Notes under the pieces: model-generated | The model's database searches: none | What the model saw: the letters and a program-made list of their open reading frames with translations, nothing else | What the model was told of the DNA's origin: nothing | Position numbers and translations under genes: made by a program | Assembly (NCBI RefSeq): GCF_032191835.1 | Contig: NC_083237.1 | Location: 40,176,001 to 40,240,000 of the forward strand | Reading direction: 5' to 3' | Origin: Heteronotia binoei | Lineage: Eukaryota | Length of the DNA: 64,000 nt | Shown here: positions 1 through 64,000 of the stretch, in pieces | How the letters are laid out: every line of letters begins with the position of its first letter | Position numbering within the stretch: position 1 is the stretch's first letter

Positions 1-217
1 TTGAACAGACTGCACACCAGTGTTTTAAAAATGAGTTTATTAATGTTTATCTAAAAATTAATATGCAAACATGAGAAATATATTTCAATGTGCTATTAGA
101 TTTATAGGGGGAATTAAGTACATACATGTTCCAGTAGGGTTGCCAACTCTGGGGTGGAAAATTCTAGGGAGTTACGATGGATCCCAGGGAGGGCAGAGTT
201 TGGGGAACAGGGGGGGA

Positions 218-622
218 CCAACTTATGGTGTCTCTTTAGGTTTTTAAGGCAAGACACAAATAGAGATGGTTTGCTATTGCTGTTGTGTAATGTACTGAGT
301 TACGAGATGGGTTGAAGGCAACATGCTTTATTCGGTGGCACATTACAAGAGAGAGAACACGCGAGCCGGGCCCCGCTTATATACATTTCCCGGAACTGCC
401 TCCCAGTCTGATCAGTCCAATCCTGGCCAGTTAAACTTCCCACCACAGATCTTGATGGGCGGGGCGTCTGGCGAGCTACATCCGGGGACCCGTGGGTTTC
501 TCTTGGTCGCCTCTGTAGCTATCACCATGCGGTACATTAGCTTACATTTCAAGACATAACATGCTGTGTACCAATCATGGACTTCCTTAGTGGTTTTCCA
601 TCCGAGTACCAGCCAGCACTAA
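218..622 (-). mobile_element. 5S rRNA-derived SINE, split by a solo LTR
   Basis: The minus strand of 560-622 resembles the 5S internal promoter region (…cagatctcagaagttaagcagggttagtgctggctggtactcggatgg…). The body gcaatagcaaaccatctc…ccataagttgg is shared with copies at about 8960-9140, 39215-39440, 47455-47625 and 55390-55550. Confidence 0.7.
281..561 (-). mobile_element. Solo LTR, 281 bp
   Basis: TG…CA ends with a 7/8 inverted match (tgttgtgt/acataaca). The minus strand has TATATAA near 380 followed by AATAAA near 328. It is absent from the paralogous position near 9020. The TSD is not clean (only tgc/tgc). Confidence 0.7.
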
Positions 623-1799
623 CCCTGCTTAACTTCTGAGATCTGACAAGATAGGGCTAACCTGAGCCATCCAGGTCATGGCAAACATCTACATTTCTGA
701 AATTTAATGACACAGCATGATGCAACATTTTATTTCTGGACTGCATTTGCCACTTACTAGTGCCAAGCAGTAGGACAAATGTGGCAGCAACAGAATTAAC
801 TAATGTCACACCAGAGAATCCAGCATGGTTTTTAATTTTGTTTTGGCAGAAACAAGGCAATAGAAGCCCAGCTGAACACTCAACATTGCATGATGGGCAG
901 ACACTTTTGTTAGCCTCTTGAATGAAGATCAGCCCAGTATGCAGAAGCCCAGCAAAGTTGAGCTGCCATTTGCCACAGTGGCACTGGGCTCTGTTGTCCT
1001 GCAAGCTCCTCCCATTGTTTGAATTCTGTGATTGAAATCAGTCCAGTAGAGCTGGACTGGCATTTGCCACAATGGCACTGGGTTCTGCTGCTGGGATGTA
1101 GTAGGCTGGCACTGGGTTCTGCTGCTGGGTACTAGTACATTGCACTGGTTCTCTTGTCTTTGCAGAAATGCTCTTCTCTACTTCAGAGATTCTCAGATTT
1201 GACCTTAATCCGCTTGGGTTTCAGCAGTGTCACAATGACATGGGTTCTGCTAGGCACATTGCACTGGTTCTGCTTTTGACCTTACAAACATGCCCCCTCT
1301 CCATACTTTACTTTCTACTGCAGAGACTCTCTGAGAGAATCTGCTGGGCTTGCTGTATGCCTGCCTTGCTTTCTCCCCCACCAACTGGAAACAATGGAGG
1401 TGCCTTCTTTGGGTGCCCATAGAATTGGGCACTCTGGTCCAGTCTTTTTGAAACTTGGGATTCTTTTTTGAGAGGCTCCGTCAGCTACACTGCAAATTTA
1501 GCATAGCTCTACCTCAGTCTCCTTCCTCCCAGTCCACTGGATATACCCTGAGAGCTTTGCCACTAGCTATAATGCCCCCATCAGAGAATCTGATTCAGCT
1601 CAATGAATGCCAGAATTATGCCAAAAGGGCATGATTTTGGTATTAATTCAGATCAGAAATGCCTAATGCACATCCTTGTCCCCCCAATCCCAGATTATAT
1701 CCTGAGACAAATGGGTATGCTTTTTAAGTGGTTTGTTTTAGCTACTTCACAAATGTACCTTAGAATTCTTGTGATAAGGCTTAGGATTTTAACTGTTAC

Positions 1800-2090
1800 T
1801 ATTTCTCCAGAGACGTAGTCAATTCTTCATGTTTTCAAAAGCAAAGGAACTCTCTTTTGGCATTCTATGTCCCAGGGGTTAAATCACTTGAAAATAATTT
1901 CTCCCTTTAATCAGATATGAACCTTTTATAATAGATCAAAATGATCAATGAATATTCTCATATTCAGTGGATGTTTACTACTTTTGTGGTATTGCCTCTC
2001 CTGGTGACTTTTATTTTATAGACTAGTTTATTTTACTGACTAATTTAACATCTCATCTGAAAAAAGGGAATAGAGCCCACACAGGTAAAA
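1800..2090 (+). promoter_or_regulatory. Putative OR promoter and non-coding exon 1 of the 5608 gene
   Basis: O/E(EBF)-like TCCCAGGGG at 1870-1878, TAATCA at 1908-1913 and splice donor CAG|GTAAAA at 2085. Homologous blocks lie upstream of the other ORs (about 10780-11050, 38410-38690, 45745-46025). Confidence 0.55.
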
Positions 2091-4664
2091 CTCATAGGGG
2101 GGAATATGTTTTGATACACTATTATCTGTCTGTGGGTGCCATCATTGCCAGCCATATGACTCCTTCGTCTTGCATTCTCCACATATGGTGGCATTTGAGG
2201 AAAAGGAGAAATTATGAGCTAAGCACAGTCTGCACTGTCATATTAGGATAAACTAGTATTGCTATGGCAAATGAGGATAGATTCATCTCTCTTCAAATAG
2301 CAAGGTTTGTTGCCACCAACATAAAGATGAAAGTGAGACCTGTTGATGTAAGCGTGCTTGACCTACAGGTTAATTGGTCTACTCTAGGTCATTAGCCATT
2401 GAATTAATAAATTCTATATATTCATGGTATGTTACCAGGGGTTTATCCTGAGATACTGTTAACTATTTCTATATTTTATTTTACTTTATTAAAAATGTTT
2501 TATTTAAAAAATGCTGCCTAAATGTTTTTAAAGGTGCATGGCATGACAGTCCTAATAATAGTTAAGCTATCGTGCATGCATTGACTTCAGTAGGCATAGG
2601 AAGATGTAATTCTACTCAGAATTGCACTGTAAAAGGTCTTCCCAAATTTTGTGTCATGCTGAACCATTTCCTCACTGCTTTGTATTATTAATAGCAGCTT
2701 GATTTTCAGAGGTTATTAAATGAGTACTTTTCTCTCCATGTCCTTATAAGAGCCGCCTAATAATTTTTGATTATCGTGTCACTGAAGAAACTGCACCAGG
2801 AACTATGTGCAGAGGTGATAGTCACAGTCCACAAGACAAAGTACAACTTTGTTCTAAAAGCATCTTGCCTCTTCAGTTGTGGGAACATCTGTAGCAAAAT
2901 CTGAGAAACTCTCAGCTCAATCCATTCAAAGGGTGAATATTATTGAAGAAAACAGGTCTGTTGGTAATGTATAGAAGAGAGATGGGTGTTTCAAATTAGT
3001 GCATAAATTTATTGGTTAATATTTCAGCAGCACTGATATTTTCCTAATGGAAGTCTGAATATTCATGTTTTCATATTTTAATAAAGTATGCTATTAAAAT
3101 AAGAAACATTTGGAACAACTGAAAATGTAGTATAAGAATATTTAAAACATCTACTCCCAAATAAAACATTGAAATTGATTTTTAAAAATATGTATTATTG
3201 TCCTTAGTCTGGGAAAAAGCAGAATGTGGATCAAGTGCAGTGGAGCCATATTTAAAAATGTTGCAGTCAGATGTTATGCATATTTTCTTACAACATAATC
3301 CTGACAATTCAATTACATTTACTCCCCCAAACAGTACAGAATCTTTCAAAAAATCTTCAGTCATTCACAAACATACCCGCACATAGACATTTTGAGATCA
3401 ATGGATTGAACTGACCCCACTCTGCTCTGCATAATATTGATCCATTTATGACCCCAGGCAATAACATTCACTTTCTAACAAAGGTTACACATATTAGCAA
3501 AAATAGGAAAATGCACCAGTTTCAGCCATGCAGTGTTACATTCTGTAAGTTCTCTTGAAAACTGAAATGCAAAAACAACAAACAATGTGTTGGAGCTCGG
3601 TGGGACTGTTTGGCACAGAAAGTCTTTCAGAATATAAGAATTTACAGGCAGACAAGAAACATGGCAGAAACAAGAGAAACGAGCAAAATGTTCAACAGGA
3701 GCAGGCATACATTAGAAGATTTGGAATGGTATAAACACACCCTGAATCAGAATATACATTATTCTAATGGCTCTCTTTGGGGCTGGCATCTCCAGCTATA
3801 AACTAGCTACAGTTGTTAAATGAGAAATTATATGAGATTACAGTCATGGCATCAAATGTTTGGGTAGGAAAAGGGCAACACGCTGCTGTCTTTCTTCTGT
3901 TGCCTGATTTTGGTAATGCCTGTCATGGAAACTTTGTAGAGGCCAATAGTGGCAGAAGGCAACAGAGAAAAAGGAATAACAATTGAAATAGGAAATAAAA
4001 AGAGATTCACCATGGAATTAGGGTTTCTTTTTAAAACACCTAGATATTGCACAGAATATAATGACTATTTTATGAATTCTTGAAAGTCAAGTGTGAAAGT
4101 GCAGAGAAGTTGGGAAGCTTAATTCACATGTTGATTGGTTTTCCAGCACTGGTGTGGTAATCTGTTAAAATGCAGGAACCATTCCACAATATGCTGACAA
4201 TCTTCTCAGGTAAACATAATATTACTTTATTTGAAACAAAATACTGTCAATATAGAACAGAGAAGGAGGTCCACCATAGTCTTCATAGAACCTTCCCTAG
4301 ATTCTGACTGCAGAAAGAGAGACATAAGTAAAACCTGGCTTGGAACTTCAATGTAGTGTAGTGGTTAGAGCATCAGTCTGGCATCCATGAGGTCCACATT
4401 CAAATCCCTACTGTACCTAGATGACCTTGGACCAGTTCTTCTCAATCAGTCTCACCTACCTTACAGTGTTAGTAAAAGAATGAAGTACTAAGCTATCTGA
4501 TTTACATCTGGTGGAATATGAATATCTAAATACATTTATCCATTTGTTGAAATATTCTGGTACCTTCCTGTTATAGCAAAAGAGAGAGAGAAAGAGAGAA
4601 TGTACCCCAATATCTGCATAATTCTCACCACTGCCACATTAAATGCCTCTGTCACCATAATAAT

Positions 4665-4944
4665 AGAAGCCCCGTGGCACAGAATGGTAAAGCTGCAGTA
4701 CTGCAGTCTTAAACTCTGCTCATGGCCTGAGTTTGATCTCGGTGGAAGCTGGGTTCAGGTAGCCAGCTCAAGGTTGAGTCAGCTTTCCATCCTTCCAAGG
4801 TCAGTAAAATGAGTAAAGTGTAGATGACTGGGGAAGGTGATAGCAAACCACCCTGTAAAAAGTCTACCATGAAAACATTGTGATGCAACATCACCCCAGA
4901 TTTGGAAACGACTAGTTGCACAGGGGACTACTTTTACCTTTTTT
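4665..4944 (+). mobile_element. tRNA-derived squamate SINE (Sauria/Squam-type, RTE-like tail)
   Basis: tRNA-like head, central ggttgagtcagctttccatccttccaaggtcagtaaaatgagta and tail gcacaggggactacttttacc. Same family as 40922-41221 and 54565-54878. Confidence 0.8.
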
Positions 4945-5607
4945 ACCATAATCACCTCTGGAATATCTTGTCTGGCATTAAAAATGCTCCTCTTCATCCA
5001 TTTCTTGTATATACTGGCAGAAGGATGTCCACTTCCTTTTTCATGATTTCAAAGGGGAATTCAAATACAAACCTTTCATTAGGTAGTATGTGATTCAACA
5101 CTTTCCACTGTTTCATATGCAACTCCATATGTAGCATTCCCTGACTTTACAATTCAGAGAGTCTTTCTCAATAATTCCTATGGGTCTTTTAACCTAATAT
5201 TTTTTAATTCTAACATGAAATTTAAAATTCATAATGTGCCACTAAATATTTTCTTGATGACCAGTCAGTGCTGACTTGATTTAATTCTGCTTTGGTAAAG
5301 GTATTTCAGCAGCAATTGATCATTACACAATTCCATTATTATTATTATGGAAAGCCAGATATCTAGGGGCTTGAGAATGCAAAACCTTTTTTGTACTTCA
5401 GTGTGTACTGCCTTATGAGTGTGTCAAATGAAAATGTAACTGGAGCACTAAAACAAGAAAGCATGTTTTATGTTTATATGCTACTCAAGTGTTAAACAGC
5501 TAAAAGATTCACAGTTATCCCTGTAACAGTTTATTTTTTCAAAGACTTCCATTCTATTAGGAAAGGAGTAACTGGGCTTTGCTGTTGTTGTTTTTATTTC
5601 CGCAGCA

Positions 5608-6549
5608 ATGGAGAACCGAACTGAAGTGCATGAGTTCATTCTTCTGGGTTTTACATATGAACACAGTGGGCGGTACACTTTCTTTGTGATGTTTCTTCTG
5701 CTCTACTTGGCCAGTTTGCTGGGAAATGGAGCCATTTTGGCTGTAGCTATAGCTGAGCCTCGACTCCATACCCCCATGTATTTTTTTCTGGGCAATCTCT
5801 CCTGCCTGGACATGTGCTACTCCACTGTTACTGTGCCCAAAATGCTGAGTGGCTTCTTAACAGAACACCAAGCAATTTCTTTTATTGAATGTCTGGTTCA
5901 ATTGCATTTTTTTTACTTCCTGGGCAGTGGTGAAGGCATCCTTCTGGGGGTTATGGCCTTTGATCGCTACATGGCTATCTGCAACCCTCTGCGCTACACA
6001 GTCATCATGAATAAATTGACTTGCCTTCTGTTAGCTGGGGCCACCTGGGTTGCTGGCTTTTTTCATGCCATGATGCATACTGTGGCAACCTCTCAGTTAT
6101 GGTTCTGTGGCCCCAATCATGTTCAGCACTTCCTCTGTGATGTCAAACCTCTGTTAAAATTGGCCTGCAGTAACACCACCCTCAACCTCAGCCTCCTTAA
6201 TATTGTTACTGGCTGCATTGCTATGAGTGGCTTCTTCCTCACTTTTCTCTCCTACTTGTACATCATATCCTTCCTCTTCTTCAAAGTCCAGTCCTGGAAG
6301 AGTCGCTGGAAAGCCTTCTCTACTTGTGCCTCCCACCTGACTGTCGTGGCTCTCTTGTATGTTCCAGTTCTTTCCAACTACTTGCTTGCATCTGTTGGGG
6401 AGTCTGCTAAAAGAGAGATGATCATCACTATATTGTACAGTGCAGTCACTCCAGTTTTGAACCCTCTGATCTATACACTGAGAAATCAAGAGATGAAATC
6501 TGCTCTGAAAAAAATCTTCAGTCAGGAACGTTTGTTTGGAAGGATATGA
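5608..6549 (+). CDS. Olfactory receptor, OR12D-like, intact (313 aa)
   Basis: Motifs [40 protein letters not shown] and PVLNPLIYTLRN. LHFF…LGS and CDVKPLLKLAC match the OR12D family as recalled. Splice acceptor ttttatttccgcag|caATG. Confidence 0.95.
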   Translation: MENRTEVHEFILLGFTYEHSGRYTFFVMFLLLYLASLLGNGAILAVAIAEPRLHTPMYFFLGNLSCLDMCYSTVTVPKMLSGFLTEHQAISFIECLVQLHFFYFLGSGEGILLGVMAFDRYMAICNPLRYTVIMNKLTCLLLAGATWVAGFFHAMMHTVATSQLWFCGPNHVQHFLCDVKPLLKLACSNTTLNLSLLNIVTGCIAMSGFFLTFLSYLYIISFLFFKVQSWKSRWKAFSTCASHLTVVALLYVPVLSNYLLASVGESAKREMIITILYSAVTPVLNPLIYTLRNQEMKSALKKIFSQERLFGRI

Positions 6550-6562
6550 ATTTATTTTCTTG

Positions 6563-8520
6563 ACTTCCAGGCTTTGTTGCTTTAAGCTCAGTAGGGGTTC
6601 ACGGAGCTTGTCTCTAGCAGCCTCCCTGAATCAGGCGGTTGGAGAGGTGCCGCAGCCACGGCATCTCTAGGGAGACCCTGGAGGGGTTTCCTTTTAGTAT
6701 GGGGCTTTGCAGAAAGCCAGGGTTATAGCAGCAGCTGTTCTCTGTCCTTTTTGTGTGCTCCAGTGCTCCACCGCCAATTGCCATTACAGCTGAAAGAGGT
6801 GAGCACCCGACTGCTTGCTTTTCTTTCTTCTAACAAGCTTCTGATGCATCACTTTTCTACCTTAAGTACTGCAATTCTACTCTGCAAGCACGTTTGCTAT
6901 TCAATACCATTGGCTAATGGGTCATTTTACATAACAACAAACAGGACCATTCAAAGGAAGGGAAAGAAGTGAATCCCCACCACCACCACCACTTTTCTAT
7001 GAGACCAGCTTCCAAAAGACAAAGAACAACTTTGAGCATTTTCAATAATATGAATTAGACTGAATATAGATACTTAAATCGACCCGGTTTATGACTGAAT
7101 AAGTGATAAAGAGATCACCATTTGGTTATAATTTGGTCTGAACAAAAACGAGATATATTTTAGAGAGATTTGTATTTGTTGGCTAAGTGGAATTGAAATG
7201 GCAATAATCAAAACACATGGCTGAAGGAGAATTGGAAGGATAGACTAACTGGATTTCTGAGTTATTTCTCAACTTTGATTACTAGACTGAGTTATTCTGT
7301 GGAGAAAAATGGCATTGCAATGTGAAATGTTTCATTAAAAAATATGATACCATAATTTCTCTAAAACAAAACCTTGGTTCACTAACAGAGTTGATAAAAA
7401 AAGCAAATGGGAGCTTTTATTTTGAAAGGTAGCGAAACAAATCTTTATGAGCAGAGTGATAAAAAGATCTCGGTGAATGTGGAATTTGGGCAAAAGGATA
7501 AAGATCCATTGGAAAGGAGCTGAAGAGAAACAAAATGAAACCTGATGGCACAGTTTATAAAGAAGACTGGAAATTAAGACTGTTTAAAGCTTCTCTGAGA
7601 GGAATTGGCAGTGTGGGAACCTTGTCATTCTTACAGAGAGGGACGTACACACTAAGGAGAGAGGAGGCATATTTCAGCAAAAAAATGAAGACATGGAAAA
7701 CTTTCAAGAAGAAGGGATTTAAAATTATTTTTCTCTCTGTAGCTAATTGGCTAATATGGAACTCTTAATAAGAACTGATATGCGATTTTAAAAAGCCAAG
7801 TGAGATATTAGGTTGGTCCATCTCAGCAATATGGATATAGGAGTTACAGTATCCAAAAGCTTTAAAAAGAATTTTACATAAATAAAAAATTAATTTTGAT
7901 CAATTCGTAAGAAGGCAGACAACACAATTATTTTTTAATCTGGTAGATCTGTTCTTAATATGTTTGTTTGGAGAAACTGTTTATACTAAGACAGATAAAC
8001 TATTATGTTTTTTTTGTTTAACACTTCTTTATCTCTCTACTTTTAATGTTACTTTAAATTTGTTTTTTTCTCTCTCTCTTTGCTTGAAATAAGTAAGTTA
8101 GAAGGATAAAGAGATATTTGTTTTCTATGCTTATCCAAATGATGATGTTGTTAAAATAATGCCAACTTGTACTTTTAATATGGTTAAACTTAGCCAGTTA
8201 GATTTGTGATGTGATCTCTCTGACTTTTTGTATCTATATGTGCTGAGGAAGAATAGTTTAGATTTCTATTTTAAATAAGAGATTAGTAAAAAATGTATAA
8301 TGGAAAATGAGGAAGGTAGAATATATGGGGAAAATTTAATACTTGCAGGTAGAAAGAACCGGGTATCTTGTTCTGAGGTAGAAATGAAACTGATATATAT
8401 ATATGTAGCTTTCTTTGTTTCTGGTTTCCCATTTTGTACTCACCCTTCCCTCTTGTTGTTTCTGTATCTTTGCATATGCTTTCTCTTTTTATAGTTAAAA
8501 TCAATAAGAATTATAAAAAC
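6563..8520 (+). mobile_element. About 1.96 kb non-LTR insertion, probably an internally deleted L1-like element
   Basis: Exact 16-bp TSD TGAATTTATTTTCTTG at 6547-6562 and 8521-8536. The paralogous empty site is at 24044-24310. It has a GC-rich 5' start (gacttccagg…) and an A-rich decayed 3' end. The L1 assignment rests on general resemblance only. Confidence 0.6.
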
Positions 8521-8959
8521 TGAATTTATTTTCTTGCTCTCTGTTTTCTGTCCCCACATTTCATTCATGCTGGGAGCTGACCAAGATGCATTCATTATCT
8601 AAAACAGGCATATGTGATAGATGATGGCCCTTGTTTAGTGACTTCAGGGCAAACTAAACTGGCCTGCAAATCATGATAATCAAAGTGAACAGGTTTATGC
8701 CTACTCCAGTTTTGCTTGCCTTGATTTTCTCTCATATAAGTCAGTTTTAGATTGTTGGGAATTCTGAAACATGGAAAGAGGTTCATTGTGATATGGGCTA
8801 AGAATTTTGGACATGATATACTAATAAAGCAGTGGGAAAGATTATGGTCAAATGTTTAAGTACACACATGTTCCAGATAGGATTGCCAATCCTGGAGTAG
8901 AAACTTCTGGAGATATAGGGGTGGATTCCAGGGAAGGCAGAGTTTGGGGAACAGGGAGA

Positions 8960-9140
8960 GCCAACTTATGGTGTCCCTTTAGGGTTTTCAAGGCACGGCA
9001 TGGCACAGAGATGGTTTGCCATTGCCTCTGCATATCAATCTTGGATTCTCTTAATTGTCTCTCATCCAAGTACCAACCAGTGCTGACCCTGCTTAGCTTC
9101 TGACAAGATAGGGCTAGCCTGAGCCATCTAGGTCATGTCA
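8960..9140 (-). mobile_element. 5S-derived SINE (duplicate of 218-622 without the LTR)
   Basis: ccaagtaccaaccagtgctgaccctgcttagcttctga…gggctagcctgagccatctaggtcatg on the plus strand. Confidence 0.7.
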
Positions 9141-9450
9141 AACTGTATCTACAGTTCTGAAATTTCATGACACAGCATGATTTGACATTTTATTTCTGGA
9201 CTACATTTGCTACCTACTAGTGCCAAGCAGCAGTGCCAATGTGGCAGCAACAGAACAAACCAATGTCACACAAGATAATCTGACATAATTTTTAATTTTG
9301 TTCGGCAGAAACAAGGGCAGTAGAAGCCCAGAAGAACACTCAAAATTTAACGATGGGTAAACACTTTTTTTTATCTCACTTGAACGAGGGCCAGCCAAGT
9401 ATGCAAAACCCCAGCAATGTTGAGTTGCCATTTGCCGCAATGGCACTGGG

Positions 9451-9915
9451 TGTCAGCCGATGTAACTTTCCTGAATAAAATGCTTATCTGAACTGTTGCC
9501 ATCTTGAAACGCTGTTACTAACCATGAGAAAAGACCTTGCATATCAAAGTAGAGAGTTATAGATTGTTGCCAATGCTTGATGTGAACATTTCTCCCCTTG
9601 ATACTAACAAAGGCAGAAATTCCCTCTTTGAAGATAAAGCGCCTCCAGGGACAGCCGCCTGGCCATCCCTGGAAGACTAACAGTAACAATAAGATAAGAG
9701 ACGGAGACCATGTGAATCTTTGCACCTCAACTCAGCAACGTTTAGAATTGTGGCTTTGTATAGTTAACTTTGATGTAACCCAATATAGCATGCCTTCTAA
9801 TGCTACAACGTATCAGTCTCAATCTTCCTTCGTCTCGATGTTTATGGATTATCAAATAAAGCCTAACTTTGCAACAATTCAAGGTCTGGTTGATTTGAGA
9901 TCCCATCGTCTGACA
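9451..9915 (+). mobile_element. Solo LTR, 465 bp
   Basis: TGTCAGCCGATG…CATCGTCTGACA inverted ends, 5-bp TSD CTGGG (9446-9450 and 9916-9920) and AATAAA near 9855. It is absent from duplication unit 1. Confidence 0.85.
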
Positions 9916-12900
9916 CTGGGTTCTGTTGACATCAGTCCTGTTGAGCTGGACTGCATTTGTCACAATGGTACTGGCTTCTGCTACTGGGCTGTAGTAGGTT
10001 GGCACTGGGTTCCACCACAAAGCACCAGTAGGTTAGCATTGGGTTCTGTTACTGGGCACTAGTTCTGCTGTCCTTATAGAAATGCCCCACCCCTTTCAGA
10101 GATTCTCAAATTTGCCTTAAGTCCTCTTGGGTTTTGGCAGTGCCACAGTGGCACTGGATCTGCTGGGCACATTGCACTGGTTCTGTATCTGGCCTTGCAA
10201 ACATGCCCCCTCCCCACACCTTACTTTCTACTGCAGAGACTCTCTGGGAGAATCTGCTGGGCTTGTTTTATGCCTGCCTTACTTTTCCCCCACTGACTGG
10301 AAACAATGGAGGATCGGGGTATGCTATTTGGGTGTCCATGGAATTGGACCCTCTGATCCGATCTCTTTGAAACTTTGAGTCAATTGGGGGAAAAGTTCCT
10401 TCAGCTGCACTGCAAATTTGGTGCCTCTACCTCAAACCCCCTCCCTTCTGGCTCACTGGATATACTGTAGGAGCTTGGCCATTGGCTATAATGCCCCCAA
10501 AGGTATAGTGGAGCTGAGAAATTTGGGATTTCCAAATTATCTGTAAACTGAATCAGATCAGAGAATCTGATTCAGTTCAATTAATGCCAGAATCATGCCA
10601 AAAGGGCATGATTTTGGTACTAATTTAGCTCAGAAACACTGAATGCACATCCTTGTCCCCCCAATCCCAGATTTTATCCTGAGACAAATGGGTATGCTTT
10701 TTAAGTGGTTTATTTTAGCTACTTATAAATGTACCTTAGCATTGCTGTGGTAATGCTTAGGATTTTAACAGTTACTGTTTCTCCAGAGACCTAATCAATT
10801 CTTCATGTTTTAAAAACAAAAGGAACTCTTTTGACATTCCATATCCAAGGGGTTAAATCACTTGAAAATAATTTCTCCCCTTAATCAGAGATTAACCTTT
10901 TATAATAGATCAAAGTGATCAATGAGTATTTTTATATTCTGTGGATAAGTTTGCTACTTGTGGAGTATTGCATCTCTTGGTTACAGACTAATTTATTTTA
11001 CAGACTAGTTTAAGTCTCGTATGAAAAAAAGAAAATAATCCACACAGGTAAAACTCCCAGGGGGAAAATATGTTTTGATATACTATTAAGTGTTCGGTCT
11101 GTGGGTTCGATCATTGCAAGCTATATGAATCCTTGGTCCTGTGTTCTCCCTGTATGGTGGTGTTTGCAGAAAAGGAGAAATTATGAGCTAAGCACAAGCT
11201 TCGTGTCATATTAAGATAAACTAGTATTGCTATGGCAAGGTTTGCTGCCACAAACATAAAGATTAAGGTGAGACCTGTTGATGTAAGTGTGGTTGACCTA
11301 CAGGTTAATTGATCTATTCTGGGTCATTAGCCATTGGATTAATAAATTCTATATCTGCATGGTGTGTTACCCATGGGTTTATTCTGATATACTATTACTT
11401 ATTTCTGTGTTTTATTTCGTTCTATTATTTTTTATTTAAAAATGCTGCCTTCATGTTTTTAAAGGTGCATGACAGTGCAGTCCGAAGAGTTATTTCATTG
11501 TGCATGCATTGACTCAGTAGACATAGAAAGATGTAACTCTGTTCAGAATTGCAATGTAAAAGGTCGCCCCATATGTGTAAGGCTGAACCATTTCCTCATT
11601 GCTTTGTATCGTTAACAGCAGCTAGATTTGCAGAGATTATTAAATGAGTACTTTTCTCTCCATGTCCTTATAAAAGGACGCCTAATAATTTTTAATTATG
11701 ATGTCACTGTTGGAGAAACTGTGACAGGAATTATGTGTGGAGATGACAGCCACAAGACAAGACTTAGCATCTTGCCTCTTCAGTTGTGGGAACATCTGTA
11801 GCAAAATGGATGAATATTATCAAAGGAGAGAGGTCTGTTGATGATGTATACAAAAGAGACAGGTTCCAGATTAATGCATTTATTTAGCATTGTTTGGTTT
11901 TTATTGTTACTATTTCAGCAGCACTGATATTTTCCTAACGGAAGTCTGAATTTCAGGGTTTAAATATTTTAATAAAATATGGTTTGTTATTAAAATAAGA
12001 AACATTTGGCACAACCGGTAATGTGGTATAAGTGCATTTAGAACATCTACTCCCAAATAAAAAATTGAAATTGATTTTTAGAAATATATATAATTGTCCT
12101 CAGTCTGACAAAAAGCAGATCCTGGGTCACGGACAGTAGAGCCATTTTTTTTAAAGTTGCAGCCGGATGTTATGCATATTTACTTATAGCACAATCCTTA
12201 CAGTTCAATTACATTTACTCCCCCAGCAGTACAGAATCTTACAAAAAATCCCAATAATTTACAAACATATCTGCGTATAAAAAGGTAAAGATAGTCCCCC
12301 ATGCAAGTACCGAGTTGTTACCAATCCATGGGATGACATCACATCCTGACATTTTCCTGAGCATAGACTTATTGAAATCAATGGATGGAACCAACCCCAA
12401 CTCTGTTCTGCATAACATTGATCAATTTATGTCTCCAGGCAATAACACTCACTTTCTAACAAAGGTCTCAAATGTTAGCAGAACTGGAAAAATGCACCAG
12501 TTACATCCATGCAGTGTCACATTCTATCAATTCTCTTGAAAAACTGAAATGCAAAAACAACAAATAAAAACTTAATTCTTAAGTAGCAGAAAGCCTTTCA
12601 GGATATAAGAATTTACAGGCAGACAAGAAACATGACAGAAAGAGGGAAAACAAACAAAATGTTCAACAAGCTCTCAACAGGAGAAGGCAGACATTACAAG
12701 ATTTGGAATGGCATAAACACGTCTTGAATCAGAATATACGTTCTTTGGGGCTGGCTTCTCCAGCAATAGATTAGCTACATTTGTTAAATGAGAAATGATA
12801 TGAAATGGCAGTCATGGCATCAAATGTTTGAATAGGAAAAGGGCAACACCGCTGTCTTTCTTCTGTTGCCTGATTTTGATTCTGATTTGTGGGACGTCCC

Positions 12901-13968
12901 TGAGGCAGCTTATACTGGCCATCTGGACCTATCCTGAGATTCTTCCTAAATCATTCCTATGGGCTTTTACCTAATATTTTAACATTCTAACATGAAATTT
13001 AAAATTCATAATGTGCCACTAAATATTTTCTTGATGACCAGTCAGTGCTGACTTGATTTAACTCTGCTTTGGTGAAGTTATTCCCACAACAATTGATTAT
13101 TATACGATTCCATTATTATTATTGGAAACAAGCTATCTAGAGGATTGTCAAACTTTTTTGTATTTCAACACCTGAGTACATACTGCATTATGAATGTGCC
13201 AGATGTAAATATGTAACTGGAGCACTAAAACAAGAAAGCATGTTTTATGTTTATATGCTACTCAAGTGTTAAGTAACTGACTCAAAGAGTCATAACTAAC
13301 CCTGTAACAGTTTATTTTTTTTCAAAGACTTCCATTCTATTAGGAAAGAAGTAACTGGGCTTTGCTGTTGTTGTTTTTATTTCCACAGCAATGGAGAACC
13401 GAACTGAAGTGCATGAATTCATTCTCCTGGGTCTTACACATGAACACAGAGAGCAGTACACTTTCTTTGTGATGTTTCTTCTTCTCTACCGGGCCAGTTT
13501 GCTGGGGAATGGAGCCATTGCCCCCCCAGGCAGAATAACGAGACAAACACCGGATTGGATTAAAGGGCCACTTTATTAAACTTAACGGCAAGGGCAAAAC
13601 ATGGGGACAGATCAAGCCAGGGGTCAACCCGACCACCTCCTTGACCTGAAACTGGGCGAGCCCCCAGAGCCCCGGGTATGAGCCAACCCAACGGCTCAGA
13701 CCCAGCCGGCGCGGCAACATGATCACCGCTCACCTGAGCTCCGCCATCCCCACAGCCGTGCAGCCTGGGATGCGGACACTCTCCGCGTGCCGGGATCCCA
13801 TAGACTCCCTGGAGCCAACCTTGGGCCGTACAGCTTAACGGTCCCCCAGGGAAGCCATGCACCAAAATGGCGCGATGCTACGGGAGCTCACCAATCCCCA
13901 AAACATAATCCCAACCACAAACTGCCACGGACAGCGCCAAGCCTCTGCTTAGGCCGCTGTACCCCAAA

Positions 13969-14545
13969 CTATAACACCCGAACAAGCCCTTGCCGTAAGT
14001 CGGCTAAAAATAGCTCATTGCCCTTCTCTGACAGATGGACCCCATCCTCTCTGTACAATTCCGGCATATTAGATTGAATAAAAGGATGGGGCATGTAACC
14101 TCCGAGACCACCACAGAGGGATTTGTGCAAAGCCCTGTTGGCTTTTATCCTGGCGCGCTCCAAACCAGCTGGGTCCCAACTGGTCCGCCAAACGCGGCGC
14201 GGCAGCATGGCCGACCATATGATAAGGACACCAGGCCACCTATTGCCGATCAAAGCCAGATCCGACTGAGCCTGAATCGAAAGGGCCTTCCCCTTCATCA
14301 GACCCAAGTCGTTCTCCCCCAAATGTATTACCAAAATCTGTGGAGGAGGGCCACCCCGGTCCCTGAACAAAAGGGGGAGGAGTCCAGGCCACCTCATACC
14401 ACGGCGGCCCTGCCATGTAATTACAGCTCTGTCGCTCAGGCCCAGCTGCAAACCGGTCGGCGTCCGTCGGGCCTGATGTGCCGCCCAAACACAATGCTGT
14501 GGCCGCATATAAGGATCCGTTTCCTCTCGTCGCCAGCCACAGCAC
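13969..14545 (-). CDS. SGNH/GDSL-like hydrolase (esterase) exon of the YR element; one 1-bp deletion
   Basis: Blocks RILICGHS, LVIHLGENDLG and DGVHLSEKGN. It is preceded by a polypyrimidine tract and AG at 14561-14546. Confidence 0.85.
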
Positions 14546-14638
14546 CTAGAAGAAAAAACTATTAGAACTGCTGAACTAGGGATGAATAACATAACCAGCC
14601 TCAAACATTCCCCGTGGTATCGGTGTAGGAAGACCATC

Positions 14639-15539
14639 CTAAGACCGCAAAGGCCGAATATAAGCACGGTAAGCCCCAGACTTCCAACGCCCCAGTTGAC
14701 GAATGTCCTCTCCTCCATAGCCCAACGCTGCGGCTGTGGAAGCTGCACCGATTCTGAAGGAATGGGTACCAAATTTGCGACCCCCGAGGCCCAAATGTTT
14801 CAAAGCTCTACTCGTGATGGCTCAAAATTGGTACTTCGTCAAAGGTGCCTCATTGACATGGCGGAAAAAGGGGCCGTCCAATGATCCACGCCATTCAATG
14901 TAATGCTTGATTGCAGCCACTGGGCATAACTTACGCTCCGCACAAGTTCCGACCGTCATTGTGCAGCCGTGTCTTTGAACGGCGGACCCGGAACGCCACC
15001 CGGTCGCTGAATAAACTAACATCTTTAAACTGCAGGCCCCTTGCAGAAACATCATTGCGGGAGAGTGTTACCAGCTCCGGTACTCTAAAGGCCCCAAAAA
15101 AGGCCGTCAATGCGGCACCGTGGAAGAGTGCCTCCTCATAAGCTGACCCACAAACAAGAGCCCAAGAGGCATGAAGCCCCCTGAGGATAGATGGCGAGAT
15201 AGGTTGCCTACCATCAACCCGGGGTCCAGATTCACGGGACCAACCTTCCAGCATTTTTTGTATGCAAAAATCCTTAGTCGCATCGCCATGCCCTCTGGCG
15301 TTGCTCGTAAAAGCCAGTGCCGCCAGCTGGCCCCGAATAGATTTCACTGAAAGACCCCTTTGCTTCTGATGCACACAAAACTGTAACAACTGCTCAACAG
15401 GAATGGGCCACACCTCAGGTAATCCTGCCCCCTTTCTGAAAACCAAAAACTGGCTAGCCGCCCGGTCATACGACCTTTGAGTGCTGGGCGCTATGGCAAG
15501 ATGGATTGCCCGGCTCACTTCTTCCCTCCAATCTGCCAT
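14639..15539 (-). pseudogene. Tyrosine recombinase of the YR element (frameshift plus nonsense codon)
   Basis: MADWREEV…AFFGAFRVPEL…RRSKT, then in another frame LCPVAA…F*AITSRAL…GTHSFRIGAAS…GRWKSGAYRAYIR, giving the R…HxxR…W…Y catalytic set. Confidence 0.9.
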
Positions 15540-15582
15540 AATTCCGCCGGGATGCGCTCGGGCAACAGGTCGGCCTCCGGGG

Positions 15583-17312
15583 CTAATTGACGGAAACGGT
15601 CCATCTGTTGGCGAGACAGAGCATCCGCCACCCATTACAAGTGCCAGGAATGTGCTTAGCCAAAAACAAGATATTCAGTTTTAAACAGCATAACGTAAAC
15701 GCCCCAACAAGCCGCATGTCCGTGGGGGACTTGGATGTCAAACTGTTAACAACATGAACAACAGCCATGTTGTCGCACCAGAAGTGCACTGAGCAATTGG
15801 CCAAAGCCTCACCCCAAAGAAAAATGGCAATGACAATCGGAAAGAATTCAAGGAACGTAAAGTTCTGGCACAACTCGGAACCCAACCAATCCTGCGGCCA
15901 TCGCTCAGCACACCAGTGCCCCCGGAAATAGACCCCGAAACCAATGGAACCGGTGGCATCTGAAACTATCTGTAACTCGGCCTCAAGCTGCATATCCGCA
16001 CCCCAGAAAGAAATGCCGTTGAAGTCCTTTAAGAATGTTTCCCAGACCGCAAGGTCCTCTTGCATCTCCCTCGTAACACGGGTAAAATGATGCGGCAAGC
16101 GCAGGTTGGCCATTCCGTCGCAGAATTGCCTCAAAAAGGCCCTGCCCAGAGCCACTACCTTACAAGTGAAGTTCAAATGACCCACCAGCTGCTGTAGCTC
16201 CAATAAGGTGACCTTACGCTTAACCAACACCGCTCGGACCTGTGTTAACAGGCTAACTGGCTTGTCCTTGGGCAGCCTTGAAAACTGACGCACCGTATCC
16301 AACTCGATGCCCAAAAAGGTAAGAACCGTAGTTGGGCCCTCGGTTTTTTCCGCAGCCAACGGTACTCCCAATTCCTCAGTTAAATCCACGAAGGCCGTTA
16401 ACAACGAAAGGCACTGCCCGGAACCCGCGGGGCCCACGAAAAGGAAATCATCTAAATACTGAGCCGTGTCCTGTATCCCCATTCTAAAATGCAATGCCCA
16501 TTCCAAAAAAGTGCTAAAACGCTCAAACGCGGCGTAGGAAACTGAACACCCCATAGGCAGTGCCCTATCAACATAATAACTCCCTTCGAAAGCACAACCT
16601 AACAATTCAAAGTCCCCGGGGTGAACTGGGAGAAGGCGAAAAGCCGATTTTATATCGCACTTCGCCAACTCAGCACCCCTCCCACACCGGCGAACTATCT
16701 GTACTGGTCAAAAGAAGTAAATTTCACCGAACAAAGCTCAGCCGGGATTGCATCATTCACAGATCGACCCCTGGGATAAGAAAGATGGTGAATTAACCGA
16801 TATTCACCTGCTGCCTTCTTAGGAACCACTCCCAAGGGGGATACCCTCAAGTTCGGTAGAGGGGGGGACTTAAACGGGCCTAATACCCTACCTTCAACAC
16901 ACTCTTTTCTGATCTTCTCCCTCATGATGCGCTCAAAACCCTTAACCGAACGCAAATTAGCGGAAAAGAACGGGGTCCGGGGACCTTGATATGGGATTCT
17001 GAAACCAAATAAGAACCCCTCGAACAGGTAATGCGCGTCGTTCGAATGAGGATAAACATGTAACAACTGCCTAAGAACCCTCAGCCGAATGGGGCTGGGA
17101 CCCTTTTGAAGGGTGCTGCTGAGGCCCGCCGCCTGTCCGCTTATTAGGCCACCTTTGTTTGGACCTGGTACAGGCAGTGAAGGCGTGAGGGCCTCCACAA
17201 ATCGGGAACTCGTGCTTATACTTACAGGCCTTCCTGGCGCACGAGCCTTGGGAGGTGAACTCCCAGCAAAGCAGCCGTGGCTGAACCGACTACCCCGCGG
17301 CTGCGCGGGCAC
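15583..17312 (-). pseudogene. DIRS/Ngaro-type reverse transcriptase and RNase H (frameshifted)
   Basis: SPLGVVPKK…YRLIHHLSYP, KCDIKSAFRLLP, LPMGCS, YLDDFL, FLGIELD, SDATGSIGFG, LEFFPI and FWCDNMAVV. There are frame breaks near 16700 and 15625. Confidence 0.9.
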
Positions 17313-18580
17313 CAGTAAAATTTGTTGTCAATGTCTTTTGAATCAAATGGCCGCTATCAGATCGCTTCCCTGCATTTGGTTTTGCGGGCGCCATAAGCTG
17401 CAGCCAAAGCTGCTGGTTAATCTGATTCCACTGGAGACAAGGATTAACTGCCACCCGCATACGGAACTGTTTGTCGTACTGGAGCCACGCCCCACCAGCA
17501 AAGTCATTATATGCCCTGTATATAATGTCGCAGTACTGGAACAACGGTGCTGCTCTCCATGGTTGGGCCCTAGCGATAACGCCCGCATAAATGAGGAAAC
17601 CGGGCAGCCAATTTGCCCATGTTCTATCTACTTTCCAACGCTTGAGCTTCTCTGTCTTTTTCGTCAAGCTCGTCCTTTGATTTCTTTTCCAATTGCCTAT
17701 ACAGAAGGCTAAATACATCTACATATTCACCTTTAAGGATTTTCTCCCTAGTCGCGGCGGTAAGATGGTCGCCTAAGGGCATGGCAGGGTCCCCAAAAGG
17801 CAAAGCATGAAATTCCAATGCACTGTAAGGAACTGGTGGATGGGATGGGAACCCCCAGAAACCCACCTGCTGCGCAGCCCACGGTAAAGACGTGGACGGG
17901 GACTGCTGCCATCCCCAAGGTAACACACCCGTCGCCAGCCCCTGACCACCGGCCCCGAGGCCGGCTCCATAACCACTGCTCCCTGGGGCTAGACCCCAAG
18001 GTACCCAAGAACTTTCAGAAACTGGAGTCGAAGATGAAGTACCAGCCTGTGACAGGAAACCCGGGGCTGCCTGCTGCCCCATAAGTGGCACCGCCCCCAA
18101 ATAGTTGGCCCCTACCGCCTGGGTTCCTCCCACCGGCCTGGAACCCGATGCTACATTGGGCCCCCAAGGGCCCCATGGCCATGCCACTCCCTGCTGCGGT
18201 GCAGGTAACTTACCTTCGCTCACCGGCGGCACCACCACCACAGCCTCGGGTTCCTCCCTCTGTTCGTCCTCTAGCGGCACTCCCTCGTTCGTCACACCAC
18301 TGTTTCCTTCTGCTCCCTGCAACACAGAAAGCCGGGCCAGCACCTCCTTCTGAAAGGAGATGGTGGCTGCCCTACCTGACCCTAAAAGATTTGTGACCCT
18401 CCTAGAAGGGCCAGCCACTCCCCTTGCCTCCTCCAAGGCTGCCAATTGGTCCATAATGGCTTGCCTGGTTTGGGCCTCCTCCCCTTCCTCAGGCGGGGGA
18501 AGTTCTGGGGGCGGTGTTTTTGAAGGTCGCTTTGCGGGCTGCTTGCCCTTTTTGTTGCCTTGGCCCTTCTTAGGCCCCAT
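17290..18580 (-). pseudogene. Gag-like ORF1 of the YR element (one frameshift near 17660)
   Basis: MGPKK start, PLGDHL…REKILKGEYVDVFSLL and WLQYDKQFRMR, followed by a region overlapping the pol ORF. It is homologous to 34034-34950. Confidence 0.8.
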
Positions 18581-19528
18581 TTTTTTATATACTATACGCC
18601 TTATGAGCCCCACCCTGGGCGGATCAGTAAGGTATGCATGTGGGTTTTACGGGGGGGGGGGGGGTACCACAAAGCGCCACCCTCCACTAACCTTTCAATA
18701 AGGGCACCTACACCAGCCAAGGCTAAGTCCAGGCCTCTGTCTCAACCCCCCACGACCCCTTCAACAGGCTCGCCGGCCTGCCCCCTTCTATCTGGCCTGA
18801 CAAAGGTCCTAAGGAACAGTAATGGGGTGGGTGTGGGGTTTGATGCCTAAATGAAATAAAAAATGCTCCTCAGGGACCCACACTGCCTCCCCGCCGCAAC
18901 CGCCGCGGCCTTCGTGGGGTGTCTTCCTCCACCCACAACCCTTCCCTACACGGCCCGCCAGCCTGCCCCTTTCAATCTGGCATGCCCAAGGCCTTAAGGA
19001 GCCAGGAGGGGAGGGGGGAGAGAAGGGCTGAATCAGTCGAAAGGCCCAGAAAGTCCTCGCGGCCTCACAAAACACAACCTCCAAGGCCCGTCCTCGTGGC
19101 CGGCTACACAAACCGCCTGCGCCCAAAAAGACGCCTGCAGCCGCCCCAGCTGCAAATACAGCCTCACAAAGCTTCTCTCACAATGACGCCCGGGCTGCCG
19201 ACGGCCGAAAGCCGTAATGCGTCCTCAAAGCCGATGCCGACGACGCCTCCCGGCTCAGAGGTTCCCGTGACGCTTCGCTCTCCCAGGCCCGCAGTCAGCT
19301 CCGGTAAGGTGCGACTGACCAGGCCGAGAGCAAAATCAAACTGTGTATGAGGGGGTGGGAGTGGCCTCTTAAGGCCGCTCCTTGCCCCCTCCCCCATGGG
19401 ACAAGACCATTGCCTCGCATCCACGCGGGGAGGCAATGGGCGGCCCCCAGCCTCAGCGGTCGATGGACCGCCCGGCTGGGAAGGGGCCGAATTCTGACTG
19501 TAGCTATAGCTGAGCCTCGACTCCATAC

Positions 19529-19924
19529 TGTCGGTGCGGGAGTTAGCAGAGTGAGCTTGGTGACCTGCCCGACACAGGGCTCCAGGAAAGAAATCAGCCA
19601 GACACCTGCAACTAGTGCCAAAATAGTGTATTTACAGAAATATACAATAAGTGCTCACTAGTGCAGTCCAATATCTTACTCCAACAGACAAAGTGCTCCG
19701 CCTACACACCAACTCTCAGAGAGAGCTGTGTGGTCCACACACAGTCTTCTTATAGTTCTACCAGCCAATCCTGGCTGGGCACTGTCATGCTGACTCAGCA
19801 GGTTTCTTCTCTTGGCTTCTGCCGGCCTGCTGATAAGGTCATTGTGACCTAGCATGCCTGCTAGATCACCAGCTGTCAAAGCATAGCTGTCAGACTGGGT
19901 TTACATAGATTCATTACACCAACA
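19529..19924 (-). repeat. Copia 3' LTR (396 bp)
   Basis: Direct repeat of 22855-23263. Confidence 0.95.
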
Positions 19925-19940
19925 CACCTCCTAATCTATT
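19925..19940 (-). other. Polypurine tract
   Basis: Minus strand AATAGATTAGGAGGTG abuts the 3' LTR. Confidence 0.75.
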
Positions 19941-20024
19941 GAACCCAGTACACCCAACCACTGTACACAGTTTTCATGTTCACTTGCAGTCAGTAACATA
20001 CATTTCATATTTACACATTTGTAA

Positions 20025-22676
20025 TTACCAGTCCAGGCACTCGTCTTGGTGATAAAAAATATCATCACTGTCCTGGTCAGCCAGCTCCTTCTGGCGTTTG
20101 GCTTCAGCCTCCCTGTTCTTTGCCTCGCACTCTGCCACCCAGGCCTTCCACTTCTTAGCCTTTTCTTTCAGCATTCCTCCAAACCCAGGTGGGTCTGGTT
20201 TAACTGTCAGAGTGACATAGGGCACCTTATACCTGGCAGGAGGTTTGCCTTTTGTGGTTCTAGCAGACACCCATGGCTCTGTGCTAGGACCGGCCTTATC
20301 TTCTTCAGGCTGATCTGTTCCCACCTCCTGGGCTGGTTGTTCTGCCCCTGTGGTTAGAGGTTGCACCTCCTGACTTTCACACTCCACCTCCTGACCCTCT
20401 ATCTCAGGCTCTGAACCACCTTGGAGCTCACGTTTCTCTGAGCCTCTGCTTGCCAGTTCCCGGTCGGGAGAATGTTCCTGCTTAATTACCTCTGGCAGGA
20501 CTCCAGCACCGTTATCAGTTGCTGGCAGCAGTACAAATTGTTTCTTCGGGGAGTGTAATCTTGCCCAGCTGGACTCCTCATTAAACTGGGCAGTTTCACT
20601 AAGGATTATTTTCTTTCTCTTATCGCAGAAGCGATAACACCTGGCTTCTGGCTTGTAGCCCAGAAAAGTCAGGCTCTCTGCCCGGACATCCCCCTCCCTG
20701 CTGCTCTCGGAGGGGACGCCAACCCGAGCCTGTGTCCCAAAGACTCTCAAAAATTTTAAATCTGGACACTTGTTATACAGCTTCCTATAGGGCAAATCAT
20801 TTACAGGTTTACACCAAACACGATTATGCACAAACACAGCACAGTACATAGCCTCAGCCCAATTGCAAATTGGCAACCTTGCATCTTCAAGCATGCTGTA
20901 CATTATCGTTTGCAACACAGCTCCTGTGCGCTCTGCTAGCCCATATTCTTTCCCATTTTCTTGGGGCGTGGCTGGGTTCACTAAACGGTGGGCAATGCCC
21001 TTGTTCTCCAGCCAACATTTCAATTCATTTGATAAGAATTCCCCCCCTCTGTCGGTCTGAATAGCCAGGAGGTTTACACCTAATTGCCTCTCAACTGCTT
21101 TGACCCATTTTATGAATGTCTTGTACACTGCAGATTTCTGTACCATAGCAAAGACCCAAGAGTACCTCGTGTGGTCGTCTGTGGCCACTAAGCAGTACCT
21201 CCTCCCCGACAGACTTTTTGGCAATGGGCCAATCACGTCTAAGTGAACTAGCTCTAGGGCACGCTCACTTTCTCTCGTGCTCTCCTTAGAAACAGCGCAT
21301 GCCCTGCTTTTGGTCTTCTTGCAGACCTGACAATTCAAGTAACATTTGCAAGGTTTCACTTTTAGACTAGGCACCAACTCCAGGGTTTTTTTCAACGCTC
21401 TAAACCCGCAGTGCCCCAGTCTCTGGTGAAGTAAATGTATACACTTATTGTGCACAGGCTCATTTGACACCTGTGCCACCTGGGCACATTCATTCTGGAC
21501 CACATATATTTTACCTTCTCTTTTTCCAGTTACAAGCAACTTTCCCCCACCTCCCAGGATTTTACAGCAGGTCCTTTCAAACCTCACCCGGTATCCCTGG
21601 TCAATTAGCGTGCTAACACTTAGCAGGTTTGACTGTAGTGAGGGTACACATAACACATTTTGCAAAGTGCAATTTAACACAGGAAATTTCACATTGCCTG
21701 AGCAAGTAGCATTGGCAGTGGTCCCGTTAGCTAATCTAACATGCCTGTGTTCAGGAATGTCAATATTGTTCAACAACTCCTTCTTGCAGCAGAGATGGCT
21801 CGTTGCCCCAGAGTCTAAAATCCAGGCAGACCCTGTGCTCTCTACTGCAGACGTGACCAGCCGGGCTCCTTCCTCACACGGGCTGGTGGTCCTCCGCTCT
21901 CGCTGCCTCCATCCACACCGCTTCCCCCTCTCTGGGCAAGCTCGAAGCAGGTGCTGTGACGACCCACAGCCATAGCAGCGTCGGACTGCCATTGCAGTCG
22001 GCTCCTCTTTCTCAGCCTTTGGACGTTTGCCAGCAGCAAAAGCTGGCTCACTCTTGGCTGTCTTCCCGGACGAGCCGATAGCCGCACGCTCCTGGGCCGA
22101 CACCCCCGGACAGCTCACTGCCGCAATCCTCTCTTGGAAATCAAGCAGGTGGGCACAGACGTACTCCATCGTCAGGGTCGCTACGTCCACTGTCTCCAGG
22201 GAAGTTATCAAGGGAGTAAACTCAGGCGGCAACGATGACAGTAAAATGTAAACGCGGTCATCGGGAGCTACAGTCTTGCCTCTGGCCTCAAGCTCAACGA
22301 AACAGTCCGTTAGCTTCTTGATGTGGTCTTTCACACACCCTCCAGCTGGCATAACGGTGCGAAACATTTTCCTAGTCAAGGCCATGAGGGAGCCAGCAGT
22401 GGTACTAACATGAACCCCACTGAGCGCGTCCCAGGCAGCCTTGGGAGTGTCCTTCCCATGCACATATACTAGCTGGTCATCTCCTATAGCCAGCACGATG
22501 TTTGCCAGTGCCTTATCGGCTAACACGGTCTGGGCAGGAGATAACGCTGCAGGGGGATTACTCACAAACAGCCATTGCCCTTCATGCTTGAGGTAGTGTT
22601 GCATTCTCAGGCTCCACACCGCGTAGTTGGCTGAGTTGAGCTTCTCAACGGGCACTGCAAGCTGCTGCTGAGCCAT
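20025..22676 (-). CDS. Copia Gag-protease-integrase polyprotein (883 aa), no RT
   Basis: KLNSANYAVW (copia Gag N-terminus), CCHC knuckle CYGCGSSQHLLRAC, protease WILDSGATSH, HHCC zinc motif, and integrase HLDVIGP…TDRGGEF…AER. No RT YVDD or RNase H catalytic motifs. Confidence 0.93.
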   Translation of the reverse strand: MAQQQLAVPVEKLNSANYAVWSLRMQHYLKHEGQWLFVSNPPAALSPAQTVLADKALANIVLAIGDDQLVYVHGKDTPKAAWDALSGVHVSTTAGSLMALTRKMFRTVMPAGGCVKDHIKKLTDCFVELEARGKTVAPDDRVYILLSSLPPEFTPLITSLETVDVATLTMEYVCAHLLDFQERIAAVSCPGVSAQERAAIGSSGKTAKSEPAFAAGKRPKAEKEEPTAMAVRRCYGCGSSQHLLRACPERGKRCGWRQRERRTTSPCEEGARLVTSAVESTGSAWILDSGATSHLCCKKELLNNIDIPEHRHVRLANGTTANATCSGNVKFPVLNCTLQNVLCVPSLQSNLLSVSTLIDQGYRVRFERTCCKILGGGGKLLVTGKREGKIYVVQNECAQVAQVSNEPVHNKCIHLLHQRLGHCGFRALKKTLELVPSLKVKPCKCYLNCQVCKKTKSRACAVSKESTRESERALELVHLDVIGPLPKSLSGRRYCLVATDDHTRYSWVFAMVQKSAVYKTFIKWVKAVERQLGVNLLAIQTDRGGEFLSNELKCWLENKGIAHRLVNPATPQENGKEYGLAERTGAVLQTIMYSMLEDARLPICNWAEAMYCAVFVHNRVWCKPVNDLPYRKLYNKCPDLKFLRVFGTQARVGVPSESSREGDVRAESLTFLGYKPEARCYRFCDKRKKIILSETAQFNEESSWARLHSPKKQFVLLPATDNGAGVLPEVIKQEHSPDRELASRGSEKRELQGGSEPEIEGQEVECESQEVQPLTTGAEQPAQEVGTDQPEEDKAGPSTEPWVSARTTKGKPPARYKVPYVTLTVKPDPPGFGGMLKEKAKKWKAWVAECEAKNREAEAKRQKELADQDSDDIFYHQDECLDW

Positions 22677-22840
22677 GATGCCAACTCCTCCACACAGCTG
22701 GCTGCCGTCGTCCCTCTGGCTCTCAAAATGAGATAGCTGGTGCTGCTTTGTCTTTCAACCGGCGTTCCTCGCCTCCGGCTCTTTCCAAACTCTCGGTCAG
22801 CTCAACTCTCACGGTGCTCCTCCGCGCAGCGGAACCGCCC

Positions 22841-22854
22841 TGGACCCATAACCC
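22841..22854 (-). other. Primer-binding site, copia-type (internal tRNA-iMet fragment)
   Basis: Minus strand GGGTTATGGGTCCA directly after the 5' LTR resembles the canonical copia PBS GGTTATGGGCCCAG. Confidence 0.8.
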
Positions 22855-23263
22855 TGTCGGTGCGGGAGTTAGCAGAGTGAGCTTGGTGACCTGCCCGACA
22901 CAGGGCTCCAGGAAAGAAATCAGCCAGACACCTGCAACTAGTGCCAAAATAGTGTATTTACAGATATATACAATAAGTGCTCACTAGTGCAGTCCAATAT
23001 CTTATTCCAACAGACAAAGTGCTCCGCCCTACACACCAGCTCTCAGAGAGAGACCTGTGTGGTCCACACACAGTCTTCTTATAGTTCTACCAGCCAATCC
23101 TGGCTGGGCACTGTCATGCTGACTCAGCAGGTTTCTTCTCTTGGCTTCTGCCGGCTCAAACCGGCCTGCTGATAAGGTCATTGTGACCTAGCATGCCTGC
23201 TAGATCACCAGCTGTCAAAGCATAGCTGTCAGACTGGGTTTACATAGATTCATTACACCAACA
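22855..23263 (-). repeat. Copia 5' LTR (409 bp)
   Basis: Direct repeat of 19529-19924. Confidence 0.95.
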
Positions 23264-24530
23264 CATACCCCCATGTATTTTTTTCTGGGCAATCTCTCCT
23301 GCCTAGACATGTGCTACTCCACTGTTACTGTGCCCAAAATGCTGAGTGGCTTCTTAACAGAACACCAAGCAATTTCTTTTATTGAATGTCTGGTTCAATT
23401 GCATTTTTTTTTACTTCCTGGGCAGTGGTGAAGGCATCCTTCTAGGGGTTATGGCCTTTGATCGCTACGTGGCTATCTGCAACCCTCTGCGCTACACAGT
23501 CATCATGAATAAATTGACTTGCCTTCTGTTAGCTGGGGCCACCTGGGTTGCTGGCTTTTTTCATGCCATGATGCATACTGTGGCAACCTCTCAGTTATGG
23601 TTCTGTGGCCCCAATCATGTTCAGCACTTCCTCTGTGATGTCAAACCTCTGTTAAAATTGGCCTGCAGTAACACCACCCTCAACCTCAGCCTCCTTAATA
23701 TTGTTACTGGCTGCATTGCTATGAGTGGCTTCTTCCTCACTTTTCTCTCCTACTTGTACATCATATCCTTCCTCTTCTTCAAAGTCCAGTCCTGGAAGAG
23801 TCGCTGGAAAGCCTTCTCTACTTGTGCCTCCCACCTGACTGTTGTGGCTCTTTTTTATGTTCCAGTTCTTTCCAACTACTTGCTTGCATCTGTTGGGGAG
23901 TCTGCTAAAAGAGAGATGATCATCACTATATTGTACAGTGCAGTCACTCCAGTTTTGAATCCTCTGATCTATACATTGAGAAATCAAGAGGTAAAATCTG
24001 CTCTGAAAAAAATATTCAGCCAGAAACATTTGTTTGGAAGGATATGAATTTTTTTTCTCATCCTATCTCCACATTTCTATCATGCTGGTAACTGACCAGC
24101 ACACATTCATTATCTAAAATAGGCATGTGTGATAACTGGTGGCCCTTGTTAAGTGATTTCTGAGCAAACTAAACTGGGCTGCAAACCATGATAATCAAAG
24201 TGAACAGGGTTATGCCTACCCCAATTTTGCTGGCCTTGATTTGCTCCCATATAAATTGGTTCCAAATTGTTGGGAATCCTGAAACATAGAGATAGTTTCA
24301 TTGTGATATGATGTGAATAAGGTTTGTGGAGTTACTCCATTGACTGCAACCCTGTGAAAATGTATCTAAGACTATCCCTTAATGTTCTCACTCCCACATT
24401 ATCTATATCTTTGTTAAAATCTAGCTGCCTTGATAGCCCAGCTTAACCTGAGCTCATCAGCGCTTGGAAGCTAAGCAAGGCTGGCTAAGTTAGTGCTGCT
24501 AAGAACACAGGAGTTGCTATACAAAAGAAG

Positions 24531-24896
24531 CAGGGTCGGATTAACAGGCCAAGTAGGCACTGGCCTATGGTCCCCCATGCCTTTATGGGCCACAGGATGG
24601 CTCCCCCCCTCCCCAGTTTTCACCCTCCTTGGAGCCCTCCCAGCCTGTACACACAGCCAGCAACTGAGCCATTCTTTTCCTGATTGCCTGGTGAGGCTGC
24701 TGCTAGCATCATTGCCAAGTTTGCCTCTCTCTGCCTCTCCCCTGAAGCTTTGTCAAAACGGCTTTTGAGAAGGTGCCTGCAGGCTTCAGTGCGGGCCACA
24801 GGCAGTGGGGTAGGCACTTCAACTCTAAGATAATTTGTGAGGGGGTCCCAAGATTTTGACTGCCTAGGGGACTTCACAGGGTTTAATCTGGCACTG
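24531..24896. mobile_element. hAT MITE inserted in a 5S-derived SINE
   Basis: TIRs CAGGGTCGGATTAA…TTAATCTGGCACTG and an 8-bp TSD matching 7/8 (aaaagaag/aaaggaag). Confidence 0.75.
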
Positions 24897-26427
24897 AAAG
24901 GAAGACAATGGAAAACTACCTCTGCTTGTCTCTTGTTCTGAACACTGCATAGATGGGGTTGCCATGAGTTGGCTGCAACTAGGAACTCCCCCCCTCCCCG
25001 GAAAAAAAAAAATGAACCACAGTTTGAATCCAAAAAAGGCTGGCATATGGTTTGTTTCAAACTGGTTCATTTGGTCACACAATGCTGGAACTGGAAAATG
25101 AACTTGATGGTTTGTTTGGTTCATGTTTGTGGTTTGTTTTTCCAGATAGCTTGGTGCTGATTCAATCAATTCCTGGGCAATGCTGGGGATGGACTTCTGG
25201 AAGCTCTAGAAAGCAGACACAGGTGCTCCGGGAAACCTCAGCTTCAGCTCTCACAACATAGCACCCATAGCAGTTGTCCATAGCTTGATTGGCAGCTCTG
25301 GGAGCCAATCACAGAGCTACCATTCTGCTCTATGGGAACTGACACCCTGACTCTACTGCTTCCACTTTGTAGCATGAAGAGAGGAGAACTAGTTGTTGTG
25401 AGAGCTGAAGCTGAGGATTCCTGGAGCACCTGTGTCTGCTTTGGCAGGGAGGGTGGGATATAAATCAAATAAACATAAACACCTGCTTTGGAGGACTACA
25501 ACATAGACATTCCAAATGTTATAGTCACCAAATTTGGAGGGTGGGTGGAGGAGATTCTGCTGAAGACCTCTGATGAGATTGGCATCTCTAACTTGTGAGG
25601 GGGCTGTTCTATGCCTCCTGAACTAAATAAACCATGAACCAGTTTGGAAAATCAAATAAACTGCAAATCAACATGAACTACCAATTCAGGCAATCAAATG
25701 AACCACAAACCAACATGAAACACCGTTTTCCCAGTTCCCATCTCTAGTTACAACTAGACAACACATTTTTATTGTTGTTCAAATCAATCAAGTAAAAATA
25801 GTAAACATTTTGGGGAGATGAGTGCATGCCTGAAATCCATTGCCAGGAGCCAAGGCATTTCCTGATAGATTTCTGTTGCCTTATATGAGATAAACTTGGT
25901 TTCATTAACAGTTATGGCAGCTTATTTGGCAGGATACTCACAATGAACCTCATGATGTACAGGAGACACATGAAGAAAGAACGGAATAACATGTAATTGA
26001 TCATTCACAAAATTCCATTATGATCTATCCTACTAAAGAGTCCCTAATAAAGTCTGGGTATGGAGTAGGAGATGTTCCCATTCACACATGGCAATATGCA
26101 TAAAGGAAAAGATAACCAGAAAAGTTATATAGTGCTCAGTCATGTCCACATGCTCTCTCATGACATTGTGGCTAATGGCAGAAGTACAGGGATAACTCTT
26201 AGAAGAGACAGCGATCAAGAAAACTACATTGTCTATGTTTGAGAAATTTGATCTCATTTCTAAGTTTCCTAGGATCTCAGAAGCAGAGGAAATCTAAGAG
26301 ATTTCATTTTTTAAAAAAAATTAACATTAATTATGCCATAGAAGTTTTGGCCACCAAAACTGTTGTCTCAGGAATGGCTAGAGCAAAGGAAGCTGGAAAA
26401 GTCCCTCATAGTTTCTCCAAAGAGAAT

Positions 26428-26879
26428 TTGGCTCCTCCCTGGCCGCTCCATAATAGTGGCTATAGGCCAAAGGGCTGTCTTTTGCTACCCCGGAGGATCG
26501 GGAGGCTAGACTGGCTTCCTGGGCATCCGGGGAACTAGTGGGGTGGAACACAGGGGCTATATTAGCCCCGGCCCTGCCCAAAGCCATGCAGTTGTTTTTT
26601 GGTTCCCCCTAAATTGGCTCCTTTTGTATGCTCGAGGCCTAAGTTTGGGGAGGTGAAGTTTTGGCCTAGCTGACCTGGCATCAGCCACATCACTGTGGCT
26701 CATGCCGGGGGCAGGGTGGCTCGCCCATCACTGGACAAGGAAGGGTCATGGGACAACCCTGGGAGTTTATCTAGCTTCAGATAGCCCTTGCTGTGCTAGT
26801 TACATTATAGTTATGTTTAATAAGGTGGCCCATTTTACCCAACATACAGTGTCAGCCTCTTTATTCCGACTGGAGGGGC
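26428..26879 (+). mobile_element. Miniature non-coding derivative (452 bp) of the YR retrotransposon group
   Basis: The 5' end AAT|ttggctcctccctggccg resembles element 1 (AAT|tcggccccttcccagccg). The 3' end aataaggtggccc…ctctttattccgactggaggggc|AA matches the 3' termini of the copies at 31427, 61594 and 63140. Confidence 0.75.
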
Positions 26880-27639
26880 AAAGAAGGGCTGTGATTACTC
26901 TGGAGGCTTTGCATAGTTCAGGCACACCTCTAATTGTGATGATTAAAATTTTTGCTGACCAGACAGCACACCCTGAGGTGGTTTCCCTGTGCTCTCGGCA
27001 GATGGTCAGGCATCCACATGACTGCAGTGCTTCAGCCATAGACAGTGCTCTCCACTAATTTTTTTTTTAAAAAAAATGCAGGCAGGTGCAGCATTTTTTA
27101 AAAAAATGGCTGAAATGGATCTGCTGGACTCACCACCCAGCTTCAGTTTGCAACAGGGGGAGTTCAGATGCCCAGGAATGTGGAGTGGAAGCCAGAATAT
27201 TGGACTTTCCCTAGTGTCTGACCACTCTGCTTCCATAGCAGGGCAAGGCAGGGTACCAATGACTAGGATGCAGAAGATGGATGTTGTCTTCTTTAAATCT
27301 GCAAAGGCACAGCAATAATATCACTGCAAACTGCTTGTGTGACCACAACCACGGTTTAGAAATAAATGAGATATTGTCAACTGAGCATCCCATTTCATCC
27401 ATCTGATGAAGCAGATTTAAGCCTGCAAAATTTCTGATATGGTAAAACACAAAAGCTTTTAATTATACTTTAAGCCTGGCTGTCATGGACTAATTTCCAG
27501 CAGTGTCCCTAAAAACTATACTGTGAATATAGACTAGCTAGGAAACATTGGTGGCTTGGATCTAGTCAGCTTTTCCTCTCAATCTTACCTGATATTTCTC
27601 CTTATTACTACCTTTGCTACACATTACTTTTGTCGGGAA

Positions 27640-30600
27640 GGGTTGCAAATACAGTAGAAGACAGAAACAGGATACAGGATGACCTTGACAGGCAGGAAAA
27701 CTGGGCTAAAACCAACAAAATGAATTTTAACAGGGATCAATGTAAAGTTCTGCATTTCGGCAGGAAAATTCAATGCATGGTTATAGGATGGAGGAGACTT
27801 GTCTTAGCAGTAATAATAATAAAAATTTAATATTTTTTTTTATTTATATCCCGCCCTCCCCGCCGAGGCAGGCTCAGGGCGGCTCACAGGACATGGTGCA
27901 TACCATGATTACAATAAAATACAGTTTACAATAAAATACAGTTAAAATACAATTAAATTACAAATTCATAAATTGTTAAGTAAATAAATTAAAACCAGTA
28001 TAAATTGAAGGTGCTATAGTTCAATACATATATATATAAAGATGGCTAGATGTCATTACCAGGATTCCACTTTAAAAGCAAGTTGGAAGAGGACGGTTTT
28101 ATAAGCCCTGCGGAACTGATTGAGGTCCTGCAGGGCTCACACCTCCTCTGGCAGCTGATTCCACCATTGGGGAGCCATTATCGAGAAGGCCTGCTCCCTT
28201 GTTGTTTTAAGCTTGGCCTCCCTTGGTACAGGGATTTTTAGAAGATTTTGAGAACTAGATCTCAGTGCTCTCTGGGGAACATATGGAGAGAGGCGGTCCC
28301 TAAGGTAGGCAGGTCCTCGGCCATATAGGGCTTTAAAGGTAATAACCAGCACCTTGTAACAAACTCTGTACACAATTGGCAGCCAGTGCAGGTCCCGCAG
28401 CCTAGGCCGTACATGTTCCCACTGAGGTAGTCCCACTAACAGCCTGGCTGCTGCATTCTGCACTACTGCAGTTTCCGAGTTCGGTACAGGGGCAGCCCCA
28501 TGTAGAGGGCATTACAATAGTCCAACCTCGAGGTGACCGTTGCATGGATCACTGTTGCCAGGTCACTATGTTCCAGGAAGGGGGCCAACTGCCTCGCCCT
28601 CCTAAGATGGAAAAAGGCGGATTTAGCAGTGGCTGCTATCTCGGCCTCCATTGTCAAGGAAGGCTCCAGTAGCACTCCCAAGCTCCTGACCCTGCGCACT
28701 GGTATCAGTGACGCACCGTCAAAGGCTGGTAGGGAGATCTCCTCTCCCAGCCCGCCGTGACCTACGCAAAGGACCTCTGTCTTCGCTGGATTCAGCTTTA
28801 GCCCACTCAGCCTAAGCCAACCTGCCACGGCTTGCAACGCACGATCCAGGTTTATAGGGACATCATCAGTCCGGTCGCCCATCAATAGATAGAGCTGGGT
28901 GTCATCACCGTACTGATGGCAACCCAGCCCATGCTTCTGGGCAATCTGGGCAATGGGGCGCATGTAGATGTTAAACAACATCGGGGAGAGAACTGCCCCC
29001 TGAGGCACCCCACAATTAAGCAGGTGTCTCTGGGACAGCTCTCCTCCAATCGCCACCCTTTGTCCCTGACGCTCAAGGAAGGAGGAAAGCCACTGTAAGG
29101 CTAGCCCCCGAATTCCTGTGTCGGCGAGGCGGCGGGTCAGCAGCCAATGGTTGACCATATCGAACGCAGCCGATAGGTCTAACAACAGCAGTACCACTGA
29201 GCCGCCTCAATCCAGATGTCGCCGGAGGTCATCCATGAGGGCGACCAACATTGTCTCCATCCCATGGCCCGGGCAGAAGCCGGACTGGTATGGATCTAAG
29301 GTGGAAGCATCATCCAGGAAACCCTGTAACTGCAACGCCACAGCCCTCTCTATAATTTTGCCCCAAAAGGGCAAATTTGAGACCGGCCGGTAGTGTGCCA
29401 ATTTGACAGGATCTGATATAACCTTTTTCAGGAGAGGGCGGACCACTGCCTCTTTCAGGGATGTTGGAAAAGAGCCCTCCGAAACAGATCTATTTATGAT
29501 GTCCTGTATAAGACATCTTAGCTCTTCCTGGCAAGCCTTAATTAGCCAGGAGGGGCATGGGTCCAGATCAAAAGTAGTTGGGCGTGCAGTGACAAGGATT
29601 CTGTCGACTTCCTCCAAGCTGAGTGGATTGAAACAGTCCAGGATCAAACCAGAAGACACACACGGGGCCTCGAGTTCACTTATTGTATCCAATATGGCAG
29701 GGCAGTCGTGGCGGAGCGACTGGACCTTGTCTGCAAAAAATTTCGCAAAAGCCTCACAGCCTATCTCCAATTCCTTAACATTTGGCTTGCCTTTTGGCAA
29801 TGTAGTAAAATTCTGAATTATCCTAAACAATTATGCCGGGCGTGAATTTGCAGATGCAATCTTAGCTGCAAAGTATGTTTTCTTTGTGGCCTTGACTGCC
29901 ATCTCATAGGACCTCATAAACTCCCTATAAGATGTTCTGGTCACTTCGTCACGTGTACGCCACCTTTGCCTCTCTAGCCGTCTGAGACCTTGTTTCAGCT
30001 GGCGTAGCTCTGGGGTGTACCACGGAGCCAGCCTAATCCGAGGTCATAGAGGGTGTCGAGGTGCAATCTCATCAATGGCCCTAGAGAGCCGGCTATTCCA
30101 GGCCATTGAGAGAATCGCCAGAGGGCCAGGGATCCCGCAGAGCCGTTTGGAACCGTTCTGGGTCCATCTGGCTCCGTGGGCGAGCCATAATAAGCTTGTC
30201 GCCTAAACAGATTTGGGGTGGCATATCTACACAAGCCCTAAGGGCGAGGTGGTCTGACCATGGCATCGCTTCGGCAGTTATATCGTCCACCGTAACCCCG
30301 GCTGCAAAGATCAAGTCTAACATGTGCCTGGCCTGGTGAGTGGGGGCTATGACAAATTGAGAGAGTCCTAGCATCACCATGGATGACACTAGGTCTGTCG
30401 CCTGACTAGAGGTCACGTCATCAGCATGGACGTTGAAGTCACCCAGGATTACCAGCCTTGGATGCTCCAACGCCCAGCCTGTCGCCGCCTCAAGTAGGGA
30501 CGGTAAGGCGCTGGCTGGTGCAGTAGGAGTACGGTACACCAGCCAGATTGCCAACCCCTCAGTAGTATGTGTGAAAAGGATCTAGGGGTCTTAGTGGATC

Positions 30601-30815
30601 AAATGCTGAACATGAGTCAACAGTGTGATGTGGTGGCTAAAAAGGCAAACACAATTTTGAGCTGTATCAACAGAAGTATAGCGTCCAGATCACGTGAAGT
30701 GATGGTATCACTTTACTCTGCTCTGGTAAGACCTCACTTGGAGTACTGTGTTCAGTTTTGGGCACCACATTTTAAGAAGGATATAAACAAGCTGGTCCAG
30801 AGGAGGGCGACAAAG
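27640..30815 (+). mobile_element. CR1 LINE RT fragment (about 27640-27810 and 30563-30815) split by an L2 insertion
   Basis: DDLDRQENWAKTNKMNFN…CKVLHFG continues as [10 protein letters not shown]…[16 protein letters not shown] short TSD-like cagta sits on both sides of the L2. Confidence 0.85.
27811..30562 (-). mobile_element. L2-clade LINE, 5'-truncated (APE C-terminus plus RT), frameshifted
   Basis: LGDFNVH…PTH…LDLIF…SDH, DLSAAFD, GVPQGAVLSPMLF, YGDDTQLY and SRLDYCNALY. The 3' end is gcgggatataaataaaa. Confidence 0.9.
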
Positions 30816-32221
30816 AAGGGAAGGAAGAGGCAGCAGGGCAGCTACTTTGACAAGCTACACCTCTTAAAGAAAGCATTTGCTATCTGCTGTTGACCCCCTG
30901 TAGGATTAGCTAATAATAGCTTGGTAATGAATAATTTGAACTGACCATCATTAGCATGATGGTGGGATTCAGCCTGGGAAGGAGAGATCTTGGTGCTGAG
31001 CAGTATCTTTTCAAACCTGATAATGGCTTCTCTAGTGGGAGAATGGAGTTTGGCACCTTATAGCGCATTGTATGCTGGCAAGGATAAGCAAGCCCTCTGG
31101 TTAAGTTTGGAGCCAAGGTGGATGTCAGGCTCTGTTCATCTATGATACTAATAAAAGCTGTTACTAATCATATTCACTACTGCATAGAAATGCCTACTAA
31201 CATAGAAGCCGGGGTAGCAAAGAGGGAGGGGGGAAGAGTAGAGAACTTCCCAGGAATATCAAAGGTTGCCAAGATCTCCTTGAAGTAGACAGTATGTGCC
31301 AGATTCTCACCCCCTCTCCGGAGGCCCCAAGGACATTGCCTCCGGGAAATGTAACCACCAACTGAAGAGATAAGGGGGGGGGGGGAAGCATTGGGAAAAG
31401 TCTCACATGCAAAGCAGCCTTTTGTTGCCCCCCAAGTCGGAATAAAGAGACGGACACAATTAGATTGGTGAAACTATGGGCCACTTTTATTAAAATAACC
31501 AGCAACGGCAAGGGCAACTGAACTGCGGCCAGGTCAGGGCCAGGGGTCTCCTCAGACCACTCCCCTGCCTTTTTCAGCGGGTGAGAGACCCGGCCCCCCA
31601 GCCGGAGCTGTGAGCCACAGCTCCTATTAGGCAGGCCCAGCAAGGAGGCTCGCACCGGAGGGCCCAAACACCAGACGCGAGTCTCAGTGAAAGGCACCCA
31701 TCCAATCGAGTCTCCAGGACAGTCTGCATTCACATACCTCGGTCCACACTAAAGGTTGATCCTGCCAGACCCCTAACTCCCCAAAAGGGGGAGGCTAACC
31801 GGTCCTCCCCAGGCCGCATGGTGCCATAAACCCCGTAAAATGTGCCACAACTAAGGCCAAGTCTCTACTTAGGGCTTAGCACCCACAGAAAGGCCCAAAG
31901 CCAACACAAGCCCTTGCCATAAATCCCTCAGGAAAAGCATATTACCCTTTTCTGAGAGATGCACACCATCCCCTCTGTAGAGGTCGGGGCATTCCTTAGA
32001 AATATCTGGATGGGGCAAATAGTGGCCCAAACCACCCTCCGAAACCTTGAAAAATCTCCTTATTCGCTCTATAACGAGCCCTTTCTAATCCAGCTGGATT
32101 CCAAGCACTGCGCCACACCAAGCGCGGAATCATGGCCGACCAAACTATAATGGTACCAGGCCATCTGTTCCTTATGTACTTGAAATCATCTCAGGCCTGC
32201 AAGATCAAAGCCTTGCCTTTA

Positions 32222-33103
32222 GTAAGTATGTAAGTAAGTAAAATTTTATTTGTATCCCGCCCTCCCCCGCTGAAGCAGGCTCAGGGCGGCTAACAACATT
32301 TAAAAGTGAACAATACAATAATAAGACATTAAAATCACATTAAAACCAATCAATAATTAATTAAAACATTTCTAAATCTAATACTATTAAGTCTGGCAGT
32401 AAACATTATTGTTTGACGCTATGTCTGTCAGATGGCGTAGTGGTGGTGGATCCCTAGACCAGACCATTTTGGTGTTTCCTTTGTTGTGCACCCATAATTC
32501 AGTCATTGACAAACGCCTGTTTAAAGAGGGTAGTCTTGCAGGCCCTGCGGAACTGGTCTAAGTTCCGTAGGGCCCATACTTCCTCTGGGAGCTGATTCCA
32601 GAGGTGTGGGGCCATGGCGGAAAAGGCCCGAGTGCGGGTGTTTTGAAGTTTAACTTCTTTTGGCCCAGGGATAGTCAGTCTGTTTTTTCCTACTGACCTC
32701 AGTGCTCTCTGGGGCTCATATGGGGAGAGACGGTTCCTCAGGTAAGTCGGTCCTTGGCCATATAGGGCTTTAAAGGTAATGACCAGCACTTTGTACTGGA
32801 TCCGGTATACAATCGGCAGCCAGTGCAGTCCGCGCAGCCCCTGCCGTATATGCTCCCATCTTGGGAGACCAAGTAGCAGCCTGGCCGCCGCATTCTGCAC
32901 TAGCTGTAACTTCCGGGTCCGGCACAGAGGCAGCCCCATGTAGAGAGCGTTACAGTAGTCCAGTCTTGAGGTGACCATCGCATGGATCACCATTGCTAGG
33001 TCCTGACGCTCTAGGAAAGGAGCCAACTGCCTCGCCCGCCTCAGATGGAAAAATGCTGACTTGGCAGTGGCTGTTATCTGGGCCTCCATTGATAGTGAAG
33101 GCT
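32222..33103 (-). mobile_element. L2 LINE 3' fragment inserted in the SGNH region of the YR element
   Basis: SRLDYCNALYMGLP…HWLPIVYRIQYK, with the same 3' end family as 27811-30562. Confidence 0.88.
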
Positions 33104-34990
33104 ATCACTAATCAGCCCGAGATCATTCCCTCCCAGGTGAACAATTAATACTTGCGGAGGAGGGCCCAAACACCCATGAAATAAGAAAAGGGGGGGGACA
33201 AGCCAGGCCACTGAAGACCCCTGCTCCCCCGCCATTCAACCGTAACATATTTGCTGAGCCCCAGCTGAGAGCCAACAGCAGTTCTCCGAGCTTGACTGTG
33301 CCCGCAGATGAGAACTCTGCTCCTCCGGCCAGGAACAACAGCATCTAAAAGGAAAAACATACAAGTTATAAAACCCAAACTTAAACTACCCCCCCCCCCC
33401 CCGCTCCTAATAACAACTCCCAGTGGAGCAAAGGGGCAAACAGCACTTTTGTAAGCCTGAGATCGCCAACGGCCAAGGCTGAATGGACGAAGTAGGATAA
33501 CCCAGGGCAGCAGCCGTAGAGGCCGCACCGATTCTAAGAAATGGATACAAAACCTCACTCCAAATAACCCCGAAATTGATGTCTTGCCAGAGGGCCACCC
33601 TCAAAATGGCAGAACAACAACCTTTCGCAACCTCAGAGCTACCTTACCCCCTGATAACTTAACATCCCTACCTGAAACTAAAACTTTTAACAAATATAAA
33701 CTGTCCCCCTTATGTGGGTACCTGCGAAGGCATTCCTCAAGAGGACCCACCTTCATCGGGCTGAGGCCCTTCTCCAGATTGAGAAGGGCCCCTCCCCTAA
33801 TCCTTTCTGACCCTTGCGTGCCAGACTCTCGGGCAGTTGTTGAAAGAGTGTGGGCCGGCGCACAGGGGGCATTCGTGCTTGAACTGGCAAGCTTTAGGAC
33901 TGCACGCCCCCTGGGCCCCAAACTCCCAGCAGAGCAAGCGGTGCTGAACTGCCTGCCCTGCAGCGCTGCGGGAGGATACTGAAGCACTGGAAGGAGAAGA
34001 GGAATCCTTGGTTACAAGGTGACCACTGTCGGATCAATCCCCCAAATTGGGCCAAGCAGGTGACATCGCCTGCAGCCACAACTGCTGGTGAATCTGATCC
34101 CAAGGGAGTGAAGGGTACAAAGCGGCCCTCATCCTGAACTCCTGGTCATATTGGATCCAGGCCGGGCCGCTGAACATCGTATACCCCTTGTATATGATGT
34201 CCATATACTGAATCAACTCTGTGTCACACAGTGGCCAAAACACCCAAATGCCATCAAGAGGTCCAGCTCCTCCTTGTCCTTTTTCTCCAATTCCCTAAAT
34301 AAGATTCCCTTTTAAGATTTTCTCCCTCGTGGCAGGCAGCAGGTGATCACCCAGCGGCAAAGCCACTTCCCCAAAAGCCATAGCACTAAAGGGGACCGCC
34401 CCGTACGGAGATGGGCAACCCCAGCCTCCAGGCCAAGCCGCTGCTGACCCCTGCTGCCCCACCCCGGGCCAATTACCAAACGGACCGAACTGACCCTGTG
34501 GCCATGTCCAGTTGCTCAGCTGCTCTAAACCTAGAACAGAAGGAGCCCCAGCACCGCCTAACGGAGCACCCGCCCCACTAGGACCAGCAGACCCCCAAGT
34601 CCCCCAAGGCCATACAGGCCCAGAATGAGGCAAAGAGCCGTCCCCCGACTTACCAGAAGGTAAAGCAGGCACCAAAGCTGATCTGGTACCGCCCGCACCG
34701 GACAACAGGCCCACTCCAACATCAGAGCCAGCGGGCCCCACAGCTCCTCCAGCAGCAACCGCAGCAGATCTGCCCTCCAAAAGAGGTAAGCGGGTCATTA
34801 TATCTGCCTGCAAAGCACGCTTAGACAACCGCCCCTTCTTGGGCAACTGAGAAGGTGGAAACCCCGATGCCTGCTCAAGTGCCCGCAGCCTCTGAAAAAT
34901 GGCTGCATTAACTTCATCATCCCCTTCCTCTTCCGACGAAGGGGGAGCAGAGGCTTAGATGGAGGCTTAGGAGCCTTAGGGGCAGGCTGT

Positions 34991-35433
34991 TTCTCTTTTG
35001 ACTTTCCACTGGCTGTGACAAGCATAATTGAACTCCAAACGGAGTTCTGGCCATCACATTTAAAGGGACGGCACCCCTTTTGAATGCCTTCCTTCCATAT
35101 GAAATAATGAAGGATAGGGGCGCCTTTTTGGGGCTCATAGAATTGGACCCGCTGATCCAATCTTTTTGAAACTTGGGGGGTATTTTGGGGAGAGGCACTA
35201 GATGCTATACTGAAAATTTGGTGCCTCTACCCCAAAAAACAGCCCCCCCAGAGCCCCAGATACCCACGGATCAATTCTCCGTGATTTTCTATGGGAATAA
35301 ATCTCCCTAGGGAATAATAGAGTTCCCACCAGACATTTCCCTCCCCTCCCCCCGCTTTCTGATGACCCTGAAGCGCGGGGAGGGTCTCCAAACTGGGGGA
35401 TCCCCTGCCTCCACCTGGGGATTAGCAACCCTA
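34991..35433 (+). mobile_element. hAT MITE fragment (TAGGGTTGCCA family), left end missing
   Basis: Collinear with 47915-48330; ends in ttagcaacccta. Confidence 0.75.
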
Positions 35434-36059
35434 TATTTTCCAACCCAGACTGGGCAACTCTACCTCTGGGCTTGGCTTGCCGGAGTCAAACATTTTGCCC
35501 TTTCTGCTAGCAAGGCAATGGAGAGGCAATCACTACCCAATTATTTTTAGAGTGTTTTACACATGGCTGCAAATCACTGAGCAGGGAGTAAAACTGCAGC
35601 CACGATCCTTTCTCACCCCTCTCGTGGTGGCCGGCCAGCTCTCTTACCGTTTTGTAGATAATTCTCCCCAGGCCCTGTGAATTTATCTGCATGGTCACTC
35701 AGCAGAACTAACAGCAAATGAATTCCAATTTCCCCTCTGAAGAGAAGCTCTCGCCCTTAAAAATTATTGCATTTTGTAAAAGGCTTGTATCCACACCAAG
35801 CCAAAACCCTCAGAAGGCTTAAAAACACAATGAGGAAGGGGTGCAAAAAACAACTGCCAGTCCTGGGAGAGAGGGACACAGCAGTCCACACCACACAGGG
35901 CTCCGCCAGAACATCAACGGTGCCCGACCCGCACAATTCCATCGGCGGCGCAAGACAGACCGGTGCACCCCAAAGTCGCGCAGCATGCCGGGGTCTGTCG
36001 TCCCCACTGGCGCCCAAACCGCAGAGTGACAGGGGCCTGGTGGGACGAGGGAGAGGAGA

Positions 36060-36440
36060 CCCTCCGCCGCTCTCCCCAGGCAGCCTGCAGCGGTGGCGGC
36101 AGCAGCGGCGGCCTGTGCCGCGGCCGCTCTCCTCAGGCAGCCCGTAGCACTGGTGGCGGCCGCTCTCCTTAGGCAGCCCGTAGTGGCGGCAGCAGTGGCC
36201 TGTGCCTGTGCCACGGCCGCTCTCTTCAGGTAGCCTGTAGTGGCGGCAGCAGTGATGGTGGCCGCTCTCCTCAGGCAGCCTGCAGCGGCGGCTGCTCTCC
36301 TTAGCCTGTAGTGGCGGCAGCGGCCGCTCTCCTCAGGCAGCCTGTAGCAGCGGTGGCGGCAGCGGCAGCAGCCACTCTCCTCAGGCAGCCTGCAGCGGCC
36401 TGTGCCTGTGCCTGTGCCAGCGGCACCGGCCGCTCTGGTG
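36060..36440. repeat. GC-rich minisatellite with 8 copies of the core GGCCGCTCTCCTCAGGCAGCCTG(T/C)AG
   Basis: Cores near 36066, 36122, 36158, 36215, 36260, 36290, 36322 and 36370, separated by variable GCG/GCA-rich spacers. Confidence 0.85.
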
Positions 36441-36584
36441 CCACCGTGGCAGCGGAGGGCACCGTGAGGGGGAAGCACCATCCCTCCCCCACTTCCAGAT
36501 TTTTGGAGAGCGGGGGAGGAGGCTGCCAACCTGGAGGTCCCCCGCCAGGGCAGGAGGGTTGGGAAGCCTACCCAAGAGCAAGGG

Positions 36585-36800
36585 TGTGGGGAAGAAGAAG
36601 CAAGGCCAAATGGCCGCCAAACACCAGGGAAAAGTACAGCACTCAAAAAATGGCCGCCCCAAGCACAGGGTATGGGGAAGAAGAAGCAAAGCCAAAATGG
36701 CTGCCAAGCACCAGGGAAAAGTACAGCAACTCAACAATGGCCACCCAAAGCACCAGGAACGGGGGAGAAGCAGCAAGGCTAAAATGACCGCCAAGCCCCA
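36585..36800. repeat. Three degenerate units of about 80 bp with repeated AAATGGCCGCC motifs
   Basis: ggggaagaagaagcaa…aaatggccgccaaacaccagggaaaagtacagca repeated three times. Confidence 0.8.
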
Positions 36801-38084
36801 GGGTAAAGTACAATTACAAGCACCCTCGAACCCATTGACCAATAGCCGCCTCTCAAAACGGCCACTGAGCCCGGCTGCTCACCACTCTCTTGGCCAAATG
36901 GCCGCCTAATCCCCTGACAGAATGAAGGGGGAGGGGGTCCAAAACTGGACTGCTATTTATAGAAGGCACTGCTACTAGGGCCCCTGCAAAGAAAGCCTCC
37001 CTCAGCCCAAAGGGCACCCTATAACCCCCCTGGGCACACAGTCAAACTTTAAAGAACAATGCTCCAGCGACGCGCTCCGCTCAGCTCCGCCGATCCACGC
37101 GACGATCCCCAGCCTCCCGGCCTACACAGCCCTCAAACACTAGGAGCGTGCAAACACGCTCCCAGCCCTTCCGAAAACGCCGAGAGGACTGCACGGCGTC
37201 AGACGGGGCTTCAGCAATAGCGCTGAGCCCCGCCCCCTAGAGACACGCTCAAAAGCGTGCCGAAAAAGTCCGCTCTCCCTCTAGGGGGGGCAAAATTCCC
37301 CCTCTAGCCACGCTGTGATGCAGCGGGCTCAAGGAGGGTCCATTTTGGGAATTAAGGGGTAGAAACCATTGCTTTGATGTAGAAGGTTAAATGCCAATAG
37401 TTCGAGCTGATCTCCATCAGTTCCAATACCTGCCATGCTGAAGTAACTCTGAAGTATCCAATAAATGCAACTTTGTTTCAAAATACCAAGTCTGCTTACT
37501 TGTGAGCTTCAATGACCCTACGCCTGACAGGTGGATTTGCCAAACAAAAGCAAAACAAAAGGCAGCTGTAGTTAGACTAGTCTGACTCAGCAATTTCTGA
37601 AGTGAAATTTTCCCCACAATTTCCCCATCCAGGAAAAAAAAAGTCTCTTCTTAATTTTCTATGTTGTGTTGTTAAAGATATGAGCAGGGCCCATCCCAAA
37701 TTAGAAAAGTTAACAAATGTTGTGAGCACACTGTTTTCATTTGCAAACCCTCTTTTCTGAGATGGGTTCTTCCATATCAGGATGAAATTTCACTTGTGTA
37801 ATGTAACAAAACTGGATGCCTCAGCATATCAATGATACAAAATGATATACATTAAAATGGTGCTTTATGTCCACCACATCAATTTTCTTTTGCCTGCTGT
37901 GTTGTCCATGAAGAATTTCTGATATGCAGTTGAGGGGAGGGGGGAGGAAATTCCTGGTAGCTAAGCTCTGCTCCTGTCATGGATCTCATAGGATATAAAA
38001 CATAAGAAAACAAAAGAAATAGGATCTGTGGTGATGAAGATGGGTAGAACAATTACAACACACTCAACCAAAAAAGAGAAGCAG

Positions 38085-38305
38085 GAGGAGAGCTGCGTTT
38101 TATACCCCAATTTTTACCACGTGAAGGAGTGTTAGGGTGTCTTACAGTTGTGTTCCCTTTGAGAGTAGGTGGGACTGAGGGAGCTCTGAGACAACTGTGA
38201 CTGACCCAAGGTCACCCAGCTGGCTGCACGTGAAGGAGTAGGGAATCAAACTCAGTTCTCCAGATTAGAGTCCACCTCTCTTAACCGCTGCACCACACTG
38301 GCTCC
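38085..38305 (-). mobile_element. Squam3-like (MIR/Ther1-related) SINE
   Basis: Minus-strand tRNA-like head gagccagtgtggtgcagcggttaagagaggtggactctaatctggagaactgagtttgattccc. Same family as 51150-51426. Confidence 0.7.
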
Positions 38306-38409
38306 CAATTATATAAACAAGTAAGGGCTTATTTGTATATCCTGGTAAAAACTGGTCCATTCTAAACATATTTGTGGAGTATTTTTCATTGTAAATAATT
38401 TTAATAGTC

Positions 38410-38690
38410 ATTTATCCTGAAATTTATTCAATCATTCATGTTTTCAAAACCAGAGGAACTCTCTTCTGGCTTTTTGTGTCCCAGGAGTCAAATCTCCTCT
38501 AAAAATAACTTATCTGCTTAATGAGAAGCTGATGCAGATAAACATGATAAATAAATGTTTTCCCATCATTCTAAACTCACCTTCTTTACCAGGAGCTGAA
38601 AATTTGCTTATACCACCTTCTTCTCAATTATATTTCAGATATAGGTCTAACATCTCATCAGAAAACAAAAAACATAACCTATCCAGGTAT
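38410..38690 (+). promoter_or_regulatory. Putative promoter and non-coding exon 1 of the 39710 OR
   Basis: Homologous to 1800-2090: TCCCAGGAG at 38479, TAATGA near 38519 and donor CAG|GTATGT at 38687. Confidence 0.55.
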
Positions 38691-39709
38691 GTTCCATGGA
38701 GCAAATAGTTTCCTTTGGATAATTCTTTTGTAGGCCATTGAACAATGATTAGTGCTGAGCAGGGGTCATTTTGTAGAAAAAAGAGGTGTCAGAGTTCATT
38801 AGCACAACTTATTTGCATAACTCATTTGCATGAGCCACATACCCCTGACATCACCAGAAGATGTGCTAAATTATATCAGCTCAGCATCTACCTTAAGATG
38901 CTTCTTGAATTATAATTGTCATAGTAAAACCTTACTACCATTATATTTTTTTAAGAATTACTTTCTCCTATGCAGCCACAGTGGCATGATAAAGATTTCC
39001 ATCTGTCTTCTTTATATGTTTTGGTTATTTTCCCATATTGTGTGTGTGTGTGTGTGCAAATATTAGAAAGTTTGTCAAATTTTACAATTCAGCAAAATTC
39101 TCCTGGGGGTTGAACAATGGAGCCCAGAAGTAAGTATTTGGCGGGCAGGGGCGTGAAAGAAAGAAAGATGTCGAGTCTTTTCGTATTGCACAGCCTGATA
39201 TTTTCAGATCTCAAAACTAAGGGGGGTGGGGGTCAGCCCTGGTTCATACTTGAATGGGAGACCACCAAAAAAGCCCAGATGCACTTCGGTGAGAAGGGCG
39301 GGATATAAGTCCACTAAATAAATAAATAAATAAATAAATAAGATGCAGAGGCAGGCAATAGCAAAGTCCCCTGGAATGTCTCTTGCCTTGAAAACTCTAC
39401 AGTGTTCCCATAAGTCAGCTGTGATTTGACAGCAATTTCCACTACCACACTGTGTAGAATTCAGGAATTCTATCAAGGGTTACAGGCCCACCATCTTGAC
39501 TTATTTCCTAGTAATGCAATAATGTGCTTTCTAAATTTAATACACTGCATATGTGCTTTTACACAATACGTATTGGTAAAATAAAAGCCTCATAGGAGTC
39601 AGCTTTAAAGCTCCCTATCCATCACAACCATGCTCTTTTCTCACAGACCTTTCATTTTGTTATGGAACAACTGACCAGTTGTTGATTTTCATCTTCTATT
39701 TCCACAGCA

Positions 39710-40648
39710 ATGGGAAACCAGACAGAGGTGCATGAGTTTGTTCTCACTGGACTAACAAAAGACCACCAAAAGCAACACATCCTCTTTATATTTTTTCTGC
39801 TGATCTACATAGCCAGCTTACTGGGGAATGGAGCCATTTTGGCTGTAGCAGTAGCAGAACCACGCCTCCACACCCCTATGTACTTTTTTTTAGGCAATCT
39901 CTCCTGGTTGGACATATGTAGTTGTACTGTTACTGTGCCCAAAATGCTGAGTGGATTCCTAATGGAGCCCCAGGCAATTTCTTTTATTGGATGCCTAACT
40001 CAACTGCACTTTTTCCACTTCCTGGGAAGCAGTGAAGGCATCCTTCTGGGTGTTATGGCATTTGATCGCTGTGTGGCTATCTGCAATCCTCTGCGTTACA
40101 TGGTCATCATGAATAAATGGGCTTGCCTTCTGCTAGCTGGGGCCACCTGGGCTGCTGGTTTCTTTCATGCCCTTATGCACACAGTTCTGACTTCCCGTCT
40201 ATGGTTCTGTGGCTCCAATCATGTCCAGCATTTCTTTTGTGACATCAAGCCCCTCCTAAAATTGGCCTGCAGTAGTACCACTGTCAACCTCAGTCTTCTT
40301 AATATTGTTACTGGTTCAATTGCTATGGGTGCTTTCTTCCTCACCCTTCTCTCCTACTTTTACATCATATCCTTCCTCTTCTTCAAAGTCCAATCTTGGC
40401 AAAACCGTTGGAAAGCCTTCTCGACTTGTGCTTCCCATCTAACTGTTGTGGCTCTCTTGTATGTTCCAGTTCTGTCTAACTACATGCTTGCATCTGGGGA
40501 ATCAGCTGAAAGAGAGATGATCGTCACTATATTGTATAGCGCAATAACTCCAGTTCTGAATCCTATAATTTATACTCTTAGGAATCAAGAGGTAAAATCT
40601 GCTCTGAAAAAAATGTTGACCAGAAAAGAGATGTCTGGAAGGATATAA
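39710..40648 (+). CDS. Olfactory receptor, OR12D-like, intact (312 aa)
   Basis: Complete OR motif set, with MAFDRCVAIC in place of DRY. Acceptor ttccacag|caATG. Confidence 0.95.
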   Translation: MGNQTEVHEFVLTGLTKDHQKQHILFIFFLLIYIASLLGNGAILAVAVAEPRLHTPMYFFLGNLSWLDICSCTVTVPKMLSGFLMEPQAISFIGCLTQLHFFHFLGSSEGILLGVMAFDRCVAICNPLRYMVIMNKWACLLLAGATWAAGFFHALMHTVLTSRLWFCGSNHVQHFFCDIKPLLKLACSSTTVNLSLLNIVTGSIAMGAFFLTLLSYFYIISFLFFKVQSWQNRWKAFSTCASHLTVVALLYVPVLSNYMLASGESAEREMIVTILYSAITPVLNPIIYTLRNQEVKSALKKMLTRKEMSGRI

Positions 40649-40921
40649 ACTTATTATGTGTTTATTCGCTTTTCTCTATCCTTATGTCCATATGTCTTTC
40701 TGACTTCTTCTTAGCTGCAGTGGTTGCCTGTAAGACAGTTGAACTTGGATCTGTTCAAGATCTTTGAGTCAAATGAAAAGTTAAGAACTAAGAACTGTCT
40801 TCTCTCACCAACATTATAAAACATTATATGACCAAGAAGAACAACACAGAATGGGAATGCATAATTCCTTAAATTCATTAAGTTCCTTAGGGCAAATTAA
40901 GTAAGTCATAAAGTATACATG

Positions 40922-41221
40922 GAAAGGAAAGGTTCCCTGTGCAAGCACCAGTCATTTCCAACTCTGGGGTGACATTGCTTTCACAATGTTTTCACAGCAG
41001 ACTTTTTATGGAGTGGTTCGCCATTGCCTCCCCCAGTCATCTACACTTTCCCACCAGCAAGCTGGGTACTCATTTTACCGACCTTGGAAGGATGGAAGGC
41101 TGAGTCAACCTCGAGCTAGCTACCTGAAAACCCAGCTACCGCCGGGGATCGAACTCAGGTCGTGAGCAGAGCTTAGGACTGCAGTACTGCAGCTTTAACA
41201 CTCTGCGCCATGGGGTTCTTA
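40922..41221 (-). mobile_element. tRNA-derived squamate SINE
   Basis: Reverse copy of the 4665 family with a 14-bp TSD ATAAAGTATACATG (40908-40921 and 41222-41235). Confidence 0.85.
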
Positions 41222-42514
41222 ATAAAGTATACATGACATGCATATATATGGTATTCTGTCAGTTGGGGATTCTACAATATGGAGAAAAATTCTGCTGGGG
41301 TTGCTGGTGGATACGTTGCCCTGCTGATTTCCATCACCATATAAGTTGGAGAGGTGACATTTTTTGTTTAAAAAGTGTATCCTATCTTCTGGTCTTTTAA
41401 TGAGCCTTGGTGTTCAGATGAAGATTCCATAAAATGGTGTGCATTTTTGGAAGGAGGCTGCACCACATTCACTCAGTGCTATTGGACAAGATTAATTTCC
41501 AGTACCTACCACTAGGGTATTTTCATACAATCTTATGACGATCACTAGTTATAAGTGTCAGCGAAGGGTTAATTGAAGTTTCAAAATGACCAGACTTGTC
41601 TTTGTTGAAAAAACTAAGTTGCCTTTAGTTTTTTTGATAACTGCAATGTTACTCTAAGCATGGATGCATTGGAACTGATAACAATTGGTTCGAGCCGTTG
41701 GCATTTATGAATACACTTCAAAGGATTTGTGCTTTAAACTAATTCCCATAATAAAACTACAGACTGACCCTGCAAGTAACACTTTCACATGCCCGCTTAT
41801 CTCTCACAGTTGTTGGTTACATCCCCCTCCTGGTGATGTTCTTGCACTGCTCAGGAGGCGCCTGGGAAGCTAGTTGCGCACTCTGCACTTCAAAGACCTT
41901 GTGGGCCTTTGATGCCCCTGAGACATTCATCCTCCCCCCCCCCCCTTTGTTACTGTACACGGTATCATGGCTAGTAGCATAGGACTTTATTAAACATTCT
42001 GGTTAGTAAGCAGCAGGTAATATATTCAGAAAGCAAATGCATAACTTCAATGAAACAATAGCCTGACAATAAGGCTTGTTGAGGAGAAAAATGCAACAGA
42101 AGCTAGAAATTCACTGTGGGTATCATGGCTTTTGTGGGGCTGGGAAGGGAAGGATAGAGGCAAGGGATGTTGGGAAGGAAAATGTAGATAGTGGGGGAAT
42201 GTGGGTGGGTTATCTGAGAAGGGGGATAGATTGACAAAAAAGGGATGGAGGCAAAAGAGATGAGGTAGATTGCTTTCCATTTCCTCCTCTCTCTCTGCAG
42301 TCTCTACTTAGGAAAAAGTATAGTGTTTCTCGGCAGTGGGGACCTAAGCAGCTTACATCATTCTCCTCTCCCCTTTTTGATCTGCAAAAGAACCCTGTAA
42401 GGCAGGTTAGGGTGAAAGTCTGTGACTGGTCTGAAATTACCCAGTCAGCTTCCACAGCAAGAAGCTGGGTCTAGCAGACCCTGCTCTGAAGTGCCCACTG
42501 CCAAGTCACACTGA

Positions 42515-42778
42515 GACCGTTTTCGCACACAGCTTACCATGCGGTCACATTCCTGTTCTCTCCGCAGCGTCTGTCGGATTTCCCATAATCTGTGCCGGAG
42601 TTACAGGAAGTATCGTGGCTTTTGTGCAGCAAACATAAAGTGGGTTTTAGTGGTTTACGTTTGCTATGCAAAAGCTGCCACACTTCCTGTAACTTCGGTG
42701 CAGATAATGGGAAATCCGACGGACGCTACGGAGAAAACAGGAATGTGACCCCGTGGTAAGCTGTGTGCGAAAACGGTA
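42515..42778. mobile_element. Fold-back (palindromic) MITE, probably PIF/Harbinger-derived
   Basis: accgttttcgcacacagcttacc…ggtaagctgtgtgcgaaaacggt; nearly the whole element is self-complementary. 3-bp TSD TGA. Confidence 0.75.
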
Positions 42779-43248
42779 TGACTGTCATAGGGGGCTGAAA
42801 TCAGCAGGGTATAATGTACCATTTTCTCCAGGGGAATTGATATCTGCCCATCTGGAGTGCAGTTGTAATTCTGAGTGATCTCCAGGCCTCACTTAGAGAT
42901 TGCAAACCAATAGGGAAGAACACAGTAGGGTTGAAAGCCTAAGAAATATCGCATTCAAAAGAGATGATAAACCTCTCAAAAAAGTCTCTAAGGACTAATA
43001 AGAAACTTCAAAGAATTGCACAGGCTCAATGCCAAAAATTGTTTTTACTGCCAGTCTAACTAGTAAAGCTGTGAGCTCGTTAAAGGCACAAAGCCTATTT
43101 TTCACAAACTTATACCACTTATACAAAACATTTACAAAATTACAAAATCACAAATCACACAGAAAAACAAATCACTTGAAGAGTCCACCCCAGGAAGGGT
43201 TGCTGAAGTAGCAGTTTTGACACGCAGACCTCTCCGTGGAAAAACCAT

Positions 43249-43534
43249 GGGCGTTTTCGCACTCACCTTCAGCCGGCGCGACCCCCCTCTTCACCGCGCA
43301 GGATCTGCGCGGATTTCGCACTAAATGCCGCGGAGCAGCCTTTTGCGCCGGAAACTCCCGACGCAAAAGCCGCTCAAACGTAAACCGCCAAAAAGCAGTT
43401 TCCGTTTGTGCGGCTTTTGCGACGGGAGTTTCCAGCTCTTCCGGCTGTTCCGCGGCATTTAGTACGAAATCCGCGCAGATCCTGCGCGGTGAAGAGGGGG
43501 GTCGCGCCGGCTGAACGTGAGTGCGAAAACGCCC
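43249..43534. mobile_element. Fold-back MITE, CpG-rich
   Basis: gggcgttttcgcactcac…gtgagtgcgaaaacgccc with long internal arms. The TIR is related to 42515-42778; no clear TSD. Confidence 0.75.
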
Positions 43535-44782
43535 AAAGTGAATGTTGACAAACTCTTTGAACAACAATGTTGTAGTGTAGTGAAGACTTGAAGACAAACA
43601 AGAAGTATAATTGATAACACATTTCCCATGTAAAATTTATGTGTTTTGATACCAACTTCCTGTGATCAAAATACTTCAATAATCTGGAACCAATGCTCTA
43701 TCACAGTATGCATACAGTTAGTCAATTACTCCAAGCAGGCATTAGCGGTTCTAGTAATTCACTTGGAGATTGGCAAGTGAGGAAATGGCTGGTTTGGAGG
43801 GTGGATTCTATGGCATTGTACCAGTTTGAGTTTGAGTTCCCACTCCTTCGCAACCCCCATCCTCTCCAGGCTTCACCCCCTCAAATCTACAGGAATTTAC
43901 TAACACCAAGTAAGCGTGTCCTCTTGGAAGCACCAGTTAGGAACAAATATGTGTAACAGCTGCCAAGGTTAATTATAGTAAATTCTAATGCATAACATGA
44001 TAAAGAACAAGCACAAGCACAAAATGCCACAAGAGTGTATTAAAAATGCACAGAAATGCAGTTCTGGCTGGCTTGCTGTCAGGGGTGTGGCACAATATGC
44101 AAATGAGTTCCTGCTGATCTTTTCCTACAAGAAAGCCCTGAGCAAAACAATAGTGATATCAGGGGTATGTCGTAATATGCAAATGAGTTCCTGCTGGTCT
44201 TTTTCTACAAAAAAGCCCTGTAATTATCATTGTTTTATAAAGGGCAAAACTCTGGACTAAGCTGGTGCCACTGCACCCAGAAGCACCCTCAACACCCCCG
44301 TCCACATGCCTGCCACCGGAAGGCCATTCCTCAGGAAGGCTTATAAGCGGGGGTGGAGCTACCAGGGGGTGGGACCAGGGTGGCAGACATAGACATAGCT
44401 GCTTGAGACAAAAATATCCTAGTAATAGTAGAGAATGCAAAAGGCAACTGTATACCATATTCTGTGAACCCTCAAATGAAATGACTAGATACAAAAATAT
44501 CATTTAGGCCCTTCCCAGCTGTGAAATGGTACACAGTCACTTTTTTCTTCTAGGAACAAAGCACTGGGCTCCAAGGAGGATCATTGTTGGGACTCTTGTG
44601 TTGTTGCATTACTTTTACTTCATGGGCAGTGGTGAAGGCATCTTTCCAGGGGTCACATGGCATTCAATCATTATCTGGCTTCATGCAACTGTTACCATGA
44701 ATAAATGTACTTTGCTTTTGCTAGTTTGTGGCGGGGGGGGGGGTGGGAACCTAGGCTACTGGATTTTTTCAAGTCTTGATGC

Positions 44783-45411
44783 TGTCCCATCCTGGCTGAG
44801 ACAGGACTCTCGAGGCCCCAACAAACCTTCTGGCCGCCCAACACGGTCCACCCCTCTGCTGACTGGAGCCAAGAACTGATGGGCCCGCCCCCAGACCTGG
44901 ACAAGGTGGCCGAGCCACGACCATGGCTGGGGGAGAGGAAGAGCAGGAACACCACCCGGCTGAGAGAGCAGGGAAGGCAGGAGCCCCAAGCCACAGTGGC
45001 TGGTGCTGGTGCTCCCAGAAGCACCCTCAACACCCCCGTCCACACGCCTACCACCGGAAGGCCATTCCCCAGGAAGGCCTTCCTTAGCATCCCTGCTTAT
45101 AAGCGGGGGCGAAGCTACCAGGGGGTGAGACCAGGGTGGCAGGGAGGAGACGGGGGGAGGGATAAAAGGCCGCAAGGCTGAGAGGTCAGGGAGGAAACTA
45201 GCCGATGCGAGGAACAGGCTGCCGAGACAGAGAGAGTGTGGAGCCCCAGCACAACCAAGGAGGACACGAGTATAAACGGGTGAGGTAACCCAGCTCTGTC
45301 CTCCCACATTCTGAGACCTCTGGGATGCCAAGCCGAGCCCCGGCCCAAACCAGGTCACTAAGCGAGCAGTAGTCACGGCGGGGCATGGCGGGGGCCAGCA
45401 GGGGCGTGACA
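44783..45411. mobile_element. Solo LTR (629 bp, gypsy/ERV type)
   Basis: TGTCCC…GGGGCGTGACA ends and 5-bp TSD GATGC (44778-44782 and 45412-45416). Orientation is not determined. Confidence 0.85.
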
Positions 45412-45744
45412 GATGCATACCATGGAAAATTAGCTTTGACCACCTTCATGATATAAACAAAAGCTTAAGTTGCCCATCAGAATGGGGCATCATGACATTT
45501 AAGATATTATACATGGACATACATCTTTCAGGAAAACACAGAGATGTTTTGCCACCTTATCTGACATCAATATGTCAATTTTTGGCTCTTGGCCCATGGA
45601 CTTGCTCTCTTTAATTAATAGTGGGCACCTAAATTGTTTCAGAATCACTGTGGAACTGGCGTTATCCACACATCATGAGAAACTGCTTAGCACTTGGGAC
45701 TAGATATATTTAAATATCATTTTATTTTAAATCACTTTGAAAAT

Positions 45745-46025
45745 CAACATTTCTCCAGAGACCTAGTTAATAGCAATTTTTTTTAAAGTTTCATAACTCT
45801 TCTGGGTTATGATATCCCAGGGGCCAAACTGCCTCACGTGATTTTTTTTCCCACCTAATGAAGTAGGTTTATTTAAAGGCAGACATGATAAATACACAGA
45901 TCAGCTACGTTTACAATATAATGAAATCATTTAATTCTGCTGAGCTGTGTCTCTATGAGATTCATTTTAAATAACATATTTAAATATCTTGACTGAAAGA
46001 AGAATGCAATCCCTGCAGGTATGCG
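45745..46025 (+). promoter_or_regulatory. Putative OR promoter and exon 1 block (probably for the 49637 gene)
   Basis: ttctccagagacctag…TCCCAGGGG at 45815, TAATGA at 45856 and donor CAG|GTATGC at 46019. Confidence 0.45.
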
Positions 46026-47806
46026 TTGTAGGGTCAAACCCTTTCTTAATCTTTTTTCGCTTTCCATAGAATATGGATTTCTATATGTTTAGTTAGTGGA
46101 ACCAGTTATGACCAACAACACGTCTCTTAATTCCAGTCTAGTATTTTCTTCATCACCACACAGAGACGGAGGCATTATGGATTAAATACAGCTCATAGGG
46201 TTGGATACCAATGGATTCACTGCTGGTGAAAAATAATGCTCAGCAACTCTTTTGTTATGTCAAGCCCTTCCTCAGATTTACCTACAGCAGCCCTTAACTT
46301 TAGCCTTCTTAACACTATTACTGGTTACACAAATCTGGGTATATTTTTCCTTAAATGCATTTCTTACCTCTACACTGACTCCTTCCTTCCCACACTCTAC
46401 CCTCCCCCCCCAAAAAAAAATCCAGTCTTGACAGAGCTGTTGGAAGCTCTGTCACCTGTATCTCTCATGTGCCAAGGAACTCTGTTTTTGCTCCTGGGGT
46501 TTGGATATACTGATTAAATCAACACAAAAGAATTTATCGCCCCTAATGAAATATTGCCCCTAACAAGATACAGATATGACTAATGAGAGTTCATAATATT
46601 AAATGAAATTTCAACTACTCTTCCATTTTTGCCTCAACAATGGGAAGCTGAAGCTCTAACCTTACTGGGGCTCTGTGCATTTTCTGTGAAGTTTCATATC
46701 TTGACAGAAGGAAGAACAAAACCCATCCAGGTATGATTTGCAGTTGAAAATAAGTTTACCTTGATATTATTTTCATTATCTGAAGTACTTTTGTATACCT
46801 TGTCTCACTGCTCTGTATTTAATAGCATGAGCTATTAGCAGGTGAACACATTCATTACCATGAAGGTGCATACCCTGTCAAACAACGTAAAATGAATTTC
46901 TGTATCATTTTCTATTGATTCTAGTTTTAAGAAGCTTTCTTTATTCCTTCTCAATGAGGCAATAAGGAATGCAGCTAGGATTCGTATAGACATTTCCATC
47001 GACAGCCATAGTGCAATTGCCATTTTTTTTTAGCTAACCCAATACTCTGTTCCTTTAACAGCAACTTTATTGGCAGCAATTAGCAAATGAAAACATGTCT
47101 CTTCCTTCCATTTAAAGACTCACCTGATTAATCTTTTGTATCCTGATGCTATTAAAGCCACAGTGACCAGCTGAAAGTCTGGTGAATCTAGGAGCAAGAT
47201 AAGCCCTTCTTCCATTTGCTCTGCCTGATGTGGGTGGGGATATTTGCAATAGTTGCAGCTATACACACAGCTCCGTGCAGAAGTGTTAGGATGTGAGTCA
47301 AAGGCATGTGTCTTTAAAGATCCACCTATTTTGATGTGATTGCTTGCTCCATGGAAAATATAATTATTGATTATGAGAATGAGGTATAATTAGATTGTTG
47401 TTGATGAGAACAACGTACAACTAATGAAAGTAGAAAGAGAAAGTGGCATGGTATAGCTTATTTTCATTAGATCTTGGAAGCTAAGCAGGATCAGTACTTG
47501 AATGAGAAACCACCAAGGAAAACTCTGGGGAAGTAGGCAATGTCAAACCACCTTTGCTTTTGACTTGCCTTGAAAGACTGTTTCTGGGGCCATCATATGT
47601 TAATTGTATTTTGATGGCACTTACATACCAAATGAGGACAGTAGGCCTAGGATGAAGGTGGAAACCTTAAAAAAATATAACTTTTCTGTACTCCTCTGTA
47701 AATGTAAATATTTGGATTTTTTTCCCCATTTATTCCAAGTGTAGATATATAAATGTGACTTCTAGTACTTTCGCATTCAGTAAATTTGTGCAAAGTGGTT
47801 TGCAAT

Positions 47807-48330
47807 TAGGGTTGCCAAGTCCAATTCAAGAAATATCTGGGGACTTTGTTGGTGGAGCCAGGAGACTTTGGGGGTGGAGCTAGGAGACACTGGGGGTGGA
47901 GTCAGGAGCAAGGTTATGACAAACATAATTGAACTGCAAAGGGCGTTCTGGCCATCACATTTAAAGGGATCACACGCCTTTTAAATGCCTTCTCTCCATT
48001 GGAAATAATGAAGGATAGGGGCACCTTCTTTTGGGGCTCATAGAATTAGACTCCCAGGTCCAATTCTTTTGTGATTTGGATGGTATTTTGGGGAGTGGCA
48101 CTGGATGCTATGCTGAAAATGTGGTGCCTCAACCCCCCAAAACAGCCACCTCAGAGCCCCAGATACCTGTGAATCAATTATCCATTATAGTCTATGGGAA
48201 TCAGTCTCCATAGGTAATAATAGCATGCCCAGCAGACATTCCCCCCCCCCACTTTCTGATGATCCTGAAGTGGGAGGAGGGCCTCCAAACTGGGGGATCC
48301 CCTGCCTCTACCTGAAGATTGGCAATCCTA
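47807..48330 (+). mobile_element. hAT MITE (TAGGGTTGCCA TIR family), 524 bp
   Basis: TAGGGTTGCCAA…TTGGCAATCCTA and an exact 8-bp TSD TTTGCAAT. Confidence 0.9.
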
Positions 48331-48431
48331 TTTGCAATTGAAGTAATATTCAGATTTTGGATGGTTATTATTGAGGTGTAAGAAACTTTAGAACATGATA
48401 TGTATATAAGTTATATATTATATAACTTTTT

Positions 48432-48608
48432 CAGGGCTTTTTTGTAGTAAGAGTGCCTTTGCATATTAGGCCACACCTCCCAGTTGTAGCCAATCCTCCT
48501 GGAGTTTACAGTAGGCCCTGTATTAAGAGACCTGTAAGTTCTTGGAAGATTGGCTATATCAGGGGTGTGTGGCCTAACAGGCAAAGGAGTTCCAGCTACC
48601 AAAAAAGG
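48432..48608. mobile_element. Palindromic hAT-type MITE
   Basis: CAGGGCTTTTTTGTAG…CTACCAAAAAAGG with internal arms ggccacacc/ggtgtgtggcc. Related right ends lie near 44090-44220. Confidence 0.7.
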
Positions 48609-49636
48609 TATTTTTTAACCCTTCCAAGCAATTGGTGTTTTTTTTAATGGTTGGGATTTAATTTGAGCTTTTTTCCATGTGGCTATGGGCATGAGAGAAA
48701 CTTTGACAGAGCACAAACAAAGGGCTTTTACCTGCTCCTACTAGATACTCAATAATTCAGGTTGCAAGCGGTGGTTTCTGTGGGGATTGTTGTAACCCCA
48801 AATTCCAAAATTGGCGCAAAACCTCAAAGCCAAAAAAAAAAATGTCTATAGATATAATTATGATTTTTGTTGTTGTGGTTTTCACTGCTTACTCCACCTT
48901 TCAATAAAATGGAGATAATAGGTGTTAGCCCATCTATTTAAATGTGGGAATGTGCTAATATATATATATAAATTTGTTGGGGTAAATAGAAACCCCAGCA
49001 TCTATTATACATAGTTCTTTCATTTTCAAGCCAAGTCTATTGGGGGCCAGATGGACCTCATTTACCATTTTGATGAACCTAAAAGTCAAAAAAAGAAAGG
49101 CAGTGGGGAGGGGAGAGAAGTACTTCAGGGCACTGCAGTTCATTGAGGAGAAGGTTCAACAGGAGTTTGGTGCCTGCAGAAAACTTTAAATGGGTAAACC
49201 ATTTTTTCCCATGACTTTCTGGGTCAAAACAACAACAACCTGATTGCTTGGGAGGGTTAAGCTAGTATCAAAGGTTGTGTTGATGTTTTATTACTTTGTT
49301 GTCATTGTGTAACTGTATTATTCTTCACAGAGACCTGCTAACTAAGGGCTGGTTCTTCCAAGACTTTTTGTACTCACAGGTAAATCTCTACATCCACACC
49401 AAACAAATGCATTTTTAAAAAAGAATGGAATGTATCAATTCACATAGCCATATTCCATATTGGATGTGGAACTCAGATGTTTTATACTCAGGAATTCATA
49501 CCAATACCCAAAAGTCTTGTAGGAACTAGCCCTAAGGATTCATAACCATCATCACAGCACTTTCTCTTTCAAAGTCCTCCAATGCATTATGGAGTCAGTG
49601 ACCAAGGTTTTGTTTTTGTTGTCTATCCATAGAGCA

Positions 49637-50578
49637 ATGGAGAACCAGACACAGCTGCATCAGTTTATTCTTGTGGGTCTGACAAAAGACTACCAAAAGC
49701 AACTTGTTCTCTTCATACTTTTCCTGCTGCTCTATGTTGCCAGTTTGCTGGGCAATGGCATCATTTTGGCTGTAGCACTGGTAGAGCCTCGGCTTCATAC
49801 TCCCATGTATTTTTTCCTAGGCAATCTCTCCTTTCTAGACATATTTTACTCCACTGTTACTGTGCCAAAAATGCTGAATGGCTTATTAATAGAGAACCAA
49901 ACAATTTCATTTATTGGGTGCCTCACTCAACTGCACTTCTTCCACTTCCTGGGAAGTAGTGAGGCTCTGGTTTTGGGTGTTATGGCTTTTGACCGCTGTG
50001 TGGCTATATGCAACCCTCTACGTTACACTGTCATCATGAATAAATGGACTTGCTTCCTCCTAGCTGGGGTTACATGGTGTATTGGATTTTTTCATTCTCT
50101 GATGCACACAATGGTGACTTCACAGCTATGGTTTTGTGGTCCCAATCATGTCTACCACTTTTTCTGTGACATCAAACCCCTGCTAAAATTGACCTGTAGT
50201 AGTATCACCCTCAATATCATCCTTCTTAATACTGTCACTGGTTCTCTTGCTCTAGCTCCCTTCTTCTTCATTCTTCTCTCCTATATCTATATTTTCTTCT
50301 TCCTCTTCTTTAAAGTCAAGTGTTCACTAAGCCGTTGGAAAGCCTTCTCCACCTGTGCTTCCCACCTGACAGTCGTGACTGTTTTCTACATTCCAGCTCT
50401 TTCCAATTACATGCTTGCCTCCGCTGGTGGGTCTTATGAAAGAGACATGATTATTACTTTGTTGTACAGTGTAGTCACTCCAGTTTTAAACCCTCTCATC
50501 TACACTCTGAGGAATCAGGAAGTAAAATCAGCTCTCAAAAATATTCTAAGCAGAAAACTCTTCTCTGGGCAGATATAG
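49637..50578 (+). CDS. Olfactory receptor, OR12D-like, intact (313 aa from MENQTQ)
   Basis: Complete OR motifs. The start was chosen by homology to the other MEN-x-T starts and the upstream acceptor (ccatag|agcaATG). It has FDRC. Confidence 0.93.
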   Translation: MENQTQLHQFILVGLTKDYQKQLVLFILFLLLYVASLLGNGIILAVALVEPRLHTPMYFFLGNLSFLDIFYSTVTVPKMLNGLLIENQTISFIGCLTQLHFFHFLGSSEALVLGVMAFDRCVAICNPLRYTVIMNKWTCFLLAGVTWCIGFFHSLMHTMVTSQLWFCGPNHVYHFFCDIKPLLKLTCSSITLNIILLNTVTGSLALAPFFFILLSYIYIFFFLFFKVKCSLSRWKAFSTCASHLTVVTVFYIPALSNYMLASAGGSYERDMIITLLYSVVTPVLNPLIYTLRNQEVKSALKNILSRKLFSGQI

Positions 50579-51149
50579 ATAGATAACACTGAGTATACTG
50601 ATTAAACTCATATAGATGAAGAAGTAAAAGCAGTTCCCAAGATTGTTGCATTTTTGCATGATGAATGATTTGCAGGTATGAATTGCCACGACCTTGTCCA
50701 AGTGAACTGCAATCAAGAGCACAGCTAATGGTGGAGAAACCTGACACAGAACTATAGTAACCAAGAAAGAAGTTTTACCAAAAGTTAGTTATTCCTGAAC
50801 ACCAATCTATCTGTTCTTCCATGATGTCTAAACTGAGAAGAATAACATACCTGAGCAATGTTACCTATCTACAAAGTCTTAATGGCCTTGGACCCACACA
50901 ACTATGCAACTTCATTTTCTCCTAAACTCTACCAGGACAGTATTGCTCATGTGAGCAAAGCCTTCTGAAAATGCCAGTTTGATGATGAAGGTTAGCCACT
51001 GCATATTTGTGTTCATTTTATGTGTTGTTTCCAATGTGGAATGGTCTGCCTGTGGACCTCCTCCGTCATTCAGCAGAACATGCAAAATTTTAAATGTTCA
51101 GGAGGGAATTTTTATTAGAGGTTAGAACTATAATAGAATTAAACAGTTT

Positions 51150-51426
51150 TAGAGGGTGTAGTGGTTAAGTGTGCGGACTCTTATCTGGGAGAACAGGGTT
51201 TGATTCCCCACGCCTCCACTTGCTGCTGCTGGAATGGGCTTGGGTCATCCATAGCTCTTGCAGAAGTTGTCCTTGAAAGGGCAGCTTCTGGGAGAGCTGT
51301 CTCTGCCCCATCTACCTTACAGTGTGTCTGTTGTGGGGGGGAAAGATAAAGGAGATTGTAAACTGCTCTGAGACTCTGATTCAGAGAGAAGGGCAGGGTA
51401 TAAATCTGCAGTCTTCTTCTTCTTCT
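51150..51426 (+). mobile_element. Squam3-like SINE with (TCT)n tail
   Basis: gtgtagtggttaagtgtgcggactcttatctgggagaacagggtttgattcccc…ataaatctgcagtcttcttcttct. Confidence 0.8.
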
Positions 51427-52814
51427 AGCTTGTATTATAGCCATCAATTTGCTTTTACAGGATTATCTACTTTTGTTATTCCACTTTCTGAATCATTTAT
51501 AGTATATTCACTTCAGACAATTTGCTGGTTGCATTGTTTTCTGTATAATTGCATTGTTTGTTGCTTGTTTTATGGTATCTGATTGCATTGTTTAACGTTC
51601 TGTAATCTACCTTGGGTAAGAAAGGTGGGGTATTAATAAAGTAAGTAAATAAACATAACTGTATTATGGTGGGGTATTAATAAAGTAAGTAAATAAACAT
51701 AACATACAGCAACCACAGACAAGTTGTGATTTATGCTTCTGTTATGTACATTAGAAATGTCAGTCAGTAGCTGAAGCAAAATCCCAGATACAATAACACA
51801 AAGTCTTCCATCTGAGATTACAGGGGAAATAATAATTTCAGCAGGGAAAATAATAATTTATGTTGTTACTGGGAAGTCCTGGGCAAGGACACTCCAGTTC
51901 TCTGCATTGGGGTGGGGGGTGAGGGTGCGGTGTGGAGGATACTGCAGCATCCATTAAAATCTTAAAGCTGGTAGTCACTTTTGAAACCCATAGCTTTATT
52001 TTCTGGTATTCCTGCCATAGACAATCATAGCTTCCATTTCAAACTGGGGGGGGGGGGGGGGAAGCATTCTGCAGATAACCCAGGCCTGATTTACTTCTTT
52101 TTGATACTGTAGCTCCCATGGTCATTCTGAAACCAGTGTCCAATTTCAGGCCTCTCAGCTTAAGTTTTGCATAATTATGTCTGCCACAAACAACTTCCAT
52201 TGCAAATAGTGGGTAGAAGGATTTCCATATAAAGATGTGTCCTCAGTTGCCTTGAAAGTTTCAGTATCTCTTTCTCTCTGTATCAAACTAGATGAAATGA
52301 TGGGATGTCTGTGGTTGAAGTTCTCCCATTAAAAAAACAAACCCTAAAAGTGTCTGGTAGGATTCACCTGCATAAGAGGCACAAGGGGAGGCAGGTTAAC
52401 TTTTCCTCCAATGCTATTTTTTTTAAATTTAAATTATGCCTTCCCCAATGTGATTATGAGAAAACTTAAAATATTTCCAATGGTTTGTACAGTAGGGGAA
52501 AAGATGCAGCTAACCACATCTTTAACCTGAGAAAGCAATGTGTGGTAAGGGTAACACCTACAAACACATTCCAAAGCCACAGCCTCAGTCCAGCTTGGAA
52601 AGCTCAGCATCTGCTGGGAAGCTTTTAAAAATGGTGGAAGATCTGGTCAAGTATCTTCCATTGTCCCATTTCTTCCTCTGACTAAGGTCTTGACAACGTA
52701 TTCCAGTGCAGTGAATAATAAGGAGATTAAGTATACTCCTATTCCTCCACTGGCTGTCTTGTGGTGGACATAGACAGAAATTGAGAATGAAAGAGGCAAA
52801 GCTGGTCCCAGCAC

Positions 52815-52950
52815 CAAAATAGAGGAAGGAGGAAAGCTATAGCAAAATAGAGAAAGGAGGAAATAAAATGGAGAAAGCAAAATAGAGAAAGGAGGAAATA
52901 AAGCAAAAATGGAGAAAGCAAAATAGAGAAAGGAGGAAATAAAATAGAAG
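52815..52950. repeat. Purine-rich tandem repeat (about 35-bp unit)
   Basis: gcaaaatagagaaaggaggaaataaa repeated three to four times. Confidence 0.75.
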
Positions 52951-54564
52951 AAAACTGGCAACAGACCAATCTATTTTTTTTACATGCTAAATTCAACCAA
53001 TGATATTAAGTGTCAGACAGGGGAACTTTAAAGTAAGCGGACTTCCATTGGTTACCATGTTAAGGCTTTATTTGATAATCCAAAAGTTCTGAACAACGAT
53101 ACATTGGAACTGATGCTCTTGGAATGGAGCAAAGATGTTTTAACTAAAAGTACATCAAAGGTTTTCTAAACAAATCTACATTCTCACACTACAGTGATAC
53201 ATTTAACACTTTAGTTTTCTCTTATCTCCTTGCAGTTCTCATTCTCACGGAACAGCCCTGCTGGCTTTCCTTGAGGCATTTTATCTCCAAAGGGTTGTTG
53301 CTTTTGTTAGTACCAAGAACAGGAATTTACAACATGGTTAGTAACATCTTTCTCTCTACTTTGATATGCAGGGTTTCAGTTTGGAGTTAGTAGCAACTGT
53401 TACAAAATGGAGTCAGTTAGGTCAGGCTATACATTGCAGTTTGAATATATCATCATAGCATAACAGTAAAGCTTTCCAGTGTCTGACATTAAGGGCCACA
53501 ACACAGTGAGCTGCAACGAACTCTAAAAGCTGTAATGTTCATCTTTTACAACAGCAAAGATTATGTATGCTATTTTAACACATTTGTATTATTATGTATA
53601 ATCTTGGTCATTAAAATAAATTTCATCCATATAAATGGATTGTCCAAATCATTTTTTAAAAAAAGAATTAATCTCTCTCCAGAGGCTCATAGAATTTATT
53701 CCCATACAGACAATCCCCCCAATGACAACCTACAGCATCTCATAAACAGAGTAAATGAAATAGAGGTTTCTAGACTGCAAAGCGACTCAAGTTTCACTCA
53801 GCAATGATGATTTCTTCATAAATATAAAGCTCCCCTTTATATCCTTTCCAATGTTCTTTGTTCTGTTATCTTGTTGGAAAAGTAGCCTCATCAAGGTATG
53901 AACTAGGATCTAAATATTGTGGGACATTTTACCATGTTGCTAAAACATTTGCAAAAGTTTGATTGGCTGTTTTTCTCTCCCTTTCTCCCCTTATAGGGAG
54001 ACAAAATGGTAAAGATTAGATTCAGGATAGATTCCATTTACCCCTTACTGTTCCAATGTGGTTCACTTTAATCTGAATTCTCTGGGATGTCACAGATGTT
54101 CAATGATGTATCATTGTTGTGTGTTAGACTAGAAAATCTTTAGAGATATTACAAATGTCTTTTCCATATGCCTAAGGCAGTGATTAGCTTTTCTAGAAAT
54201 AGGTAGAAACTTTGAAATACAGGCTTATGTCTTGTGAAAAGGTTGGCTGGATGAAAGGCAATTATTTCCCTACATATCTCTCTTCCCCTGAAATACTTTT
54301 TGGTTCCTAGGGAAAAAAATAATTCTTGGATTGTATGGAGGGGCAAGGGGAGGCAGGGAAGAGATAAAGAGTGGACAAATTCATCTTTTTCTTACCTTCC
54401 CTCAGCACAGCTAAGATTGCGGCAAGGTGCTTTATATTGGAGGAAGCTTAGTGGAACTTTTGGGTTCAAAACAGAGACTGACCAATCTATCATGTTCCCT
54501 GTGCTGACAGAAGAGGGAAGTCGAAGGATTTTCCCCATTCATTTTACCTCCTTGCTTATCTCCC

Positions 54565-54878
54565 GTGGTGGCCCCATGGCGTAGTGGTAAAGCAGCAGTA
54601 CTGCAGTACTGTGATCTGAACTCTCTGCTCACGACCTGAGTTCTATCCCAGCAAAAGCTGGTTCAGGTAGCTGGCCCAAGGTTGACTCAGCCTTCCATCC
54701 TTCCAAGGTCGGTAAAATGAGTACCCAGCTTGCTGGGGGGCGGGGGGAGTGTAAGAGACTGGGGAAGGCAATGGCAAACCACCCCATAAAAAGTCTGCCG
54801 TGAAAACACTGTGAAAGCAACGTCACCCCAGAGTTGGAAACGACTGGTGCTTGCACAGGGGACCTTTTCTTTTTTTCC
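54565..54878 (+). mobile_element. tRNA-derived squamate SINE
   Basis: Same family as 4665-4944, with a 10-bp TSD CTTATCTCCC. Confidence 0.85.
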
Positions 54879-55389
54879 CTTATCTCCCTAACTTGCATTA
54901 ATGTTTATCCACACCAGTTCTGAGATCCCAGGAATAATCTTTCTGGTAAATGAAAGGGATTAGAAGGAAGAGGAGGATGCAGGGGGGAATTAGTGTTCCC
55001 CTGGTGTTTAATAGGATAAAAGTAATTAAACTGAAAACTCAAAAAGAGAGTTCTGATTTGAGAACCTAATGTTAGGTCTAATGAAACATGCCTTTTCTAT
55101 TGCAAGAAAACACCTTGCACTGGAGAAACCCTCCAGTGTTAGTGAAATGAAACAAATGTATCCTACACACAGGGTCTAGCCAAATTGTATCGCAGGGCAT
55201 GGTTGTTGTGGTTGTTGCTATTGTTTTTCTCCTTTTCTGAACAGAACATTTTTTTTGGGGGGGGGGGTTAAGTTGCAGACCACAAGAAAATTTAGATGTT
55301 TAAAACAGTGGATTCACTCATTTGTACTGATGCTTTTAATGTGGTGGTGGGCAGTACTATCAAGTCAAAATCCACTTATGATGACCTGT

Positions 55390-55550
55390 TGGATTTTCAA
55401 GGCAACAGATGGACAGAGGTGGCTTGCTATCACCTGCCTCTGTCTGCATAGTAAAGCAACCCTGGACTTCCTTGGTGGTACTAACTAGGGCCAACCCTTC
55501 TTAGCAGCTAAGATAAGGTGAGGATGGGCCAGCCTAGGCCATTCAGGTCA
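55390..55550 (-). mobile_element. 5S-derived SINE
   Basis: cttggtggtactaactagggccaacccttcttagcagctaagataagg…ggcctagccaggt pattern, which is 5S-like on the minus strand. Confidence 0.6.
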
Positions 55551-55922
55551 GGGTTATTTCTTATATACAAGACAGTACAAATGCTAAACTTGGAACAACT
55601 GCATTGTATGGCTTGGACCCAGCTATCTGTGTAAAGAAGTATTTCCTTTTGTCTGTTCTGAATGTAGCTTTCTCCATACTTAAAAAGAAACAGTAATCAA
55701 TAAATACATGGAGTGGATCAAAACCATAAATAGCATTGGAATTGGGTTTGGATTTGAGTTGAGAACATTTAAATCACCCTTTGTAATGTATATGTTTCCC
55801 TTAAGTCTTGTTACATTCGGTTCCTCCTGCCTTACAAAGTTTGTGTCTTCTGTTCTTATAGTCCTCTGATACAGGTAGATCTCATAGTGATCCAACTGCC
55901 TCTCATTTTTTCTCAGTCAGCA

Positions 55923-56861
55923 ATGGAAAACAAAACAGAGGTGGGTGAGTTCATCTTGATAGGCCTGACTGACCTCTGGGAGCTTCGGATGACACTCTTC
56001 ACTATCTTTCTGCTATTGTACTTAACTACTATACTGGGGAACGGTGCCATTGTGGCTGTAGCAATAACTGAACCACAGCTACACACTCCTATGTATTTTT
56101 TCCTTGGGAATCTTTCCTGCCTAGATATCTTCTATTCCACAGTAACAATTCCAAAGATGCTCGCTGGCTTTCTATCAGAGCTGCAAATTATTTCCTTTAG
56201 CGGTTGCATGACTCAGCTCCACTTTTTCCACTTCTTGGGCAGCAGTGAGGTGATCCTTCTTGGTGTCATGGCATATGATCGCTACGTTGCTATATGCAAC
56301 CCTTTGCGTTACACCATCATTATGAGAAAGCAGATCTGTTTGATCTTGGCTGCAGCCACATGGACCACTGGTTTTTTTCATGCCCTGATGCATGCAGTAA
56401 TGACTGCTCGTCTTCCTTTTTGTGGACCAAACCATGTTGAGCACTACTTCTGTGAAATTAAACCACTGCTGAAACTGGCCTGTGGGAGCACTCATCTAAA
56501 TCTCATGCTTCTCAATACTGTCACCAGCTGCGTTGCTATGGGTCCCTTTGTTGTCACACTGCTCTCCTATTTCTATATTATTATTTTCCTTATTTTCAAA
56601 GTTCATTCGCAAAAGGGTCGGCAAAAAGCCTTCTCAACCTGTGGGTCCCATCTGATGGTGGTGGCTTTGCTCTATGTACCAGTGTTGTTCAATTACATGC
56701 TTCCCTCTGTGGGCTGTGTGGCTCAAAGGGAAATGATGGTAACTATCATATACAGTGCGGTTACCCCAGTTTTGAATCCACTTATATATACACTGAGGAA
56801 TCAGGAGGTAAAAAAAGCCTTACAAAAGATTCTGTGTGGAAAAGTATTCACTGAAAAGTAG
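55923..56861 (+). CDS. Olfactory receptor, OR12D-like, intact (312 aa from MENKTE); the most divergent paralogue here
   Basis: [38 protein letters not shown] and PVLNPLIYTLRN. Acceptor ctcagtcag|caATG. Confidence 0.95.
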   Translation: MENKTEVGEFILIGLTDLWELRMTLFTIFLLLYLTTILGNGAIVAVAITEPQLHTPMYFFLGNLSCLDIFYSTVTIPKMLAGFLSELQIISFSGCMTQLHFFHFLGSSEVILLGVMAYDRYVAICNPLRYTIIMRKQICLILAAATWTTGFFHALMHAVMTARLPFCGPNHVEHYFCEIKPLLKLACGSTHLNLMLLNTVTSCVAMGPFVVTLLSYFYIIIFLIFKVHSQKGRQKAFSTCGSHLMVVALLYVPVLFNYMLPSVGCVAQREMMVTIIYSAVTPVLNPLIYTLRNQEVKKALQKILCGKVFTEK

Positions 56862-58454
56862 TGATCAAACAATCTTCTCCAGATTCTTCACAAGAACATG
56901 CAGTCATTCAAGGAGGAACTACAAATTTCATTATGATTACTATTACAGGAAGAAGACAAGGAGATGGTATACTAGAAATAAACATCAGTTGCTGCTCTGT
57001 GATACTAAATAAGATTAGTGATATGTACTTTGGGAGGGCCATTAATGGAGTCCTTTCCTATTTGTAAAGTCTTTGAGTCAGGTTCAAATTCCCAAATCTT
57101 GGCCCAACTTGAAAAGCTGATCATTTCCAAACCCCTATCCCACTCAGATTTACTTGTCGTGTTCTTTATCCTTCCTAAGTAACAAAAAACTTACCTTTGA
57201 GAAGGAGAGTAACCAAAGGTTTGTTATACATCTGAGATGTCACTTTGGGGACCATCTTTCTTGTAATAATAAAACCTTTCCTATCTCAGGATAATAGGAT
57301 TTAGAGTTATTTCTAACTTTTTAGGTTATTTGTAAGTCAAAGAAATCTTCAAGTATAACCATGGCGAGGAAAGATGGATAGATAAGATAAAATGCATAGT
57401 TGCAAAAAAACAAAAACAAAATGGGAGACAGGGACTTATTGCTTCTTGCTTTGCCAAAAGCAAGTTGTTATTGTGGGGGGTGGAGGCTTTTGGGGAGATG
57501 AATTTCAGAGTCTGGAAAAATGGAATTTTGAAACTTTTTTTTTTGCATATCTCTATCTAGAGCTCAAAAAACTCAGGATTTTTCTACACTTGGTAGGAAT
57601 ACAAGGTGCAAAAAGACTGGGGTGGAGGGCAAGTTCAGAAGATATATCCTCTTCAGTAGATTCATAGTGATGAACAAAATTCTTTTTGCTGGAGATGTGG
57701 AAACTACCACCTCTTAGCCATTTTGCTAATGCCAAGCATTGTTTAGCTTTGTACAAAATGTCTACTGAATGGTAGTTATCATGATCCTTGGTGGCAGAAG
57801 TGGTCAGTTCAAAACTTTGCATTGCTGTGTATTTCTCCCCTTAACAGTTCCTCCAGATAGTTTTAATCTGTTGATTATTTTATTCTATCAAACATATGTA
57901 CATAATTGAAGACTGCAAGAGTTGTATCAAAACTGCTAACATATACTTGAAAACTGATGTTTGTATGATGTAGAAAGAAAAGTGATGAAGCCCAAGGTGG
58001 TATGCCAGAAATCCATTACAAGTCTATTATATCAATGCTTCTGTTCCTATCATTGCTACCACATATGCCAATTGTAGTAGGTCTGATAAATTATTCCGTT
58101 GATGTGGGAGGGAGGATGGAACAGAACACATGCAGTGTGGGGTGCATTTATTTTCCCTTGATGCCCCCAAGACCCTCTCTCCCAAAGGGAATGTCATTTT
58201 TGCTATGGCTTGTTCCCCCATTCTGTACATGTGTACATCTCAATGTATGCCTAAGATTGATGGAAGGAGTCTGAATTAAACTTATGTGGCAGTGAGTCAC
58301 ACCAATAGAAGAATTCAGGTCAACTCCTCTATCAGTCATGCTAATACCCACCCTAAAAGGGATTATATCAACAGTCATTCCCTCCAAGGACCTTGGAGAT
58401 CCTTCTCAACAAATTTGATCTTAACTAATGATCCAGATCCACAAAACAATAAAG

Positions 58455-58590
58455 CAGGGGTGGCCAATGGTAGCTCTCCAGATGTTTTTTGCCTACAACT
58501 CCCATCAGCCCCAGTCATCAGCCATGCTGGCTGGGGCTGATGGGAGTTGTAGGCAAAAAACATCTGGAGAGCTACCGTTGGCTACCCCTG
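58455..58590. mobile_element. Palindromic hAT MITE, 136 bp
   Basis: CAGGGGTGGCCAA…TTGGCTACCCCTG, almost fully self-complementary. 8-bp TSD matching 7/8 (caataaag/caataaat). Confidence 0.85.
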
Positions 58591-60556
58591 CAATAAATAA
58601 TGGGCCAATTCTACTTATTTTCTAGGTATCTTAATAATCAGGAAAAAAGATTACTGTTCTTCCTCACTCATGGGAAGTATCTTGCCATAGATACATACTT
58701 ATCTAACTTCCAGAATTCCCCAAGAGAACACTTTTGATAATCTCATGCTACAAAGGGGAGGATTTCTTCCAAAATACAGACAAAAAAAATCTCCTTTAAG
58801 GCTGATGCATTTTTGAAATACTGACTTTTTATTACATAAGCCAATGTCTTTCCTTTCCTCAGCAACGTCTTTCCTTTCCTCAGCCCTATTCATCATAGCC
58901 AGTAGGGAAATTATCCTGTTACCCAGCTATCTTGGTTGGCCTTTTCTCTTTTGCTTCATGGACTCTCTGTGTCTCCTTCCTCTGCCTGGTCAGTTTCATC
59001 CCCCAACACCTTTTTGTCACTACTAAGGAAAAACACCCTTCTCTTCAGAAACGGGCTTGTATGTTTCCCCCTCCCCATTTTAATTTTATTCCCCAAGTAT
59101 TTGGGCAATTTTTTCTAGGGAAATGTTTTGTGTTGTATCTGTCACCGTTCATGTAAATTGCTTAATTTCATCTCTTTTCTGCACATTACATTTTTTAAAA
59201 ATCCTGTTTAAGAAGTTTATCCTCCCTTGTTCTTTTGAGTGTTGCTCTGAATCAGGACCTTGGTATATACATGCTATATTTCAAATATTTAAATACCTCA
59301 AATACACATGTGCTAGCAAGGGGATGTCTTTGCACATTATGGGTCTTTCACATGTATACTGATTTGGGAAACATCTTCCCTTTCCTTACCCAAACTCCCA
59401 GCACCCCTCAGAGCTGGAGAGTGAGTCAGAGGGTAGAGAGTCAGAGGGTAGAGGAGAGTCAGACATTATTCCACCCAGCCACTTCATATGTTTATTCAAA
59501 AGTCTCACTGAGTGCACTGGAAGTTACTTTCAAAAAATTATTCCATGCTGCCTGAGAAAGTATGGCTTTCCTAATTAGAAATGTTAGTTGCTCTGTCCTG
59601 ATTGCTTCCTAGCCCAGCCTATTGTGCAGCCAGGGACCACATATGACCAGCACTGATTGCTGTGTAACTTATGGCCAGCAAGACAAGCTTCCTCTACCAG
59701 GATATGTCTTGCTTCTGTAGACTTCTTTTTCATCATCATCATCATCATCCTTTTTATTGACCTACGCAGGCATAATATAAAATAAAGACAGACAAAATAT
59801 ACAGTCCGAGATTAAGAACAATCAGCTAATTTATAGCGAAACATGACCCACATAGATTCTTCAAAAAATTACTAACAGCCCTTGTGAATTCAGAAATATG
59901 CAAGCAGAAATGAAAAAAGGCTCAGTGGCTTTAAACATTTTTCAAAACCTGTGAAAATCCTAATTGAGGTGCTGAGGAAGAAACTTATCCAGGGGGGGCA
60001 GTCATGGGCATAAACTAAGCAGGGGCTCTGGGGCTCAAGCCCCTCCCAGATTTTTCCGGCAGGGGCTGAGCCCCCTCTGGGGAACCAACACAGGACTTTA
60101 AATTTTCAAGGAGGAGATTATCTTCAAAGGCATGGATGTGGTGGTAGAGTATGTGTGATTTTCCCTCTGGGCTGCAAAGAAGTCAGTGGTGATCTTACAA
60201 CCTTAGCTTCTTAGAAATGCTAATTGAGCTAGAAGACACAAATGGTTTAGATATTTGGATGGAGAAATTTCTCCTCCCTGGTGCCAGAGGCTAATATGCA
60301 TATTAACCAGTGTTCCTAAGCTCAAATTGTGTAAATCAATACATTGGCAGGAAGTGGGGAGATCTGGTAACTTTCTGACAATAGCTTTTGCTATTTCTTC
60401 AAGCCTGTGATTGTTTACATTCATTTAAGTGGATGCTGAACCAGATCCTTTTGAAAATTAATGGCCCCAGCAAGCCTATTTTTTTTTCCAAAATGACTAC
60501 ACTCTTAAAGACTTGGTCAAGTAGGTGTGTATTGACAATTGTTCACCACCTAGGCA

Positions 60557-61311
60557 TAGTGTTGCAAATCCCTAGCTGGAGTCAAGGGGTCCCCCAGTTT
60601 GGAGGCCCTTTCCCTGCTTCAAGGTCATCAGAAAACAGCGGGGGTGGGGGGAGGGAAATGTCTGCTGGACACCAGTGTTTCCTCTAAGCTGAGTTAATGT
60701 GAGCTAGCTCACAATTTTTTAGCCTCCAGTTCACAAATTTTTGTCTTGGCTCAGGAAAAATGGCCCAAGAGCAAACTAATCTATGCAGTAGCTCATAACT
60801 TGAATGCCAGTAGCTCACAACTTGAATGCCACTAAATCACAAAGTAGAATTTTTGCACACAAGACTCCAACAGCTTAGAGGGAACATTGCTGGACACTCT
60901 ATTATTCCCTAAGGAGATTGATTCCCATAGGATATAATGGTGAATTGATCTGTGGGTATCTGGAGCTCTGGAGGGCCTGCTTTTGAGACAGAGGAACCAA
61001 ATTTTCAGCATAGCATCCGGTGCCTCTCTTCAAAGCACCATCCAAGTTTCAAAAACATTGGACCAGGGGATCCAATTCTATGAGACCCAAAAGAAGGTGC
61101 CTCTATTTTCCATCATTTCCAATGGAGGGAAGGCATTGAAAAGTTGTGGAGTCCCTTTAAATGTGATGGCCAGAACTCCCTTTGGAGTTCAATTGTGCTT
61201 GCCACAATGTTGCTTCTGGTGCCATCCCAATATCTTCTGGCTCCACTCCAAAGTCTCCTGGCTCCACCCCCAAAGTCCTCAGATATTTCTTGAATTGGAC
61301 TTGCAACCCTA
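60557..61311 (-). mobile_element. hAT MITE (reverse copy of the 47807 family) containing a nested MITE
   Basis: tagtgttgcaa…ttgcaacccta with TSD cctaggca/cctaggta. Confidence 0.8.
60673..60889. mobile_element. Nested hAT MITE, 217 bp
   Basis: TIRs CAGTGTTTCCTCTAAGCTG…CAGCTTAGAGGGAACATTG and an exact 8-bp TSD CTGGACAC. Confidence 0.88.
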
Positions 61312-61593
61312 CCTAGGTAGCTACAACTAAAATGAACTGGTTCCTAAGCATAGTACTACTATTAAATGTGACTTGCACCATGAACCTAAGAGCTTAGTAC
61401 ACATCTGGCAAACATAGTTCAATAAAAGAAAAGAGTTGGAGAATTTAAGTTGTAGGGTAAATGTATTTTTTGCAGTAGTTGAACAGAGCAAACAAAACAA
61501 AATAAAAAGAATCTGGATTTCAGAAAATGTACAGGATTACACTTTGCTTGGATGAGAGACAACAGATACATTCCTCATATCATTAAATCATTT

Positions 61594-63139
61594 GCCCCCC
61601 CCCCCCCATGTCGGAATAAAGAGTCGGACACAAGGTATTGATACAACTAAGGGCCACTTTATTAAGTATAAGAATAAACATCAAGGGCAAACCAGAACTG
61701 CTACAAAGCCTGGTCAGGGCCAGGGGTCTCAACAGACCACTCCTCTGCCATTAGCGGGCGAGAGACCCAGCCCCGAGCTGGAGCTGTGTGGCACAGTTCC
61801 CACCAGGCCAGCCCAGCAAGGAGGCAAGTCCCAAAGGGCTCAACCACCAGACGCACATCTCAATGGAAGGCACCCTCCAGTCGAGCCTCAAAGGACGGTA
61901 TGCATTCTTCCAACCCGATTCATTATACCCAAAAGTTGATCCTGCCAGACCCCTAAACCCCCAAGAGGGATGCTTTCTGGTCCTCCCCTAGGTGCTCAAT
62001 GCCATAAGCACAGTAAAAACCTGCCACCACTAAGGCCAAGTCTCTACTTAGGCCTTAGCACCCACCGGGAGGCCCAAGGCCACTTGCAGTCCTTGCCAGA
62101 GATCTCTCAAGAAAAGCATATTACTTGTTTCAGAGAGATGCACCCCATCCCCTTTGTAGAGGCCAGAAATATCCAGATGCGGCAGATAGTGGCCCAACCC
62201 CCCTTCTAAAGCTTTCCCAATTTCCTTGTTAGCCTTATAATGGGCCCTCTCAATGCCTGCAGGGTCCCAAGCACATCGCCAAACAAGGCGGGAAATCATG
62301 ACTGACCAGATTATAATGGTAGGCCATCTCTCCTTAATGGCCCAAAAATCACCCCTGGCTTGCAAGACCAACGCCTTCCCTTTTACCAGCCTGAGATCAT
62401 TTCCTCCAAGGTGAATAATTAAAACCTGAGGAGGAGGGCCCGCATACCCCTGGAATAACAATGGCATCAGGCCAGGCCAATGAAGACCCCAGTGCCCACT
62501 CCACTCAATAGTGACCAATTGGTTGAGTCCCAGCTGAGAGCTGACTGAAGTTCTCCGAGCCTGATGTGCAGCCCAAAACACATAACTGTGTCCACAGACG
62601 AGAATTCGGATCCTCTGGCCAGGAACAACAGCATTTAAAAAGAAAAAAAAAACAGTCAAACTAGAAACAATAACTTTAAAATTCATGTACAAACCACACA
62701 CAGTTAGTGATTGAGCAGGGGGAGAACATAGGATTCATAAGCCAATGAGTGCCAATGACCCAGGCGCTAAAAGGTGGATGAAAGATAACCCAGGACAGCG
62801 GCCATAGAGGCTGCCCCAAGTCTAAAGGAGTGGGTACCAAACCGCACCCTGGACAACCCAAACTTAGCTAAAGCCCAAGAAGTCACAGCCTCAAACTGAT
62901 GTTTTTCCAACCGACTGCCATTGAGGTGACAAAATAAAAATCCATCCCTAGGACCACGTACTTCCAAATAGGCAGCCAAAGCGAAAACAGGACTCAACTC
63001 CTGCTCAGAGCATGTGCCCAGCTCCAAAACGGTTCCTTTGTGACGCTGGTCAGTCTTAGAGCATCGAACGTTGATGACCACCTTACTCTTCACTAACCAC
63101 AGGTCCTGTAGCAACAAAGCCCTACCAAAAACGTCATTT
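61594..63139 (-). mobile_element. YR retrotransposon 3' part (3' UTR, SGNH 62048-62634, YR C-terminus)
   Basis: Terminus TTT|gccccc…gtcggaataaaga, then RILVCGHSYVFWA…HLGGNDL…DGVHLSE and FGTHSFRLGAAS. Confidence 0.88.
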
Positions 63140-64000
63140 GCCCCCCAAGTCAGAATGAAGAGTCGGACACAAGGTGTTGGTATAACTATGGGCCACTTTA
63201 TTAAACATAATGATAAAAACGACAAGGGCACCCAAAAGTGCAGCCTGGTCAGGGCTAGGGGTCTCAACAGACCACTCCCCTGCCATTCACGGGCTAGAGA
63301 CCCAGCCCCCAGCAGGAGCTGTGTGACACAGCTCCCACCAGGCCAGCCCAGCAAGGAGGCATGCCCCAGAAGGCCCAGCAACCAGACACATGTCTCAGTG
63401 GAAGGCACCCTCTAGTCAAGCCTCCAGGACAGTCTGCATTTTCCCCACCCCAGGTCATCAAATCTAACGGTTGATTATGCCAGACCCCTAACTCCCCAAA
63501 AGCGGGATGCTTCACGGTCCTCCCCTATCCGCATAGTACCATAAACCCAGTAAAAACTGCCACTACTAAGGCCTTACTCTACTTAGGGCTTAGCACCCAC
63601 TGGGAGGCCCAAGTCAACCCACAGCCTTTGCCGGAGATCTCTCAAGAAAAGCAATTCTAAAGAAGTGGGTACCAAACCGCACCCCGGACAACCCCAGCTT
63701 AGCTAAAGCCCGGGACGTCACAGCCCCAAACTGATGTTTAGTTAGTGGGCTATCATTAATGTGACAAAACAAAAACCCCTCCTTGGGCCCCCAAACTGCC
63801 AAATAAGCAGCCAAAGCGGATACTGGGCACAACTCAAGCTCAGAGCAGGTGCCCAGCTCCAAACACGGTACCTTTTTGAAGCTGGTCCGTCTTAGAGCAA
63901 CAGACGTTAATGACCACCTTATCCCCTACTAACGTCAAGTCCTGTAGCAACAACGCATTACCAGAAACATCATTTCTGGAACCTGCCACTAGCTCATTGA
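63140..64000 (-). mobile_element. YR retrotransposon nested in the YR gene of the previous copy; SGNH region deleted; runs off the window
   Basis: Terminus cgtcaTTT|gccccccaagtcagaatgaaga. The 3' UTR parallels 61594-62117, then jumps at about 63653 directly to YR sequence. Confidence 0.85.

Follow-up and report, generated by a model that had tools for sequence, protein, structure and literature searches.

How are the downstream reading frames of tyrosine-recombinase (YR) retrotransposons expressed when they lack a start codon? For this route we give exact predicted junctions here from a locus of the gecko Heteronotia binoei. The window, a 64,000-nucleotide stretch of contig NC_083237.1, is an olfactory-receptor cluster containing three decayed retrotransposon copies of one family, all on the minus strand. 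An earlier note on this DNA had proposed that a hidden intron with a donor in gag is spliced out, fusing the N-terminal part of Gag (Gag-N) to an SGNH esterase.

Identity and layout of the element

By its sequence organization, the family is a Ngaro YR retrotransposon. The order that defines Ngaro, with gag, RT/RNase H and tyrosine recombinase on the same strand, was found here. Pol ends about 30 codons past the DALSR motif and no methyltransferase follows RNase H, and self-alignment of close copies (L031, L040, L046, L055, L058, L063, L067 and others) revealed split direct repeats in the arrangement A1 ... B1 A2 B2. Split repeats and a pol devoid of methyltransferase fit Ngaro as defined in the accessible part of PMC9210276. 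Copy 1 was inserted into an olfactory receptor gene and carries several frameshifts; it has kept only A1 and one B, A2 and B2 being absent. Its general features, predicted from sequence, are as follows (here and below, a slash marks an exon boundary).

13520..19495, minus strand: copy 1, Ngaro-type YR retrotransposon, order A1 - gag - pol - YR - SGNH - B
19322..19493, minus strand: split direct repeat A1 (some 172 nt); close copies (e.g. L031, L040, L055, L058) carry it again, as A2, at their 3' end
17071..18213, minus strand: rest of gag (WPWG region, LGDHL, zinc fingers), within both introns, frameshifted in copy 1
15515..17110, minus strand: pol (RT/RNase H), +1 frame relative to gag, no methyltransferase; RVT_1 E=1.2e-7; frameshifted in copy 1
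13572..13577, minus strand: AATAAA in the B repeat, the sole one in copy 1 and the likely polyadenylation signal

The esterase motif pattern had 3227 exact matches across the genome. Two sets of copies were compared: 39 close copies selected by similarity to the acceptor region, and 80 of the first 81 motif matches listed, taken regardless of splice signals after one duplicate locus was dropped (the unselected set). The latter fell into 24 clusters or subfamilies with 56-80% identity between clusters among the matches listed. As copies are related, the counts given below do not represent independent events.

A conserved phase-1 donor in gag

18214..18580, minus strand: exon 1 (Gag-N), the coding piece common to both predicted fusions, 122 codons + 1 nt; begins Lys-rich and contains an acidic patch, two predicted helices and a linker
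18208..18214, minus strand: 5' splice site G/GTAAGT, phase 1, conserved in close and diverse copies
34648..34654, minus strand: copy 2 donor G/GTAAGT, phase 1; the intron-less relative L217 ends exon 1 at the same base

The donors reported previously, GAAG/GTAAGT with GT at 18213-18212 in copy 1 and TCTG/GTAAGT at 34653 at the homologous gag position of copy 2, were both verified in coordinates and phase. The gag ATG of copy 1 is at 18580; exon 1 is 367 nt long, that is 122 codons plus one nucleotide, and hence ends in phase 1. The donor scoring highest on a weight matrix did not always coincide with the homologous site, and we therefore anchored the test to the WPW motif of gag, scoring the site 10-14 codons upstream of it. 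Among the unselected copies a phase-1 GTA[AG]G was present in 41 of the 42 that could be scored, representing 14 of 15 clusters; the remaining 38 of 80 lack the anchors and were not scorable. Gag windows of the same size, used as a control, scored 10/756. Close copies retaining this part of gag had G/GTAAG in 29 of 31 cases. It had also been suggested that the donor persists although its neighbours differ, and indeed the bases just before it vary among these close copies. The residue after the donor switches between Lys (AAG) and Arg (AGG), and GTA[AG]G is preserved either way.

The AlphaFold model of the fusion protein P0002 (mean pLDDT 58) predicts helices at residues 34-54 and 72-95 between a basic start and a linker, both disordered, followed by an SGNH fold. 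Motifs of the Gag-N helices are conserved across 26 fusion models, and the linker, which varies, is predicted to be disordered. A further GTAAGT occurs in copy 1 at 14934.

An acceptor directly before the esterase

14546..14567, minus strand: 3' splice site before SGNH with branch-like CTAAT, pyrimidine tract and TAG, conserved across copies
13969..14545, minus strand: SGNH esterase exon (GHS, GxND, DGVH); Lipase_GDSL_2 E=1.1e-5, below the curated cut-off; frameshifted near 14487
33345..33360, minus strand: copy 2 SGNH acceptor, phase 1, AG at 33346-33345
62635..62655, minus strand: copy 3 SGNH acceptor, AA replacing AG

The acceptor claimed for copy 1, TTCTAATAGTTTTTTCTTCTAG/GT with AG at 14547-14546, is present, and the esterase frame begins 2 nt into exon 2, i.e. 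in phase 1. That of copy 2 likewise matches its donor in phase, and copy 3 has AA at 62636-62635 in the same phase, as had been described. A search of the 6 kb past the window end revealed no gag motif, so that copy 3 offers no donor to score.

The acceptor AG was kept in all 39 close copies. Of 80 unselected copies, 77 had a phase-1 acceptor: YAG preceded CGHS by 38 nt in 73 of them and by 44 nt, with unchanged phase, in the other four; the three copies left over had AA (two) or a deletion (one). AG at -38 was found in 23 of 24 clusters. The tract before the acceptor is T-rich and the sequence farther upstream is unconserved; a branch-like motif was detected in 63/80 copies by a loose pattern and as CTRAY in 30/80. 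A GT donor, a branch-like motif, a pyrimidine tract, YAG and a matched phase, as expected of a spliceosomal GT-AG intron, are all present. The alignment of genomic copies that the earlier note had proposed as a check was in this way run within this genome, and the phases of donor and acceptor match.

By motifs and predicted fold, the second exon is an SGNH esterase. In 43 open frames the catalytic motifs were retained in 42 (GHS), 41 (GxND) and 40 (DGxH) cases. The median dN/dS was 0.16 (29 of 91 pairs, those with pS<0.7) and the median pN/pS across all 91 pairs 0.35, indicating purifying selection. Foldseek matched the model of mean pLDDT 58 to PAF-AH/SGNH folds, and the sole match of a PDB sequence search was the ZfL2-1 esterase 4c1b (E=3.3e-4). 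In copy 1 the exon is frameshifted shortly past GHS, near 14487 (left uncorrected here). The fusion length of about 314 residues given earlier agrees with our arithmetic (122+1+191), and the 191-residue exon 2 is open in 22 of 39 close copies.

A second acceptor before the recombinase

15605..15625, minus strand: second 3' splice site ..CTGTCTCGCCAACAG/AT within the DALSRxQ motif of RNase H; AG at 15606-15605, in phase 1 relative to the YR frame
14639..15604, minus strand: YR exon (tyrosine recombinase), frameshifted in copy 1; homologous models match PF00589

The proposal of a Gag-N/SGNH message is supported as to the fusion and incomplete as to the donor, which also feeds a predicted acceptor before YR that was absent from the earlier note. 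In the predicted proteins P0069 and P0045 the junction is 25 residues before a conserved Trp, and the window has a phase-1 CAG/AT at equal spacing. YR motifs were identified in copy L184; the YR fragment of copy 1 itself gave no Pfam match. The acceptor was present in 65/65 motif-bearing copies from 20 clusters, in all of which the Ser codon is TCT (background 24%) and the Gln codon CAG (background 76%). The preceding Gln, where present, is CAA in 33/33. The pyrimidine tract is weak at this site, which is located in a protein-constrained motif.

Ribosomal frameshifting or readthrough from the upstream frame could produce both YR and the esterase, the splice-like motifs then being incidental. 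Frameshifting was called probable for Ngaro YR by Poulter and Butler 2015, as quoted in the portion of PMC13003380 at hand, and the YR frame does overlap the end of pol. However, a stop within 10 codons upstream of the acceptor closes the YR frame in 17 of 65 copies, a spacer bearing indels and stops separates the esterase frame from YR, and the exact intron-less copies described below are left unexplained. We regard this explanation as very improbable.

Alternatively, translation of each downstream frame might begin at a dedicated start codon, either on a distinct message or by internal initiation. In-frame Mets precede the esterase in 20/80 copies and occur between acceptor and conserved Trp of YR in 36/65, and certain database models begin at such Mets. 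Upstream of the SGNH acceptor, both copy 2 and copy 3 contain an in-frame Met with no intervening stop, which had gone unmentioned. Some lineages could therefore also initiate internally. Yet the Mets upstream of the esterase are scattered over 5-57 codons and missing from entire clusters, and no Met lies ahead of the YR Trp in 29/65 copies. The dedicated esterase ATG that had been named as counter-evidence was looked for, and none is conserved. In copy 1 the stops TAA TAG, four codons ahead of the acceptor, shut the esterase frame. Of the close copies, 37/39 have a stop within 10 codons upstream and no Met in the interval from there to the acceptor, so that in copy 1's subfamily the catalytic Ser, which no Met precedes, is unreachable from an upstream in-frame start. 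Separate starts are consequently a most improbable general explanation, and we favour splicing from the gag donor.

We also considered a candidate third acceptor, for Pol. In 30 of 38 copies the first AG past the gag knuckle belongs to a YAG with the phase required. Its position varies and it is missing in clusters 5 and 23. Five pattern matches contained no Gag-N/Pol join. A conserved AAAGGGNCCCAGYCC stretch 26-29 nt before the gag stop is a candidate frameshift site for reaching Pol. Pol is probably made from unspliced RNA.

Intron-less genomic copies

A junction search yielded one contiguous match out of 123, and a re-search with that natural copy gave three contiguous ones out of 150. L185, L216 and L217 join Gag-N to the SGNH exon exactly at the splice sites. 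L217 is 96% identical to copy 2 over 300 nt and reads LPS-D-AVVPG, the LPS-D junction that had been predicted for the copy 2 type. For Gag-N/YR, 42 of 76 matches were examined and five joins found: L257-L260 are exact and L222 is probably so. L225 was a false flag, and the remaining examined matches of this search had normal acceptors, small local indels or joins with non-element DNA.

A tree of exon-1 ends (29 rows) does not unite the eight intron-less copies in one clade; they group with different intron-bearing kin, and the branches of L222 and L259 are long. Both A and B pairs of the split repeats are kept in L185, L216 and L260, and the B pair alone in L257 and L258; L217 and L259 had no repeat pair within the fetched stretch. 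All eight belong to the cluster 1-4 group. No intron-less copy of copy 1's subfamily was found, compared with 46 exon-start matches, and none among four matches to the pattern of clusters 13-18.

Internal deletions are common in the family, as seen among close copies, and such deletions or assembly errors might mimic intron loss. In contrast to this expectation, the seven intron-less copies with alignable intron-bearing kin join at offset 0 from the donor in 7/7 cases, with only 1-2 nt of overlap at the ends and on different contigs and branches, which makes ordinary deletion or misassembly extremely improbable. The simplest reading of these sequences is that spliced RNA was repeatedly reverse-transcribed and integrated in the germ line, and the copies bearing both split repeats were likely integrated by the element's own machinery.

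Predicted gene models

Fusions of Gag-N with the esterase occur among RefSeq or GenBank predicted models from Eublepharis (P0002, present at three loci, and P0032-P0038), Hemicordylus, Elgaria, two Anolis species, Rhineura, Pogona and Gekko. The RefSeq protein P0003 maps to this genome at 100% in two blocks, residues 1-126 and 127-277, and the gap is flanked by GAG/GTAGGT and TTTTAG/AT, the homologous phase-1 donor and acceptor. In several lizards, isoform pairs from the same gene have one N-terminus with either YR or SGNH behind it (P0069/P0010, P0071/P0053 and P0109/P0321, the last identical over the first 305 residues). XP_053159346.1 with its X1 partner and XP_077156400.1 belong to such RefSeq pairs. 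Frog predicted models have, at the protein level, long basic N-termini on YR or esterase. Automated annotation thus already includes the fusion products, unnamed, and many 'uncharacterized' lizard and frog genes could be reannotated as transposon isoforms. An ab initio predictor would read the same splice motifs. Matches of a Logan/ENA protein search were short single-domain calls, with no fusion among them.

Proposed expression plan

The conserved phase-matched signals, the three intron-less Gag-N/SGNH copies and the RefSeq models, which are predictions, support the spliced Gag-N/SGNH message. Splicing of the element is very likely on this sequence evidence, and one phase-1 gag donor with two phase-1 acceptors, before YR and before SGNH, very likely serves three messages. 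Unspliced RNA would provide the genome, Gag and probably Pol; joining the donor to the first acceptor would give Gag-N/recombinase, and joining it to the second Gag-N/esterase. We infer that the Gag-N fusions are translated. If so, the YR and esterase proteins are to be redefined as each being extended by Gag-N, a point of importance for their biochemistry.

Splicing could also be real and chiefly regulatory or a by-product, lowering genomic RNA or mainly using another donor such as 17225, with Gag-N having no role on the enzymes. A second phase-1 GTAAGT is indeed found at 17225, in a gag zinc finger, and 19 of the 20 close copies that could be scored retain it. RefSeq contains additional isoforms (P0045, with the order Gag-N, YR start, esterase, and P0047), and the variable linker, predicted to be disordered, points the same way. 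But the 17225 site was not retained in the copies of other subfamilies compared, whereas the Gag-N donor was used in all seven intron-less copies with alignable kin, both acceptors are in frame with it, and the helix motifs are conserved throughout the fusion models. We consider a chiefly regulatory or by-product role unlikely. We lean slightly towards the view that the shared basic two-helix Gag-N brings both enzymes into the Gag/RNA particle, where it would package them by co-assembly with Gag; the esterase would add membrane binding and the recombinase would arrive with the cDNA.

Relation to known systems

Splice donors for env usually lie upstream of gag. The analogy to retroviral env splicing drawn in the earlier note captures the subgenomic splicing and is otherwise loose, since the present donor is inside gag, and the messages have a coding piece in common. 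LTR elements likewise set which proteins they make by splicing a single genomic RNA in alternative ways, as described in the accessible parts of PMC5408684 (env/ORF3; in rotifer Vesta elements, ORF3 is GDSL) and PMC5580714 (short GAG RNA of Ty1/Copia). Copia splicing gives Gag alone (PMC5580714), whereas here a coding Gag piece is common to the integrating enzyme and the esterase.

Resemblance to ZfL2-1 ORF1p, of the esterase type found in CR1/L2/RTEX LINEs, on which the esterase product was said to converge, is real: besides the 4c1b match, both have a helical oligomer-like segment (predicted here), a basic peptide and a variable linker before the SGNH esterase (PMC3905857, in part; PDB 4c1b). 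The motif order differs, with coiled coil, Arg motif and esterase in ZfL2-1 and the basic stretch first here. The coiled coil named in the earlier note corresponds in our data to no more than two predicted helices. Moreover, ORF1p is a single unspliced ORF of a non-LTR element, in contrast to the spliced product of a YR element. For ORF1p, dimerisation has been shown and membrane binding described (PMC3905857).

The Xenopus elements DIRS-53_XT and DIRS-54_XT likewise have split direct repeats, the order gag - RT/RH - YR - SGNH and no methyltransferase, according to the available portion of PMC9210276. There the Xenopus Ngaro-like elements are described as having four overlapping ORFs, whereas here YR and SGNH appear as alternative second exons of Gag-N, and the esterase of vertebrate Ngaro-like elements is presented as having no proven function. 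That portion of text contains neither 'intron' nor 'splic'; EST and ORF tables in the paper's supplements could affect how new the splicing is. The sections available of PMC3783388, PMC6681497, PMC4157794, PMC7192593, PMC8547959 and PMC9341512 report no such splicing. No description of Ngaro Gag-N splicing was found in the literature searched, which covered sources other than the founding Ngaro paper, the 2015 review, Repbase and supplements, and we think it rather likely that the plan is undescribed.

Whether it extends to vertebrate, perhaps all, Ngaro elements is in our judgement evenly balanced. In this general form, an undescribed plan of one donor and several acceptors would splice Gag-N, as a packaging or targeting tag, onto the recombinase and a membrane-binding esterase. 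The esterase product would converge on the esterase-ORF1p of LINEs, and the spliced RNAs would be mobilised as short non-autonomous elements. ORF1 has been linked to insertion-site preference in Cafeteria Ngaros (PMC8547959, in the part available), and the splicing plan may offer a mechanism for that link.

Exon starts joined to foreign DNA

At five loci of the element family (L272:3468, L273, L270:3475, L271 and L256), the start of the SGNH or the YR exon was the exact first base of element sequence. The DNA upstream was not derived from the element, and in four of the five it ended in AG. The loci are possibly retroposed host-to-element splice chimeras.

Among the database protein models, P0065, P0066 and P0191 fuse host genes to the Ngaro esterase exon, the partners being TSG101 (in two snakes) and a phosphatase-like gene. 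These fusion models suggest that host transcripts may use the esterase-exon acceptor.

Gag/pol overlap

AAAGGGNCCCAGYCC was conserved across copies at the gag/pol overlap (17085-17110 in the window, and homologues). Here pol lies in the +1 frame, and in most copies the gag stop follows 26-29 nt past this sequence, which is a candidate +1/-2 frameshift signal.

Structure of the copies and their surroundings

Many copies (window 13520; L032, L038, L045 and other loci) end after a single B repeat, with A2 and B2 missing. Recombination of B1 with B2 would be expected to leave such a structure. Further rearrangements and an adjoining element were located as follows.

32230-33100, LINE fragment within the esterase exon of copy 2
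35014-35400, another repeat near the gag start of copy 2
61600-64000, copy 3 region, end of YR and the B repeat partially duplicated in tandem
19528-23028, Copia-like element, 175-nt repeats (99%), 909-aa ORF

Copy 2 has also lost nearly all of pol and YR, and a short deletion just past its GHS motif is present in the intron-less copy L217 as well. In the copy 3 region, 62817-63028 and 63652-63863 form a duplicated pair.

The 909-aa ORF matched gag, protease and integrase. Copy 1 and the Copia-like element adjoin each other and both interrupt one olfactory receptor gene (13317-23100), which was recently duplicated from the one at 5572-6549.

What the first reader, a model, noticed from the sequence alone, without database searches (positions are those of the whole stretch)
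19529..23263. A recently inserted copia element with no RT: open Gag-PR-IN ORF and eroded RT/RNase H stubs point to an old, trans-mobilised lineage
Seen: perfect 5-bp TSD, LTRs with only 3 substitutions and 3 indels, PBS, PPT and an uninterrupted 883-codon ORF, but the RT/RH region is absent. Near the ORF end, KPDPPGFGGMLKEKAKKWKAWVAECEAK resembles a degenerate pre-RT EPxSxxEA…W..AM.EE motif. DDIFYHQDECLDW resembles the RNase H terminal HIDIRYHF.RE motif, and an out-of-frame EHENCVQWLGV resembles the final RH helix. Inference: both stubs are heavily diverged and fused in frame while the insertion is young, so the deletion long predates this insertion. The element would then spread as a semi-autonomous family that supplies Gag, PR and IN and borrows RT. 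Known non-autonomous LTR classes (TRIM, LARD, TR-GAG, BARE-2) have other coding contents.
Basis: partly seen in the sequence, partly recalled or inferred. Interest (0 to 1): 0.8.

Follow-up and report, generated by a model that had tools for sequence, protein, structure and literature searches.

The report
Gecko copia element lacking reverse transcriptase
A young jumping gene of the copia type, sitting inside a gecko smell-receptor gene, still encodes its coat protein, protease and integrase. It has lost its reverse transcriptase, so it most likely spreads by borrowing that enzyme from a full-length relative.

Summary
On the minus strand at 19529-23263 lies a complete LTR element. Its LTRs (396 and 409 bp) differ by 3 substitutions and 3 indels. 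A neighbouring intact receptor paralogue shows the empty site with a single CATAC, which confirms the 5-bp duplication. The element has a tRNAiMet-half primer site, a polypurine tract and one 883-codon Gag-protease-integrase ORF with all catalytic motifs. No RT or RNase H is detectable anywhere in the window.

The ORF does run into the first residues of the RT domain, so the 5' stub is real. The two claimed RNase H stubs are not better than chance.

The scan found this before on other DNA. Unchecked notes from other windows of this genome (a gecko, probably Heteronotia binoei) describe at least five more RT-less copies of 3718-3721 bp and a 5130-bp intact copia. RNA-library contigs 88-99% alike cover the whole element. 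Their indels avoid the ORF and their substitutions are enriched for synonymous changes.

My reading is a multi-copy, RT/RNase H-deleted copia lineage mobilised in trans. That the lineage is old, and that its own ORF is under selection, is only partly supported. I could not read the partner's sequence. This is a new variant of a known kind, of moderate interest.

The parts
19524..19528 (.). Target-site duplication CATAC, left copy
   Evidence: The intact paralogue at 5608-6549 has this pentamer once.
19529..19924 (-). 3' LTR (396 bp, TG...CA)
   Evidence: Alignment of the two LTRs shows 3 substitutions and 3 indels. Self-BLAST agrees.
19925..19937 (-). Polypurine tract (AGATTAGGAGGTG) next to the 3' LTR
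   Evidence: The Podarcis relative L002 has the same AGGAGG..GTG + TGTTGG arrangement.
19934..19993 (-). Out-of-frame stretch (...EHENCVQWLGVLGSID, then a stop next to the PPT). Possibly the ancestral pol C-terminus, not significant.
   Evidence: Profile alignment scores -1.8 bits and 23% of shuffles reach it. The only support is position, by comparison with L002.
20025..22676 (-). Single 883-codon ORF encoding Gag, protease and integrase, followed by a linker, a pre-RT stub and a 32-residue charged tail
   Evidence: The CCHC, DSG, HHCC and D,D,E motifs are all present.
22128..22520 (-). Copia-type Gag domain (PF14223, residues 53-183). The CCHC knuckle lies at 21936-21977.
   Evidence: (E=9e-22).
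21591..21824 (-). Aspartic protease barrel (PF22936, residues 285-362, active site DSGATSH)
   Evidence: (E=7e-19).
20565..21488 (-). Integrase: zinc-binding HHCC region (397-456), rve core (472-571) and SH3-like domain (634-704). A 4-residue insertion sits just before the catalytic Glu.
20124..20297 (-). End of the IN-RT linker and the first residues of the RT domain (residues 794-851, '...KKWKAWVAE'). This is the 5' stub; the breakpoint lies after about residue 847-861.
   Evidence: E=0.004.
20028..20123 (-). Charged C-terminal tail (residues 852-883) of unknown origin, downstream of the breakpoint
   Evidence: No similarity to RT or RNase H of relatives. Also present in a 97%-identical RNA-library contig at 19851-20118.
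22824..22854 (-). Primer-binding site, complementary to the 5' half and anticodon arm of initiator tRNA-Met (GGGTTATGGG...TTCCGCTGCGC)
   Evidence: A 36-bp match (86%) to the PBS of L002 is one of only two DNA matches between the two elements. The tRNA sequence itself is from my memory.
22855..23263 (-). 5' LTR (409 bp)
23264..23268 (.). Target-site duplication CATAC, right copy
23264..24047 (+). Downstream part of the disrupted olfactory-receptor gene (PMYFFL... to the end). The upstream pieces lie at 13391-13519 and about 19498-19528.

Best explanation
This is one copy of a multi-copy Ty1/copia lineage in a gecko genome that has lost RT and RNase H. It keeps every cis signal needed for replication: LTRs, a long PBS complementary to the 5' half of tRNAiMet, and a PPT. 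It also keeps an apparently functional Gag-protease-integrase polyprotein. The polymerase is missing from just after the first residues of the RT domain to near the 3' end of pol.

Inferred mechanism: its RNA is packaged into particles that also contain Gag-Pol from a co-resident full-length copia, probably the 5.13-kb element noted elsewhere in this genome. That element's RT/RNase H copies the RNA. The cDNA is then integrated, giving the 5-bp duplication seen here. This happened recently, inside an olfactory-receptor paralogue.

Shown: the anatomy, the absence of RT/RH, the 5' breakpoint, the recent insertion, and related sequence in RNA libraries with constraint on the ORF.

Inferred: mobilisation in trans, the identity of the RT donor, and whether the element's own Gag, PR and IN contribute.
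For: - Anatomy and youth.
- Empty-site proof from the paralogue.
- No RT/RH in the window.
- The ORF runs into the RVT_2 N-terminus and then departs.
- All catalytic motifs of Gag, PR and IN are intact.
- The closest RT-bearing relative is a 4.6-kb copia of Podarcis lilfordi (L002). It has the same PBS type, PPT and LTR start, which shows the ancestral layout.
- In two RNA libraries of one study, 195 and 131 contigs at 88-99% identity tile the element and almost nothing tiles the flanks. One contig covers the tail through to the 3' LTR and another covers the 5' stub.
- 13 of 27 listed ORF differences are synonymous (P about 0.004-0.03). Only a compensating pair of 12 listed indels lies in the ORF (P=1.5e-4). 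The structural variants in the linker are multiples of three (-150 and +45 nt).
- Unchecked notes from other windows report at least 5 more RT-less copies of 3718-3721 bp and a 5130-bp intact copia.
Against: - I could not read any other copy, nor the 5.13-kb element. A shared junction, distinct TSDs and shared LTR/PBS with a partner all rest on unchecked first-reader notes.
- The RNA evidence consists of short Logan contigs from a coded organism that may not be this species. They cannot be assigned to RT-less or full-length copies, and they cannot prove transcription.
- The contig over the 5' stub ends at 20089. That is only 5-47 nt past the breakpoint, depending on where the breakpoint lies.
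- This copy's PBS has four internal mismatches to the relative's PBS.
- The integrase has a 4-residue insertion next to its catalytic Glu, which might impair it.
Confidence: 0.72

Rival explanations
1. Recurrent origin. Each 3.7-kb copy is made afresh from a spliced or otherwise processed RNA of the full-length 5.13-kb copia that lacks the RT-RH segment. The identical junction would then reflect processing sites, not descent from RT-less masters.
For: - Copia-type elements are known (my own knowledge) to use splicing to adjust Gag to Pol ratios.
- The size difference in the notes, 5130 minus about 3720, is about 1410 nt, a multiple of three.
- The copies are reported as uniformly young and uniform in length.
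Against: - No splice signals can be checked without the full-length sequence.
- A splice that removes only RT-RH and joins in frame to a tail is not a known copia product.
- Contigs 3-4% diverged already carry the tail and the 3' end. This fits a lineage, although diverged full-length masters could also give it.
Confidence: 0.1
2. Pure parasite. The RT-less family is a very recent deletion derivative that hitch-hikes on the full-length element. Its Gag-PR-IN ORF is open only because the copies are young and because RT-RH lies at the 3' end of pol. The ORF plays no part in the element's spread.
For: - In copia the gene order is Gag-PR-IN-RT-RH, so any 3' deletion leaves the upstream ORF intact without selection.
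- This copy and those in the notes are all described as very young.
- The constraint seen in the contigs could stem from full-length copies.
Against: - Contigs 5-12% diverged still avoid frameshifts. Linker variants are in frame.
- The tail and 3' end are present at 3% divergence.
- Neither point is decisive.
Confidence: 0.15
3. One-off deletion. A full-length copia inserted here and lost RT-RH afterwards at this locus.
For: Only that no second copy lies within this 64-kb window.
Against: - Several notes describe the same 3.72-kb RT-less structure at other places in the genome.
- RNA-library contigs carry the tail.
- The ORF continues in frame across the breakpoint.
Confidence: 0.03

Closest known systems
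Autonomous Ty1/copia LTR retrotransposons. The nearest found are a 4.6-kb element of Podarcis lilfordi (L002, GCA_947686815.1) and the metagenome-derived polyprotein P0022.
   Same: Copia Gag, CCHC knuckle, DSG protease, HHCC plus DDE integrase and SH3 domain in the same order. TG...CA LTRs. A PBS complementary to an internal or 5' part of tRNAiMet. A PPT followed by a TGTTGG LTR start. A 5-bp TSD.
   Different: RVT_2 and RNase H are absent. Protein identity is only 32-45%. A 32-residue charged tail replaces about 470 residues.
'Semi-autonomous' and non-autonomous plant LTR retrotransposons: RLG_Sabrina, RLG_Quinta with its partner RLG_Cereba, TR-GAG, BARE-2, LARD and TRIM.
   Same: An internally reduced element that keeps LTR termini, PBS and PPT. 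It is thought to be cross-mobilised by an autonomous partner while still supplying some protein (PMC11302176).
   Different: Those elements encode Gag only, or Gag plus an unknown domain, or nothing. BARE-2 keeps pol but lacks Gag (from memory). This element keeps Gag, protease and integrase and lacks only RT-RH. It is a copia in a vertebrate.
IAP I-delta-1 elements of the mouse
   Same: A deletion subtype with one fixed junction and an open fused ORF. It is non-autonomous, needs proteins in trans, and accounts for most new insertions. Its own fusion protein acts in cis (PMC6466679).
   Different: It is an endogenous retrovirus with gag-pro-pol order, and the deletion removes parts of gag and pol. 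Here only RT-RH is gone, and no cis effect has been shown.
Drosophila copia and yeast Ty5 priming
   Same: The PBS pairs with an internal or 5'-half part of initiator tRNA-Met rather than with its 3' end (from my own knowledge; the PBS reading is).
   Different: The host is a vertebrate and the PBS is much longer, about 31 nt. This copy has four internal mismatches.

Membership tests
Ty1/copia LTR retrotransposon | Copia-type Gag and a Gag-PR-IN order, with integrase upstream of the RT position | tested here: met
   Pfam PF14223, PF22936, PF13976, PF00665 and PF25597 in that order. The alignment to full-length copia polyproteins is collinear.
Ty1/copia LTR retrotransposon | RVT_2 reverse transcriptase and RNase H | tested here: not met
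   No Pfam hit and no tblastn hit in the window. Only the first 5-15 or so residues of the RT domain remain. It is therefore a derivative, not an autonomous member.
Ty1/copia LTR retrotransposon | LTRs with TG...CA ends, PBS, PPT and a 5-bp TSD | tested here: met
Non-autonomous or semi-autonomous LTR retrotransposon family (deletion derivative mobilised in trans) | Several copies with the same internal junction and independent TSDs | not testable with these tools
   The genome cannot be searched here. Unchecked notes list at least 5 copies of 3718-3721 bp. RNA-library contigs cover the tail and the stub.
Non-autonomous or semi-autonomous LTR retrotransposon family (deletion derivative mobilised in trans) | An autonomous partner with matching LTR termini, PBS and PPT | not testable with these tools
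Protein libraries hold nothing above 45% identity.
Non-autonomous or semi-autonomous LTR retrotransposon family (deletion derivative mobilised in trans) | Purifying selection on the retained ORF among RT-less copies | tested here: inconclusive
   Contig differences are 13 synonymous to 14 non-synonymous, and indels avoid the ORF. The contigs cannot be assigned to RT-less copies.
TRIM / LARD / TR-GAG / BARE-2 classes | No coding capacity (TRIM, LARD), gag only (TR-GAG), or pol without functional gag (BARE-2) | tested here: not met
   The 883-codon ORF has Gag, PR and IN. The class definitions are from my own knowledge and PMC11302176.

The most novel reading that the evidence does not exclude
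The RT-less form is a long-lived lineage of its own, not a short-lived by-product. Selection keeps its Gag, protease and integrase because they act preferentially on its own RNA or cDNA, while RT/RNase H is taken from a full-length copia. That would be a stable division of labour between two vertebrate retrotransposons, and a class of non-autonomous LTR element (Gag-PR-IN, no RT) not described so far.
Probability: 0.3. Interest if true: 0.65.

Novelty: new variant of a known kind. Interest (0 to 1): 0.5.

Why it matters
Non-autonomous LTR retrotransposons are well described in plants, and as deleted proviruses in mice. Those forms keep no proteins, Gag alone, or a fused remnant. A recently active vertebrate copia that keeps Gag, protease and integrase but has shed only the polymerase would be a natural test case. 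It would show which retrotransposon proteins act in cis and which can be borrowed. It would also show how a deletion derivative can outnumber its RT donor. Copia elements are rare and little studied in amniotes, so a young pair in a gecko would be useful for studying transposon dynamics. The insertion also shows ongoing knock-out of olfactory-receptor paralogues by transposons.

Tried and rejected
- Exact-protein look-up of the ORF: not on record.
- The word-indexed protein search found nothing above 28% identity and the exhaustive search nothing above 45%. No close RT-bearing partner could be fetched.
- Two exact-pattern scans of metagenome contigs, one with the tail and one with the LTR-PBS junction: no match.
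- Sequencing-run search: no DNA run is served. Only two RNA libraries hold parts of the element. Copy number and junction counts from reads were therefore impossible.
- RNase H stub tests gave nothing significant: a profile of 47 C-termini, shuffles, and Smith-Waterman against the Podarcis element.
- My own alternative was that 'KELAD...DIF' is a remnant of the conserved ADIFTK motif.
- TARE1 of tomato looked like a precedent by its title, but it concerns a TG-to-TA change in the LTR end.
- Literature searches for an RT-less Gag-PR-IN copia, or for copia in squamates, gave no direct precedent. Absence from this library is not proof of novelty; Repbase could not be consulted.
- Rejected: a DNA transposon with a retroviral-type integrase, because this element has direct LTRs, a PBS and a PPT. 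Also rejected: an assembly artefact, because of the clean TSD and the same structure noted elsewhere.
Full report
**What is there**

The element lies on the minus strand at 19529-23263.
- Its two LTRs are 19529-19924 (396 bp, the 3' LTR in element orientation) and 22855-23263 (409 bp, the 5' LTR). They begin with TG and end with CA. That is 0.76% substitution divergence.
- The element is flanked by CATAC on both sides.
- It sits inside an olfactory-receptor gene, at the LHT|PMYFFL motif. A 97-98% identical intact paralogue at 5608-6549 carries the same DNA with one CATAC. Removing the element and one CATAC restores the receptor frame. This is as good as an empty site, so the boundaries, the 5-bp duplication and the recent insertion are secure.
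- No other copy or solo LTR lies in the window.

**Coding content**

One ORF of 883 codons (20025-22676, minus strand) fills the interior.
- Pfam finds DUF4219 and copia Gag, the Pol beta-barrel protease, the pre-integrase zinc region, the rve core and the retroviral SH3-like domain. It finds no RVT_2 and no RNase H.
- tblastn with the RT-RH parts of two full-length relatives finds nothing in the whole window.
- Against eleven relatives the Gag CCHC knuckle, the protease DSG, the integrase HHCC and the D, D, E residues are all in place. The only oddity is a four-residue insertion three residues before the catalytic Glu.

**The stubs**

BLASTP alignments with full-length polyproteins are collinear from residue 3 to residues 843-861 of the ORF. 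They end in the 'KKW..A...E' that corresponds to the W..AM..E start of the RT domain. A profile built from 65 full-length relatives aligns ORF residues 794-847 to the pre-RT linker and this motif, with E=0.004 for that single comparison. The 5' stub is therefore real, and the breakpoint lies after about residue 847-861 (window about 20094-20136).

The 3' stubs fare badly.
- A profile of 47 copia C-termini does not align 'DDIFYHQDE' to the HID.RYH motif.
- That profile gives the out-of-frame '...VQWLGV' only -1.8 bits, and 23% of shuffles of the region score at least as well.
- The C-terminus of the nearest RT-bearing element gives chance-level scores in all three frames.
- One positional hint remains. 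In that frame a stop codon lies directly next to the PPT six residues after LGV. In the Podarcis element the stop lies next to the PPT five residues after LGL.

Because the whole family is very distant from everything in the libraries (best 45%), 'degenerate motifs' cannot be read as erosion.

**Cis signals and relatives**

The sequence after the 5' LTR (GGGTTATGGG...TTCCGCTGCGC) is the complement of the 5' half and anticodon arm of initiator tRNA-Met. The tRNA sequence is from my memory.

The tool-based support comes from the closest RT-bearing relative.
- It is a 4.6-kb copia with 265-bp LTRs in Podarcis lilfordi (L002).
- It has the same PBS, and that 36-bp stretch (86%) is one of only two DNA matches between the two elements.
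- The PPT and the TGTTGG start of the LTR are also shared.
- This copy's PBS differs from the relative's at four internal positions.

**Host**

The receptor genes are most similar to those of geckos. The window's own receptors sit on a contig of 68,086,271 bp, the same length as the contig of a Heteronotia binoei receptor. The genome is therefore a gecko's, most likely that species.

**Is it a family?**

I could not search the genome. The ORF is not in the protein collections, no DNA run is served, and metagenome scans were blank. Two kinds of indirect evidence exist.

First, other first-stage notes on this genome, which I did not check.
- They describe RT-less copia elements of 3718, 3719, 3720 and 3721 bp with open Gag-PR-IN ORFs at other places.
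- They describe a 2347-bp further-deleted form and a 5130-bp intact, very young copia.
- The size difference of about 1410 nt fits the missing RT-RH.

Second, two RNA libraries of one study (a coded organism) hold 195 and 131 contigs that match the element at 88-99% identity over its whole length, with almost nothing on the flanks.
- One contig (97% identical) runs from the 3' LTR through the 3' UTR and the tail (19851-20118).
- Another (96.4%) covers 20089-20449, which includes the 5' stub. The two overlap by 30 nt, as adjacent graph contigs do.
- Among the listed differences inside the ORF, 13 of 27 are synonymous, against 23-29% expected (P about 0.004-0.03).
- Of 12 listed indels only a compensating pair lies in the ORF, which makes up 71% of the element (P=1.5e-4).
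- Two structural variants in the IN-RT linker change the length by -150 and +45 nt, both multiples of three.

The family's ORF has therefore been kept open while it diverged by several percent. Short contigs cannot say whether those copies were RT-less or full-length.

**Reading**

The one-off-deletion rival is very unlikely. The best reading is a multi-copy copia lineage with RT and RNase H deleted, mobilised in trans by a co-resident full-length copia.

The stronger claims are possible but not shown. These are that the lineage is old and that its own Gag, protease and integrase are selected and used. RT-RH lies at the 3' end of copia pol, so a 3' deletion leaves the upstream ORF open without any selection, and all noted copies are young. 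A further rival is recurrent production from a processed RNA of the full-length element. It cannot be excluded without that element's sequence.

**Comparison with the known**

- Plant 'semi-autonomous' or non-autonomous elements keep Gag only or nothing (Sabrina, Quinta with its partner Cereba; PMC11302176).
- Mouse IAP I-delta-1 is the nearest functional parallel. It is a fixed-junction deletion subtype with an open fused ORF that needs proteins in trans yet makes most new insertions, helped in cis by its own protein (PMC6466679).
- I found no description of a Gag-PR-IN, RT-less copia in the literature library. Repbase could not be consulted.

I rate this a new variant of a known kind, of moderate interest.

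Noticed in passing
window 13391-13519, 19498-19528, 23264-24047 (compare 5608-6549): The disrupted olfactory-receptor gene is a very recent duplicate of the intact gene at 5608-6549 (97-98% protein identity). It has been hit twice, by a roughly 6-kb LINE (about 13520-19497, minus strand) and by the copia. A frameshift also seems to lie near 23406-23425.
   Followed up: partly
window 13969-18613 (minus strand): The LINE next to the copia has an RVT_1 ORF at 15583-16668. It also has an ORF at 13969-14772 with a weak GDSL-lipase/esterase hit (E=2.5e-5, below the Pfam cut-off). That ORF lies 3' of the RT rather than in ORF1, which would be an unusual position if it is real.
   Followed up: no
window 20940-20951 (ORF residues 576-579): A four-residue insertion (KEYG) sits three residues before the integrase catalytic Glu. 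It is absent from all 11 relatives aligned. Its effect on activity is unknown.
   Followed up: partly
window 22824-22854: This copy's PBS differs at four internal positions from the PBS of the Podarcis relative, and from tRNAiMet as I remember it. Another window's note reports a perfect 32-nt match in another copy. That many mismatches is odd for so young an insertion, because the PBS is partly recopied from the primer at each cycle.
   Followed up: partly
window 23153-23162: The 10-bp indel between the LTRs is flanked by the direct repeat CCGGC. This copy (3735 bp) is 14-17 bp longer than the 3718-3721-bp copies in the notes, so the extra bases may be private to this copy.
   Followed up: no
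window 19961-20064, 20336-20621: RNA-library contigs show variants. One skips 102 nt across the ORF stop (19962-20063). One replaces 186 nt of the IN-RT linker with 36 other letters. One has a 45-nt duplication near 20354-20393. Summed word depth is far higher over gag and the 5' UTR than over integrase, but contig depth cannot be read as expression.
   Followed up: no
window 28463-29197 and 30000-37000 (GC-rich): There is a second LINE-type RT (RVT_1, E=8e-24) and a long GC-rich block with many minus-strand ORFs. This olfactory-receptor cluster (genes at 5608, 39710, 49589 and 55887) is heavily invaded by retroelements.
   Followed up: no
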